From NCBI GenBank assembly GCA_950097015.1, contig CATNEN010000007.1:4030001-4094000 (forward strand): a stretch of 64,000 nt of DNA, written 5' to 3'. Below, piece after piece: positions 1 to 64,000 of this stretch. Position 1 is the first letter of the stretch. Each line of letters begins with the position of its first letter. Made by a program: the position numbers and the translations under genes. The notes below the pieces were generated by a model. It worked only from the letters and a program-made list of their open reading frames with translations, had not been told where the DNA came from and did not search any database. The stretch comes from Macrostomum hystrix (taxonomy: Eukaryota > Animalia > Platyhelminthes).

Positions 1-59
1 TTGCTATAATGCATCCCAATGATCGCCTCTCACATCATGCGATTTCACTTCTTCTCCTA

Positions 60-1440
60 CTCTACAGGCTTAATTTAAAGCGACCTCTTCAATGTCTCAT
101 CTCTGCTCTCTCATCTCTCTGCTGTCTCATCTCTACTGTCTCATCTCTCTGCTGTCTCATCTCTCTGCTGTCCCATCTCTACTGTCTCATCTCTGCTGTC
201 TCATCTCTCTGCTGTCCCATCTCTCTGCTGTCCCATCTCTCTGCTGTCTCATCTCTGCTGTCTCATCTCTCTGCTGTCTCATCTCTCTGCTGTCCCATCT
301 CTACTGTCTCATCTCTCTGCTGTCCCATCTCTCTGCTGTCCCATCTCTCTGCTGTCTCATCTCTCTGCTGTCTCATCTCTGCTGTCTCATCTCTCTGCTG
401 TCTCATCTCTCTGCTGTCTCATCTCTACTGTCTCATCTCTCTGCTGTCTCATCTCTCTGCTGTCTCATCTCTGCTGTCTCATCTCTCTGCTGTCTCATCT
501 CTGCTGTCTCATCTCTCTGCTGTCTCATCTCTGCTGTCTCATCTCTCTGCTGTCTCATCTCTGCTGTCTCATCCCTCTGCTGTCTCATCTCTCTACTGTC
601 TCATCTCTCTGCTGTCCCATCTCTCTGCTGTCTCATCTCTGCTGTCTCATCTCTCTGCTGTCTCATCTCTCTGCTGTCCCATCTCTACTGTCTCATCTCT
701 CTGCTGCCCCATCTCTCTGCTGTCCCATCTCTCTGCTGTCCCATCTCTCTGCTGTCTCATCTCTCTGCTGTCTCATCTCTGCTGTCTCATCTCTCTGCTG
801 TCTCATCTCTCTGCTGTCTCATCTCTACTGTCTCATCTCTCTGCTGTCTCATCTCTCTGCTGTCTCATCTCTGCTGTCTCATCTCTCTGCTGTCTCATCT
901 CTCTGCTGTCTCATCTCTGCTGTCTCATCTCTCTGCTGTCTCATCTCTCTGCTGTCTCATCTCTGCTGTCTCATCTCTCTGCTGTCTCATCTCTGCTGTC
1001 TCATCCCTCTGCTGTCTCATCTCTCTACTGTCTCATCTCTCTGCTGTCTCATCTCTCTGCTGTCTCATCTCTCTGCTGTCCCATCTCTCTGCTGTCTCAT
1101 CTCTCTGCTGTCTCATCTCTCTACTGTCCCATCTCTCTGCTGTCCCATCTCTCTGCTGTCTCATCTCTCTGCTGTCCCATCTCTCTGCTGTCTCATCTCT
1201 CTACTGTCCCATCTCTCTGCTGTCCCATCTCTCTGCTGTCTCATCTCTCTGCTGTCCCATCTCTCTGCTGTCTCATCGCTCTGCTGTCTCATCTCTCTGC
1301 TGTCCCATCTCTCTGCTGTCTCATCTCTCTGCTGTCTCATCTCTCTGCTGTCCCATCTCTCTGCTGTCTCATCGCTCTGCTGTCTCATCTCTCTGCTGTC
1401 CCATCTCTCTGCTGTCTCATTTCTCCCCTGTCTTATCTCT
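60..1440. repeat. Minisatellite array of 16/18-bp CT-rich units (CTGCTGTCTCATCTCT[CT])
   Basis: Directly visible tandem units. The 478/477-aa ORFs are repeat translations (SSLCCLISLLSHL). Confidence 0.95.
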
Positions 1441-1600
1441 TGTAGGTCCCATCTCTGGCAGGTCCCATCTCTGGCAGGTCCTATCTCTGGTAGGTCCCAT
1501 CTCTGGTAGGTCCCATCTCTTGTAGGTCCCATCTCTGGCAGGTCCCATCTCTGGCAGGTCCCATCTCTGGCAGGTCCCATCTCTGGCAGGTCCCATCTGC
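1441..1600. repeat. 16-bp minisatellite (AGGTCCCATCTCTGGC), contiguous with and related to the preceding array
   Basis: About 10 tandem copies sharing the CCCATCTCT core. Confidence 0.9.
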
Positions 1601-2496
1601 GGCCATCTCTTTGTCCCGCGAGTTATCTAATGTTGCCGACCTCAATAATCGAGTAAGCTATGCTGTAGTCAAGGACAACTTAATAACTCTAAATAAAAGT
1701 TATTGGTTATGTTGTCCTTGGCTATTAGTACTACATGGATGTGCAAAGCTTTATAATATATTTCTGCCTGCAAGGCAAGCTTACCTAGAACAGTACATGC
1801 TTACAGATTACAGGCAAAGGTTACGCTCAAAGTCGATGACAATGAGCGAACAGAAAAGCATTCAGCAGCAGACTCTCCGAATGATAGCGAGGTCCCGCCA
1901 ACAGGTACACAGAAGGAAAGGCTTTGACAATGAAGCAACGGCTGCCTTGACAATTAGCTAATTAGAATATGGAGTTAATTTTTGTTTAAACGAATCAAAT
2001 GAAACCTAGTGTTAGGATAAGACTCGCGTTTGTAAAACAGAATTTGTTTTCTTTTAAATCCTGAATGCAGAGAAGCTGTCAATGGCGCGAAGTGACCACT
2101 GCACTGAAAACAGTAAAGAATGATTTCGCAATTTTATCTCGGCATTTCGCTCCAAGCCAACAATTCTCGCGACCGGAAGCGCTTGGAAGGTCTAAGAAAC
2201 AAACTAATATTAAAAACTTGCAAGAAATTTTGCGCATCACACTACTTACACAGAAATGGTTAGTAGGCTTTGGTGGAAAGTGAATCTGTGTTAATGTTAA
2301 TGTTAATTAATGTTAATTGGCTGGTCTCATCGCTGCAATGCCCTTTTATTGGCACGCGTCCCATGCCAACAGTCTCAGGTAAGCCACAGACTCACCAGCT
2401 GGCTAGAGTCAAATAAAAAAACTGCTCACAAGGAGGAAAGGAAAGGATTTGGGAAGAATAGAACAGAATCCCAGCCGGGGGAGAGGATTTTGGATC

Positions 2497-5400
2497 TCAG
2501 CAGGGGCCGCCAGGGACTGGCTTCTCTGCCTCGTCGCCCAGCATGCCCTTGATGTCCTCCTCGAACATGGCGATGGTGAACATCACGCCCACGCCAGTCA
2601 TGATGCCCACGTTCTGCAGGAGGAAGTGCGCGATGCGGGACTCGCCCGGCTTCACGTTCACCAAGTTCAGCTCGGGCAGCTGCGGGCGGCGGGATCAGTT
2701 TGCGGTGAACAATCTGGGACTCGGTATGTGGGATCTGGGACTCGGTATGTGGGATCTGGGACTCGGTATGTGGGATCTGGGACTCGGTATGTGGGATCTG
2801 GGATTCGGTATGTAGGATCTGGGATTCGGTATGTAGGATCTGGGATTTAGAATGTTGAATCTGGGACTCGGTCTGTGGGATCTGGGATTCGGTCTATGGG
2901 ATCTCGTACTCGATATGTGAGAGCTGGGATTCAGTAGGTAGGATTTGGGATTTAGTAATTAGGATCTGATATTCGGTCTATGGGATCTCGTACTCGATAT
3001 GTGAGAGCTGGGATTCAGTAAGTAGGATTTGGGATTTAGTAATTAGGATCTGGGATTTAGTAACTAGGATTTGGGATTTAGTAACTAGGAACTGGGATTT
3101 AGTAACTAGGATCTGGAATTTAGTAACTAGGAACTGGGATTAAGTATGTAGGATTTAGGATTCAGTATATAGGATCTGGGATTCAGTATATAGGATCTGG
3201 GATTCAGTATGTTGGATTTGGGATTCAGTATATAGGATATGGGATTCAGTATGTTGGATTTGGGATTCGGGATTTAGTATATGGTATAAAGGATCTAGAA
3301 TAGAGCTGTCTAAAGATTCCAGCACGCCCTCACCATGTCCACCAGGGAGATGTAGATGAAGATGCCGCCGGTGACGGCGAATATCCAGTAGCTGGCGCTG
3401 GTCACGTTGCCCAGGAAGATGCCGATCACCATGCCGACCGCGGCCAGGCCGGAGGACAGGATGTTATACATCAGCGCCTGCTTCACCCGCATGCCTGTCT
3501 TCAGCAGCACGGCGAAATCACCTGCGGGGAAGTTGTGGATCAGAATGCCTAGTTAGGATGCCGATGCTCAGGTTTTTAATCTAAGATCCCCATTGTATTT
3601 TGATACCCCTTTCAAGATTTCGTAGATCCCCAATTCTTCCAGTCTTAGATCTCTAATTGTACAAGTCTTAGATCCCCAATTCTACATGTCTTAGATCCCC
3701 AATTCTACATGTCATAGATCCCCAATTCTACATGTCATAGATCCCCAATTCTACATGTCATAGATCCCCAATTCTACATGTCATAGATCCCCAATTCTAC
3801 ATGTCATAGATCCCCAATTCTACATGTCATAGATCCCCAATTCTACATGTCATAGATCCCCAATTCTACATGTCTTAGATCCCCAATTCTACATGTCTTA
3901 GATCCCCAATTCTACATGTCTTAGATCCCCAATTCTACATGTCTTAGATCCCCAATTCTACATGTCTTAGATCCACAATTCTACATGTCTTAGATCCCCA
4001 ATTCTACATGTCTTAGATCCACAATTCTACATGTCATAGATCCCCAATTCTTCAAGTCTTAGATCCCCAATTCTTCAAGTCATAGATGCCCAATTCTACA
4101 TGTCATAGATCCACAATTCTTCAAGTCTTAGATCCCCAATTCTTCAAGTCATAGATCCCCACCTCCAGCTTCTGATCCCATGGGATTTCTCACCCAGCTC
4201 GTGCGGCAGCTCGTGGCAGAACACGGCGATGCTGGTGGAGATGCCGCCGGTGATGCTCTGAGCGAAGGCGGCCCCGATGGCCAGGCCGTCGGTGAAATTG
4301 TGAAGCCCATCGCCGAAGATCACCATCCAGGCCACGGACACCAGCGACTGGGGGATCTCGTGGCCGTGGCCGTGGCCGTGAGCGTGGCTGTGAGAGCGAT
4401 CCTTCTCCGGCGAGGATTTCCTAGCCGACGGCACCACCAGCTGGACGTCGTGATTTGCCTTGGCGGCGATGCCGTCTCCGGAACCGGCGACTCCGGCGGC
4501 GGGGGAGGCTGGCGGCTCCAGGTGGTGACGCGGCGAGGTGCCGCTGTTCGAGTCCTCCTGCGACTGCTTGTGAGGCGGCTGCGGCTGCGCCGTCTTGTCA
4601 AGCAGCCGGCAGCCTTCCTCCTCATCGCTGCTGCAGTCGGCGGCATTTTTGAAGGTGTCGATGCTGCGTAGAGCTGGGGGAATGGGGTGGGCTAGATAAG
4701 GATCTAATGGGAACTCAAATTCAGATTTCATTATCCCAACTCTAATTCAGATCCCATTATCCCAACTCCAATTCAGATTCATTATCCCAACTCCAATTCA
4801 GATTCATTATCCCAACTTACATTCAGATCCCATAATCCCAACTCCAATTCAGATTCATTATCCCAACTCAAATTCAGATTTCATTATCCTCTAAACTCTA
4901 TCCTTAAACTCTAATTCAAATCCCATTATCACAACTTGCATTCAGATCCCATAATCCTAACTCCAATTCAGATCCCCATTCACCTTTGCTGCTGAGTCCG
5001 GTGGTGAAGATGTCATCGCAGGATTTGGCGCCCATCATGCGGGTGGCCCGACGCCGCTGCTCCTCCGTCACGTTGGTACCGCCGCCGCCGCTACCGCCGC
5101 GGTTGTCGGCGTCGCCGCCTGCTGCGGCTTCTCGCTCGGCTTCCTCCTGAGATTGCGATTACAATTCTTAGGATTTGTACTCATATTATTAGGATTTGTA
5201 CTCATGCTTGGGATTCGAACTCAAATGCTTAGGATTTGTACTCATGTGCTTAGGATTTGTACTCATATGCTTAGGATTTGTACTCATGAACTTGGTATTT
5301 GTACTCATGAACTTGGTACTTGTACTCATGAACTTGGTATTTGTACTCATGAACTTGGTATTTGTACTCATGAACTTGGTATTTGTACTCATGAACTTGG

Positions 5401-8400
5401 TATTTGTACTCATGAACTTGGTATTTGTACTCATGAACTTGGTATTTGTACTCATGAACTTGGTATTTGTACTCATGAACTTGGTATTTGTACTCATGAA
5501 CTTGGTACTTGTACTCATGAACTTGGTATTTGTACTCATGAACTTGGTACTTGTACTCATGAACTTGGTATTTGTACTCATGAACTTGGTATTTGTACTC
5601 ATGAACTTGGTATTTGTACTCATGAACTTGGTATTTGTACTCATGAACTTGGTATTTGTACTAATATGGTTGGTATTCGTACTCAGATCGTACAAAATCC
5701 TCGCGCATTACTAACAGTAGTGAGTAAAACTGAATCAGTATGAAAAATGACAGCGGTTTACACTTGTTTAAAAAGTAAATCGCAGGAAACTCTTCTAAAT
5801 TTCAAACGCACACAAGACGTGGTTAACTGGAAAATTATTTTGTTATTTTGTTTGCATTATTATGGTTAGTAGACCGCCAATTACAGCCCCGTGTTAAATT
5901 ATCGATTGATTGCGTTATCAAGGTGCGTCGGCTTAGATTATAATCAAGTTGTCAATAAATGCCAATTAAAGATCGATAACATGGGACTTAAATAGTTGCA
6001 CAATCAAAGCTTTGCAGATGAACATAGTAGTAATTATACAATATTTTCCCATCAATAGCAAAGGCAGGGAGGGATAAAAGTCCCAGACACCGGCCGAGTG
6101 CTCCCGCCCTCCCGCTTACAGAGCCGGCGCGAAGGCGCAGCTTCTGCGCGTGACTTTTGCGGCGAGTCTGAAATACAATGGAGCAGCAGAGGCGCTGACA
6201 CTTTTGGGATCTGCCACAACGTCCCATTTGAGGATTTTCAACTTGAGATTTAAATAAATTCTTGACTTTGGGATCTGAACCCTTGAATTTGGGATCTGAA
6301 CTCTTGACTTTGGGATCTGAACTCTTGACTTTGGGATCTGAACTCTTGACTTTGGGATCTGAACTCTTGAAATTGGGATCTGAACTCTTGACTTTGGGAT
6401 CTGAACTCTTGACTTTGGGATCTGAACTCTTGAAATTGGGATCTGAACTCTTGACTTTGGGATCTGAACTCTTGACTTTGGGATCTGAACCCTTGACTTT
6501 GGGATCTGAACTCTTGAATTTGGGATCTGAACTCTTGACTTTGGGATCTGAACTCTTGAATTTGGGATCTGTACTCTTGACTTTGGGATCTGAAACCTTG
6601 ACTTTGGGATCTGAAACCTTGACTTTGGGATCTGAACTCTTGACTTTGGGATCTGAACTCTTGACTTTGGGATCTGAACTCTTGACTTTGGGATCTGAAC
6701 TCTTGACTTTGGGATCTGAACTCTTGACTTTGGGATCTGAACTCTTGACTTTGGGATCTGAACTCTTGAATTTGGGATCTGAACTCTTGACTTTGGGATC
6801 TGAACTCTTGAATTTGGGATCTGTACTCTTGACTTTGGGATCTGAAACCTTGACTTTGGGATCTGAAACCTTGACTTTGGGATCTGAACTCTTGACTTTG
6901 GGATCTGAACTCTTGACTTTGGGATCTGAACTCTTGACTTTGGGATCTGTACTCTTGACTTTAAGATCTGAACTCTTGACTTTGGGATCTGAACTCTTGA
7001 CTTTGGGATCTGAACTCTTGACTTTGGGATCTGAACTCTTGAATTTGGGATCTGTACTCTTGACTTTGGGATCTGAAACCTTGACTTTGGGATCTGTACT
7101 CTTGAATTTGGGATCTGAACTCTTGACTTTGGGATCTGAAACCTTGAATTTGGGATCTGAAACCTTGACTTTGGGATCTGTACTCTTGACTTTAAGATCT
7201 GAACTCTTGACTTTGGGATCTGAACTCTTGACTTTGGGATCTGAACTCTTGAAATTGGGATCTGAACTCTTGACTTTGGGATCTGAACTCTTGACTTTGG
7301 GATCTGAACCCTTGACTTTGGGATCTGAACTCTTGACTTTGGGATCTGAACCCTTGACTTTGGGATCTGAACTCTTGAATTTGGGATCTGAACTCTTGAA
7401 TTTGGGATCTGAACTCTTGAATTTGGGATCTGAACTCTTGACTTTGGGATCTGAGCTCTTAAATTTGGGATCTGAACTCTTGACTTTGGGATCTGAACTC
7501 TTGACTTTGGGATCTGAACTCTTGACTTTGGGATCTGAACCCTTGACTTTGGGATCTGAACTCTTGAATTTGGGATCTGCCACAACGTCCCATTTGAGGA
7601 TTTTCAACTTGAGATTTAAATAAATTCTTGACTTTGGGATCTGAACCCTTGACTTTGGGATCTGAACCCTTGACTTTGGGATCTGAATTCTTGACTTTGG
7701 GATCTGAACTCTTGACTTTGGGATCTGAACTCTTGACTTTAGGATCTGAACTCTTGACTTTGGGATCTGAACCCTTGACTTTGGGATCTGAATTCTTGAC
7801 TTTGGGATCTGAACTCTTGACTTTGGGATCTGAACTCTTGACTTTGGGATCTGAACTCTTGACTTTTGGATCTGAACTCTTGACTTTGGGATCTGAACTC
7901 TTGACTTTGGGATCTGAACTCTTGACTTTGGGATCTGAACTCTTGACTTTGGGATCTGAACTCTTGACTTTGGGATCTGAACCCTTGACTTTGGGATCTG
8001 AATTCTTGACTTTGGGATCTGAACTCTTGACTTTGGGATCTGAACTCTTGACTTTGGGATCTGAACTCTTGACTTTTGGATCTGAACTCTTGACTTTGGG
8101 ATCTGAACTCTTGACTTTGGGATCTGAACTCTTGACTTTGGGATCTGAACTCTTGACTTTGGGATCTGAACTCTTGACTTTGGGATCTGAACTCTTGAAT
8201 TTGGGATCTGAACTCTTGACTTTGGGATCTGAACTCTTGAATTTGGGATCTGTACTCTTGACTTTGGGATCTGAAACCTTGACTTTGGGATCTGAAACCT
8301 TGACTTTGGGATCTGAACTCTTGACTTTGGGATCTGAACTCTTAAATTTGGGATCTGAACTCTTGACTTTGGGATCTGAACTCTTGACTTTGGGATCTGA

Positions 8401-11400
8401 ACTCTTGACTTTGGGATCTGAACTCTTGACTTTGGGATCTGAACTCTTGACTTTGGGATCTGAACTCTTGACTTTGGGATCTGAACTCTTGAATTTGGGA
8501 TCTGTACTCTTGACTTTGGGATCTGAAACCTTGACTTTGGGATCTGAAACCTTGACTTTGGGATCTGAACTCTTGACTTTGGGATCTGAACTCTTGACTT
8601 TGGGATAAGAACTCTTGACTTTGGAATCTGAACTCTTGACTTTGGGATCTGAACTCTTAAATTTGGGATAAGAACTCTTGACTTTTGGATCTGAGCTCTT
8701 GAATTTGGGATCTGAACTCTTAAATTTGGGATCTGAACTCTTGACTTTGGGATCTGAACTCTTGACTTTGGGATCTGAACTCTTGACTTTGGGATCTGAA
8801 CTCTTGACTTTGGGATAAGAACTCTTGACTTTGGGATCTGAACTCTTGACTTTGGGATCTGAACTCTTAAATTTGGGATCTGAACTCTTAAATTTGGGAT
8901 CTGAACTCTTGACTTTGGGATCTGAACTCTTGACTTTGGGATCTGAACTCTTGACTTTGGGATCTGAACTCTTGACTTTGGGATAAGAACTCTTGACTTT
9001 GGGATCTGAACTCTTGACTTTGGGATCTGAACTCTTGACTTTGGGATCTGAACTCTTGACTTTGGGATCTGAACTCTTAAATTTGGGATCTGAACTCTTA
9101 AATTTGGGATCTGAACTCTTGACTTTGGGATCTGAACTCTTGACTTTGGGATCTGAACTCTTGACTTTGGGATCTGAACTCTTGACTTTGGGATAAGAAC
9201 TCTTGACTTTGGGATCTGAACTCTTGACTTTGGGATCTGAACTCTTGACTTTGGGATCTGAACTCTTGACTTTGGGATCTGAACTCTTGACTTTGGGATC
9301 TGAACTCTTGACTTTGGGATCTGAACTCTTGACTTTGGGATAAGAACTCTTGACTTTGGGATCTGAACTCTTGACTTTGGGATCTGAACTCTTGACTTTG
9401 GGATCTGAACTCTTGACTTTGGGATCTGAACTCTTGACTTTTGGATCTGAACTCTTGACTTTGGGATCTGAACTCTTGACTTTGGGATAAGAACTCTTGA
9501 CTTTGGGATCTGAACTCTTGACTTTGGGATCTGAACTCTTGACTTTGGGATCTGAACTCTTGACTTTGGGATAAGAACTCTTGACTTTGGGATCTGAACT
9601 CTTGACTTTGGGATCTGAACTCTTGACTTTGGGATCTGAACTCTTGACTTTGGGATCTGAACTCTTGACTTTGGGATCTGAACTCTTGACTTTGGGATCT
9701 GAACTCTTAAATTTGGGATCTGAACTCTTGACTTCGGGATCTGAACTCTTAAATTTGGGATCTGAACTCTTGACTTTGGGATCTGAACTCTTGACTTTGG
9801 GATCTGAACTCTTGACTTTGGGATCTGAACTCTTGACTTTGGGATAAGAACTCTTGACTTTGGGATCTGAACTCTTGACTTTGGGATCTGAACTCTTGAC
9901 TTTGGGATCTGAACTCTTAAATTTGGGATCTGAACTCTTGACTTTGGGATCTGAACTCTTGACTTTGGGATCTGAACTCTTGACTTTGGGATAAGAACTC
10001 TTGACTTTGGGATCTGAACTCTTGACTTTGGGATCTGAACTCTTAAATTTGGGATCTGAACCCTTGACTTTGGGATCTGAACTCTTGAATTTGGGATCTG
10101 AACTCTTGAATTTGGGATCTGAACTCTTGACTTTGGGATCTGTACTCTTGACTTTTGGATCTGAGCTCTTGAATTTGGGATCTGAACTCTTGACTTTGGG
10201 ATCTATATTCTTGAATTTGGGATCTGAACTCTTGACTTTGGGATCTGAACTCATGAATTGAGGAAAAATCTAAAATTTGGGATTCAATTCTAAAATGTGG
10301 GATTCATGAACTTAGTATTAAAATATTTCGCCGTCGGACTGTAAATTGCGAGTAGCAATCACTTCTAGGCGAAACTATAGCTAGAAGTGTAAATTTATAA
10401 TTTCTTCTTTTCTAAATGAGCAAAATACTTGTATGAGTAAATTTTCTGGTCCAAAATATATTTATAATCGAATACTTTTAGGTCATGCTGATGAATTTTT
10501 AACGGTAGGATTTTAATTTTGGCTGTTGCTTGTTTTTAAATTAATAGGGGGGGGCAGATTAAGGCAGGCACTAAAAGACGGAAACAAAAAAACTGCCAAA
10601 TCTCACTTCAACTAAAAAAATAGATTCATGCAAATATGAAATTTTGCTGAGTGAAACGCTTAGGAAGACGCATAGACGGGTGAGATAGAATGGGGTGAGA
10701 AATAGACGGTGAGATAGATTGGGGTGAGAAATAGACGGTGAGATAGATTGGGGTGAGAAATAGACGGTGAGATAGAATGGGGTGAGAAATAGACGGGTGA
10801 GATAGAATGGGGTGAGAAATAAATGGGTGAGATAGATTGGGGTGAGAAATAAATGGGTGAGATAGATTGGGGTGAGAAATAGACGGTGAGATAGATTGGG
10901 GTGAGAAATAGACGGTGAGATAGAATGGGGTGAGAAATAGACGGGTGAGATAGAATGGGGTGAGAAATAAATGGGTGAGATAGATTGGGGTGAGAAATAG
11001 ACGGTGAGATAGATTGGGGTGAGAAATAGACGGTGAGATAGATTGGGGTGAAAAACTTTTAGTATAGTGCCGTAAAGAATCTAGAGGGATAAGGATAAAG
11101 GAAAAATGAGGATAGGAAGCGACCGTTGGGAAATTGGGATTAGTGGGAAGGGCAGAGCATGGTTCAGTTATGCTCAAACCTTGCCAGGTCAGAAGCCTTC
11201 TCACCTCCATCGCCTGCCTCTCGGAGCGGTACTCGGTAACCAAGGCGACGATTTTCTCGGCCATGAAGAAGAAGTACACACCACCCAGGGCCACCAAGCC
11301 TTTGAAAACTGTCTGACGCTCGTTGTGGCAGCGCTCTGCGTGCGCGTTCTCCATTGCCGACTTCACTATGGCCTGCGGGGCAGCGGGTGCGTCATTGTTG

Positions 11401-12434
11401 CCATGGCGACATTCGGAGCAGGTTTATGAGTCGAGGGCAGGGGATTAGTAGAGCCTGATGGGACAGGTGTTCGTAGGTCACAAAGTCTGTTGGGTCAGGG
11501 GTGGGTAGTCTGTTGGGTCAGGGGTGGGTAGTCTGTTGGGTCAGGGGTGGGTAGTCTTTTGGGTCAGGGATGGGTAGTCTGCTGGGTCAGGGGTGGGTAC
11601 GTGGCTGGGTCAGGGGTGGGTAGATGGCTGGGTCAGGGGTGGGTAGTCTGTTGGGTCAGGGATGGGTAGTCTGCTGGGTCAGGGATGGGTAGTCTGTTGG
11701 GTCAGGGGTGGGTAGTCTTTTGGGTCAGGGATGGGTAGTCTGTTGGGTCAGGGGTGGGTAGTCTTTTGGGTCAGGGATGGGTAGTCTGCTGGGTCAGGGG
11801 TGGGTACGTGGCTGGGTCAGGGGTGGGTAGATGGCTGGGTCAGGGATGGGTAGTCTGCTGGGTCAGGGGTGGGTAGGTGGCTGGGTCAGGGGTGGGTAGT
11901 CTGTTGGGTCAGGGGTGGGTAGTCTGTTGGGTAAGGGGTGGGTAGTCTATTGGGTCGGGTTCTGATTGCAGCCGGGCTCACGTGGGGCAGCAGGTGCAGC
12001 ATGGCGTCGCCGGTGAGGGAGCCCACGGCCAACGCCACCAGGTACTGGATGAAGTGGTTGTAGTAGGTGGACTGCACCAGTGGCACAACGGCCACGGCGG
12101 CCAACCCGACCAGGCTGATGATGAGGATTGACACGAACGACACCAGCCATACTGCGGGATTCGGTTTGGCGCAGTGGATGAGTCACGAGTTCGATTCGTT
12201 AGCTTTTCAAAGTTTATTTCTAGATTCTAGATTCTAGATTCTGGGTTCAAGGTTCAATGTCTAGGTACTAGGTGCTAGGTGCTAGGTCTAGGTGCTAGAT
12301 TTCATCTCACCTTTGGGTCGCGCGAAGCTCGCCTGCTCATCGGCCGCGTCAGCAACTCGGCTGCCGTTGCTGATGGAATTTGTCGCCGAGGAAGGCGCAG
12401 ACGTGACCGAAGCCGGCTGAGCACTGCAAGCCTC
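2497..12434 (-). CDS. ZIP/SLC39 zinc transporter, LIV-1 subfamily (ZIP6/10-like); 3' part of a multi-exon gene, 5' exons not resolved
   Basis: GT-AG exons with consistent phases: 12434-12311, 12151-11982, 11372-11205, 6167-6120, 5146-4984, 4673-4194, 3521-3334, 2679-2497 (TGA). The spliced product shows TM1-2 ([17 protein letters not shown]), a His-rich loop ([11 protein letters not shown]), [10 protein letters not shown], the LIV-1 motif [15 protein letters not shown] and LVDMLPEL. Confidence 0.93.
2715..3295. repeat. Intronic ~21-bp minisatellite (CTGGGATTCGGTATGTAGGAT-like), degenerate distally
   Basis: Tandem units fill the last ZIP intron. Confidence 0.9.
3640..4160. repeat. Intronic 23-bp minisatellite (TAGATCCCCAATTCTACATGTC[A/T])
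   Basis: About 22 tandem copies within the ZIP intron 3522-4193. Confidence 0.95.
4700..4980. repeat. Intronic ~25-bp minisatellite (CAGATTCATTATCCCAACTCCAATT-like)
   Basis: Degenerate tandem units within the ZIP intron 4674-4983. Confidence 0.85.
5165..5665. repeat. Intronic 21-bp minisatellite (GAACTTGGTATTTGTACTCAT)
   Basis: Tandem copies. The ORFs ELGICTH / STNTKFM are repeat translations. Confidence 0.95.
6200..10255. repeat. Large intronic 21-bp satellite (TTGACTTTGGGATCTGAACTC), ~4 kb, with a duplicated unique spacer
   Basis: Roughly 190 copies. The same non-repeat spacer occurs at ~6213-6260 and ~7580-7627. Confidence 0.97.
10670..11050. repeat. Intronic ~29-bp minisatellite (GAGATAGATTGGGGTGAGAAATAGACGGT)
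   Basis: Tandem units, purine-rich on +. Confidence 0.9.
11485..11950. repeat. Intronic 23-bp G-rich minisatellite (GGGTCAGGGGTGGGTAGTCTGTT)
   Basis: Tandem units within the ZIP intron 11373-11981, with repeated GGG runs. Confidence 0.92.
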
Positions 12435-12919
12435 CTGGTGGCGGGTGGGTGGGTTTTAGAAGTTTCGTTGTCCCCAACATTCATGAAAAACTCGACTCAT
12501 TCTCCCTCACGCTGTCTATCTCCAACTGACAGGGACTTTCAATCGCACTTTGCAGCTCAGCTAAGTGCAAATTCACGGACCCCAGTTTCATTCAATTTAC
12601 ATTCTCCTTTATCAGTTTCTCCTCTCCATCACTGACTCCTAATCCCTTCCAAATTCCATGTGAGCTAATTTCGCAGTCTCCAACTTTGTCTCGCTCGGTC
12701 CATCCTTAAAGAAATCCATTGATAGGCAGTCAAGCCGGGTTCCCCCTGTCACCCTCAGGCAGTCAGTTCCTGAGCTGGCTGGCTGCACTTCTCTGTCCCC
12801 AGAGCGAGCAGGCAAGACTGAATTTGTTCTCCAATCAGAGTGCACTTGTCCGTGCATCGCAGCGGGCAGTGAGTCACCAACAGTTTATAGCTGCTGTGGG
12901 TCCAGCCAATCCCTGGGGT

Positions 12920-13335
12920 CTGTGTCTTATCACTCCCGTCTCATCTATCCCCTGTTTCAACTCTCCATGTCTTATCTCTCCCGCGTCTCACCTCGCCTAT
13001 GTCTCATCTCTCCCCTGTTTCAACTCTCCATGTCTCATCTCTCCCATGTCCTATTTCACCCGCGTCTCATCTCTCCCCTGTCTTAACTCTCTCATCTAAT
13101 CTCTCCCGTCTCATTCTATATGTTACCTCTGGCCCGTCCTAACTTTCCCCTGTTTCATCTCTCCCTGTTTCAACTCTCCATGTCTTATCTCTCCCGCGTC
13201 TCAACTCGCCTGTCTCATCTCTCCCCTGTTTCAACTCTCCCATGTCTCATCTCTCCCCTGTCTTAACTCTCATCTAATCTCTCCCGTCTCATTCCATATT
13301 TTACCTCTGGCCCGTCCTATCTCTCCCGTGTCTCA
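12920..13335. repeat. Degenerate CT-rich repeat (TCTCATCTCTCCCCTGTTTCAACTCTCC)
   Basis: Repeated blocks sharing TCTCATCTCT with the array at 60-1440. Confidence 0.75.
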
Positions 13336-14024
13336 TCTCTCCGCGACAGAAGAGCCTACTGTACTGTCTCTTAGATTCTCTCCTTGGTCTGCGAGGCTCA
13401 GCTTGCTGACCCGTGCTGCTATCCAAGGAAGCCGAGGTGCCTTTTGGAGGTTGGCCCGAGTTCAAGCGGATTGAAATCACTTCAGCAGCTCTTCTAGTGC
13501 GGCAGGCTCCAATGAGTCCACTCATATTAAAAATGAGCGCGGGATTAAGCTAAGCTAGATTCTCATCCCAATACACAATACACGCACTCAGAGCTGGCTG
13601 GCATGACAAACTGCCTCCGGTCCTACCCCCACCCCGGACCCCAGACACATCAGGGGGAGGCCTTGACATCAGCACACGATAGCAGAAACTCAATCCCAGA
13701 TTCCGCCAGCCCGTGTCGGCCTCTCAGCTCCTTGATTAATTTATTCTATTGATAAAGTGCCGCTGCAGCTCCGCAACTGCACACACAGTAGGGGCTGAGT
13801 AGGGGTGCGTGAGCAGTGCTCAGCCGGCCCTGCTGTCAACATGCCCTGCATGTCTACCGGGACCTGCTGTCTCACATCATCGATTCATAGCGGCGTAGCT
13901 GTGACAGACGGACGGCTCGGGCTCAATGCGAAAAGCGAGAAAAAAAGAGGAGTTGCCAGCAGGGCGGGCGACGCACAGGGAATTCCAGACGAATCGAGCA
14001 CGAAATTTCGGGTGGGAACAGCAG

Positions 14025-14580
14025 CTAACTGTGTACTGTGAGCAGTGCAGCTGACAGCAAACTGTGTACTGTGAGCAGTGCAGCTGACAGCAAACTGTGT
14101 ACTGTGAGCAGTGCAGCTGACAGCAAACTGTGTACTGTGAGCAGTGCAGCTGACAGCAAACTGTGTACTGTGAGCAGTGCAGCTGACAGCAAACTGTGTA
14201 CCGTGAGCAGTGCAGCTGACAGCAAACTGTGTACTGTGAGCAGTGCAGCTGACAGCAAACTGTGTACTGTGAGCAGTGCAGCTGACAGCAAACTGTGTAC
14301 TGTGAGCAGTGCAGCTGACAGCAAACTGTGTACTGTGAGCAGTGCAGCTGACAGCAAACTGTGTACTGTGAGCAGTGCAGCTGACAGCAAACTGTGTACT
14401 GTGAGCAGTGCAGCTGACAGCAAACTGTGTACTGTGAGCAGTGCAGCTGACAGCAAACTGTGTACTGTGAGCAGTGCAGCTGACAGCAAACTGTGTACTG
14501 TGAGCAGTGCAGCTGACAGCAAACTGTGTACCGTGAGCAGTGCAGCTGACAGCAAACTGTGTACTGTGAGCAGTGCAGTT
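14025..14580. repeat. 33-bp tandem repeat (CTGTGTACTGTGAGCAGTGCAGCTGACAGCAAA)
   Basis: About 17 nearly identical copies. The ORF SSAADSKLCTV is an artefact. Confidence 0.97.
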
Positions 14581-15787
14581 TTGGCAGTTTTACTGCCAAA
14601 GAGCAGCACAGCAATCTCCTGTTGAGCTGATAGCTGGCAACTATACCACAATATCCTGTCTTGGCCAGTGAGCGGATAACGAAGGCCGACGCCTTAGAGA
14701 GCAGGAAATGCTAAAGCGCGCTCAGCAAACTGCTCACTTCCCGCTTCCCTGTCGTCCCAACTCCCCTAAGCTGCGTGGCGGGATGCGCAGACTAGCTGGC
14801 CAGTGCTGAGATCACACGCGAGCTGAGCATATTGCTGTATACTTGTGGCCCTAATCTGATTTTACATCCCCTGCCCTGCCCCTCCCTATGGCACTAATAC
14901 ATCAATGGATATGCGGTACCCACTCTGACCCTCATTGCTGCTGCTGCTTTCATCCCCTCTCCAGTCTTCCTCCTCACACTGCTTCGCCTTCTCAATCCCA
15001 CGCCGCGGACGCCGAGTTGATACGTGGCGCCGCCTACGCTCCGCCATCAATCTCAGGGAAGGAGGTCTGAGTTTTCGGCAGCCGCGCCTTACAATCCCCC
15101 AATTTCTGATCACGGCTGCAGATGGGAGTGAGCCCAGGGGGAGGAATTGGGAGAAAATGCAGACTTCAGGGCTGCAGTTTCTGAATCAAAGTTGCTGCAA
15201 TTGGAATGCCACTGCTGCAGCCAGGGTTGTGCCATTAACTGGGGATAAAAATCATTGCCCTCACTCTCTTTCTATATCCCAGCTATCTTTATCCCCTTTT
15301 GCCAAGCCTTCGACTTCTCTTGTATATAGAAATACTTTAGATGCTAACATCAGACCCACTCAGTACTTCCTCACCTTAACCCCTTCAAAAGGCATTCGGT
15401 TGTCAAATCTATCCTCTGCGAACCCCACCCCCAATGGGCATTCCACCACTGCAGCCATTGGCTAATTGTGCATGCAGGTATGGCTGCATATTAGTACAGA
15501 GCTATTCACACAGCTAGCTATGCCAGGCTATTTGAAGATAATCCTAAATAGGAAGAAAAATAGGAAGTATTTCAGTGCACACACAGCTTTTAGATAAAAG
15601 TACACCGTTCATTCAAGCAGGCTTGACTGACTGCGGGAGCCGAACTGACTGTTCTAAATAGCAGATGATTGCAATAATAAGCACAATGGGTGCAGCAAAA
15701 GAAAGAATACCTTTTAGGGATGAGGGCTGGATGCAGCTCTGCTTTTCAAATTATGGTAGCTAATTCGTAAATTAGTTAGTCAAAGGG

Positions 15788-16125
15788 AAATGACCAACTA
15801 ATAGTCATGTGACGGAAGAGTAATGACCAACTAATAGTCATGTGATGGAAGAGTAATGACCAACTAATAGTCATGTGACGGAAGAGTAATGACCAACTAA
15901 TAGTCATGTGATGGAAGAGTAATGACCAACTAATAGTCATGTGACGGAAGAGTAATGACCAACTAATAGTCATGTGACGGAAGAGTAATGACCAATAGTC
16001 ATGTGACGGAAGAATAATGACCAACTAATAGTCATGTAACGGAAGAGTAATGACCAACTAATAGTCATGTGACGGAAGAGTAATGACCAACTAATAGTCA
16101 TGTGACGGAAGAGTAATGACCAAAC
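15788..16125. repeat. 33-bp tandem repeat (GGAAGAGTAATGACCAACTAATAGTCATGTGAC)
   Basis: About 10 copies, each with a small ATGAC..GTCAT inverted pair. Confidence 0.93.
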
Positions 16126-16344
16126 CTTGAAATTATTTAAAAAAGTAATTTTTCAGGCAAGTGCAAACAGGATGCAGGTCTGTGAATCAGGTATCTGCTT
16201 TCATTCCTTCACAACAATCGCAGTCTAGACACATTTTCCCTCTTTTCAGCGATTAGATAGCTGGATAAAATGATTTCAAGCAATGCAATCAACTAGATTG
16301 GATTGTTCAAGCTGCATCTAAAAATTGCTTTCTTAATCTCTTCA

Positions 16345-16750
16345 TTAAATCCTGATCCCCAAAATCCCAGACTTGAAATCCTGATACCCCGAATCCCAGA
16401 CTTGAAATCCTGATACCCCGAATCCCAGACTTGAAATCCTGATACCCCGAATCCCAGACTTGAAATCCTGATCCCCCGAATCCCAGACTTGAAATCCTGA
16501 TACCCCGAATCCCAGACTTGAAATCCTGATCCCCCGAATCCCAGACTTGAAATCCTGATACCCCGAATTCCAGACTTGAAATCCTGATCCCCCGAATTCC
16601 AGACTTGAAATCCTGATCCCCCGAATCCCAGACTTGAAATCCTGATCCCCCGAATCCCAGACTTGAAATCCTGATCCCCCGAATTCCAGACTTGAAATCC
16701 TGATTTCCGAATCCCAGACTTGAAATCCTGATCCCCCGAATCCCAGACTA
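16345..16750. repeat. 29-bp tandem repeat (GAATCCCAGACTTGAAATCCTGAT[A/C]CCCC)
   Basis: About 13 copies. Confidence 0.93.
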
Positions 16751-19700
16751 GGAATCCAGATGGCCTACTCCTTTCCATCCCAAAAACCCGATCCCACACT
16801 CGAACCCCATGTCTGGGATTCCCCAGATTTAGTAGGAATCCCGATCCTGAAATTCTTTTCCGATCCAAAAAATCCTGCTTCTCAAAATCCCCGACTCGAA
16901 ATTTCAATCCTTGAATCGCAGATTTAATTTTTAAACCTGCTGCTTTCATCCCCTCACCTGTCTCTCTTTCCTGATCCGCGTTTACAATCTACATGCGCAT
17001 GACAAAGAAGGTCAACAATCACCTACGTATCAACTACGTATTTTCCGTATCAACTCACCGAAATAAGAAGGCTCAGGGCCAGAATTGCGCAGGCCGAGTG
17101 AGTGACTGACCGCCAGCGCCTGAGCTTTGCTGAGTTCATTGTTCCTGGCGTTTGCGCCGGTTTTCACGAAATAATTAGCCACGTGGTTTACCTTTGATAG
17201 GTAAAAATTAATGAGCAGTTGAATTACAGACTGTTTTTCCAATTTATTTGTCTTTATTTGCTACCTCAGTCGCGTGCTTTACCAAAGTTAAGTGCTTCAA
17301 GCAAGGCCGGACTTGAAGTTTAAAAGCTTAACTTGAGGAGTCTGTCTGGATGGTTGCGTGGACTTGGAACTCTGAACTTGTGCGGCTTTGGGCTCAGTGT
17401 TGGGGAGAAAAGAGTAAAACAACCAACCGTACACTGACACACTTGCGCGAAGGAGGAGGTTTCCTAGATAGGAAAGGACTGAAAAGGGTCTGGAAGTTTC
17501 AGGGGAGGTCGACACGGCAAATACAATAGGATAGAAGGGGGAAGAGAAGTAAGAAATCGAGGGGTCGGCTTGGTGGAAAGGGGTTGGGCCTCAGCGTCTT
17601 AACCACCCCTTCAATGTACAGTGGAGCCTTCAAATATTTGGGGTGGTTGGCTTGAACTTGAAGGCCTTACCCCGCCATTCCCGCCAGCCCAAGCCCATAT
17701 AATTCCTCACCCTCCTCCTCACCAAACGCTAAAGCTGACTGACTGGGACTGAATGTATTTGAAAACGGATAGAGGTGGCGGGGCTTCCACCCGCGTGTTT
17801 TGATGATAGATTTCTTTCTAATCCCGTACAGGAGGCGGCTGCCAGTGTACGGACGGACGGAAGGCCCTGAAAACTAACAGTCTTCAGAAGAGGAGGATAG
17901 AAGAAGAAGAGGATATTGCTGCGCCGGGTAGCCGATATAGCGCCTGAGATAAGGGACTCGATTTGTTCATAAACTTGCTCTGCGAACCAGACAGCTCAAC
18001 TAACGAGTTCATTTTCATACCGTAGACCTACTGGGCCATAAAGCCAACTGGGGGACTGTTACCTTGGCGTGCTCATTAGGTGCAGGCTTGTACTCATATC
18101 CCCTCAGGGAAGGGAGTTCAGGCGAGGCCGGCTGGCTCGCGCTTTGAGAAGTCTTTGAGCTTCGACCTTCCCCGTTTCTATAATCCCAAGGCCTTCCAAA
18201 ATATTCAAGTTGTCTTGCAACGGACAGCTGAACAGTCCCGACTCTCCCGACTCTCTGGATAAATGTCTGAGTACTCCATTCTGGTAGTCGTAGAGCAAGA
18301 GCCCGTGAAGAAGCCCTCATTTTTCACGGCTGGCTTGCATGAGCAATGAAACTTTTTCGCTACTAAAGCATTTTATTTAGACAGTCAATGGTTTTTGATT
18401 GCATACTTTTATTCGGCACTCTTGAATGCTGCTGCAGGCAGATCGAACGACTGCGCCACTCCGAAATCCAGCAACTACCGGCAAAGCACCCCGTCCAAAA
18501 TCAACCGCGCTCAACTGCTCCCAAGGAAACCCATGTACAAAAGCCACTTCTGCGGAAATCCGTCGACCAGAAACGCTCCCACTGAAATTCACTGCAAGAC
18601 CGCGCTATGAAAATCCTCCACATCCACGGGAACCCACGGACTAAAAACCGTCCTCCACAGGAACCCACTGACCAAACTCGTCCTCCACGGGAACCCACCA
18701 ACCAAAGTCGTCCTCCACGGGAAGAGCTGACCAAAAGGTCCTCCACGGGAACCCACTCCAAAACCGTCCTCCACGGAAAATCCACCGCACTCAACTGCTT
18801 CTAATTGCAACCCACTGAAGCTTCGACGATCTCATTCGAAAACGCACAGATCGAAACCGCACCCGACGAAACCCCACCATGGATTTATTCATTCGCAAAA
18901 TTTATTTTGAGTCACTTGCACATGAGGCACGGTTCAAAAACAAAACAGCCATCATGTGACGGCTATGCGCAGATATCGCGACCTTATCTGCCTGCGACTT
19001 GGTGCTTTGTCCATGGAAACTTCCGGGTGATTCCCCAAGTTCGCTACACCCTTTCCACTTCTGTGACGACCTAGGCTACAACCAGCGTGAAAATCTCTGC
19101 CAGACTTTTGTCTCCGCCCATATACGCACTTTCCCTGCCAGCAACCAGAGCAGATCGAGCTGCGTAATTTGCATTTTCTGTCTCACGCACTTTTGAAGAA
19201 GCCTTCCATGCCATATCGCTAAAAACTTTCGCGACCGGAAAATCCTCGGGAGTCAAATGGAAAGTCTAAAGTTAAAGCAGTGCCTTATCAGACTATCAGA
19301 CTATTATTTAAATGGGAAATCGCGAGTCGCATACGCAAACAAATTAAGAGACGCTTGATGCTTTCAGTGTTCACCAAACACCCTGATAAAGTCAGTCCCA
19401 AGCTGTCGCTGGCACACACAAGATTGTTGCACAATACAATATTATGCAATACTTTTACACTTACGCAGTTTAACGTTGGTAATGCTTGTCACTTTCGATA
19501 AGCGCTACAAGCAATTATTCAATTTAGAAACTTCGCGAGATGCCTCAAACCAAGGAAGCCTCTCGTTAGGAGGCAGGCTATAGGCTTCCTTGCTCGAACT
19601 GATCAAAACTTGAAATTATCAAGCATTTCTCAGAGAGAGTTGTTTGATCGAGCTCGTATCAAAGATAGCTAGCTCGTAATTGTATCAGCATCTTTAATGG

Positions 19701-19851
19701 GCGGGCTTGCTTAAAATTTAATAGCTTCGGGTTATAGTACATGTAACTCCGGTGTATAGCCCCGATGGCGCCGGGCACGCCCATCCAGGACAGCGCGTCA
19801 GGGTGAGGAGATTCTGGATCGAGACTGGAGACACCTGAACTAAAGGCAATT

Positions 19852-20547
19852 ATGGCCATTCTCCTCAATTTCATGAGACATGTGAGCTCGTACATAGCCG
19901 TCGGACATACTTGTCAGTGGGCAGATACTCGTAGTATTCGATGCGCAGCACCACTACGAGTAGGCTCAAATTTAAGTAAAAAATGTTCTCTCTTTCTTCT
20001 CAATTAGCACATCTCTACCGGAGAATCAACGCATGAGGTTCTACTCAAAGTAGGCGCAAATGTATTCCAGAATGATTTTTACAATGCTTACAATACTTCG
20101 AATTTGTACTCATTTTAAACATGAAATCCGGCATCAAGTAGGTGATATATGATAACACCAATATAGACGTAATGTTTCTGCTCACAATGTTTCATCATGT
20201 AAAAATGTTGGCTATTGTCGAATATTTTGTATTGATTATGTTTCTTTTTTATATTATAGAACCACTATGGATTCGTCACAGAGGTTTATACACTTTCGAC
20301 AATAACCGCTGAATATCTCGACGATGCTGACCGGCCTGAAGCTGTTCAGCTGTTCACCGACCATAGTCAGCTTTCCTGCGTGGAGTTTGGTGATGTCTTA
20401 AATTCTCATCCATATGACTCTGGCTTCAAGAAGAATTATACTTGCAGGTAGTTTCGCATTGGTCAAAACTTTTTTGCCAGTCACTCTTTCAGGAAACAGA
20501 AAACATCGATCTGTGGACACAAGACAAAGGAATGGCAACGGAAGTAA
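19852..20547 (+). CDS. Candidate small spliced gene of unknown function (~104 aa)
   Basis: Phase-consistent GT-AG model: 19852-19881, 20008-20049, 20260-20447, 20493-20547 (TAA). No recognisable domain. Confidence 0.3.
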
Positions 20548-20758
20548 ACTTTGGAGCTATCAAAGGCTGTAAATCGGATGCTGTTGTGCTTTCTAAATGA
20601 TCAAGCTGGAAAAGTAGAATGTATACCGGGTTTGCAGATGTGACAGGCGAAAAAAGGAAACTATATATAGCCTGAACAGCTAAATCAAAGGGCTGACAGC
20701 TATCTCTAAAGCAAGTATCTGTGTGATTCTACACCTATCAGTTGGAAGCACGGATGCC

Positions 20759-21468
20759 AAGATGAGCCCTGGTGCAGTGCTCCTGCATCTGCTGCTGATT
20801 CTGTCATCAGCTCAGACTCAGCCGCTGTATCCGAGACCGTTCAGCAACTCGACCGGTCTGTGTCTGTTCGTCAACACCGCGACCAGACACTCATGGTGCG
20901 CGGCCAACTTGGAGTGCGCTGTGCACGGTGGCGAGCTGGCGAATGCCTACGACTCCATCAAGGGTCGGAACTACAGTCAGAATACGTGGATTGGCGTGAC
21001 TGACCTTTCTGACAAGCGGAGAATTCTCGACAGGTCCGGCTGGCAGCGCATCAGTGACAACGGCATTCTTCGGAATGACAGCTCTCTTTGGCATTTTAGA
21101 GATCCCGACAATGAAGCTTAAGACTGTGTGCGAGTGTTTCCTGGTGGCTCACCTGGATTGTTTGCTGATCAGGAATGTTCTACGAGCAACTATGGCTATC
21201 TGTGCGAGTTCAAGCCTGCAGTGAGTCAGTCTGCCACCAACCTGAAGTCAAAGGCTTGGAAGCGCGTGGCGTTCAAGAGGACCAGCTACAACCCGAGCTC
21301 CGAGTACTGCTAAAAAGACCTGCACGGCATGCCGAGCGCTCTCAGCTGCGTGGCTGTGGCTGTTTGAGACGCAAGTCGCAGCTGTGCCGCCTGCTGCTGT
21401 TCAATGACGCTCAGGTCGAGTCGGAGATCGAGAACAGCGAGGACTGGACGAAGTTCAGCTTCGTGTGA
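20759..21468 (+). pseudogene. Secreted C-type lectin-domain gene with a possible PAN/apple-like C-terminal part; disrupted
   Basis: Signal peptide MSPGAVLLHLLLILSSAQT and CTLD hallmarks (WCAANLEC..GGELA, WIGVTD, DPDN..DCV, DQEC..YLCEF). In-frame TAA at 21119-21121 and 21311-21313, and the tail continues in another frame. Confidence 0.7.
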
Positions 21469-21888
21469 GCGAGGACCGGGCCGAGTTCACATAGCTGGCA
21501 GAAAGGCTGCGATGAGCAACAAATCAAATACCTAAAAGCTTTATCATTCGAGAACGCTTTTTTTGTTCAGTAAAAGAGGCACCGAAAAATTTGTGCGTCA
21601 GTCGTCACTGAAGAATTTCTAAATTAAAAACACGTTTTAAGAGCTCTCGTGGAGCCCACACGCTCGATGTCACAAATGACTGAATGATTATTGCGAAACT
21701 TATTTGTGAAATATAATTTATCCTTTCATGGTATCAAATCCAGGAGCCCGTTATCCTAACAAGAATCGTACGCTCGTATGTTTTAGACGGACGCATTGGC
21801 ATAGAGAGAATGGCTTCAGAGAGTTTATAGAAAAGTTTCCTTCCGTCGCTGAATAGGCACGTCAGGACGTAAAATGTTTTTTTGTTGA

Positions 21889-22230
21889 TCAAGCGGTCTT
21901 CGTTCTCGATCGCTTCGCCCGCCTTTTCCCAGTTGACTTTCTGGATCTGCCGCCACCGGCCGCAGATTTCGGAGCCGTCGGCTTGGCTGACTTGGTCGCC
22001 GCTCGATTGGAGACTGCCGGAGCAGTTTCGGGCCTGAGGACGCCCCGTGCCCCCGTAGATGCCGACGCCTCCATCAAGGACGTTGGTGGTGGAAAGTATT
22101 CGACCCGACGGCCCTGGCAGTAGCGCTGGTTGCAGACGCGGCAAATGTTCGGCTCGCTCATTTTACCAGCAAAATCTCCGAGTAGGCATTCCCTGCAGTA
22201 TCTGGTGCCACACCACTTACACATATATGT
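21889..22230 (-). CDS. Putative terminal exon of a Cys-rich, zinc-finger-like protein with a basic tail
   Basis: Acceptor TTCCGCAG followed by TYMCKWCGTRYCRECLLGDFAGKMSEPNICRVCNQRYC (three CxxC pairs) and a Lys/Arg-rich tail. Upstream exons not resolved. Confidence 0.5.
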   Translation of the reverse strand, partial: TYMCKWCGTRYCRECLLGDFAGKMSEPNICRVCNQRYCQGRRVEYFPPPTSLMEASASTGARGVLRPETAPAVSNRAATKSAKPTAPKSAAGGGRSRKSTGKRRAKRSRTKTA

Positions 22231-24029
22231 CTGCGGAATCAACAGGAGTGCAGGGAGGAGGCTTGTGTAAAGAACATGTAGATATATGGATGTAATGGTT
22301 GCTTATCGTTCGAAACAAACTTAACATGCACTGTTAGTTGCGATACTTCTTTGAGCTGTAGGTAAAACTGGTGATGCTATCACATTTTTTATATAGAAAA
22401 AGACCACGTCCAACAGGTAAGCACGATAATTTAGAAGAGGCCAGGTTACTCAGAACTCTCGTGTGCGTGGGGCACTGAAATAAGGCATTTTTTACTAAAC
22501 TAGTTTCCTTCCTGTTTAATTTAAACTAACATCCAACTTTCATATGGAAGGCAGGATGCAGGGAACAGAGAATATTAAATTGGAAATTTAGCGACAATTT
22601 TTACAAGTACCTCTGTGCGTTATGGAGTGTCTCGTTGCTTTTCGCATATACCGAAAAAGTTGTGGATTTCTTTGTCCCTTCCTTCCGATCCTTCCTTGTT
22701 CATGCTGAGATTTGGACTATTGTGGTGGCAGCAACTGCATGCATGGACACGCAGCAGACTAACTCTCATGGTTAGCACTCTCATTCCGATTTAACTGGGC
22801 GACAGGGAAAGTTTCACCGCATGCGTCCGATTCATTAAACTTTCATCAGCTGCGTACCGGCCCATCTCTACTGGGAGGTGCCTAACTGCTACGACAACAC
22901 TTTGCTTGCCACGCTTTGACGTGAGCATTTAGCGGGAAAACTCATTTTATTCTACAAGCAGCTCAAAACTCTAACAGACTCGCAGACAATTCCACCCGAG
23001 AGCACAATAGGCTTGCAATTTTCTTTTTTCGCTGACTCAACAACAATGTGACAGCTTTTCAAATTTCTTAAAGAAACTGACCTTGATTTTACAAATCAGA
23101 TGCATCTTACTGCATTGTGGATTTACAATTATGACTAATCGAAACGTTCAAAACTAAGGGCTAAGATCCAAATTAATTCGGATGTGAATGACAAGGCGAT
23201 TAACGCGCTTGCCTCTCGCACCAAGATCCCTGAGCTCGATTCCACGACGAGGCCACATTTATTTGGGGCGCAGCCGCGCAAAGAAAGCTTGGAGGCTTTT
23301 CGGTGCAATTTACGCCCTTGAGGGACAACCTCCCAAGGCACAGTGAGAGTGTACGCTACACTGAATGTCAGGGCAGATGTACACCCCTGTATGAGCAAGT
23401 GCTTGCGTACAGTATTTTTGTGCGTGTGTGCTCAGAATCAGTCAGAGAAATGGGCAGAATTGCTTCCTTGATGTGCCATTGCCCGCAGCAGTTATTGTAG
23501 TTATTATCTTTATATCCAATTTAATTCACGAACGTTTTCTAGTAAGACTTTTTGCCGTATTTTTATTCCGTATACCGTCGTTTTACATCGTATTTTTTGC
23601 ATGCTATTCAAAATAATAATACTGTACTTTTAATAATGTACTTTTAGTAAGGTAAGTATACGCTCGTAAAATTGTGCTTGTATGTAAAAATTGAAGTTAA
23701 TAACTGAAATGTTTATCACCTCCATCTCGTGGGCAAAGCATTTATAAAGCAGCATGGTGCAGCTGTGGTGTTCATCTTACGTGTTGGCTTCTAGCAAACA
23801 CTGAGCAAAGCGACTACATCCATATACATCTGTAAACAATTCATTTCCTGGGCATACAAGGCGCTGCACGGGCTTGAGCAAATAGGTTCTTACTGGTTTT
23901 AATATAATCCGCCTTAACTCATGTTCCTTTTCCATGATGCAAGTTGAAAAATATATTACCCCAACAGGTGGTGCCTGAGTTCACTTCATTGGTTCTCAAT
24001 TTTTAGCATCGATCATCTTTCTGACGCCC

Positions 24030-24360
24030 CGAGTCAGACGCGACCCTGGCTGCTCAGTGGGCCCCTTTATCTAGACTTTGTAGAGGGAGCGCGAGGGTCG
24101 TCCTGGTCGTTTACGCTAGCACCACCGAAGCACTTTCATGTCGGCTTCGACAACGCGCTAGCACTGACCCCGCCAAATGGAGATATAATATCGTTGTGCG
24201 ATTACTTTTATAGGTACCTCTGCTCCAGGCCTGACTACCTCGTCTCCGACAGGAGGTCTCAGGCCTGGCAGCTCAGGAACACCTTTAAACTTTGCTGCGA
24301 GATCATCTCTAGCAATCCTCCTCTAATGGCATGGAAGTCGTGCCTATGAACAACTGGACT
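24030..24360 (+). mobile_element. Highly degenerate non-LTR retrotransposon (RT) fragment
   Basis: Remnants across frames resemble RT motifs: YRYLCS (cf. FKYLGS), R..QAW, ILL.GME (cf. LLYG.E). Frames are broken. Confidence 0.4.
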
Positions 24361-25059
24361 CTGTATTAACTGCTACACAAGATATTTTCAATTTTAAGTA
24401 TGCTTCAATCATTGAAAAAAAACATGCAAAAACTGCCTTTCGACAAAATCACTAGCAATGGACCTCATGAGGGACCATTCCAAGAATATTTCTGTAACAT
24501 TATTGTGAGCATTGTGATCAAAACTCACCGAATCAGAGAGTGGGCAGCCCCAACGACACATGCTTTGACTATATTGACTCGTTGTGTCAAATAGGCGAAT
24601 ATATTCTCTGATTTATTTTTATACTTGCCAGTCTGAAAAAAATATGATGAAGGCTACACTAATGAAGATAGTATAGTTAAATATTGTTGGGTAAAGCAGT
24701 ATAAGCACTTACTAATCCTGAGGCTGAAAACTTTATCGACAAATCAGATGCTTTCGTGGATGGATGCTCTCAGTTGTAAAGTTTTTATTGGACAGAATAC
24801 TTCATAACGGACAAGCTTGCTTAAGGGTCTAGAGTTTTTGTTACAGAATTTCATGTATTCCAATGTTGTCCACACCAACTTTTTTGTTTCTAATTTTTAA
24901 GGGATCAGAGCTGCTAGTTCAGGACGATGTTGAGAAGCTCTTGTACGATTCTTTTAGGCTGACGACTCAGTTAGTTTTTAAGCAAAAATATATTCTAAAT
25001 TTAATTGAATACAAACAAAACAAACGAGTCCATGCGAGTGGTTGAGAATAGAATGCGTG

Positions 25060-26007
25060 ATAAGTATAGTGGGTGAGGAGTAGAGTGGGTGAGAAGTAGA
25101 GTGGGTGAGGAGTAGAGTGGGTGAGGAGTAGAGTGGGTGAGAAGTAGAGTTGGTGAGAAGTAGAGTGGGTGAGAAGTAGAGTGGGTGAGAAGTAGAGTGG
25201 GTGAGAAGTAGAGTTGGTGAGAAGTAGAGTGGGTGAGAAGTATAGTGGGTGAGAAGCAGAGTTGGTGAGAAGTAGAGTGGGTGAGAAGTAGAGTGGGTGA
25301 GAAGTAGAGTTGGTGAGAAGTATAGTGGGTGAGAAGTAGAGTTGGTGAGAAGTAGAGTGGGTGAGAAGTATAGTGGGTGAGAAGCAGAGTTGGTGAGAAG
25401 TAGAGTTGGTGAGAAGTAGAGTGGGTGAGAAGTAGAGTTGGTGAGAAGTAGAGTGGGTGAGAAGTAGAGTGGGTGAGAAGTATAGTGGGTGAGAAGTAGA
25501 GTTGGTGAGAAGTATAGTAGGTGAGAAGTAGAGTGGGTGAGAAGTATAGTGGGTGAGAAGAGAGTTGGTGAGAAGTAGAGTTGGTGAGAAGTATAGTGGG
25601 TGAGAAGTAGAGTTGGTGAGAAGTAGAGTTGGTGAGAAGTATAGTGGGTGAGAAGTAGAGTTGGTGAGAAGTAGAGTTGGTGAGAAGTAGAGTGGGTGAG
25701 AAGTAGAGTTGGTGAGAAGTAGAGTGGGTGAGAAGTAGAGTGGGTGAGAAGTATAGTGGGTGAGAAGTAGAGTTGGTGAGAAGTATAGTAGGTGAGAAGT
25801 AGAGTGGGTGAGAAGTATAGTGGGTGAGAAGAGAGTTGGTGAGAAGTAGAGTTGGTGAGAAGTATAGTGGGTGAGAAGTAGAGTTGGTGAGAAGTAGAGT
25901 TGGTGAGAAGTATAGTGGGTGAGAAGTAGAGTTGGTGAGAAGTAGAGTTGGTGAGAAGTATAGTAGGTGAGAAGTAGAGTGGGTGAGAAGTATAGTGGGT
26001 GAGAAGT
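25060..26007. repeat. 16-bp purine-rich minisatellite (GTGGGTGAGAAGTAGA)
   Basis: About 58 copies with GTTGG/TATAG variants. Both 361-aa ORFs are artefacts. Confidence 0.96.
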
Positions 26008-26892
26008 TGAATAGGTAGCGTGCAACAAAGTCAGCGCATGGTTGGAAAACAAAATACCACGGAGCAGTTAAAGAGCACATGTGCACGCAGGATGCGAGTA
26101 ACAGTGGACTCTATAGCTTCGAGAACGCTTTACTATAGTCGATACCTGCACATCAGAGCGTCCATACATCCATACGCTAATGCCCGTGCAGACAAGGATT
26201 TCGTTCTGAAGAGTATCTGGACTTGGCTATCGAGCCGGTAGTAAAAGGGTGGATCGAGTTGACCAGATATTACTCGAAATTTCATGAGCTGGTAAATTAA
26301 TTTCATCAATTTACTGCAGCAGAGCTAGACAGCAGAGAAAAGCAGCTAGGGTTACTAAATTAAAGCTAGGGGTCGAATAAATAAAAATATGCAAAATAAT
26401 ATATAGCAATATAATATATATCATGATTGCGTTAACTGCCATTGTGCGCATCACATGCAATCACATGCACATGCAATCTTCTCGTGGACAGTATGTGCAG
26501 CCAGATGCCTCTTTTTCGAAGTCAAACATCTTAACATCTTCATCTTCACACTATCATGAAATCGCTTATGTTTTATGTACATTTATTTGATATTCAAATC
26601 ATTAAATGATTAGGTAATTAATCATGTACAATCGCGTGTAGCTTCAGTTTCATATTTATATTCATTCGTGAATATTTAGAAATTCATTTGATAGCCACTG
26701 TGAATGAAATTAATTAACGTAATCGAAATGCGTCAGCAGTCCAGATAATGTAGAAATTATATCTGTCTGGCCGAATTAAATCTGTTGTGTGGTTCATTGG
26801 GAACACCGGAAAACTGAGTAAAAAATAAGTTATACGCTGCACGTCTCAGAAGCAAGGACCACTAGAAGAAGCTAAGAAGCTAAAGCTAAAGC

Positions 26893-27471
26893 CACCCGTA
26901 TATACACGTTAGGCGGTATAGAACACGGCGAAAACCGCCTAAAAGGCGGTCCATATCATGCTATATGATATCGTAGCATGATATAGACCGCCTTTTTTAA
27001 GCGCATAAAGGCCTTTTATGGCACAAATTTGAACAGCCGTTTCTGCTAATTTTTTTAGTTCGCTAATGCAAAATATCAATTTTACTACTTTTTAGTAACA
27101 ATAATTTTAGTGTCACTAGACAAATATTTGAATGGCTTAGTACAAGTGCTAACAGGTTATATTAATTTATGTAAGCCCAGGGCCTAGCTGTTTATTATTT
27201 TTTTATTTCCAAGTCATTGAAACATTAGACAGTCACATCATTATGGTATATATTACATATTAGTCCATTAGAACTCGAGAACAATAAGACTAAACTTTAA
27301 AAGTATGGCAGGAATAGGATGGCGCTCAGTTTTTAGCTAGGCCTATCGCCGCCTATGCCCTAGTTTAATATAGAAATAATATAGTAAAGCTTAAAACCTA
27401 TGCTAGCTGTATATTGAGCAGGCATAATAATTAGCTATTCTAGTATACTATTGCCTAGCTGCTAGCTGTAG
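26893..27471 (+). repeat. Left TIR (579 bp) of the giant element
   Basis: Matches the reverse complement of 44084-44656 by eye, except one internal block near 27267-27284. Confidence 0.95.
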
Positions 27472-27659
27472 GCCTGTAGCTAGCTAAATTGTATAACTAG
27501 TTGCTGGCATAAATATGTGTATTGTTTGTAATTATAGGCCTAAGTTTATAATTAGGTTCTAGCTATTCTACTACTATGTTGTGTTGTAGGTTAAAGCCAA
27601 TTGTTGCTTCAGAGGCTTTACTTGTTACCACTCCACTCCTTTGTGGCTTTTGCCACACT

Positions 27660-30150
27660 TTGATGGCCTTCACCATACCCTACTGGTCTTCACCATACCC
27701 TACTGGCATTCACCATACCCTACTGGCATTCACCATACCCTACTGGCATTCACCATACCCTACTGGCATTCACCATACCCTACTGGCATTCACCATACCC
27801 TACTGGCCTTCACCATACCCTACTGGCCTTCACCATACCCTACTGGCCTTCACCATACCTTACTGGCCTTCACCATACCCTACTGGCATTCACCATACCC
27901 TACTGGCATTCACCATACCCTACTGGCATTCACCATACCCTACTGGCATTCACCATACCCTACTGGCATTCACCATACCCTACTGGCATTCACCATACCC
28001 TACTGGCCTTCACCATACCCTACTGGCCTTCACCATACCCTACTGGCATTCACCATACCCTACTGGCCTTCACCATACCCTACTGGCCTTCACCATACCC
28101 TACTGGCATTCACCATACCCTACTGGCCTTCACCATACCCTACTGGCCTTCACCATACCCTACTGGCCTTCACCATACCTTACTGGCCTTCACCATACCC
28201 TACTGGCCTTCACCATACCCTACTGGCCTTCACCATACCCTACTGGCCTTCACCATACCCTACTGGCCTTCACCATACCCTACTGGCCTTCACCATACCC
28301 TACTGGCCTTCACCATACCCTACTGGCATTCACCATACCCTACTGGCCTTCACCATACCCTACTGGCCTTCACCATACCCTACTGGCATTCACCATACCC
28401 TACTGGCCTTCACCATACCCTACTGGCCTTCACCATACCCTACTGGCCTTCACCATACCTTACTGGCCTTCACCATACCCTACTGGCCTTCACCATACCC
28501 TACTGGCCTTCACCATACCCTACTGGCCTTCACCATACCCTACTGGCCTTCACCATACCCTACTGGCCTTCACCATACCCTACTGGCCTTCACCATACCC
28601 TACTGGCCTTCATACCCTACTGGCCTTCACCATACCCTACTGGCCTTCACCATACCCTACTGGCCTTCACCATACCCTACTGGCCTTCACCATACCTTAC
28701 TGGCCTTCACCATACCCTACTGGCCTTCACCATACCCTACTAGCCTTCACTATACCCTACTGGCCTTCAACATACCCTACTGGCCTTCACCATACCCTAC
28801 TGGCCTTCATACCCTACTGGCCTTCACCATACCCTACTGGCCTTCACCATACCCTACTGGCCTTCACCATACCTTACTGGCCTTCACCATACCCTACTGG
28901 CCTTCACCATACCCTACTGGCCTTCACCATACCCTACTGGCCTTCACTATACCCTACTGGCCTTCAACATACCCTACTGGCCTTCACCATACCCTACTGG
29001 CCTTCACCATACCCTACTGGCCTTCATACCCTACTGGCCTTCATACCCTACTGGCCTTCACCATACCCTACTGGCCTTCACCATACCCTACTGGCCTTCA
29101 CCATACCCTACTGGCCTTCACCATACCCTACTGGCCTTCACCATACCCTACTGGCCTTCAACATACCCTACTGGCCTTCACCATACCCTACTGGCCTTCA
29201 CCATACCCTACTGGCCTTCACCATACCTTACTGGCCTTCACCATACCTTACTGGCCTTCACCATACCCTACTGGCCTTCACCATGCCCTATTGGCCTTCT
29301 CTACTCCTTTGTGTCCTTCCCCACCTGGATGGATTTTCCTACACTTTTATGGCCTTCCCCACACCTTAATGGCCTTTACAACACCCTACTAGCCTTTTAA
29401 CTCCTATGTGGCTTTCTCCACTCCTATGTGGCCTTCCCCATACCTTGATGGCCTTTCCCACACCTCTGTGGCATTTCCCATACCCAGGTGGCCTTTCCAA
29501 CACATTTTTGGCTTTCACAACACCCTACTGGCCTTCTTCATTCCTATGTGGGCTTCCCCATATTGATGGCCTTTCCCACACCCAGGTGGCCTTCCCACAC
29601 CCTGCTGCCACATACTAATGGCCTTCCCCACATTACGCTGGCCTTCCTTACCCAACGCTGGCCTTCGCCACACTACGCTGCCCTTCCCCACACTACGCTG
29701 GCCTTCCTTACCCAACGCTGGCCTTCGCCACACTACGCTGGCCTTTCCCACACCTCTGTGGCCTTTCCCACACATTTTTGGCCTTCACAACACCCTACTG
29801 ACCTTATTCATTCCTATGTGGGCTTCCCCATATTGATGGCCTTTCCCACACCCAGGTGGCCTTCCCCACACCCTGCTGCCACATCCTAATGGCCTTTCCC
29901 ATACTACGCTGGCCTTCCCACACTGCGCTGGCCTTCCCCATACTACGCTGGCCTTTCCCACACCTCTGTGGCCTTTCCCACACCTCTGTGGTCTTTCCCA
30001 CACCTCTGTGGCCTTTCCCACACCTCTTTGGCCTTTCCCACACCCAGATGGCCTTCCCCACACCCTGCTGCCACATCCTAATGGCCTTCCCCACACTACG
30101 CTGGCCTTTCCCACACTACGCTGGCCTTCCCCTCACAACGCTAGCCTTTT
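27660..30150. repeat. 20-bp minisatellite (CCTTCACCATACCCTACTGG), homogeneous to ~29285 then degenerate
   Basis: About 80 homogeneous copies followed by diverged GGCCTTTCCCACAC units. The 597/583-aa ORFs are artefacts. Confidence 0.96.
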
Positions 30151-30408
30151 CCAAATTCTACTGCCTTTTCTTTCACTTTGGTGCCTTCCTGCCTTCTGAT
30201 TCTCTTCTTTACATACCCGTTTCTCGAGGCAACAGACTACACCCGGGTGAGTCTTGGACGCTTATCTTTTATTTTGTTAAAGCAATCTTCGCTTCGACCT
30301 GCTTTATGGATACGTTTTGTTTTGATTCTTTTATTGTCTTTGAAAATTAGTAATCATCAAATATTTATCCGATTATCCGACACTATTTGCTTATCTGATT
30401 TCAGCTAC

Positions 30409-33400
30409 ATGGGAAGACGAAAGCAGTCTATTGCCAAGACGTCAGTAAAGTATTGTACTCCTGCGTGTCGTAAGCGAGCACGTATCGTTCGAACTCCGTT
30501 GACATCGAAGTGTTGCATCCCGTGAGTATAATGGTTCAAAATTCAAATGATTCACAACTTTTCTTGACTACTCTTTCTTTCTATGCAGTGACACCCAGCC
30601 TGTATACAACAACGACCCAGAAGAAGAAGAATGGTTGGACATCCAAGACGACCCTATCGTTGCTGAAGAAGTCGAGACTCATGACGATCGTGCTCAATCG
30701 AAGTCCGCAAAGCCAAGCCGTTTTAAGACCTTTTGCAGCGAAGAAAACGACGCTTGGAATGAGTTATTTCAGTCAGGGGTCTTGACAGTCGGTTTAGCGG
30801 GTCACTACAACAAGCGCCCATGTGTCTTTTGCGGTTGCGAGACTGAAATATTCCGGTGCCTCAAGTGTCACTTACTATCGGTCTGCTCCACTTGCTTAGA
30901 TGCCCGCCATGCCCATATGCCGCCCCATGCTGTTCAACGCTGGAATGTAAGTTCGATACTATGCAGATCTGGTTTATAATTATGTTGTTTATATTGTATT
31001 ATGATATATATATTATATATTGTATTGAATGCATTTTTACATGAATTGGGTATTTTCTTATATATGATTTCTAGCGACAGTGCTCTTTTTTACCCGCTCG
31101 TCAGGGTGACTTCTTTGAGGCCGTTTCATCACAAGTGCGGCTTTCTCGGCTGTGCAGCTGTCTTCTCTACAGCGTACTTCCGGTCACTATTGTGACTGAA
31201 GATGGTGATTCTCGGCTGAATTCTGCATTTTTTCTGTTTGCAGTAGCTTACTTTGTTACTTAGCTTCTTAAAATAACAAGTCACGTGAATGTTCTGAGCT
31301 GCAATATGACGCCGATTGCTACAAAAACAAACGTCATATTTAGGGGACACTGATATTCTAGCAAGACTTTACTCAATCAGTATCAGTACTCACTACCTCA
31401 TTTCAGGAAGCGAACTAAAAGCAAATCTTGAGATGTGTACATGTACTACGTACCACGCAGCTCTTCTGGCACATGGATTTTGGCCCTTGCAGCCTCGACC
31501 AGAGGGCTCTCGGGAACTGACTGCCGTGTCTATTGAACTGCTTCTTCTAATTGATTCGCTGAATTGCAACTGCACAGCATCGTTGTCTTCGATTTGCAGT
31601 GCTATTAGGCGCTCCAAGAAGTCTATGTGGGCGCAGTCATCCACATCAGCAAGTTTTCATCAGACTGGCCCAACTTGCTATTATTTTGTAATAGGTGTGT
31701 CTTAACAATCAGCCATTCTCATACATTAAATTTTTAGATCGATCTATTTAGAGCGCTCAACGTAACTGGGGCGTTCCGGTCTTTCCGCCGTGTGCTGCAG
31801 AGCTTTCGTTGGGGAAGAAAGCCATCATGTCCAGCATGCTATGTGGTAAAAGATCTTCCTTTCATATATGTACGAGTATAACCATGCTCTCTCATTGCAA
31901 TACACTGATTGGCTTTTATTAAAATGTCATGTAACTTCTGTAGGTTGATTCGGACTCTGATGCCGAAAAGAGCAGTCCAATTTTCCTGATGATGGACGCC
32001 TGCTTCGGTCTCCGCCATCGCCGAACTGCAGGCAGAGCTGCTTTACCAACTCCAACAGGCTTTTTCGTTGACGTTGACCTTACTGATGATCACAATCCCT
32101 CTGCAGGACACTGTGCGAACTGGAGAGCGGGTGGAAGAGGTCAAACTCTAACGACTGCTGCAGACCGGGGCAAGCTAGACGTGTTTGGGGCCTTTGCTGG
32201 TTCCTGCAGACACTCTGCTATACGCTACCTGTCCGACGTTACTACTGCAGGCGAACGGTAACTAGTTGATTGTAAAAGAACTTTGTTGCAGGACTAATTA
32301 GTCCCATTTTTGAAATGGGTAGTGGCAGAGTGGTTATTGTTTTACTTTGTAACTTATTTTGTTTGCTAACTCTAGAGAGAGTTAGTGGGTTGGATAATAA
32401 GGAATGCCTAGCAGTTGGTGTGAGCTGTCTACGAATTAGAAAGGAGACTGACAGAATAATAGCGAGCAGAGATAACGAGAGCGAGAGAAACTGGGCGGAG
32501 TAAACAAGAAAAGTGCGGAGAATGAAGGAGTGTATGCTTAATTTTTTAAGTTCAAACTCTGATCAATTTAATCACCAGGCTCAACTACGCCACAGCAATG
32601 GTTGCCAAAATTTTGGGGGACGTTCCTGCAATGGTTCCCATTGTCGTGTCATACGATATTGGGTGCAAACTGGCTGGTCGGTTCAACGACACTCGGTTGC
32701 CATTCGCGATACCGGCGTTTCATACCTACGGGCACGTTCTGCGCTGTCAACTGACGTATGGAATTCGTTCTATTACCTCCGTTGGCTTGACGGATGGTGA
32801 AAGCGTAGAGAGAATCTGGGCAGATCTTCGACGCTTCAGCCCTCAGGTTAAAGAGATGTCGCATGACAATCGGCGCGAATTTCTCAATTACCTTGTCGAC
32901 AGCATGAATTTTCACTGCATTATAAATATAAGTATGGAAGTTATATCCGCTGATTAATTATTTGCATTTATATATTTCTCCATAGAATATTGAATTGATA
33001 TCTTATTGGGCCTTATTGTTCTCGTAACAAATATAGTTGCTAAAATTTCGCGTGAAAAATGCGGCAAGCAATTTACGCTACACATGTTTTTCTTTTTCAG
33101 CGACCTGGCTGAGTCACCGCCGAACAGTCGAAAAGAAGGCAGTGCAACAATTCGAAGCTGGCTTTGCTGCAATTCAAGCGCATCACAATGTGCACAGTGA
33201 GTCCTGACTCATTCCCCATTTTGACAGCTGGGTGAACTGAAGCAAAGCAGAGTTAAGTGTCTCGCTAAAGGACTCAAATTGTCGACCTTCAAGTTGTGAG
33301 TCCGACGCTCTAACCACCAGGCTACAACCCCATCATTAAATATTAATAATATATATATTACATTAAATATCCGCTGTATCTCCATTAGTGACTCTTGAAG

Positions 33401-34089
33401 AATTCCTTCAAGAGACAGCCGATTGGAGGCAAGAGCTGATCAATGTGCTATCTGCGCGTGAGTCATCCTCGCCCAAGTCTGAGACTATCCGAAAACTATT
33501 TGGCATTGCATGCGAGCGGCAGTATCTACTCGAACATGCGGCAACAGAGCGTGGTCAGCGTATGAACAGGCTACTTCGAGTAGCCACAGACAAGCTGCTC
33601 CGCAAGACAAAGATAGTCTGTTCAAGGTTTAACAGCAAAAATCCAAGGGACCTACTTGATTGGAATGACTTCATTTCGACAGACGCCTCTGGCTTCGAGC
33701 AGCTTATAAATGGAGGCACTGTCGGTGTCGAGGTCCTAACTCACAAGGTGCAAGCCGTAAAACTTCGCGATCTGTACCTTCGATGCTCGGAAGAGTCGCG
33801 CCTGGTGACTTCAGAGGCAAAGCGTGTTTATAATTTTCTTTCTGCTGCCGTTCTAACCGTGACCTCAGAGTTGCAAGCCGCCCGAGATAGCAACAGCCCA
33901 CTCACTGCGGTATTATCTCTTCGGCTAAGTGGTATATTGCGCTTACGCCATGCTCATGAAGCCGCTTTCCCGTTTGGAGCAATGGCGGAGACACAACCGG
34001 ATTCTGAGTCGTGCGATTCTCATGACAGTGAATCGGAAAATTCGCAAGCTTTATTGTCTGCCAGTGAGGATGACTCCGAGTTTTCTTAA
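30409..34089 (+). CDS. KDZ (Kyakuja-Dileera-Zisupton) transposase with N-terminal Cys clusters; 9 exons, ~816 aa, apparently intact
   Basis: Exons 30409-30521, 30589-30946, 31075-31204, 31407-31687, 31738-31842 (or 31845), 31944-32257, 32579-32931, 33101-33196, 33389-34089 sum to 2451 nt (817 codons). Motifs: CVFC..FRCLKC..CSTCLDARHAHMPPHAVQRWN, CSC..CTC..LLAHGFWP, SCPAC, LMMDACF (D), GSCRH..GER, VSYDIGC (D), AFHTYGH..C, GLTDGESVERIW (E). Confidence 0.88.
33205..33331 (-). mobile_element. tRNA-derived SINE fragment in intron 8 of the KDZ transposase
   Basis: The minus strand begins with a tRNA-like head (GTAGCCTGGTGGTTAGAGCGTCGGACTCACAACTTGAAGGTCG), followed by a non-tRNA body. Confidence 0.5.
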
Positions 34090-35467
34090 CGATTCCATCA
34101 AAGCTTGCGAATTTTCTGCTGTCAAATTTTCTGTCAATTTTCTGCTGTCAAAATTTCTCCTGAGAAGCAGCTTGCTGTTTTGTTTATTGTTAATACAATT
34201 GAAACAAAACTTTTCAGCCACGAATTTCAGCATTAATTTTTCCCAAGCTATGCACGACCCAACCTCTATAATCTCCGGAAAGCCGTCAGCACATCCCGCC
34301 ACAAAGACATCTGTCTCTCGGCCAATGAGAGAGCGCCGTCTTCCTATCCCATCTCCCCATACTCCCCATCTGCTTCCCCATGCGCCTTCAGACCCGTCTC
34401 CCCACAGTGTATCCCGTTTTACCATCATAATTTGAGCTGTGGAATGTTTCATTTTTTTCTGGCTCTTCCTCAACATCCCTTCCCCAGCTTCCCCCCAATC
34501 CTCATCGATTTTACGTGAGAATTCCGCGCATAGGTTTCTGGCACAGTGCCCAGTTAATAAATAAAGCCGAATGATTTGATGTACTGCTTTTTCCTATTTC
34601 TAAAGCACTTTGCTAATTGCTCATCCTGCATTAATCACTACTGAGACAATTATTTTTATTAAAACCGAAGATCACTAAGTCTGACCTTTCTCTCAGGTCC
34701 AATCGAGTTATTATGTGCAAGCTGTGTTTAAATGTGGAATCGACGTGTCAATTGTTATTTATTTATTCGTTTTTCGCCACAACAGTACAAGTCTCCAAAA
34801 AAAACCAACAAACGTAGCTTTTACTGCTTCGTCAAACCAGCTATCGAGAATTTCAAAGCTTTATAGAGAGAGAAGGACAAAGAGCGACTAGCTTAATAAT
34901 TTCATACATGTATTAAATTGCTAGTTCTTACAATGGTAAAGAGATTTACCCTCATGCCACTTGTTCAGTAAACCGTTCTACGTTCAGTATACTTTTAAAT
35001 TACTATAGCTCAATAACCCAAATGATACTGTCAAAACACGAGCTACGATCGAACATATTCACATCATTCGCGCCGAGTACTACGCCCATAGCCAGTGTAG
35101 ATGTTGCTGCTCACACTGCTGTCGAGGACTAGCATGGAACTGGTGCTAATTAGGTTTTTGACTACCTGCATTTACGAGGGTATACTGCATGCAGTACTAA
35201 GCGTATAAATTTTTGTAGTAAAAGGGAATTTTTCGACTTGGCTATATAGGATATTTTACGCAATTCAGAAATTTCGAATTCAAAGATCCTCAGAGAAGCA
35301 GAAGAAAGTGTCTGTAGTATTCAGTAGCACACATCTTCCCAGACGAAGAATCAAATGGTTTCATCAGAAATTGTCGACGATCTATTTAGTGTATTTTCTC
35401 CAGCGGGGGTCTGTACTCAAAATTGACGGGGCGGAGGAGGCCGTACTCACATTCTAACCTCAGGCCT

Positions 35468-35738
35468 ATGGAGGAAAGAATAGAATGGAGTGCCAATCTG
35501 AGCCGGTTCTTTTTGTTTCGCTCGATCTTCACTTTTAACATCCCGTTTCCGGCCGTTCCTTCCTATTGGCTCGTGACTGCCATAGACGAGCTCGTTTTCG
35601 TCCCCCTCTGAAAGTAATATCGTGGACTATAATGCTAGTGGAAAAAACGAGTTCGTCTATGGCAGTCACGAGCCAATAGGAAGGAACGGGAACGGGATGT
35701 TGAAAGTGAAGATCGAGCGAAACAAAAATAACCGGCTC
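35468..35738. mobile_element. MITE-like hairpin element with ~95-bp inverted arms
   Basis: Arms at ~35500-35598 and ~35644-35738 (GAGCCGG...CCGGCTC). Direct repeat CTCAGGCCT at 35459-35467 and 35738-35746. Confidence 0.7.
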
Positions 35739-38237
35739 TCAGGCCTCAGTGTATGGGTGCAGAGGGTGCCGCGAGTCAAGCTGCTATTGAGGGGTCAGAT
35801 TTTTTCAATACTGATCGAATTGCGTAAATTACATTGGGCTGGGGCAGAGTTGGCTGGGTGCCAAATTCCATTCACGAAATCTGCAAGCAGGCTGCTCAAA
35901 TTTAACTTTTTGAAAATTCGCACCTCGGCATTGGCGGAGAGACAAATGTACTTACAATGTAGAGCAACCTCCCTGTCCTTAAATAAGTCCTGTCCTCATT
36001 CTGAGTTCACCCAATTTAAAGTTCAGAGTTCTCTTCGAATTGCTAGAGTTTGATAGATGAAATTCGGGCGATGGGAGTTTGATCCCCTAACTTCTTTCGC
36101 AGGAGGAATTCCGCTCGTTCTTATATAAAAGTCAGCACCCTGTAAAGACGCCGCCATGCTTTTATAATATAACTCGTATAATAGACAGCACAGTCCATTT
36201 GCCCAAACGCTTGCCTAAAAAAACTTTCAACTCTTTCTCTTTCAACCTAGCTGCAATGGCCATTCTAACCCTAAGCGTCCACTAGTCAGTGCGCTAGCAG
36301 TGCGAACCCCACCTGTCTGCGTTATTGCTTATTCATATGTGATTTGCCACTTTTTGTAACTTGCACGTTGTGTGACTTTTTTAGTACGACTAAATCATAT
36401 ATGTTTGACGCGTGTCAGTTTTTACGTTTCTATAAATTATTTTTGTTTATTAGCCCAATTAGCTGAGGCCAACTGAATACTAAGCAAGTAAGCGCGCAAA
36501 AAGCCATCCATTTTTGGAGCAGAGGCACAGTCTGTGTTGTAGTTTACAAGTAAGGATAGCGGAACTGTGATCGAGCCGTCTTTACCGGCCCGTTCTATAG
36601 CGAATCATTCAAGAGAACCCATATGGAAGAAAACTACGACTGCCGAGTCCGATTGATTTGTCTCTTAGGTAGAAATAGAGTTGAGTTAAATTGAGAAATT
36701 AAAAGAAAATTATACCCGCTTTATAAAGGATAATGGCCAGAGTTGTCGGTGGGTGTGTAGCGGAAGCTGCGAGGGCGCCAGGCGAGAGCTGCCGCGAAGA
36801 CAGCAGGGGCGAGGGATCCGGATCGATGCTCCTGCACACTAGCTGGGGACGTTATGGCAGGAGCTACTAAGCAACAGAGGTGCTAACCTAATGTAACTGC
36901 TGCAGGCGTGTGGTGGCTGGCCCACCGCGGGGTCGTCCCTAAATCAGGTGGGCTGAACAGGTTTCTGGATGAGTTCGCAACGTCCAGACCATTCGCTGGA
37001 ATCCGCTGCACCGCTAGCAAAACGCAGAGAAGGATTTCTTGTCCATCTCAAATATATTGAAGCTGTATACATAGATGTACATGCGTATTTCTCCATTTCG
37101 TGTTCGTATGATGATGAAAAACTGTAGTGAATTTAAGTAGTCATAGTAACGCGTGGAGGGCCAGATTCTTACATTAGCTACTGCCGCAAAGGTATGCAGC
37201 GCCCCCTTCACGCAGGCTTGGTGCTCTCCTTCCAGCTGGCGCACTTTCAGCGCCGATTTTCGTGCCTTTTCAGCACCCACTTGGTGCCGTATAGGCGCTG
37301 ATTTGGCGTCACTTGAGCGCCTATAAACACAATTGGCGCCGTTTGCGCTACCTAACCGAAAATCCTGGCTACGCCCCTGGTGCTGATTGGTGTGCCAGGT
37401 CATAGACAACCCGATAGCGGTCACTTATTCAGCTATGACTTTGAGATCAACCAGTAGAGCCACCAACACGGCAGCCCCTAAATGCTTGCCAACTGGCTGG
37501 CCCTGCAGAGGTCCTAAAGTTTCCAAAAACGAGAGCCCAAACACGTGTTTCGAAAACTAAAAAAAAATAATTACAAGTCCGAACAAGTGAACCGTCCAAT
37601 CGCTGATCGATATCAAAATCGCTCCAATGAAAAATAACAGTAGCAAAGGATAAAGTATTTTTTATATTACTTTTGTAATTAAATATATTTTACTAATTAC
37701 TAGCATCAACGTTACTATTATTTGAGGGGACTTCATTATATTAAAAGTCTTTGAAAAATAACATAAATGGCTGTATAAAATGCAAATTTATGTTAGAAAA
37801 GTATGTTTTAAAAGGTATCTGTATAAAACTTTGAGAAGGTGGACAAAAGAAGCAATGGAAGCTGAAATGGCAACACTAAATAGCGTGAATTGCATGCAGT
37901 AAAGAAACAGCTGTAGGTCAACTAGGTTGTAAAACAGTAAAGGGCTGTGATTCCTGTGAAATAATTCACAGAAATTTAATTACCGGCTGAAAGTACGGTG
38001 ATCCCAACAGAAACAAACACTTGAGCTAAAAGAGATTCCATAAGGAATCGATTATACGAGGGGTTTATCATTTTGCTGCATTGAACTTTTCAATTGATTG
38101 TTTGTTTACCACTGCTACGAAATTCGAAAATTTTACTGTTAAAAGTTCTATAGATATACTTTATAAAATTTTAAATGCCGGACGGAGCGTTGAATCGTAG
38201 GTTATCATTATCCTTAACAGATACGTGGTTAGACTTA

Positions 38238-39060
38238 TGAGGGACAATCAAAAAGTTCTTTCACTGCCTTTTTTCAGCGCATGGGGCTTGCCTCAAACAC
38301 AGACAAATTGTGTCCCTTGGATTCACCATTTCCATGGAGGCAAATGTGACTTCGATGGTGAAGCTCGCAGTCGGAGACTTAGGATCTCCACCACTCAGTG
38401 TCGTCCACGAGGACAGTTGAGTGACTGTTGCTGAGATAGCAGAGGCCTGTGGCATCAGTTATGGCTGCACAGCCCATCCTACGGCTCAGTTGAAAATATC
38501 GAAGGTTTTTGCCAGATGTGTGCAGAAACTCCTTACTTCACTGATGCAGCGCAACAGGGCGCAGCAGCTGATTCACATTATTCAATGCCGCCAAGAGGAG
38601 TTTATTATGTCGTGACAGGGGATAAGTCGATATTTTCGCAGCTGAACCCACTCCACTGAAGGACAAGGCGACACCATAGATGAAGAAGCAGGTGGGCGCC
38701 ATCTTTTGGATTCGCTGGGAGTGCTGTTGATTGAGTGGCTGCCTGAGAAGCGGGGTCACCGTAAACTCCTACTCCACCTGAATGTCGATATCAAGGAAAA
38801 GAGGCTTGATAATGCCACCAGCGCTAGCCCATGACAAAGCTTCGGACAATGCGCAGGCAGACACCTGCGTTCCGTCCCACAGCTTTATCACACTGCTCAT
38901 CGCCAGAGCTGTCCCCTCAGAATTTGGAGGTGGCAGCTCTCTAGGTCCAGAAGCTGGTAATTTCGCTTCGTGGTGCAAACACCCAGGTGAAGAATGGTAC
39001 GCTGAAGGCATCAACTAACAACCAGAGCGCAGTGTCTCACTGCGCAAGAACCTTTTTGAG
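38238..39060 (+). mobile_element. Degenerate mariner-like transposon nested in the giant element
   Basis: Fragmented motifs across frames: TVAEIAEACGISYG, KVFARCVQKLLT (cf. WVPKLLT), VVTGDKS (first D), DNA. Many stops and frameshifts; only partial TIR similarity. Confidence 0.7.
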
Positions 39061-39147
39061 GGTTTAGGTCTTTAGGATGATTACAGTTACATAATCGTAG
39101 AAAATCGATTTCCATAGCTTTAAAAAAACTGTTTATTCATTACTCAT

Positions 39148-41209
39148 TTAATAATCCACCACTACTATTGTTTCTTGGCTGCTACTCTGGACCGGTTGCA
39201 CAGCGGTCCTGCCGACTTTGATCGGTTGCACAGCTGTCCCGCTGACTTTGACCGGTTGCACAGCTGTCCCGCCGACTTTGACCGGTTGCACAGCTGTCCC
39301 GCCGACTTTGACCGGTTGCACAGCTGTCCCGCCGACTTTGACCGGTTGCACAGCTGGAGCTGTCCCGCCGACTTTGACCGGTTGCACAGCTGGAGCTGTC
39401 CCGCCGACTTTGACCGGTTGCACAGCGGTCCTGCCGACTTTGACCGGTTGCACAGCGGTCCTGCCGACTTTGACCGGTTGCACAGCTGTCCCGCCGACTT
39501 TGACCGGTTGCACAGCTGTCCCACCGACTTTGACCGGTTGCACAGCTGGAGCTGTCCCGCCGACTTTGACCGGTTGCACAGCTGGAGCTGTCCCGCCGAC
39601 TTTGACCGGTTGCACAGCTGTCCCGCCGACTTTGACCGGTTGCACAGCGGTCCTGCCGACTTTGACCGGTTGCACAGCTGTCCCGCCGACTTTGACCGGT
39701 TGCACAGCTGTCCCACCGACTTTGACCGGTTGCACAGCTGTCCCGCCGACTTTGACCGGTTGCACAGCTGTCCCACCGACTTGGACTAACGCATGTGAGT
39801 CCCTGCTCATTCCCGGTAGCACAGGTGAGTCGCTGTTCGTTCCCGGTAGCACAGGTGAGTCGCTGCTCGTTCCCGGTAGCACAGGTGAGTCGCTGCTCGT
39901 TCCCGGCAGCACAGGTAGATCGCTGCTCGTTCCCGGCTGAAGTGGTGAGTCGCTGTAGAAAGTGACTTCACTGATCTTTTTTTCAAATTTTATTTGGGCC
40001 CTGGCATCCCAGACTTTTTGAAGCTCTGTTTTTGAGAGCTTTTGTGGGTGAATATCACTTCGAACTCCGGCCGGCCAGTGAATCCATCGACCGTACAGTG
40101 CAACTTTTCCAAATTGCAACTGCCGTCTGCCAATTGCTCTTTCTAAAAGTAGAAATAAAAGCGTGTTTATGAGCATAATTGAAACTAGCAATGTTTATAA
40201 TTTTGTACGTGATTTACTTGCAACTTAATATAACGGAATTTCAGTTGTTGCAATTATCTAATGTAATATTCGTAATTCTCAAACATAGCATAGCCTTGCA
40301 ATCATTTTAACACGGACGAGAGTCCGTGTTAAAGTACCAGAAATTAATACGAGTGGAAAAACGATGATGTGGCTTCGAATAGGACCCAGGCATGCGATTG
40401 TCAGCCCGTACTTACTAAACTTGTTCTGCAGCATATTGCTGACAGCAATGCGCAAGGTAGCCGCAGTCTTAGGCCGAGAAGCAGAAGCAGACGACACGCA
40501 CGATTGAAAAGCCAAAAAAATGTTCGATTTTAGATAAACTGTGAATAACTAAGATTAAAAATTTATTTGAATACTGTCAGTAAACAAGTACCTGCGATTT
40601 TACGAGATACTTACTGAGGCGACATTCGCTCGCTCACAGAAGCCTACGACTTCCTGCGATTCATACACGGTAGTGGCACCTTCAGCTTTGGAATGCAGCA
40701 GCACGATAACGTGGTAGCCTGCATTATCGGCTGAATCGACCTTGTAGTGAAGGCATACATTGAGATTAGCAACAAAGTTCATAATTGCCTAAGGGAGTAT
40801 ACTACGTGCATGAATGCATGCATTCGAACTTTATTGCTTACGATGCTGTTAGCCATGCTAACCAGCTTCTTCCGCTGAAAAGAGGCGGTATCTGTGCGTT
40901 CTGCGGCTTGGGCACGCAAGGCTTCCTTCCCCTGCTTGTCAAGCAAAGCATAGCGCTCGCGAAGGCCGCTGACTTGATCTGAAATTTAGGATTACCATTC
41001 GAGCTTAAAGATCTCATAAGCATTAAAAAATTTGAGAGCTAAAGTGACACTGTTTCTTAAACTATTTTATGTTGAATGTGGCATCTGAGTGAGTGGATTG
41101 AATAAATTTAAATCTGAATTAAATGCATACCAACAACGTTTAAACTAGGGTCGTAATTAATTCGCTCAAATACGTTCCAAGCACTAGGCCTTCTAGCAGA
41201 ACGTGACAT
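39148..41209 (-). CDS. Transposon-borne accessory gene: N-terminal HMG-box-like region, unknown central domain, repetitive C-terminus (~505 aa)
   Basis: Phase-consistent exons 41209-41131, 40978-40842, 40788-40615, 40548-40416, 40142-39148 sum to 1518 nt. The N-terminus MSRSARRPSAWNVFERINYDPSLNVVDQVSGLRERYALLDKQGKEALRAQAAE resembles HMG-box helices. Confidence 0.72.
39185..39960. repeat. 30/36-bp tandem repeats inside the last exon of the accessory gene
   Basis: GACCGGTTGCACAGCTGTCCCGCCGACTTT units (encoding GGTAVQPVKV) and a second 30-bp unit (encoding SSDSPVLPGT). Unit lengths are multiples of 3. Confidence 0.9.
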
Positions 41210-41363
41210 CTGAAATTTTAAAGAACCAATACCAGCTTTTACATAGCGCAAAAATCTAGAGACTTATATTGATAAGTCCTAAGTCTTCCTTTAGACTAAT
41301 TCCTTAGGTTACTTGTTATAGTAATCTAATAGCTTATAATAAGTACTTATAGTCGTCATACTT

Positions 41364-42716
41364 CGGGTGTGTCATAAGTAATGTCACTGAGGGTAAAACA
41401 GACCAACTAACAATCGCAGATGAACGAAACTGTATCAATCAACAACATAGTGTCCCCCAATATCAATCACCCTCTGGCAGTGCTCGTACAGCTTCTCTAC
41501 CTCAGCCTGCAGGTGTTTTTCCTCCAGCTGTCGGAACCAGTGCAACGCGGCTTCTTTGACCTCATCATGGTTTGTGAAACTTCTCTGGGAAAAGTCTGCA
41601 TTAGCCATTTAAAGAGAAACCTGTCGCACAAGTTGAAGTCTGGGCTGTAGGGACTCTGCCAGAGCAGGTTTACTCGCCGTCCAGCCAGAAAATCCGAAAC
41701 AGCCTGACAGGTGTGGGGCCGTGCGTTGTCCATCTGCCACAGAACTTCGTTCAGGTGAATCGGGTTTGACCGGAGCGTGCGCCAGAGGTTCCCAGTGTGT
41801 CGGACAAAGTCGATGAAGTACTGGCCATCGACCTTGGTGTTTGGCGGAGTTGTACAGATGGAGACTCGTTTGTTTGGCGTGAATGCCACCAGCAGCATGG
41901 TCTTCTTGTCTGAGATAGACCTCCTGGTCACAGTCAGCCTGGAGTCCCCAGCTCCCAGCCAGCAGCGATTGTCTGCCTTGCTGCTTTTGCCATCCAGGTG
42001 GAGCCAGGTCTCATCCTCAACAACCAGGCAGTTTAGGATGTCATCCAAGCCCCGGCTGCTGAACACCTTGAGGATCTGATTGGCGCAGTTCACACGGGCC
42101 TGACGTTGGTCCGCAGTGAGGTCATGGGGCACCCAGACCGAGCAGACGTTTCGGAGATGGAGATCCTCTGTCAAGATATGATGGACTGTCTTGAAATCAA
42201 TCTCCAAGCAGTCCGCTAGCTCCCTGACAGACTGCCGCGGGTCTTCCTTGACCAGGTCGCTGATGACTTCGATGTTCTCTATTGTCCTGGTTGAACATGG
42301 TCGTCCAGATCTGGCGGCATCTCCCAATTCGAACCCAGGATCAGTAAAGTTCTGAAACCACCTGTAAATTGTCCTGCGAGTTGGGCAGTTGTCTGGCAGT
42401 GTGTTCCGGAGATCCTCCTCTACTTCAAGTGCAGATTTTCCAAGCTTGAAGCGAATGAAAGCATTGAACTGGATGTGCATCTTGTCGTGATTCATGTTGA
42501 GTTTTGCTCGTTGCAAAAAGAAGATTTCATCGCATTGCGCTTGCTAAATCTGATTAACACATTCTTGCGACAGTTTTGGCCATAGACATTAAAATTGCTG
42601 CTCAGGTGTGGTGGCAACTTCTCAATAAATGTACTTTCAGAATATAATATATTTGGATGATTATTGCTTTGGGTTCCCGCACAACAACCACAGTGACATT
42701 ACTTATGACACACCCG
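41364..42716 (-). mobile_element. Mariner (DD34D) transposon, 1353 bp, nested in the giant element
   Basis: TIRs CGGGTGTGTCATAAGTAATGTCACTG and CAGTGACATTACTTATGACACACCCG. TA at the right flank; TT at the left flank. Confidence 0.93.
41435..42516 (-). pseudogene. Mariner transposase with a single frameshift near the C-terminus
   Basis: HTH region, WVPHDLT, VEDETW (D), MDNARPH (D) and YSPDFNLCD (D, 34 residues after the second D). After FKWL the canonical C-terminus (..CQRVIDIGGHYVVD, stop 41435-41437) continues in another frame at ~41600. Confidence 0.88.
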
Positions 42717-42779
42717 TAGTATAATGGAAATATATATTAAAATAAGCTTCCGTGAGTGACCAGGTTGTGGCATACATAC

Positions 42780-43330
42780 ATTCGCCTGGAGCACCAAGGT
42801 GTGCAAAAGGCCATCGGGTAAGTGGATGGCCAGATTGAGAAGGCTAACTGTATCAGGGATAGGCCATCAGGGTATGGGGAAGACCACCAGGGTTTGGGAA
42901 AGGTCATCAAGGTGTGTGGATGGCCATCAATGTGTGGTGAAGGCAACCAGGGTGTGGGAAAGGCCAGCAGGGTGTGGGGAAGGCCACCAGGGTGTGGGAA
43001 AGGCCACCAGGGTGTGGGAATGGCCATTAAGGTGCAGGGATGACCAGCAGAATGAAGTAGAGGCCATCACGAGGTGTGGTGAAGTCCAGCAGGGTGTGGG
43101 GAAGGCCAGCAAGGTGTGGGAAAGACTATCAAGGAATAGTAGTAGGGTATAAGGCACTCATTGTGCCAGCAGGGTATAGGAAAGGCCAATAGGACATAGG
43201 AATAGGTGCTAGGGCATAGGAAACATTATCAGGGTATGTGGAAGGCCAACAGGGTCAAAAATGCTAGCAGGATATAGAAAAGGCCAGCAGGGTATTTAAT
43301 AGCTGGCAGGATTTAGGGAAGGCAAGCATG
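42780..43330. repeat. Degenerate ~20-bp minisatellite (AGGCCAGCAGGGTGTGGGA-like), inverse of the left subterminal array
   Basis: Its reverse complement resembles the units at 29300-30150. Confidence 0.85.
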
Positions 43331-44083
43331 ATATAGGTTTATAAGAAAGATGCATCTAATGTAAGTGATAAAATATATAAAATTACTAATAATATACTAT
43401 ATACAAAAGACAACAGTACTATTTTATTTTGAATATTGGTTATCACTATAGTTTATAGTACATGATTGACTATGACCCATAGCATAGTAATAAAGATGGC
43501 ATAGTTTTCACTAGGAAAAAATTTGGGGGTCAATTTTTGGGCCAACTGTATGCCATCTATGCTTCTTTGCCAACTGTTTCTTTGTACTGTTTCTAAGAAA
43601 ATAGTCATGATGTGAACAGTGATTAAATATAGTGTACACCTTTTAGAACTGTACTCTGTTCTACTGTGGTGTGCTTTGCTATTGTTATTGTTGTTGTGCC
43701 CCAGGGGCCTTAGTGTGCCATGATTGTGTGCTGAGCATACTAGGGACCCTTATGTATAGAATTTTCTATGGCAGTGCTTATCCCCACAGTGCCATAAAAT
43801 TTTTTGTCTTATTCCTATGGTACTGTAGGAATAATTTCCTGCTTATCTGGACAGCACACTAACAATTATAGAAATATATTTTTATATACTTCAAGAAGAC
43901 ACCGTATTAGTTAACTAATTGCAAAAAAAATCTGAAAATTTTAATTTGTTTAGGCCCTACTTGCTTTTAAAAATGGGAAGAAAAGAAGAAAATTACAAAA
44001 AATGATATCACAGTAAAATCACAGTAAAATGATAGATGATAGGACAGCTATCTTGTCAGTGTGCCAAGCAGAAGGCACTCATT

Positions 44084-44656
44084 CTACAGCTAGCAGCTAG
44101 GCAATAGTATACTAGAATAGCTAATTATTATGCCTGCTCAATATACAGCTAGCATAGGTTTTAAGCTTTACTATATTATTTCTATATTAAACTAGGGCAT
44201 AGGCGGCGATAGGCCTAGCTAAAAACTGAGCGCCATCCTATTCCTGCCATACTTTTAAAGTTTAGTCTTAAAAGTGCCAGCAGGACTAATATGTAATATA
44301 TACCATAATGATGTGACTGTCTAATGTTTCAATGACTTGGAAATAAAAAAATAATAAACAGCTAGGCCCTGGGCTTACATAAATTAATATAACCTGTTAG
44401 CACTTGTACTAAGCCATTCAAATATTTGTCTAGTGACACTAAAATTATTGTTACTAAAAAGTAGTAAAATTGATATTTTGCATTAGCGAACTAAAAAAAT
44501 TAGCAGAAACGGCTGTTCAAATTTGTGCCATAAAAGGCCTTTATGCGCTTAAAAAAGGCGGTCTATATCATGCTACGATATCATATAGCATGATATGGAC
44601 CGCCTTTTAGGCGGTTTTCGCCGTGTTCTATACCGCCTAACGTGTATATACGGGTG
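44084..44656 (-). repeat. Right TIR (573 bp) of the giant element
   Basis: Reverse complement of 26893-27471. Confidence 0.95.
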
Positions 44657-45084
44657 CTAAAGCACAGAAGCTATAACATTGATCAAGTCAAACTGGGATT
44701 ATAACAAAAGACAGCTCACTACGTGTTTAGATAAGACATAGTTTGTATTTATTTAATTCTAATGAAATGCTCTTTTACCACTCAATTAAACTTCCGCTGT
44801 AATAAGCTATCAATGCTTAGGCGCAGATGACAAAGATAATTTAGTGGCACGCATTTAACTTTATCGTTGTCCGTGAATTTGACTCTGTGGTCCTGAATTG
44901 AATTGCTACTGAAAATAACTCTAAACTTATTTGCAGTTTTATATTTTTATAAAACGTATAAGTCACACGCTTTTGAGCATTCTGTAAACAGAGAATTTTT
45001 CTGCTTAGTTTGTTTTCGACTTCTGAAGTTTTCCGAGTATATTTTTTGTTACTAAATTAAAATAAATAGTCTTCTTGGTTTAAG

Positions 45085-47326
45085 ATGGCTTCTTCTGCAC
45101 ATATTAACTTAAGTGCTATAAGGGCGCTGCAGCAGGAGCTAAAAAACCTAAATGAAGAACCAGTGGAAGGATTTAAAGTGAAATTAAAAAATGACTCGAA
45201 CATGTTTGAGTGGAATGTTGCTATATTTGGTCCACCAGGAACACTTTACCAAGGTGGCTACTTTAAGGTAGGCCTGGCTATATTGTCTATAAATCTATAA
45301 TAGCAAATAAATGGCTAAAGATGGTACATGGCACCCTCTAAATTATGTTTTAGACTATATATATATTAAATTTATTATATATATATTAGCTAAAGACCCA
45401 ATGATGTGATGATAAATGCCAAAAAAAGTATTTACTACTAAGGGATATATCTTACTGTTACTGATAACTGTTAAATGTTATTTCTGATCAATAACATTTT
45501 AGAGAGTTCTTTTTCTGAATCTTATTCACAGAGTTTCACAGTAGTCATTTTTTTCAATTAGAAATTGTATCCATTCTAATCCTAGCCTAAGCCTAATCCT
45601 AAGCCTATCTAATATCCATTGCCACAGTCAAAAAGGTAACCTATGGCCTATTAGAGCTAGCTAGTATATTTTATTTCTCTTTTTAGCAATGTTTTTTTGC
45701 CTCTACAGGTCTTGTAGTTGTCACATTTTTCTTCAAAATTTAAATCCAGGGAAAAACCTAAGATTCTTAAAGGTTGACAAGCTGATAATTTATTATATGT
45801 ATCCCTTTCTGTAGAATCTATAATAGCTATATTGTCTACCCAAAATATAATATTATATTATAAGTGTAATATACAGGTATTTTAGGCATTCATAGAATAA
45901 AAAAATATTTTGCTATCACTTTGCTGCCACTCTATGGAGGTGCACTCGGACTCAGGGTCGTGGTGGTTCAGCAGTATATGAAGGCCATAATATTTTACTT
46001 TAAAAGTTTTATCAGAACTTTCAAGCATTTTACTATGCCCCTTTTCATTTCCACAGGCCCTGATGCTGTTTCCTGAAGACTATCCTTATTCGCCGCCATC
46101 CATCTCCTTTATCTCGAAGATGTTTCATCCAAATATCTACGATGTAAGTCTATATGGATATTGTGCATTGAATTTCTCCAACTCGCATTGACCCACCAGC
46201 AAGTCGCCTAGCAATTTTTATAAATTAATTAATTTTTTCAGGACGGCAAGGTTTGCATCTCGATTCTGCACCCGCCAGGCGAGGATCCGGTGAGCGGCGA
46301 GCCGCCCTCGGAGCGCTGGAATCCGACGCAGAATGTGCGCACCATCCTGCTGAGCGTCATCTCCCTGTTAAACGAGCCAAACACTTCTTCGCCAGCCAAT
46401 GTAGACGCATCCGTTATGTTTCGCAAGTGGAAAGAGAACAAGGGCGACGACTATGTAAAGATTGTCAAGTGAGGCTTTGTCATTCTGTTGGCAATGATCA
46501 CGTGTACTTAGTTCTAATTTCTAAAATCTAAGACTACAATCCTGTATTCCCCCGATTGTGCCTCCGCCCTCCGACTCGACATCCGCTCTCTGACTCTACC
46601 TCCGCTCCCTCTGACTCTACCTCCGCTCTTTGAGACTACCTCCGCTCCCTCTGACACTACCTCCGCTCACTCTGACACTACCTCCGCTCCCTCTGACACT
46701 ACCTCCGCTCTCTGACACTACCTCCGCTCACTCTGACTCTACCTCCGCTCTCTGACACTACCTCCGCTCTCTGACACTACCTCCGCTCTCTGACACTACC
46801 TCCGCTCTCTGACACTACCTCCGCTCTCTGACACTACCTCCGCTCCCTCTGACTCTACCTCCGCTCTCTGACTCTACCTCCGCTCTCTGACACTACCTCC
46901 GCTCTCCCCCTGGCTCTACGTGCACAAGCTTTTCGTTGTCCCCGGCGCATTTCCAAACGATCGCCACCGCCATCGTTCAGGAAGCAGGTCGAGCTGACCC
47001 GCAAAGACGCCGAGGCCGATGGCGTTGTGGTCCCCATCCGGGTCGAAGACTACGTAGTGAAGGCGCGCGCTCAATCGAAGTCAAACGGAGGCTTCTGCGG
47101 CAGCCGCAGCAGCGGCGGCTGCCACGCGGATCCGGATGTCGACTCGGATGTGCCATTTGAACCCTACGATGACCAAATGGACTACGATGACTACGGCGAC
47201 GATGACGAGGAAGACGTGGAAGAGGATGACGACAGCGAAGATGAAGGCATGCAAGCTGTCGGCGCGGCGAAACAAAGCGGCAAGTTTGAAGACGACGAAG
47301 ATAGCGGCTCCTTCCACCACGCTTGA
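45085..47326 (+). CDS. UBE2R2: Ubiquitin-conjugating enzyme E2, CDC34/UBE2R family
   Basis: Exons 45085-45267, 46057-46143, 46242-46468, 46981-47326. Shows HPN, catalytic GKVCISILH, the acidic loop [33 protein letters not shown] and an acidic C-terminal tail. The symbol denotes the family (CDC34/UBE2R1 vs UBE2R2 cannot be distinguished). Confidence 0.95.
46560..46905. repeat. Intronic ~19-bp minisatellite (CTCCGCTCTCTGACACTAC)
   Basis: Tandem units in intron 3 of the E2 gene. Confidence 0.92.
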
Positions 47327-48862
47327 CCTTCACTGACCTTGAACATAGTGGGGGGTTGCTGTCCCGGGGTCTTCAGCATTTCTTTGTTCTGCTACAGTCT
47401 TGTGATTTAATTTTTGGAAATCTTGTGCTGCTGGTGAATCGCTGGTGCAAAATGGATATTTTCCCTTAAAAACCCCCTTCATGCAAGACTTTCATTCAGA
47501 AGAAGAATGAAGAATCACTTTCTGCTGCTTGCCCTCCTGCGACTTGTGAGGCTCAACTTACTCGTACAATCTGTGTACCGCTGTGTACCGCTAACGGACT
47601 AGTCGGCTGCCAATTCTAACTGTCTCTGTGTATACTAGGGCTATATTTACTACTTATGAGCTATTTGTTAAAATATGTCATTTTTGCTGACCACTAGACT
47701 AGCCTGCGCCACTGTATATATTAGCTCGTATATATACACACAACAACCACCGTGCGCGAGCTGGTTCTGATATATCTACTTATAAGTAGTATATACGATG
47801 GAGATTCGTGCTATGTACTTTATTTTCTTGTAGTTTTAATGCGACCCAATTGCCTTGCGAGTCTCCTTATTTACGTAAAAAAGGAACTACATGTATTCTT
47901 ATTTTCTCTGATATTGTTTTTAGTGCTTCAGCACTGTCATGCAGGTTTGCTGTGGGTGTCTTTCACAAGCTCGATACATCCTTAGACAAAGTACATGTGT
48001 GCGTAACTTTTCGATTGGCCCGGCTGTTCCTATGGAAACGTATCGATAGTGGATCCCTGTTGGATCATCACGTGACAGGTGTGAACCAACAGCGACATGT
48101 CTGCAAGTGTAACCAATAGAATCGACCAGACGATTGTCAAGGTCGTCCTCATAGACATACATGGATTGGAACGTCGATGTAAAAATCAATGTAATTTACT
48201 GTGCTTTCTGCGGCTGAAATTTTTTCTAATGGAAAAGAAGGCTTCCAAAAATATCATTAAAAACATATTGAGCTTGGGAAACACTTGTGCCCTAACGGTC
48301 TCGACAAGCACAGTTGCAGCTAGCGTCTGGACTCGAAGCGGAACCCTTTAAGCCACCAGTCAATCAAGTCCTTTTCCAGTTGCACTTTTATTCATTCAAG
48401 AAAAGCAGTGTACACCGATTCTTTTCGATTCCCTATGATTTTCTGACACTGTACCAGTAATGCATTGTTTTCCTTTATTGGAAAGATTTATTTGAGAAAT
48501 ACGCTGGCAGACAATAAATATGTTTTCTAATCCATCGAATCAACTGCATGGCTTTATTTTGGCCCCGCCATAAATGCACTAATACGAGTAAATAGAAGTG
48601 AATTTCTGTTGCTTGCGTGTTGTTTATATGCAAATTGAAGGGAGTATTTTTGTCTATGGCACAATTGGCATTCAGAAACCAATGTTGCGGGCTCGATAAT
48701 ACAGCATTATGAAATGTTTTTCGTCTATGGCCTATAGCTTTGTTAAAGTTACGGACTCAAAAGGAACGGTTATCGCTGGCTTTAATCTGTCCCATTTTAT
48801 AATTGCAATCAATAGTTGTTAGAAGTGTTGTAAAATTTTCAAAAAGCCGCAGGCCTAGCCAG

Positions 48863-49768
48863 GTGATGTCTGTCATCACTAGTTCCAGTGGCAAGACTAG
48901 TGAGCTGTCTCTGAGCTGGTGCCACAGGCAGTGGATTGCTTCTCTGCAGCGCATTGGGGAACTGGCAGTCTCAGCCGCATCATCGAACAGAGTGGGAAAT
49001 ACATTATACCATCACCTGCAGGCGCATCCTAGCGGTGTGACGTGCATCGGCCGAGCTCTGCAAAACAGCGAGTGGTGCCCTGGCTATTTTTCTGTTGGCA
49101 GCCGCAGCAGTTCCAGTGCTACATTACAGTACCCAGTAATTGAGCCTGGACTGCAGATCTTTACCACCTCATATGACTGCTGCGTTCGCTGCGATGACTT
49201 CGAGGTAACTATAAACGACGTGTCGGTGCCCGACATCAGATTAAACCATATAAAAATTGGGAATTGTAATGCCTCCTTATGAAGTTTTATATGAAACGCC
49301 GTTCGGATTCAAACGGATTTCCTATGACTGGACAGCTTAAACCTGATAGGACCACTTTAAATTTCATAGCTTTATTGCGAACGACTGTTCAAATTTCATT
49401 TAAAATCCAATCAAAATCCGTTTCAGGTTCTCATCCACACAGGCTTACCGAAGTTTCATGGCGACTCACACAGTTGGCAAGCATGGCAAGGCTGCCTTGA
49501 GGTGCCTCACAATGCAATCATTGGTGGCACCAGACAGGGCTTGCCTGTGTATATTGCCAGGACTAAAGTCGATGAAAATATGTTCATCGTTGGTGGCTTT
49601 GTTCCAGCACAGCGCCTGGCCACATTCAATTACCAAATGCAGCTGCTGCAGCGAAATAGGGACTTTGAGCTGCTAATAATGGGCACCCGAGCCTTTAACA
49701 AGCTGGATATGAATGATGAAAATAAGAAGCTAACGAATGAGGCTGAGGAGGCAGAGACTGCTCATTGA
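48863..49768 (+). CDS. DM9-repeat (DUF3421-like) protein, last two exons
   Basis: Exons ~48863-49204 and 49427-49768 join as DDFE|VLIH. The second repeat reads W..W..VPHNAIIGG..GLPVYIAR..G..DFELL. 5' exons unresolved. Confidence 0.6.
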
Positions 49769-51071
49769 CTATCTGCCACTGAGCTCATTTTCAGTTGTCT
49801 TGCACTTAAGATCGAGCTCTATAAACATGCTGAAAGTTCATTCTATCGTTGTGCTATATAGTTATCTTGTCTTGTTGGTTTTTTCGAAACACTAGTAAGT
49901 TACCGTTATTTTTAACGGTGCCGTTATAATGGAAAACGTGTAAAATTAGCAAAAAATCCTTCATACGAGATACGAGGTTTACAAACAGATTAACCATTTG
50001 GAAATTGATTTTAAATTTTCTACAGTTTACAAGATATAAAGTTGGAGGGGGTGTGGAATTACTTTACAACTACGAGTTTCACATCTTTCTCATACTCAAA
50101 TTAGGCCAGGTAAGTCGCGCGCTTTTTTGCTAAAACCTTCTGTGTAGGCATACATCGTAAGAATTTAGCAGGCGATGAGGCAAGTGCCACGAGCGCTCAC
50201 GCGTATAGCGGTACGTATCTTCTGTCACGTCTGTGCATGCGGAACCATTTAAACCACGGACAATTAATAGGAGCGAGATTCGTGGTTTTAAGTTCGAGCG
50301 AGATTTTTTTACAAACTATCGCGGTCCATGTCACATTTATACTGCAAAACATTGTAAAATCATTTTTGCGTTAAAAATAAACATAAATAGCTTTTACTTC
50401 TTTCAAATCTTGTGCTCCTTGTTCTTTAAACGTTTCAACGCATCAATATTTCAGGCTAAGTTTTAGCAAAAGCAGAATAAAATAAAAATAAATAAATAAA
50501 AAGCAAAATAAGGCTTTTTATTTTGCGTTAAATCATTAAAGCGTTAAATCGTCGTCTGGCTCTCGTCCTCGTCAGAGTTATAATGCTTGTTTTTCGGTGT
50601 TGTCTTTATACTAGTTTAAATCTGGTGAATTCTTGATTTAAAAGCAAGAAAGCAGCATAAGATGTATGGCCGACAGACATTTGGCAGACATTTTCGCCGC
50701 CGGCGCCACTTGATTTCAGTACCTAGTTATTAAAGCTGCACTGCAATATAATTTCTATTTTTAACATTTCAAGTTCTGAATTAACCTGTTGACTAGCAAA
50801 ACAGTTCATTTCACAATACTTATATCACTAATGCTAAAGTAATCTCCATTTTTTAATAGAAGCTAATATACAATTAAGCAATTATGTCCTATATAGTTAT
50901 AGTTATAGGCCCCTACATAATTCTTATGTTAGCTCACCTTAGCTAACCTTGTTGTCTTACGTGCTCTAGCCTAAGTGTCTTACTATCTAACATAGGCCCA
51001 TTAGGCATTAGGCCTATCTAACATGCTAAAATTCTCCAAATAAAAGGATACAGACTATGGTATTATAACTA

Positions 51072-54000
51072 GGGTGCCAGTCAATTCGGCGACAGGTTAA
51101 TTCGGCGACAACCAATTAGGCGACAAGTCAGTTCGGCGACAACCAATTAGGCGACAAGTCAGTTCGGCGACAACCAATTCGGCGACAAGTATAGATTAAA
51201 AACTGAAAAAGCCCTTTCGAAAACTACCTGCTTGCTACACAAGATAGAAATAAATAAAGTAAAACAAATTCGTGGGTTTATTCCCATTTTTGCTCTATTT
51301 GTGCGGAAGTGTGTGCGGAAAAATTCACAAGTCATTTGAGAATTCTTTGAATGGCTAAATGTACATTGTTTACAATTTTACGACGCTTTCACTACGCTTT
51401 CACTAATTTTGGATGACACAATGATTTAAATTAACGAATCATTTCTTTGAGTCTCTACTATTAAGTAGAGTATATTGGAACGAGGGTTATTTTTTCGTGC
51501 ATGTATCTGATAATAAGGCTAGCGATAGTGTACAGACCGTGATTGTGAAGGGTGCACAACAGTACAGCACCGTGCATTGAGATCTTTAAATCTCAATAAA
51601 TAAGGATACTTCTTAAATTTAAAAGTCAATAACACTGTGGCGCTAGATACTCCGCTGTCTGAATAGTCAAGACATCAAGTGTCAAGCGATGCGAGAGAAT
51701 TGTCCGCTTTGTACATTGCGAGTTCGCAAACAGCACGACGCGCTTCTATGTGATGTATGCGATCGATGGGTGCATCGAAAGTGTCTTCCTGGTAAGTAAT
51801 GTCTAAAACTTGGAGTCCACAAACATTATATTCCATACCGTACATGTCAATCTCTAATCTTTGTATACTCACTTTCTCCGCACTCCTTCATCATTCCTCT
51901 TCACTAGCCGAACATGCCATATCAAAGGAAAACTACAGTGAACTTCAGGAACAAGAGGAATTTCAGTGGTCCTGCCCTGGTTGCCAGCCTGGTTGCCAGC
52001 CCGCTGACATTCCCGCTAACATTCCTGATGACTTCACTACACCACCGGCCATCGTCCCTGAACCACTTGAAGATATCGCCCCGCCACCGCCACCTGACTT
52101 CGCCGGGCCACCAGCCATCGTCCCTGAACCACTCGAAGATATCGCCCCGCCACCGCCACCTGACTTCGCCGGGCCACCGGCCATCGTCCCTGAACCACTT
52201 GAAGATATCGCCCTGCCACCGGCTGTAATCCCCGCACTGCCGGCAGCTGACTTTGCCGGGCCGCAGCGGCACACCTACCAAGTGCTAGAAAGAAGCTCTG
52301 AGCGTAAGAAGGCAGTGCTAGTTGTCGATAGCCACTACACGTTCGTCGTTTCGCGAAAGCGAGGATCCAACACATACTGGCGCTGCACAGTCAGAAGAAG
52401 CAACTGTACTTGCCGTGCCACCGTTAGACAGACGGGCCAGAGCTTCGAAAACGGGCTTGTTGACCACAGTCACCCTCCAAAGTACCGACCCGAGCAACGG
52501 CTTCAGTTAAGAAAGGCTGTGAAAGAGCGGGCGCGGCGCAGTTTGTTTAAGTCTGCTCCACAAATTGCACGTGAAGAACTCGCCATCAACTATATGGATC
52601 TGCTCAACGATCCAAATCTGCCAAACCCAGAAAACCTCGCCAGAGCTGCTAATCGGGATCGGCAGAAGGACCGACCTGAGGAGCCCGCGAACGTCGACTT
52701 CCAACTGCAGCACGCTGCTCTGCCCGAAGGTTTTCTGGTCAAGGATGTTCAGGTAAGTTTTAGAGCCAAATTAATGCTTAATTTGCCATGGCTTATTGCG
52801 TTAATAATGTTATTGTAAAAATGATTGTCTTTTATTGACTTCCAAAGCAACCAGGCAGGCGACACTTGCTGTTTGCAACTGAGCTAATGCTCACTCTGCT
52901 GTGCCAAGCTGATACATGGTACATGGATGGCACTTTTTACGTTGTGAACGCACCGTTTGCACAGCTGTACAGCATCCATGTCTTCATTACGGGCCCAAGC
53001 GACAATAAGAAGCAGGTCCCGGTCCTTTTCGCAATGATGTCCGGGCGGCAGCGCGAAGACTATTGCCTGCTGCTCGCTGCTGTCCGCAGTCTTGTGCCAC
53101 ACGCACAACCTACGACTTTTGTCATGGACTTCGAGGCCGCTGCTTGGCGGGCCGTGAGGCAACTGTTTCCGCACGCTCAACTCAGAGGCTGCGTTTTCCA
53201 CTATACGCAGGTGCGTGTTTGGTAACAAATAGTTTTATCATTGTAACGTATTTGAGACTTTTACGTACTACGTAATGGCTTTCAGGCCATCTACCGCCAC
53301 ATTCAAAGTTCCGGACTACAAAATTTGTACGTTACCGACTTCGGAGTACAGTCTGTGTGCCGCAAACTAATGTCGCTGCCGTTTCTTCCACGCGAAGAAA
53401 TCAACCAGCAATTTTTTCGGCTCAGAACGTTAGTACAGCTAGAGCCCCTCCAAATTTTGTGCGACTTTGTGCAAGCAACCTGGATGCGCAGCACGATCTG
53501 GAGCGTGGGGGAGCTTAGCGTTTTCCAGAAGGACGTTCGTACAAACAATGACACCGAAGGTTGGCACAAGAAGTTAAATGCCCGAGCACAGCGAGGCCGT
53601 CTTCCGTTCTACCTTCTAGTACGATTGCTGCATGAGGAGGCTCAGCTAGTCGCAATTGAATCGCGGCTCGTCGCTCAAGGTGCCCAGCGAAGACGACAAA
53701 GGGCAAATTATCGCCGGCGGGACCTGCAGTACCAGCGCTATTGGGCCGAATATCTCTCTGGAGAGCGGACCGCAGAAAAATTGTTGGAGTCGTGCAGCCT
53801 GCTGAATGGCCCTTGAGTTTTAAATCTATACTCAATTTACTGAATTTACAAAATACTGAATTTAAACGTACATGTTGAGCTTGCACATTTTAACAGCTTT
53901 TTATCGTACAGTAGTACTATTTACATACATATGGTATGTAAGCTCTCGATGAGGCTCTCGATGTTTTTATGCGTTTTTACTTTTGCGTGATGACAAAAAC

Positions 54001-54352
54001 ATCTCGAATTGCTCGCTCACAAAAATAATTTATGCGTCGATCCGTTTGTATGTATAGTTTAAGTGAAAACAGGAGCTCGGAAAGGAGCATTACTTTTTAC
54101 CTAATTACAACGACACTCAGTCCGACGAGATTGGAGAATAATTATACCCAAATTATAGTAATACTCAAACAAAAACGAATAAATTTCCAGAGAATTAGTC
54201 ACTGATACAAGTCATGTCAAGTTAAACTGTCAATCAAAATAATTTCTTGCAGAACCCTACTATTCGCAGTCGCCGAATTGACTGTCGCCGAATTGACTTG
54301 TCGCCGAATTGGTTGTAGCCGAGTTGGACTGTCGCCGAATTAACTGGAAGCC
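51072..54352 (+). mobile_element. Complete Mutator-like (Phantom-type) DNA transposon, 3281 bp
   Basis: 9-bp TSD TTATAACTA at 51063-51071 and 54353-54361. Imperfect TIRs built from tandem TTCGGCGACA motifs (51072-~51190 and ~54265-54352). Confidence 0.93.
51689..53816 (+). CDS. MULE transposase with PHD finger and FLYWCH domain; 4 exons, 613 aa, apparently intact
   Basis: Exons 51689-51791, 51908-52752, 52848-53210, 53286-53816 sum to 1842 nt. PHD (CPLC..CDVCDRWVHRKC..WSCPGC), FLYWCH (TYWRC..C..H.H), YMDGTF (D), VMDFE (D), GCVFH and RTNNDTEGWH (E). Confidence 0.9.
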
Positions 54353-54674
54353 TTATAACTATTAGCTAGGCCTATATCTTCTTACCAATAACTTATATAT
54401 GTAAACAAATTAACAGTAACAGTAGGGAAGGCCGTAAAAAGATAAGATTAAGATTAGAAAGATTATGATCTATCATATTAATTAAGATAAAGGAGACAAA
54501 AGAAACTGAAGTCTAGAATTCTAAAATCTTAGATTTAGGTAAACTAGGCCCTATAACAGTATTTATTTTGCAAGTGCCCTGTTATTTTGCCGGCAATAAT
54601 TATTTTAAACAGAAACTATAAAATATTTGCCTGTCTGTTTTTAACTTAAGTCACATTTAGTACAAAATGCACTA

Positions 54675-55316
54675 GGGTAATGTATCATCAACCGAACAGT
54701 GTATCTTCAAAACCAAACAAGAATTTTGACTTCTTCCTTGGTCTTGTGCAAGACAGAAACAAGCTATTGTGTTTCACAGAACAACTAATTTGAAAGTTGA
54801 AGAAATTATCTACAAGCTGAGGCATGATGTGCAATGAAGCATTAAGAGGAAAGAAAGATATTTATGTTTCAGTAGAAAATTTTATTGCAAAAGCATACTT
54901 TTTAACAACATTTTTTCAGTACATACTTTAGATGAAGATTGTATGTGGTTGCTTGCCAATTAAATGACCATAAATGTAGTTATTTATAGAGCATGAAAAA
55001 TGCTTTCAAATTACATAATTCATGATAGTTCACTCCTTAAAATAAGATTAAACCACTCACTCAAATTGTAAAACCAAACATCAAATTCTCTGTTTGGTTT
55101 GAAGATACATGAAAATCATTGTTTGGTTTTAGATAAAAAGCAGGAATAACTTTTTTCTATTTGATAAAATAGCAAAAGCAGATACTTTTTAGAAAGTTGT
55201 AACTGCTTTCTATAACTTGGCTTTTGATTTATCATCATATCTTAAATAGAAAATCTGTAGCTTAGGTTTGAAGTTAAAAAAATACACATTCTTGTTTGGT
55301 TGATGATACATTACCC
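54675..55316. mobile_element. Non-autonomous MITE (~640 bp) with TA flanks
   Basis: TIRs GGGTAATGTATCATCAACC and GGTTGATGATACATTACCC flanked by TA. Internal AAACCAAACA motifs in both orientations; AT-rich and non-coding. Confidence 0.75.
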
Positions 55317-56026
55317 TAGCTATAGTCTATACCAACTTATCTTATAGTATTGGCCATTTATTTTTTATTTCTATATGATGCCACTCTAACACAATAATGT
55401 TGTTTTAAACCCTGTAAAATGATTTAATTCCTATTTTTTGAGCTTTTGTATGTCTAACCACAATTGTAATGGTTGAAATTTTGTTGCTGAATTAGGAGCA
55501 AAGATTTTATTGTATATAATTTCTGTAGTAAGAATGGAAATTATTTTAATCTATCTTAATGTTTCTTGAGAATCAAATATGTAATTTTATGGTTGTCAAA
55601 CACATAAGATATACAAGCATAACTTATGTAGTTCTTTGGTGATAACTCAAGCCTAAATAAACTTTCTATTCCTTGCTCTGTATATGTGTTTTGTTTGCAA
55701 TAAAGTCAGTTGTGTGACATTAGACTATAAATGTACAAACGTGTCTAGTAAATACCACTGGAATGGATTATATAAATAAATTGTTTGTCTGGTAGACCTA
55801 TATACAGTATAAAATTCCATAATGCTATTAAAACAGATTTTGTTACACAGCTGTATTAAATCCAAGCATTTGTATTCGATTTAGGCAGTCTAGCCATTGA
55901 ATGCATATAAAATTTTAGAAAAATGTGAGACAAATTTCAGATATTTACTAATACTTTCATGAGGGAACTTGGTTGACAAAAACAAGTCATCACTTTTAAT
56001 GGCATTACCTGCAACACATTGCAGTC

Positions 56027-56371
56027 ATGGCTCAGAAAGTGCAACTCACCCAGGAGGAGCTGGCCTCCAAAGAGAAGGAGGAATTTGAGACTGGGCCGCT
56101 GTCTGTGCTCACCTTCTCTGTGCGCAACAACACCCAGGTGCTGATAAACTGCCGCAACAATAAGAAACTGCTGGGCCGGGTGAAGGCGTTTGATAGGCAC
56201 TGCAACATGGTGCTCGAGAATGTCAAGGAGATGTGGACCGAGGTGCCCCGCTCTGGCAAGGGCAAGAAGAAGTCTAAGCCAATCAACAGGGATCGGTACA
56301 TCTCCAAGCTGTTTCTGCGCGGCGACAGCGTGATACTGGTGCTGCGCAATCCCCTGGCCTCGGGCAAGTGA
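56027..56371 (+). CDS. SNRPD2: Small nuclear ribonucleoprotein Sm D2, intronless CDS (114 aa)
   Basis: [73 protein letters not shown] is the conserved Sm D2 sequence. Confidence 0.97.
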
Positions 56372-56554
56372 GCCGGTGTGTCCCAACACCTGCTTAGACA
56401 CCTGAATAGGTACAGGTGCCATCTATAAGTTGCATCGTTCGACTTAAAGACTTAATTTTCTGTTACTTCTATTCTTTTTTTCACGGGGTTTTTATTAGTC
56501 TGCGCATATTGTGTATTGGAATGGCCTGCCAATCTAACAATAGTAGAATAAAAA

Positions 56555-56810
56555 TAATAGAATCCAAGCAAGATTTGTAGCTCGAATCGAAGCAAGATTT
56601 GTAGCTAGAATCGAAGCATGATTTGTAGTAAGAATCGAAGCAAGATTTGTAGTAAGAATCGAAGCAAGATTTGTAGCTAGAATCGAAGCAAGATTTGTAG
56701 CTAGAATCGAAGCAAGATTTGTAGCTAGAATCGAAAGCAAGATTTTTAGCTAGAATCGAAGCAAGACTTGTCACTGGAATCGAAGCAAGATTGGTCACTG
56801 GAATCGAAGC
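56555..56810. repeat. 24-bp tandem repeat (GAATCGAAGCAAGATTTGTAGCTA)
   Basis: About 10 copies. Confidence 0.92.
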
Positions 56811-57357
56811 AGGAGTTAAAGTTGGTTTTTGCTAAACCGACAGCCTATTGAGAATAACAACTTGCGACTTGTAGAAATCGCTTTAGTCGTCGTGTAAGTG
56901 CAAATTGGCACTTTTCAGTCAATGGATTGAAGTTCAAGTTCAAATTCCAATTTACAGTAATTATAAATATGTTTCTAGTTCTTTGAAGTAGTTTGAAATG
57001 TTTTTTATTCACGGTTTCATTTTGGGGTTGGCAACGGTTTCACATAATGAGTAATTGTCATATGAATTATGTTGGGAAAGTACCACAACTGTGTGTTTTG
57101 TTTTGCATTTTGTGCTTAAAATAAACAGCGCGATTAGTAAAGTGAGTCTACTCATATTACCGGTTCTTGTAACTTACGCTAAAGGTCTAATTTCGTCTTC
57201 CTATAATTCGTTCTTTCTTTAGAAATCGCAATTAAACTCGTGTCGCTACTGTGAGTAGAGTTTCATGAACGTTTGTTTGAAAATATATTATTGAGTCGCG
57301 CATCTTAAGACAATAAAAACAAGGGTTCTGATCTCACAAGACCTAATCAGCGCAGAT

Positions 57358-57895
57358 TATCCCAGATCCCCAGTTTCAGTCCACTGACATCCCATATCCC
57401 CAGTTTCAGTCCACTGACATCCCAGATCCCCAGTTTCAGTCCATTGCCATCCCAGATCCCCAGTTTCAGTCCATTGCCATCCCAGATCCCCAGTTTCAGT
57501 CCATTGCCATCCCAGATCCCCAGTTTCAGTCCATTGCCATCCCAGATCCCCAGTTTCAGTCCATTGCCATCCCAGATCCCCAGTTTCAGTCCACTGACAT
57601 CCCAGGTCCCCCGTTTCAGTCGATTGCCATTCCAGATCCCCAGTTTCAGTCCACTGACATCCCATATCCCCAGTTTCAGTCCACTGACATCCCAAATCCC
57701 CAGTTTCAGTCCATTGCCATTCCAGATCCCCAGTTTCAGTCCACTGACATCCTAGATCCCCAGTTTCAGTCCATTGCCATTCCAGATCCCCAGTTTCAGT
57801 CCACTGACATCTTAGATCCCCAGTTTCAGTCCACTGCCATCCCAGATACCAAGTTTCAGTCCATTGCCATCCCAGATCCCCAGTTTCAGTCTGAC
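57358..57895. repeat. 30-bp tandem repeat (ATCCCAGATCCCCAGTTTCAGTCCA[T/C]TG[C/A]C)
   Basis: About 18 copies. Confidence 0.95.
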
Positions 57896-58434
57896 AGAAT
57901 CCCGGATCTTGGTTTTGGGCGTCTGTTTTATTTTTGTCCTCCATACCTTATAAGAGTATTCCCAGATCCCAGTTGCCATTGTCCTAGAGGATCCTCATGC
58001 TTGTTGACAATGCACACTTTCCTGTTTCGAGGTAGCTGGCTAATGACAACAGCAGGTACATGTGAGCTGACTGAGCGAAGTGGGAGACTCGCGGAAGTGT
58101 CATATATTGTTAGCATGCAGCTTCAATTAGCTTCTCACCACGCCTCCTGGTATGATTTAAAATGTTTTACTTGTTATTTCTGAGAGAAGGCGGGTCATGT
58201 CTGGCAAGGCGATGCCACTCGCATCAATGTTTTAGAGATGCAGAATAGGAGCATTTCCAGTTGTGTCATGCAACACCTATTTGTCAGCCTGCCTAGTTCA
58301 GATCGTGTAGTTGTAATTCAGTTGGGCTGTTATCATCTCAGTTTCAATAACGCAGGTGTTGAATTTCGATTTGGGTTTACTCGTTGCATTTGAAACGATT
58401 CGGATAATGCCAGCCTTTCAAAAGGCAACATTTT

Positions 58435-60255
58435 GAGATCTCATGATTCCAATGTTGAGACTTTGATATCTCGTGTTTCCAATGTTGAGACTTTGATATC
58501 TCGTGTTTTCAATGTTGAGACTTTGATATCTCGTGTTTTCATGGGTGAGACTTTGATATCTCGTGTTTTCATGGGTGAGACTTTGATATCTCGTGTTTTC
58601 ATGGGTGAGACTTTGATATCTCGTGTTTTCAATGTTGAGACTTTGATATCTCGTGTTTTCAATGTTGAGACTTTGATATCTCGTGTTTTCATGGGTGAGA
58701 CTTTGATATCTCGTGTTTTCATGGGTGAGACTTTGATATCTCGTGTTTTCATGGGTGAGACTTTGATATCTCGTGTTTTCATGGGTGAGACTTTGATATC
58801 TCGTGTTTTCATGGGTGAGACTTTGATATCTCGTGTTTTCATGGGTGAGACTTTGATTTCTCGTATTTTCAATGTTGAGACTTTGATATCTCGTGTTTTC
58901 AATGTTGAGACTTTGATATCTCGTGTTTTCATGGGTGAGACTTTGATATCTCGTGTTTTCATGGGTGAGACTTTGATATCTCGTGTTTTCATGGGTGAGA
59001 CTTTGATATCTCGTGTTTTCATGGGTGAGACTTTGATATCTCGTGTTTTCATGGGTGATACTTTGATATCTCGTGTTTTCATGGGTGAGACTTTGATTTC
59101 TCGTATTTTCAATGTTGAGACTTTGATATCTCGTGTTTTCAATGTTGAGACTTTGATATCTCGTGTTTTCATGGGTGAGACTTTGATTTCTCGTATTTTC
59201 AATGTTGAGACTTTGATATCTCGTGTTTTCAATGTTGAGACTTTGATATCTCGTGTTTTCATGGGTGAGACTTTGATATCTCGTGTTTTCATGGGTGAGA
59301 CTTTGATATCTCGTGTTTTCATGGGTGAGACTTTGATATCTCGTGTTTTCATGGGTGAGACTTTGATATCTCGTGTTTTCATGGGTGATACTTTGATATC
59401 TCGTGTTTTCATGGGTGAGACTTTGATTTCTCGTATTTTCAATGTTGAGACTTTGATATCTCGTGTTTTCAATGTTGAGACTTTGATATCTCGTGTTTTC
59501 ATGGGTGAGACTTTTATATCTCGTATTTTCAATGTTGAGACTCTGATATCTCGTGTTTTCATGGGTGAGACTTTGATATCTCGTATTTTCAATGTTGAGA
59601 CTTTGATATCTCGTGTTTTCAATGTTGAGACTTTGATATCTCGTATTTTCAATGTTGAGACTTTGATATCTCGTGTTTTCATGGGTGAGACTTTGATATC
59701 TCGTATTTTCAATGTTGAGACTTTGATATCTCGTGTTTTCAATGTTGAGACTTTGATATCTCGTATTTTCATGGGTGAGACTTTGATATCTCGTGTTTTC
59801 ATGGGTGAGACTTTGATATCTCGTGTTTTCATGGGTGAGACTTTGATATCTCGTGTTTTCATGGGTGATACTTTGATATCTCGTGTTTTCATGGGTGAGA
59901 CTTTGATTTCTCGTGTTTTCAATGTTGAGACTTTGATATCTCGTGTTTTCAATGTTGAGACTTTGATATCTCGTGTTTTCATGGGTGAGACTTTGATATC
60001 TCGTGTTTTCATGGGTGAGACTTTGATATCTCGTGTTTTCATGGGTGAGACTTTGATTTCTCGTGTTTTCAATGTTGAGACTTTGATATCTCGTGTTCTC
60101 AATGTTGAGACTTTGATATCTCGTGTTTTCATGTGTGAGACTTTGATATCTCGTGTTTTCATGGGTGAGACTTTGATATCTCGTGTTTTCATGGGTGAGA
60201 CTTTGATATCTCGTGTTTTCATGGGTGAGATTTTGAGATCTCGTGTTTTCAATGG
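58435..60255. repeat. 30-bp satellite (GAGACTTTGATATCTCGTGTTTTC + ATGGGT or AATGTT)
   Basis: About 60 copies in two variant classes. The 622/603-aa ORFs are artefacts. Confidence 0.97.
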
Positions 60256-60994
60256 ATCAGATGTTCCAGTGGTAGATTTTGAGGTCCTCCGCTTATTTTA
60301 ACCTGATATTTCGCATGGTGAGACTTGAAACCCAATGATTCTGAGACTGTGATTATGAGAACTGATATTTCCTGGGGGTTAGATTTTAAAACAAGATTTT
60401 TCAAAAAGCGAAATTTCGCCACAGATTTTAGTGAGTCGTTTGCTCCTGTGTGCCAAATAGGTGTGATATAAGTGTGAGAACTCATGAGTTCAACTCCGTT
60501 TTAAGCTACGTGCTCAAAGCCTGAATAGAGGACTATTTGATAAGCTTATTTCGAGGCCCCAGAGCCATGCTGGGTCAGATTATAGGCTTATTGCCTTCAG
60601 CTTGCTTTTCAACGATTGCCCCGCAATTTAGGATAAACAGCTCAAATCAAGTCAAAGATAGTGTTGCTTCAGCTTTAATTCACTTTTTAAAATTTATTTT
60701 TCTTTAAAAAAGACAGTAAAAGCAGGTGCGCTGGACCCCGGGCGGTGAAATTGGAATTCGTGACTCCGAGTTGTTAATGCTGGATTTAAAATAATAACTG
60801 AGTAGAATTCTGCGGCATTTCTGGCGATCCAGAAACATTTTTAAACTGTGTGCGCTCAGTGAGTCGCTTTTTGGATTACAATGGGAGATTGTGGTGGAAG
60901 TAAGTGCAAATCATGCACATTGAGTATAGTCTGCTTTCAACAGCAATATGAGCAGTGTAACAGGTGTTTTGAGTAGGACCACCCGAGGAGAAGA

Positions 60995-61425
60995 GTAGGT
61001 CTTAGGGATCTTTTTCCCTACCTGAGGATTATCGAGTAGGTCTCAGGGATCTTTTTCCCTACCTGAGGAGGGTATGGAGTAGGCCTCATGGATATCTCCC
61101 TACCTGAGGAGGAGTATGGAGTAGGCCTCATGGATATCTCCCTACCTGAGGAGGGTACGGAGTAGGCCTCATGGATATCTCCCTACCTGAGGAGGGTACG
61201 GAGTAGGCCTCATGGATATCTCCCTACCTGAGGAGGGTACGGAGTAGGCCTCATGGATATCTCCCTACCTGAGTAGGGTACGGAGTAGGCCTCATGGATA
61301 TCTCCCTACCTGAGGAGGGTACGGAGTAGGCCTCATGGATATCTCCCTACCTGAGTAGGGTACGGAGTAGGCCTCATGGATATCTCCCTACCTGAGGAGG
61401 GTATGGAGTAGGCCTCATGGATCTC
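60995..61425. repeat. 41-bp tandem repeat (CCTACCTGAGGAGGGTACGGAGTAGGCCTCATGGATATCTC)
   Basis: About 10 copies. Confidence 0.93.
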
Positions 61426-61746
61426 TTCCTCAAGGAGAACAGTGAGACTGCATAAGTTAAGGTAGTAGTAAGAGTCGTGCGAAAGCGTTTGCGCTATTGA
61501 ATAAGCAGTGCTGTTAGGCAGAAAAGACTTAAGAAGCAAGTGAATTGAATAACACAACAATGTGGCGTACTATTCAGGACATAGTAATATTCAGTCACAA
61601 ATTCTACATTTAGTTCAATGAGCCTTCTTTGAAGACTGACATGTCGGCATATGTCGCATAGACATCCTGTTGTGCTATCTCAGTTGCTTCTCATGCTACT
61701 GAGCGGTAAGTAGTGCGGACTAAGGCATCAGTGAGACTCGCTAGGC

Positions 61747-63485
61747 TCACACATTTACTGACGCGGGCGATGACGCCTGGCAGCTGAGGGGCGAGCAGTT
61801 CGGGGCATTGGGATCAGTTTGGATTTCGCATTTCAAATCACTTCAGTAAGTTGCAAATATTCCAATACTCACCTGATCTGTCTGTCACCTCTCATGACCA
61901 GGTACCGATTGCTGCTGCTGAGCAACTTCTGCTGCCTGGAATAGAAAAAAGTTGAATTTGAGTCATCTGTGCACTGGTCAAAAAGACATGTTCATTGTAA
62001 ATTAGATAGTACTCATTGAACTGTGCTCACCCCAGGCTGTCATCGAGTCTAACTGACAGATCCAGCGGCTCCCAGCACCGAGGTCCGACATTCTCCGTGG
62101 CGGAAGAAGCTGGCAATGTGGCTGACTGGCCCGGCTGCAACTGGGGGCGCCGATCTCCCATCAGGGCCAACACGCTGAAGTCCTTGCTTGGCTGCTGGCG
62201 GGCGGTAGAATCCGCTGACTCTGGAACCGCTGGCAGCGGCGGCGGCGCCGGCTGATGCGGACGAGGGAACACAAGCGGTGGAAGGCGCGGGTGCGGCGGC
62301 GGCGCCTGCGGAAAAGGGTGCTGTCGCAAGCCTGCTTGTTGCAGCGATGGCGGCATCGGCAGCATAGACATAGGCGGCGGCGGCATGGACGGGAAGCCGG
62401 GGAAGGGCCGCGGCAGCCCTAGGCGCATCAGCGAGCTGTAGTACTGCAGCGGCATGCAGGGGACATCGAAGCCGCCGCCTCTACCGCCGTGCAGCAGAGG
62501 CAGGAGGGCGGCCGCCGCGAAGTCCTGGGCTGTAGCGGCGCCGCTGGCGCTGCCTCCGACAGCGGCGGCAGCAGCTGCGGCTGCGGCGGCTGCAGCTGCA
62601 GCAAAATTGTGCCCGGAGGCCGCAGAGACCGCGGCAGCGGCTGCCACTGCGCTGTGCGCATGTCGATCGTCCTCCAGCTGGTGATGAAGCAGCGGATGCT
62701 GAGCCACATGGCCGTGCTGATGCGACTGCTGAGGCCCGCCGCCCTGCCTGTGACCGCCTTTGTGCTTGCTAGGTGGGCATCTTGGAGGTGACTCTAGCGG
62801 GCCGCCGCCCCCGCCTACGCCGCCACCGGCCCCACCTCCACCTCCGCCAGCAGAGGAGGAAGTTGAGGTCGACTTGATCAGCTTGCCGACTGCCGCAATC
62901 GGACAGCCGGATAGGCTTCGGTGCGAGGATCGATTGCCGTTCACGTGACCCCGGCCCGTGCAGCCGATAGTTGGGCAGCGGAGCACCGTGTGCTGCAGGC
63001 CGAGCACTGGAAGGCGGGGATTGAGGCGCAGTGTCAGGATTAGTAACGCTAGATTGGCGGAGATGTGGCTGTTATTACCGAAGGTGCTACTGGTTTAAAT
63101 CAGAGCAATGGCCTCACTCACTTTCAGCCGTGTACTTGCTCTTTCTAGGACAGCCGCTCAGGCTCCTGTGGTGCGAATAGAGCCCCGTCACGTGACCAGT
63201 GCCGTCGCAGTCCGGGTTGGGGCACTTGCTCTGGCCGGCCTTGCCACTGTCGTCTCCGCTGTCCGCCGAATGTGGCGGCGGCGGTGGCAACTGCGGATAG
63301 TAATGGCGCCGACGCTGCTGCTGCTGATGCCTGTGCTGCTGCTGCTGCTGTTGCTGCTGTTGCTGCAGCTGATCTTCTGGCAGTTGGAGAGGCGATCGGG
63401 ACCTAGAACGGCTCAGTAACTGACGATGCAGCGGCGGAGACCGCGCCAACGTCGGCTGAGGCGACATCAGCGGGCTGGAGGGCAT
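61747..63485 (-). CDS. MYT1-family C2HC zinc-finger transcription factor with two fingers (~479 aa from the ATG at 63485)
   Basis: Exons 63485-63122, 63006-62031, 61935-61873, 61783-61747 (TGA), phases consistent. Fingers [26 protein letters not shown] and [26 protein letters not shown]; polyQ/polyA tracts. Further 5' exons are possible. Confidence 0.88.
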
Positions 63486-64000
63486 CGACAGGCTGCTCCT
63501 CTGCGGCAGCCGCCTGCGTCATAGTCGTTCGGGTGTCACGGTTGTCACGGTTGTGTCTAACATATGTTTAGCATGTGTCTAACATGTGTCTAACATGTGT
63601 CTAACATGTCTCTAGCGTTTGTCTTACAGTTTCTTAAAAAAATGACACGTAGAAAAATTTAGAAATCCCGGCACTCAAGCGGTCTTACCTCGGCGATCTC
63701 TGACTGTAGGTCACAATGTCCTCGGCTTCCATGGAATTCCACATGGTGGACTGCGCGCAGTGTCTGTCCAAATGTCAAGCTTGAAGACGAAACTGATGAA
63801 GTCGCGGAAATCTCGCAGAAATCGGCTCTCACTGACCTGAGCGGCGGAAGTTTTGCGCCAGAAATTATAGAAAACTTTTCCCCTTCCCCTCCGCTGAGGC
63901 AACATCCCCGCCCGACAATTCTCCCCATTGGCTGAGCCCCTGGCTTCCGAAAACACTCCTCAGAAGCTCCCTCCCCCCGCCCTGTTTTGCCCTGCGATTT

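What the first reader, a model, noticed from the sequence alone, without database searches (positions are those of the whole stretch)
26893..44656. Giant, apparently intact two-gene KDZ transposon in an animal genome
Seen: a 17.76-kb unit bounded by 579/573-bp near-identical TIRs and a flanking direct repeat, containing a 9-exon transposase and a convergent 5-exon HMG-like gene. Established: KDZ (Kyakuja, Dileera, Zisupton) transposases are known mainly from fungi and, as Zisupton, from fish; fungal KDZ elements travel with TET/JBP and HMG-domain genes. Inference: a young, potentially active, poorly described animal lineage of this class with a fungal-style accessory gene.
Basis: partly seen in the sequence, partly recalled or inferred. 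Interest (0 to 1): 0.92.

Follow-up and report, generated by a model that had tools for sequence, protein, structure and literature searches.

The report
Two-gene KDZ jumping gene in flatworm
This is a complete 17.8-kb cut-and-paste jumping gene of the known KDZ class in a Macrostomum-type flatworm, and its intact enzyme gene travels with a second, expressed gene whose conserved part folds like the DNA-binding repeat of the human factor TFII-I.

Summary
Window 26893-44656 is a 17,764-bp element with 579/573-bp inverted ends. These are identical apart from one 18/12-nt patch. The termini read 5'-CA..TG-3' and a perfect 7-bp duplication (CTAAAGC) flanks them. Inside is an intact 9-exon, 807-aa KDZ transposase that keeps every strongly conserved core residue.

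A convergent 5-exon companion gene (462 aa) faces it. An RNA contig shows this gene carrying the Macrostomum spliced leader and spliced at three of four introns. The fourth intron is retained in that contig.

The same companion gene, with the same intron phases, lies downstream of a diverged KDZ transposase in M. lignano. A more diverged relative lies downstream of another. Its "HMG-like" head could not be tested. Its conserved middle domain is predicted to fold like a GTF2I (TFII-I) repeat.

The element also holds a nested, frameshifted mariner. Strand-polar 20-bp arrays sit inside both ends.

The 7-bp duplication and CA..TG ends match Kyakuja, not Zisupton or Dileera, which make 8-bp duplications.

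This scan had already reported related two-gene KDZ elements elsewhere in this genome. This is a well-bounded variant of a known class, not a new kind. Current activity is not shown.

The parts
26886..26892 (.). Left copy of the 7-bp target-site duplication, CTAAAGC
   Evidence: identical 7-mer directly against both termini; it cannot be extended to 8 bp.
26893..27471 (+). Left terminal inverted repeat, 579 nt, starting 5'-CACCCG
   Evidence: 374 + 187 nt are 100% complementary to the right arm; the terminal 32-mer is unique to the two ends.
27633..30148 (+). Left subterminal array of about 120 units of 20 bp (core GGCCTTYMCCAYACC), expanded like a satellite
   Evidence: tandem repeat finder: 82 units at 96% identity, then diverged units; 98 motif matches, all on the + strand.
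30409..34089 (+). KDZ transposase gene of 9 exons (30409-30521, 30589-30946, 31105-31204, 31407-31687, 31738-31845, 31944-32257, 32579-32931, 33101-33196, 33389-34089), encoding 807 aa
   Evidence: Pfam KDZ at 5e-25 and 4e-6, CxC1 at 1.9e-4. GT..AG introns, open frame, 45% identity to M. lignano P0151 over residues 55-769; all 37 columns conserved in at least 85% of 41 relatives are kept.
34090..39147 (.). 5-kb spacer between the two genes with no detectable coding domain; it holds a 240-bp palindrome at 35500-35738
   Evidence: no Pfam match for any of the open frames tested here (a selection of those of about 60 aa or more); inverted repeat; no Rfam family.
39148..41209 (-). Companion gene of 5 exons (41209-41131, 40978-40842, 40740-40615, 40467-40416, 40142-39148), encoding 462 aa. 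It has an HMG-like N-terminal motif (untested), a GTF2I-repeat-like domain spanning exons 4-5, and a C-terminal array of 10-residue repeats
   Evidence: an RNA contig carries the spliced leader at 41210 and joints 41131|40978, 40842|40740 and 40416|40142; the model, and a 461-aa M. lignano homologue with the same intron phases; fold searches.
39190..39955 (-). 30-bp tandem repeats inside the last exon of the companion gene (unit roughly GGTAVQPVKV)
   Evidence: the M. lignano homologue also ends in a repeat with a related core (TA..PV..G).
41361..42719 (-). Nested mariner element of 1,359 bp with about 29-bp inverted ends and a TA duplication. Its transposase frame is broken by a 1-nt deletion near 41602
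   Evidence: HTH_48 and DDE_3 both above the Pfam cut-offs; ends and TA; most copies in three runs carry one extra C behind 41602.
42856..43328 (-). Right subterminal array of the same 20-bp unit, in inverted orientation, about 20 degenerate units
   Evidence: 9 motif matches, all on the - strand; none elsewhere in the 64-kb window (0.03 expected).
43756..44083 (.). Short high-copy repeat lying against the inner edge of the right inverted repeat
   Evidence: word depth about 4,700 in run X1, against about 232 for the element interior, with loose ends at 43801, 43860, 44025 and 44072.
44084..44656 (-). Right terminal inverted repeat, 573 nt, ending ...CGGGTG-3'
   Evidence: an X1 contig crosses 44656 into the flank with no differences, and a contig from organism B matches up to exactly 44656 and then diverges.
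44657..44663 (.). Right copy of the 7-bp target-site duplication, CTAAAGC

Best explanation
This is a complete, autonomous-looking DNA transposon of the KDZ (Kyakuja-Dileera-Zisupton) class in a Macrostomum-type flatworm. Shown: the ends, the 7-bp duplication, an intact 807-aa transposase gene, and a second gene that is transcribed, spliced and spliced-leader-capped. That second gene is conserved next to diverged KDZ transposases. Inferred mechanism: the DDE-type transposase binds the long inverted ends, and probably the strand-polar 20-bp subterminal repeats. It excises the element and reinserts it with a 7-bp staggered cut. The companion protein has a predicted GTF2I-repeat-like DNA-binding fold, a possible HMG-like head and a repetitive tail. 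It most likely acts as a DNA-binding helper or regulator of end recognition or synapsis, as the Myb-like second protein does in PIF/Harbinger elements. Trans-splicing gives its mRNA a host-type 5' end, with a start codon directly at the junction. The nested mariner and the other inserts are passengers.
For: Ends and duplication. Terminus confirmed by an independent run and in a second organism. KDZ domain at 5e-25 plus the CxC1 cluster. Nine GT..AG exons, an open 807-aa frame colinear with a 787-aa M. lignano protein. All 37 highly conserved core columns kept, including D338, E424, D451, D497, E499 and E502. Companion gene: an RNA contig has three GT..AG joints. Its 24-nt 5' loose end plus the G at 41210 equals the last 25 nt of the published M. 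lignano spliced leader: with PMC8629364. The same 5-exon gene with intron phases 1,0,0,1, 461 versus 462 aa, lies convergent downstream of a KDZ gene in M. lignano locus L001. A homologue lies in L003. GTF2I-like fold: with the model of the M. lignano homologue (pLDDT 76.5), the ten best Foldseek PDB matches are ten different GTF2I domains (probability 0.99-1.00, TM 0.55-0.68), followed by a sharp drop. In an exhaustive alignment against 48,161 chains the two best are GTF2I domains at Z 10.7 and 9.7, and the next are NRF1 DNA-binding domains at Z 5.2 and 5.0. For the window's own 62-residue piece, the two best of 48,161 chains are also GTF2I domains (Z 4.0 and 3.5). Subterminal motif: 98 matches on + at the left and 9 on - at the right, none elsewhere.
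Against: No transposition event, empty site or polymorphism was seen. The X1 contig runs unbroken across the right junction. Transposase transcription was not examined; the one read-laying run went to the companion gene. In the only RNA contig, intron 3 of the companion gene is retained, which would stop translation at residue 118, before the GTF2I-like domain. Pfam does not recognise the GTF2I-like domain at E<=10, and a PDB profile search finds no GTF2I chain. The better model is of a homologue only about 25-30% identical to the window's protein, built from a 5-row alignment. The companion gene was not found within 10 kb of the KDZ genes in three other M. lignano loci. Any role for the companion protein or the arrays in transposition is inference.
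Confidence: 0.8

Rival explanations
1. The second gene is cargo or a captured host gene with no part in transposition. It is merely carried along, like the TET/JBP genes or unknown reading frames in fungal KDZ elements.
For: No biochemical link is shown. Three other M. lignano KDZ loci lack it within 10 kb. Fungal KDZ elements are reported to carry extra reading frames of unknown function (PMC11343200). The RNA contig retains intron 3.
Against: The same position, convergent orientation, exon number and intron phases are kept beside transposases only 45% identical. Both proteins stay open over about 460 aa. The predicted fold is that of a DNA-binding module.
Confidence: 0.2
2. The element is an immobile relic, or the gene pair has been domesticated by the host. 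The intact frames reflect host function rather than mobility.
For: No empty allele was seen in X1. A nested mariner sits in every copy seen. The genes are processed like host genes, with trans-splicing and many introns.
Against: The ends and the 7-bp duplication are perfect. Interior depth is about three times the flank depth, with copies differing by 3 letters and one 30-nt indel in 1.4 kb. Contigs carry the same end joined to other flanks, both in the same organism and in a second organism.
Confidence: 0.1
3. The structure is an assembly artefact: a collapsed or falsely joined palindrome that makes the two arms look identical.
For: 100% identity over 561 nt is unusual. The window's own long reads were not available.
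Against: The arms differ in an internal 18-nt versus 12-nt patch. Independent contigs cross the right end, both mariner junctions and the inner edge of the repeat. A second organism's contig ends its match exactly at 44656.
Confidence: 0.03

Closest known systems
Kyakuja elements of the KDZ class (fungal; Kojima 2025, PMC12730594)
   Same: KDZ transposase; 7-bp target-site duplication; 5'-CA..TG-3' termini; a second gene carried inside the element.
   Different: The described fungal families (Kyakuja-1_LB and -2_LB) have no inverted ends and carry a TET/JBP dioxygenase. This element has about 575-bp inverted ends, a GTF2I-fold companion gene, an animal host and many introns. Placement with named Kyakuja references was not tested.
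Zisupton (fish; also reported in other metazoans, algae and fungi) and Dileera
   Same: KDZ transposase domain; multi-exon transposase gene; inverted ends and a target-site duplication. Related proteins occur in fish, lancelets, echinoderms, molluscs and cnidarians (PMC9297572).
   Different: These make 8-bp duplications (PMC12730594); this element makes 7 bp. The SWIM finger described for Zisupton was not found in any exon. In my tree the Macrostomum proteins form their own group, apart from the fish, lancelet and echinoderm group.
Cryptococcus KDZ1-3 and KDZx1 (experimentally mobile 'gigantic' KDZ transposons; PMC11343200)
   Same: Large size (6.4-10.9 kb there, 17.8 kb here); long inverted ends (236 bp there); a KDZ + CxC transposase plus extra genes without recognised domains.
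   Different: An 8-bp duplication and the Dileera clade there. Mobility is proven there and not here. The extra genes there are uncharacterised, whereas here the partner has a predicted GTF2I-like fold and is conserved across families.
Two-protein DNA transposons such as PIF/Harbinger (transposase plus a Myb-like DNA-binding protein)
   Same: A transposase with a separately encoded, likely DNA-binding partner inside one element. This is the working analogy for how it functions.
   Different: An unrelated transposase superfamily and an unrelated partner fold. The partner's role here is inferred only.
GTF2I (TFII-I) repeat domain, Pfam PF02946
   Same: The predicted fold of the companion protein's conserved domain: a long helix, a strand, a helix and a strand. 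Ten different solved GTF2I domains are the best Foldseek matches, and VIA-align gives Z 10.7 and 9.7 for the two GTF2I representatives in its reduced chain set.
   Different: No sequence-level match to the Pfam model. A single domain in a transposon-borne protein, not a multi-repeat vertebrate transcription factor.

Membership tests
KDZ transposon class (Pfam PF18758 transposase) | KDZ transposase domain | tested here: met
   exon 7 piece at E 5e-25 (88.9 bits against a cut-off of 26.6, profile positions 100-217); exon 6 piece at E 4e-6 (27.0 bits, profile positions 3-98).
KDZ transposon class (Pfam PF18758 transposase) | N-terminal CxC cysteine cluster | tested here: inconclusive
   CxC1 at E 1.9e-4, but 22 bits is below the 26.9-bit cut-off (one exon scanned alone); the conserved Cys columns (C203, C315, C318, C377, C408) are all present.
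KDZ transposon class (Pfam PF18758 transposase) | Conserved acidic and other core residues intact | tested here: met
   37 of 37 columns conserved in at least 85% of 41 relatives are kept.
KDZ transposon class (Pfam PF18758 transposase) | Element bounded by termini with a target-site duplication | tested here: met
   Only one copy has both flanks in hand.
Kyakuja clade | 7-bp target-site duplication and 5'-CA..TG-3' termini (PMC12730594) | tested here: met
   CTAAAGC on both sides, with termini CACCCG...CGGGTG. A second Macrostomum family (L002/L003) also starts with 5'-CA.
Kyakuja clade | Transposase groups with named Kyakuja references in a tree | not testable with these tools
   No labelled Kyakuja, Dileera or Zisupton reference proteins could be fetched. 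In the tree of database hits the Macrostomum group is sister to Mucor proteins (SH-aLRT 91), with the root unknown.
Zisupton / Dileera clades | 8-bp target-site duplication | tested here: not met
   the repeat is 7 bp and cannot be extended.
Zisupton / Dileera clades | SWIM zinc finger in the transposase (Zisupton domain structure as given in PMC11343200) | tested here: not met
   no SWIM match in any exon piece at E<=0.1. Exons were scanned singly.
GTF2I repeat (PF02946), for the companion protein | Match to the Pfam sequence model | tested here: not met
   no family at E<=10 for the window, L001 or P0161 pieces; the profile finds no GTF2I chain in the PDB.
GTF2I repeat (PF02946), for the companion protein | GTF2I-repeat fold | tested here: met
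   the ten best PDB matches are all GTF2I domains (probability >=0.99). Z 10.7 (87 residues aligned) and Z 9.7 (73 residues, rmsd 2.4). GTF2IRD1 and GTF2IRD2 clusters at TM 0.68-0.71; the window's own piece gives Z 4.0 and 3.5, the two best of 48,161 chains. These are predicted models from shallow alignments.
HMG box, for the companion protein's head | Match to an HMG-box sequence model or fold | tested here: inconclusive
   exons 1 and 2 scanned singly match nothing. The joined exons have no reference and were not submitted. The resemblance (RRPSAWNVF... then ...QVSGLRERY) rests on memory of HMG boxes.
Tc1/mariner, for the nested element | Mariner transposase domains, short inverted ends and a TA duplication | tested here: met
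   HTH_48 at 27.0 bits (cut-off 24.1) and DDE_3 at 29.7 bits (cut-off 28.6); about 29-nt ends with TA on both sides.

The most novel reading that the evidence does not exclude
The GTF2I-fold companion protein may be an old, general partner of KDZ transposases, not a Macrostomum peculiarity. Structure and language-model searches also point to multi-member families of unnamed proteins in Basidiomycota, Mucoromycota and Mollusca, all lineages rich in KDZ elements. If so, the TFII-I 'I-repeat' of vertebrate transcription factors could descend from a transposon-borne DNA-binding protein.
Probability: 0.15. Interest if true: 0.8.

Novelty: new variant of a known kind. Interest (0 to 1): 0.55.

Why it matters
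KDZ elements are among the least characterised DNA transposons. Mobility has been shown only in fungi, and animal copies are mostly known as orphan 'uncharacterized proteins'. This copy gives one fully bounded animal element with both ends, its duplication and candidate binding-site arrays. It also shows a conserved, expressed second gene with a testable predicted DNA-binding fold. That makes the biochemistry of KDZ transposition directly approachable: which protein reads which repeat, and whether a helper is needed. It also offers a possible transposon origin for the GTF2I repeat. Macrostomum is a transgenic model, so an active endogenous cut-and-paste system would have practical use. Finally, it shows that public names for these proteins ('MULE domain', 'Photolyase/cryptochrome domain', 'DUF3677') are misleading.

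Tried and rejected
1. Homologue searches for the companion protein found little. Two word-index searches, with the window's and L001's last exon, gave nothing. The search with L003's exon gave only two M. lignano entries.

2. The HMG box could not be tested. Single exons give no Pfam or PDB hit. The joined sequence has no reference, so that step was left out, as the rules require.

3. The language-model search on P0161 gave scores under 0.9, so it counts as a lead only.

4. A small profile of the GTF2I-like domain and two motif scans found nothing in the one Mucor and one Tilletia genomic locus with flanks.

5. A transposase sub-clade could not be assigned by tree, because no named references were available.

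6. No tRNA and no Rfam family were found in the element. A tRNA-like look of part of transposase intron 8 was not borne out.

7. No third gene was found. No open frame tested in the 5-kb spacer has a Pfam match.

8. The right end of the M. lignano L002/L003 element could not be found. Similarity ends inside nested mariner copies.

9. The terminal 14-mer is absent from all fetched loci.

10. Reading 'young' from identical inverted ends was rejected as a method.
Full report
**Observation.** The repeat finder gives two inverted-repeat blocks, 26893-27266 with 44283-44656 (374 nt) and 27285-27471 with 44084-44270 (187 nt). Both are 100% complementary. An 18-nt patch on the left and a 12-nt patch on the right separate them and do not match. 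The termini read 5'-CACCCG...CGGGTG-3'. The seven bases outside each terminus are CTAAAGC (26886-26892 and 44657-44663). The repeat cannot be extended to eight. The left flank holds the motif twice in tandem, so the target was a short repeat. The terminal 32-mer occurs only at the two ends of the element in the window, against 0 expected by chance.

**Transposase.** Pfam finds the two halves of the KDZ transposase domain in neighbouring plus-strand frames (E 4e-6 and 5e-25). A CxC1 cysteine cluster lies upstream at E 1.9e-4, below the family cut-off for that single exon. An exhaustive search of 1.84 billion representatives gave 1,581 relatives. The named top hits are from Macrostomum lignano at 45-66% identity, and one further close hit comes from an unnamed public read assembly. 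Tblastn of these proteins marks six of the exon blocks. Reading the sequence around those blocks and between them gives nine exons with eight GT..AG introns and consistent phases. The frame of 807 codons is open from the ATG at 30409 to the stop at 34087-34089. The product is colinear with the 787-aa M. lignano protein P0151 over residues 55-769 at 45% identity. In an alignment of 41 relatives, all 37 columns conserved in at least 85% of rows are kept. These include D338, E424, D451, D497, E499 and E502 and the conserved cysteines and histidines. The gene looks intact. Its transcription was not examined.

**Companion gene.** On the minus strand an ATG at 41209 opens a gene for which I first drew five exons from splice signals. 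Contigs of public run X4 laid on 39956-45955 settle much of it.
- One 862-nt minus-strand contig joins 41131 to 40978, 40842 to 40740 and 40416 to 40142. Each skipped stretch ends GT..AG on the minus strand.
- At its 5' end the contig carries 24 letters that are not in the genome. Their reverse complement is CTGCGAAGACTCAATTTATTGCAT. Together with the G at 41210 this is the last 25 nt of the 35-nt spliced leader published for M. lignano (PMC8629364).
- X4 is therefore RNA. The gene is transcribed, trans-spliced at the AG directly before its ATG, and cis-spliced.
- The exon-3 acceptor lies at 40740, not where I first drew it.
- The stretch 40738-40416 is continuous in that contig, so the predicted intron 3 (donor GTAAGT after 40615) is retained. 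That form would stop at residue 118.

With intron 3 removed (acceptor after 40468, the only AG that keeps the frame in both allelic forms), the protein has 462 residues.

**Conservation of the pair.** I fetched the surroundings of five M. lignano KDZ genes.
- In locus L001 the transposase is 45% identical to ours. A convergent gene about 9 kb downstream can be read with the same five exons and the same intron phases (1, 0, 0, 1), giving 461 residues. It aligns with ours over the first 195 or so residues. Like ours, it then runs into a tandem repeat whose units share a core (TA..PV..G).
- In L003 the transposase is 37% identical. A further homologue lies convergent downstream and is in UniProt as P0161/P0162, under a misleading 'photolyase' name.
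- L002, L004 and L005 show nothing within 10 kb.

A gene that keeps its place, direction, exon plan and open frame beside such diverged transposases is a long-standing partner, not a recent passenger.

**What the companion protein is.** No exon matches Pfam or PDB sequences. From memory this does resemble helices 1 and 2 of HMG boxes. The joined exons have no reference, however, so I did not submit them. It remains untested.

The conserved stretch across exons 4-5 (LR..V...L..KF, then W..WP..V...P..L....L......I.F) could be folded by reference.
- The window's own 62 residues gave a weak model (pLDDT 65). In an exhaustive alignment to 48,161 solved chains, only three chains reached Z 2. The top two were GTF2I domains (Z 4.0 and 3.5).
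- A 96-residue model of the M. lignano homologue, with the window and L001 pieces in the alignment, reached pLDDT 76.5.
- Its ten best Foldseek matches in the PDB are ten different GTF2I domains (probability 0.99-1.00, TM 0.55-0.68, 73-90 columns). The list then falls to unrelated rows at probability 0.08 or lower.
- The exhaustive aligner gives GTF2I domains at Z 10.7 (87 residues) and 9.7 (73 residues, rmsd 2.4), followed by NRF1 DNA-binding domains at 5.2 and 5.0.
- The ESM Atlas search returns GTF2IRD1 and GTF2IRD2 clusters at TM 0.68-0.71. It also returns three unnamed Basidiomycota families at TM 0.63-0.72.

The domain therefore very probably has the GTF2I-repeat fold, although it is not a Pfam member by sequence. 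First readers elsewhere in this genome had guessed the same (s1-332707, s1-310553). I saw those notes only afterwards.

**Other contents.**
- A 1,359-bp mariner (41361-42719, minus strand) lies between the companion gene and the right array. It has about 29-nt inverted ends and TA on both sides, and HTH_48 and DDE_3 matches above the Pfam cut-offs. Its frame shifts near 41600. Most copies in three runs carry one more C behind 41602.
- X1 contigs at the element's own depth cross both mariner junctions, and no contig skips it. The mariner therefore sits in every copy seen.
- Inside the left end lies a 2.5-kb array of 20-bp units. Inside the right end lies a 0.45-kb array of the same unit in the opposite orientation. 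The 15-nt core matches 98 times on the plus strand at the left and 9 times on the minus strand at the right. It matches nowhere else in 64 kb, against 0.03 expected. Such polar subterminal repeats are what transposase-binding sites look like in other large DNA transposons; that reading is inference.
- 43756-44083 is a further high-copy insert.
- The 5 kb between the two genes shows no coding signal.

**Copies and host.** In DNA run X1 the interior of the element has word depth about 232 and the junction-bearing flank contig 74.7. The inverted ends have depth 435-717. This fits roughly three copies, although the tool warns that depth is not a copy number. Over 1.4 kb the X1 contig differs from the window by three letters and a 30-nt indel in intron 3. 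An X4 contig joins the right end to another flank. A contig of a second organism (X9) matches the right arm with 12 differences up to exactly 44656 and then diverges. The terminus is therefore confirmed and the family is present in a relative. No empty site was seen. The exact spliced leader, the M. lignano best hits and mariner copies at 83-90% DNA identity in M. lignano loci place the window in Macrostomum. That the closest M. lignano transposase is only 66% identical suggests another species of the genus (inference).

**Comparison with what is known.**
- KDZ proteins related to this one are in the databases for sea urchins, sea cucumbers, starfish, lancelets, a cavefish, molluscs, a nemertean, a priapulid and cnidarians, as well as fungi. 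Zisupton-type elements have been reported in nematodes (PMC9297572). An animal KDZ is therefore not new in itself.
- In my tree the Macrostomum proteins form one group (SH-aLRT 92) apart from the fish, lancelet and echinoderm group, with Mucor as neighbour. Without named references no clade can be assigned from it.
- Kojima (PMC12730594) gives 8-bp duplications for Zisupton and Dileera, and 7-bp duplications with CA..TG termini for Kyakuja. This element has the Kyakuja hallmarks, but with long inverted ends that the described fungal Kyakuja families lack.
- Mobile Cryptococcus KDZ elements are also large, with long inverted ends and extra genes of unknown function (PMC11343200).
- No paper in the held library mentions GTF2I together with KDZ, Zisupton or Kyakuja, and none links KDZ with HMG genes.

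**Verdict.** The finding is real and well bounded. It is a variant of a known class, and this scan has already reported related two-gene KDZ elements in the same genome (s1-368582, s1-278229, s1-253522, s1-258427).

- the 7-bp duplication and CA..TG signature;
- the polar subterminal arrays;
- RNA proof of trans-splicing and splicing for the companion gene;
- its conserved exon plan in M. lignano;
- fold-level evidence for a GTF2I-like domain.

What remains open:
- activity;
- transposase expression;
- removal of intron 3;
- the HMG-like head;
- any function of the companion protein.

Noticed in passing
window 41361-42719: A nested mariner with a TA duplication. The family is very abundant: word depth 3,400-10,000 in run X1 against about 232 for the host element. 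It is transcribed within other RNAs in X4. This copy has a 1-nt deletion near 41602 relative to most copies.
   Followed up: partly
window 43756-44083: A short high-copy repeat (depth about 4,700 in X1) inserted against the inner edge of the right inverted repeat. Its ends and family were not determined.
   Followed up: no
window 35500-35738: A 240-bp near-perfect palindrome (arms of 61 nt at 90% and 46 nt at 98% complementarity) in the spacer between the two genes. It could be a foldback or miniature element.
   Followed up: no
window 40543: The copies seen in runs X1 (DNA) and X4 (RNA) carry 30 extra letters here, inside intron 3 of the companion gene. The window's copy therefore has a 30-bp deletion relative to them.
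   Followed up: partly
window 44935-45268 (minus strand): A host transcript exon lies 279 bp from the right end of the element. It is seen in RNA contigs of X4 and X10 with the same splice continuation at 45268. The element sits just beyond the end of that contig.
   Followed up: no
window 25002-26000 and 46550-46925: Tandem arrays of 16-bp units (left of the element) and 19-21-bp units (right of it). The neighbourhood is rich in minisatellites.
   Followed up: no
window 51799-52815 (+), 62027-63004 (-), 7459-10251 (-): An intronless 339-aa reading frame with a FLYWCH zinc finger (E 3e-7), a 325-aa frame with a C2HC finger (E 3e-13), and a 930-aa coiled-coil frame.
   Followed up: no
proteins P0001, P0005, P0161 (M. 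lignano, UniProt): Public names are misleading. A KDZ fragment is called 'MULE domain-containing' and the companion protein 'Photolyase/cryptochrome alpha/beta domain-containing'. P0005, named 'DUF3677 domain-containing', is a chimera of a KDZ piece and the antisense frame of a mariner.
   Followed up: partly
L002:5002 and L003:5004: Two M. lignano copies of another KDZ family are 99.9% identical from a shared left terminus (5'-CATCAGTG) but have different flanks. This indicates recent transposition or duplication in that species. The right end was not found, because similarity ends inside nested mariner copies.
   Followed up: partly
ESM Atlas clusters: Unnamed multi-member protein families of Basidiomycota (52-193 members, 296-387 aa) share the GTF2I-like fold at TM 0.63-0.72. 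Whether they sit in KDZ elements is unknown.
   Followed up: no

What the first reader, a model, noticed from the sequence alone, without database searches (positions are those of the whole stretch)
39148..41209. Previously hidden HMG-box-like accessory gene inside the transposon
Seen: five exons join without stops; only the last appears in the ORF track. The N-terminus (RRPSAWNVF..LRERYALLDKQGKEALRAQA) resembles an HMG box, followed by an unknown domain (..GRWIHWPAGVRSDIHPQKLSKTELQKVW..). Established: HMG boxes bend DNA, and HMGB1 assists RAG and Sleeping Beauty transposition. Inference: an element-encoded architectural cofactor.
Basis: partly seen in the sequence, partly recalled or inferred. 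Interest (0 to 1): 0.8.

Follow-up and report, generated by a model that had tools for sequence, protein, structure and literature searches.

The report
KDZ transposon's GTF2I-like DNA-binding gene
A flatworm jumping gene of the KDZ type carries a real, expressed second gene, but its recognisable DNA-binding part is a GTF2I-type repeat (known from the vertebrate factor TFII-I), not a demonstrable HMG box.

Summary
A five-exon, minus-strand gene (CDS 41209-39148, 477 aa) lies inside a 17.8-kb KDZ transposon of Macrostomum hystrix. Transcript contigs from four runs of one study confirm three introns exactly. They also carry the Macrostomum spliced leader, joined directly at the ATG.

Exon bounds needed correction: exon 3 starts at 40740 and exon 4 at 40512. 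Intron 3 has a mutated acceptor (TG instead of AG). It is retained in most contigs, which gives an early stop.

The gene belongs to the element. Of 22 paralogous loci in this genome, 15 lie 4-8.5 kb from a KDZ transposase, always convergent. A M. lignano homologue has the same layout.

The HMG-box reading is not supported. Pfam, PDB sequence searches, hhalign (about 1% probability) and an AlphaFold model of a homologue's N-terminus all fail to show it. Only a weak ESM-model hint remains.

Profile links, Foldseek's top ten matches and VIA Z scores of 7.6-9.7 all point there. A tail of tandem peptide repeats follows it.

Most likely the protein is a sequence-specific DNA-binding cofactor or regulator of the element. 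That step is inferred, not shown. I found no published description. The scan holds one unchecked first-reader note of a similar two-gene KDZ element elsewhere in this genome.

The parts
41131..41209 (-). Exon 1 (79 nt, ends in phase 1). ATG at 41209-41207. The spliced-leader acceptor AG is at 41211-41210.
   Evidence: Junction 41131|40978 and the leader tail at 41210 are in the contigs. The leader sequence is printed in PMC8629364.
40842..40978 (-). Exon 2 (137 nt), holding the 'LRERYALLDKQGKEALRAQA' stretch.
   Evidence: Junctions 41131|40978 and 40842|40740 are in all four runs.
40615..40740 (-). Exon 3 (126 nt), a beta-rich middle region.
   Evidence: The acceptor at 40740 comes from the contigs. 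It is 56-58% identical to paralogues.
40513..40614 (-). Intron 3 (102 nt, GT..TG), mostly retained. Retention gives an in-frame TAA at 40602-40600.
   Evidence: It is contiguous in the X1-X3 contigs and skipped in one X4 contig, depth 11.7 against 8.95. The acceptor is TG in all three copies. Paralogue A has a canonical AG at the homologous place.
40416..40512 (-). Exon 4 (97 nt): a linker plus the first helix of the GTF2I-like repeat (LR..V..mL..KF).
   Evidence: It is 65-71% identical to paralogues.
39148..40142 (-). Exon 5, stop codon included: the rest of the GTF2I-like repeat, then the tandem peptide repeats.
   Evidence: Junction 40416|40142 is in all four runs.
39985..40467 (-). GTF2I-like repeat (I-repeat) coding region, interrupted by intron 4 (40143-40415).
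39190..39955 (-). Coding minisatellites: about 19 copies of VGGTA(PA)VQPVK and about 5 of SDSPVLPGTS. Unit lengths are 30 and 36 nt.
   Evidence: Every paralogue family has a repeat tail in the same frame. The VQPV[KR]VG motif is kept with synonymous changes in a family whose I-repeat domain is 39% identical.
39132..39137 (-). AATAAA poly(A) signal, 10 nt after the stop.
   Evidence: Read directly.
30409..34089 (+). KDZ transposase gene, intron-rich and convergent with the accessory gene.
Evidence: PF18758 at 4e-23.
26893..27471 (.). Left terminal inverted repeat of the element.
   Evidence: 100% complementary to 44084-44656. Homology to the other copies ends at 26889 and 44657.
44084..44656 (.). 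Right terminal inverted repeat.
27633..30150 (.). Left subterminal array of about 120 20-bp repeats (TGGCCTTCCCCACACC..). Candidate binding sites; this is inference only.
42856..43134 (.). Right subterminal array of about 13 copies of the same repeat, in inverted orientation.
41363..42631 (-). Nested mariner/Mos1-like element, 153 bp upstream of the trans-splice site. It is not part of the gene.
   Evidence: Pfam HTH_48 and DDE_3 above their cut-offs, HTH_32 just below. It is absent from the C1 copy.

Best explanation
The stretch is the second gene of an autonomous KDZ (Kyakuja-Dileera-Zisupton) DNA transposon in Macrostomum hystrix.

Shown:
- It is transcribed, receives the host's spliced leader at its ATG, and is spliced into five exons.
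- It encodes 477 aa in four parts: a short helical N-terminus, a beta-rich middle, one divergent GTF2I-like repeat, and a variable tail of tandem peptide repeats.
- It travels with one clade of KDZ transposases, always convergent and 4-8.5 kb away, in two Macrostomum species.

Inferred:
- The I-repeat binds a specific DNA sequence of the element. The 20-bp subterminal repeat arrays and the 575-bp inverted repeats are the obvious candidates.
- In doing so it marks or assembles the ends for the transposase, or controls the element's expression. TnpA of En/Spm and the Myb-like protein of PIF/Harbinger act this way.

In this particular subfamily the acceptor of intron 3 has changed from AG to TG. 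Most mRNA therefore keeps the intron and would give a 118-aa protein without the DNA-binding domain. A minority is spliced in frame at the old position.
For: Expression and structure: spliced contigs of 831-862 nt from four runs lie on the minus strand with GT..AG junctions, and their 5' tail equals the last 24-25 nt of the 35-nt Macrostomum leader.

Gene family: at least 22 loci in this genome carry the domain, and exons 2-5 are collinear in diverged copies.

Linkage:
- 15 of the 22 loci have a PF18758 match 4.3-8.5 kb away, on the other strand and always convergent. Chance would give about 0.1.
- The linked transposases are 32-77% identical to the window's.
- M. lignano PAA69595.1 lies 5.8 kb from a convergent KDZ gene.
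- The element has perfect inverted repeats, and its three copies are about 98% identical.

Domain identity:
- A profile of the exon-5 domain finds M. lignano homologues and proteins made of tandem modules. One of these passes Pfam's threshold for PF02946 (37.4 bits against 27).
- hhalign of the flatworm-only profile against those modules gives 95.7% probability, E 8.5e-9.
- PDB profile searches put GTF2I repeats on top.
- In the AlphaFold model of homologue P0007 the domain has pLDDT 91-96. Foldseek's ten best matches are all GTF2I domains at probability 0.95-1.0, and VIA gives Z 7.6-9.7.
- The next matches are NRF1 DNA-binding domains solved on DNA, at Z 5.4-5.7.
Against: - No DNA-binding or transposition test exists, and the target sites are a guess.
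- The window's own exons do not reach Pfam GTF2I by themselves. The link runs through homologues, and the fold was predicted for a M. lignano protein only 27% identical in that domain.
- The flatworm-only profiles hit GTF2I structures in PDB at only E 0.21-0.85.
- Pairwise divergence of the transposase and the accessory protein does not correlate in the short pieces compared (rho 0.09), so co-descent is not shown.
- Other KDZ clades in this genome lack the gene, so it is not essential to the KDZ superfamily.
- In this subfamily most transcripts cannot make the domain at all.
Confidence: 0.6

Rival explanations
1. One reading: the N-terminus is an HMG box and the protein is a DNA-bending architectural cofactor, as HMGB1 is for RAG and Sleeping Beauty.
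For: - A short motif resembles the end of HMG helix 2 and the start of helix 3. hhalign aligns it in that register.
- A conserved N-terminal W..F motif recurs in the window, the E family and the M. lignano homologues.
- Three HMG-box clusters are among the ten structural neighbours of the ESM model of P0007 residues 1-45, at TM 0.49-0.50.
Against: - No PF00505 match.
- No HMG box in PDB sequence searches.
- hhalign probability about 1% over 16-21 of 69 columns.
- The AlphaFold model (H15-30, H34-39, H46-71) matches only coiled coils, at Z up to 4.3, and finds no HMG in the Atlas search.
- Paralogue family A lacks the N-terminal motif.
- The M. lignano homologues have prolines where HMG helix 3 should run.
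Confidence: 0.1
2. The protein regulates rather than assists. It would be a transcription factor or repressor for the element, or a truncated inhibitor made from the intron-retaining mRNA. It would not be needed for the cut-and-paste reaction.
For: - TFII-I family I-repeats act in transcription (established knowledge).
- Most mRNA of this subfamily encodes only the N-terminal 118 aa.
- Other KDZ clades do without the gene.
Against: Nothing here separates this reading from the cofactor reading. The conserved convergent position within intact-looking elements fits both.
Confidence: 0.2
3. A captured host gene carried as a passenger, with no role for the element.
For: - KDZ and other large DNA transposons do capture host genes. 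Fungal TET/JBP genes are an example (PMC12730594).
- Cellular multi-repeat I-repeat proteins exist in a protist-like contig.
Against: - The same gene sits in the same place and orientation in at least six diverged element lineages and in two species.
- The frames stay open, and exons are conserved while introns are not.
- Seven of the 22 domain loci have no KDZ match listed within about 24 kb. Four of them carry stop codons and one still abuts a transposase fragment, so no intact host copy stands out.
Confidence: 0.07

Closest known systems
GTF2I-like repeat (I-repeat, Pfam PF02946) of the vertebrate factors TFII-I, GTF2IRD1 and GTF2IRD2
   Same: - The motif order is the same: LR..V...L..K[FY], then [WL]P.G[VI]P, then L..[IL]......I.F.
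- The predicted helix-strand-helix-strand fold matches, with Z 7.6-9.7 to ten solved repeats.
- In the TFII-I family the domain is regarded as DNA-binding (established knowledge).
   Different: - There is one repeat, not up to six as Pfam describes for this family.
- The sequence is very divergent. The window's exons and the M. lignano proteins do not reach Pfam's threshold on their own.
- Tryptophans replace the vertebrate consensus around the LP.G motif.
- The gene is carried by a transposon in a flatworm, not a host transcription factor.
Accessory DNA-binding proteins of two-gene DNA transposons: the Myb/SANT-like ORF of PIF/Harbinger and TnpA of En/Spm (CACTA)
   Same: A second gene inside the element encodes a DNA-binding-type protein, and the element has long subterminal repeat arrays like CACTA elements. 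PMC12730594 describes the Myb/SANT protein of the Harbinger-type Nuwa families.
   Different: The transposase superfamily (KDZ) and the DNA-binding fold (I-repeat) both differ. No binding or recruitment has been shown here.
HMG box (PF00505); HMGB1 as a host cofactor of RAG and Sleeping Beauty
   Same: Only a resemblance of about 20 residues, plus an N-terminal basic-aromatic motif.
   Different: There is no profile, profile-profile or fold support. HMGB1 is also a host protein, not element-encoded.
Retention of the third intron of the Drosophila P element (established knowledge)
   Same: An element's own mRNA keeps one intron, which truncates the protein before a functional domain.
   Different: Here the cause appears to be a mutated acceptor (AG to TG) in one young subfamily. 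No tissue specificity is known, and the truncated gene is the accessory gene, not the transposase.

Membership tests
GTF2I-like repeat (PF02946) | Sequence match to the family profile above Pfam's threshold | tested here: inconclusive
   The window's exons (scanned apart) and the M. lignano homologues give no hit. The related tandem-module protein P0010 passes (37.4 bits against 27). It links to the flatworm family by HMMER (E 7e-5 in 1.8 billion proteins) and by hhalign (95.7%).
GTF2I-like repeat (PF02946) | The fold of the solved GTF2I domains | tested here: met
   The test used an AlphaFold model of homologue P0007:66-200, with the window's and paralogues' exon pieces as alignment rows. pLDDT is 91-96 over the domain. 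Foldseek's top ten are all GTF2I domains. VIA gives Z 7.6-9.7 over 74-82 residues. The window's own protein was not folded.
GTF2I-like repeat (PF02946) | DNA binding | not testable with these tools
   This needs EMSA, DAP-seq or similar.
HMG box (PF00505) | Sequence match to the family profile | tested here: not met
   - No hit at E up to 10 on exons 1 and 2 scanned apart or on contiguous paralogue N-termini, and none at E up to 1 on P0007 or P0004.
- hhalign against eight HMG boxes of this genome gives 0.6-1.2% probability.
HMG box (PF00505) | L-shaped three-helix fold | tested here: inconclusive
   The AlphaFold model of P0007:1-72 finds no HMG box, but it rests on a shallow alignment of seven rows (pLDDT 74.6, pTM 0.35). 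The Atlas's ESM model has three HMG-box clusters among ten neighbours at TM 0.5 over 45 residues.
Component of a KDZ transposon | Lies between the element's terminal inverted repeats | tested here: met
   The inverted repeats are at 26893-27471 and 44084-44656, and the gene is at 39148-41209.
Component of a KDZ transposon | Recurrent linkage to KDZ transposases in diverged elements and in another species | tested here: met
   15 of 22 loci are linked, all convergent. So is M. lignano locus L046. Animals outside Macrostomum could not be searched.

The most novel reading that the evidence does not exclude
The I-repeat, so far known mainly from the vertebrate TFII-I family, may be an old DNA-binding module of KDZ-type transposons. 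The vertebrate factors, one of which (GTF2IRD2) already carries a fused hAT transposase, would then descend from a domesticated transposon accessory protein. In addition, the weak TG acceptor of intron 3 might act as a switch that decides between a truncated and a full-length protein.
Probability: 0.12. Interest if true: 0.75.

Novelty: new variant of a known kind. Interest (0 to 1): 0.58.

Why it matters
KDZ elements are usually described by their transposase alone. Here one animal clade of them consistently carries a second gene. This puts KDZ beside PIF/Harbinger and CACTA as a two-protein system.

It also names a concrete candidate for how the ends are recognised. It places the GTF2I-type repeat, a domain of unclear origin, in mobile DNA of an invertebrate and in protist-like proteins. 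That makes the origin of the TFII-I family testable.

The three copies are about 98% identical, with perfect inverted repeats, and at least two are transcribed. The element may therefore still be active in a laboratory flatworm, which would allow experiments.

Tried and rejected
- The word-indexed protein search found nothing with the exon-5 domain, and found only the query itself with P0007.
- PDB sequence searches with the exon-5-only profile and with P0007 gave only chance rows.
- My first model had exon 3 starting at 40788 and exon 4 at 40467. The transcript contigs and the paralogue comparison overturned both.
- Whole-protein alignments with exon pieces as rows misplaced the short pieces. 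I used domain-wise alignments A7 and A10 instead.
- The test for co-divergence of the transposase and the accessory protein was not significant.
- The Pfam 'PMG' hit on the repeat tail is compositional. UniProt's automatic names for the M. lignano homologues ('Plus3', 'Photolyase/cryptochrome') have no Pfam support.
- Three literature searches for a known KDZ accessory gene or a GTF2I-transposon link gave nothing relevant, and two broader ones were unproductive.
I worked out coordinates by hand instead.
The joined N-terminus (exons 1+2) and the joined I-repeat (exons 4+5) of the window's own protein are therefore untested.

Full report
**What is there**

On the minus strand, an ATG at 41209 opens a reading frame that runs through five exons to a TAA at 39150-39148. 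An AATAAA signal lies 10 nt after the stop. Only exon 5 appears in an ORF list. Its 3' two thirds (39190-39955) are two 30-bp minisatellites that are open in five of the six frames at the 50-aa cut-off, which lengthens the ORF.

**Source genome**

The assembly has 220,453,370 bases in 42 contigs, the longest 35,345,953. These are exactly the figures for Macrostomum hystrix in Table 1 of PMC10468722.

**Expression and exon structure**

Four runs of one study hold the stretch. Their record does not state the kind of library. Their contigs are spliced and carry a leader, so they are RNA.

The contigs, 831-862 nt long, lie on the minus strand. They cover:
- 41210-41131
- 40978-40842
- 40740-40416
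- 40142-39951 and beyond

The three junctions have CT..AC ends on the plus strand, which is GT..AG on the minus strand.

The 23-24 loose letters at 41210 are the reverse complement of the last 24-25 nt of the 35-nt M. lignano spliced leader printed in PMC8629364. The leader's own ATG falls in frame directly before the gene's ATG. The acceptor 'tttcag' stands just before 41209.

One contig (X1) lacks a 30-nt insertion that the two other genomic copies have, and the X2 and X3 contigs carry it. At least two copies are therefore transcribed.

**Corrections to the model**

Exon 3 starts at 40740, not at the upstream in-frame AG at 40788 that I first chose. This drops 16 residues.

Intron 3 needs more explanation:
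- In runs X1-X3 the contigs run straight from 40738 to 40416. That puts a TAA at 40602-40600, after four extra codons, and ends the protein at 118 aa.
- In X4 the assembly graph splits at exactly 40614 and 40512. One path keeps the 102 nt (depth 8.95) and one skips them (depth 11.7).
- The skip is in frame and begins at the GT after exon 3, but it ends in TG, not AG.
- All three copies read 'TTTTTTTG|GCT TTT CAA TCG' there.
- Paralogue A reads 'tttttAG|GCT CTT CAA TCT' at the homologous place, encoding A-L-Q-S against the window's A-F-Q-S.
- The longer exon 4 also restores the spacing seen in the M. lignano homologues.

I conclude that exon 4 is 40512-40416. I also conclude that this young subfamily has a mutated, weak acceptor, and that the weak site explains the retention. 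This rests on one contig in one run plus comparative evidence, so raw reads should confirm it.

The final model is:
- exon 1: 41209-41131
- exon 2: 40978-40842
- exon 3: 40740-40615
- exon 4: 40512-40416
- exon 5: 40142-39148
- product: 477 aa

**It belongs to the transposon**

The element spans 26889-44657. Its inverted repeats of about 575 bp are 100% identical, at 26893-27471 and 44084-44656. Arrays of a 20-bp unit lie inside both ends, about 120 copies on the left and about 13 inverted copies on the right.

The KDZ transposase is confirmed by Pfam (PF18758, 4e-23). It lies upstream on the plus strand, so the two genes converge. Two other copies of the element are about 98% identical to this one.

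A Mos1-type mariner is nested 153 bp upstream of the trans-splice site. The C41 copy shares it and the C1 copy lacks it.

A profile of the exon-5 domain finds 22 loci in this genome. I compared them with all PF18758 matches:
- 15 of the 22 have a KDZ match 4.3-8.5 kb away, always on the opposite strand and always convergent.
- With roughly 60 KDZ loci in 220 Mb, chance would give about 0.1 such pairs.
- The seven without a KDZ match listed within about 24 kb include four with stop codons. One of those four still abuts an N-terminal transposase fragment.
- 15 of the 17 best KDZ matches, the intron-split clade, carry the gene.
- Other KDZ clades, for example those with 827-aa open frames, do not.

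The linked transposases are 32-77% identical to the window's. In M. lignano, the homologue PAA69595.1 lies 5.8 kb from a convergent KDZ gene.

A correlation between transposase and accessory divergence was not significant in the short pieces available (rho 0.09). Co-descent is therefore plausible but not shown.

**It is under coding constraint**

In paralogue families A/B/C, exons 2-5 are collinear with the window's. Identities are 29, 56, 70 and 49%, with no stops. More distant families keep the exon-5 domain at 25-44% identity. Every family continues in the same frame into its own tandem peptide repeats.

The window's VQPVKVG and family E's VQPVRVG differ at the third base of six of seven codons. 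The tail motif is therefore conserved at the peptide level.

**The 'unknown domain'**

- Pfam finds nothing on the separate exons, and the word-indexed search finds nothing.
- The exhaustive HMMER search with the nine-paralogue profile gave 11 hits.
- Four of them are M. lignano hypothetical proteins with the same layout (P0002, P0003, P0004, P0007).
- Three are metagenomic proteins made of 4-8 tandem copies of the module (P0005, P0006, P0010).
- P0010 passes Pfam's threshold for the GTF2I-like repeat (37.4 bits against 27, E 3.4e-9).
- hhalign of the flatworm-only profile against the tandem modules gives 95.7% probability, E 8.5e-9, over 67 columns.
- The flatworm-only profile's single PDB hit is a GTF2IRD1 repeat aligned end to end (E 0.21).
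- With the tandem modules added, nine GTF2I-family repeats are among the ten best hits, the best at 4e-5.
- An AlphaFold model of P0007:66-200 used the window's and paralogues' exon pieces as separate alignment rows. It has pLDDT 91-96 over the domain.
- Foldseek's ten best matches to that model are all GTF2I domains, at probability 0.95-1.0 and TM 0.53-0.66 by target.
- VIA-align gives Z 7.6-9.7 over 74-82 residues. The next matches are NRF1 DNA-binding domains solved on DNA, at Z 5.4-5.7.

Exons 4 and 5 therefore encode a divergent I-repeat. The first helix (LR..V..mL..KF) is in exon 4. The W..WP.GV..D..P..L....L..[VI]W.....I.F part is in exon 5.

**The HMG claim**

- Pfam HMG_box does not match exons 1 or 2, contiguous paralogue N-termini, or P0007 and P0004.
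- PDB searches with P0007 and with the N-terminal profile list no HMG box.
- I built a profile of eight HMG boxes from this same genome. hhalign against the N-terminal family gave 0.6-1.2% probability.
- The AlphaFold model of P0007:1-72 is of moderate quality (pLDDT 74.6, pTM 0.35, seven rows). It has helices 15-30, 34-39 and 46-71 and a disordered first 14 residues.
- Foldseek, VIA-wide and the Atlas shape search find no HMG box for that model.
- Against this, the Atlas's own ESM model of P0007 has three HMG-box clusters among its ten neighbours, at TM 0.49-0.50 over residues 1-45. For so short a stretch that is only a hint.
- Family A lacks the N-terminal W..F motif.

The HMG reading is therefore unsupported but not excluded. 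The joined exon 1+2 of the window was not scanned or folded.

**Mechanism**

Shown: an expressed, element-borne protein with an I-repeat fold.

Inferred: it binds element DNA and either helps the transposase find or pair the ends, or controls the element's expression. This follows from the use of the I-repeat in TFII-I-family proteins, from its structural likeness to the DNA-bound NRF1 domain, and from the example of TnpA and the Harbinger Myb-like protein. The subterminal 20-bp arrays are the natural candidates for binding sites.

In this subfamily most mRNA would yield only the N-terminal 118 aa. That product could be inert, or it could act as a competitor. Nothing here tells which.

**Novelty**

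I found no paper that links GTF2I repeats to KDZ or Zisupton elements, or that describes a KDZ accessory gene in animals. The library is not exhaustive.

The scan holds an unchecked first-reader note of a similar 'HMG-like accessory gene converging on the transposase' on another piece of this genome (s1-258427). That agrees with the paralogues found here.

I rate this a new variant of a known kind: a two-gene DNA transposon with a new superfamily and DNA-binding-domain pairing.

Noticed in passing
window 41363-42631: A nested Mos1/mariner-like element with an open 339-aa transposase frame (41497-42516, minus strand) sits inside the KDZ element. The C41 copy shares it and the C1:17.53 Mb copy lacks it. 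Either the KDZ element moved or was duplicated after the mariner landed in it, or the C7 and C41 copies are a segmental duplicate.
   Followed up: partly
window 40513-40514 (minus-strand 'TG' before exon 4): The intron-3 acceptor is TG in all three young copies. The paralogue on C29 has AG at the homologous place. One transcript path still uses the TG site.
   Followed up: yes
P0005, P0006, P0010 (JGI metagenome proteins); L057: These proteins are made of 4-8 tandem GTF2I-like modules. P0005 sits in a gene-dense eukaryotic contig among kinesin, Ras and SAM-domain genes, with no KDZ gene nearby. I-repeats therefore exist as cellular proteins outside animals.
   Followed up: partly
model of P0007:66-200 against PDB 8k3d and 8k4l: The I-repeat model superposes on the NRF1 DNA-binding domain solved on DNA (Z 5.4-5.7, rmsd 2.3 over 65 residues, 20% identity). 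P0006 also has a weak Pfam Nrf1_DNA-bind hit (E 0.0039). The two domains may be related.
   Followed up: no
G000, for example C1:19427868, C7:10981807, C25:9643636: Other KDZ clades in this genome have long intronless frames (827 aa) in many near-identical copies, with no I-repeat gene detected nearby.
   Followed up: no
window 35500-35738: Paired inverted repeats lie in the spacer between the two genes: 61 nt at 90% complementarity and 46 nt at 98%. This could be a hairpin or a small nested element.
   Followed up: no
P0007 (A0A1I8GVQ9), P0003 (A0A1I8GNQ1): UniProt's automatic names for these M. lignano homologues ('Plus3 domain-containing', 'Photolyase/cryptochrome alpha/beta domain-containing') have no Pfam support and look spurious.
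   Followed up: partly
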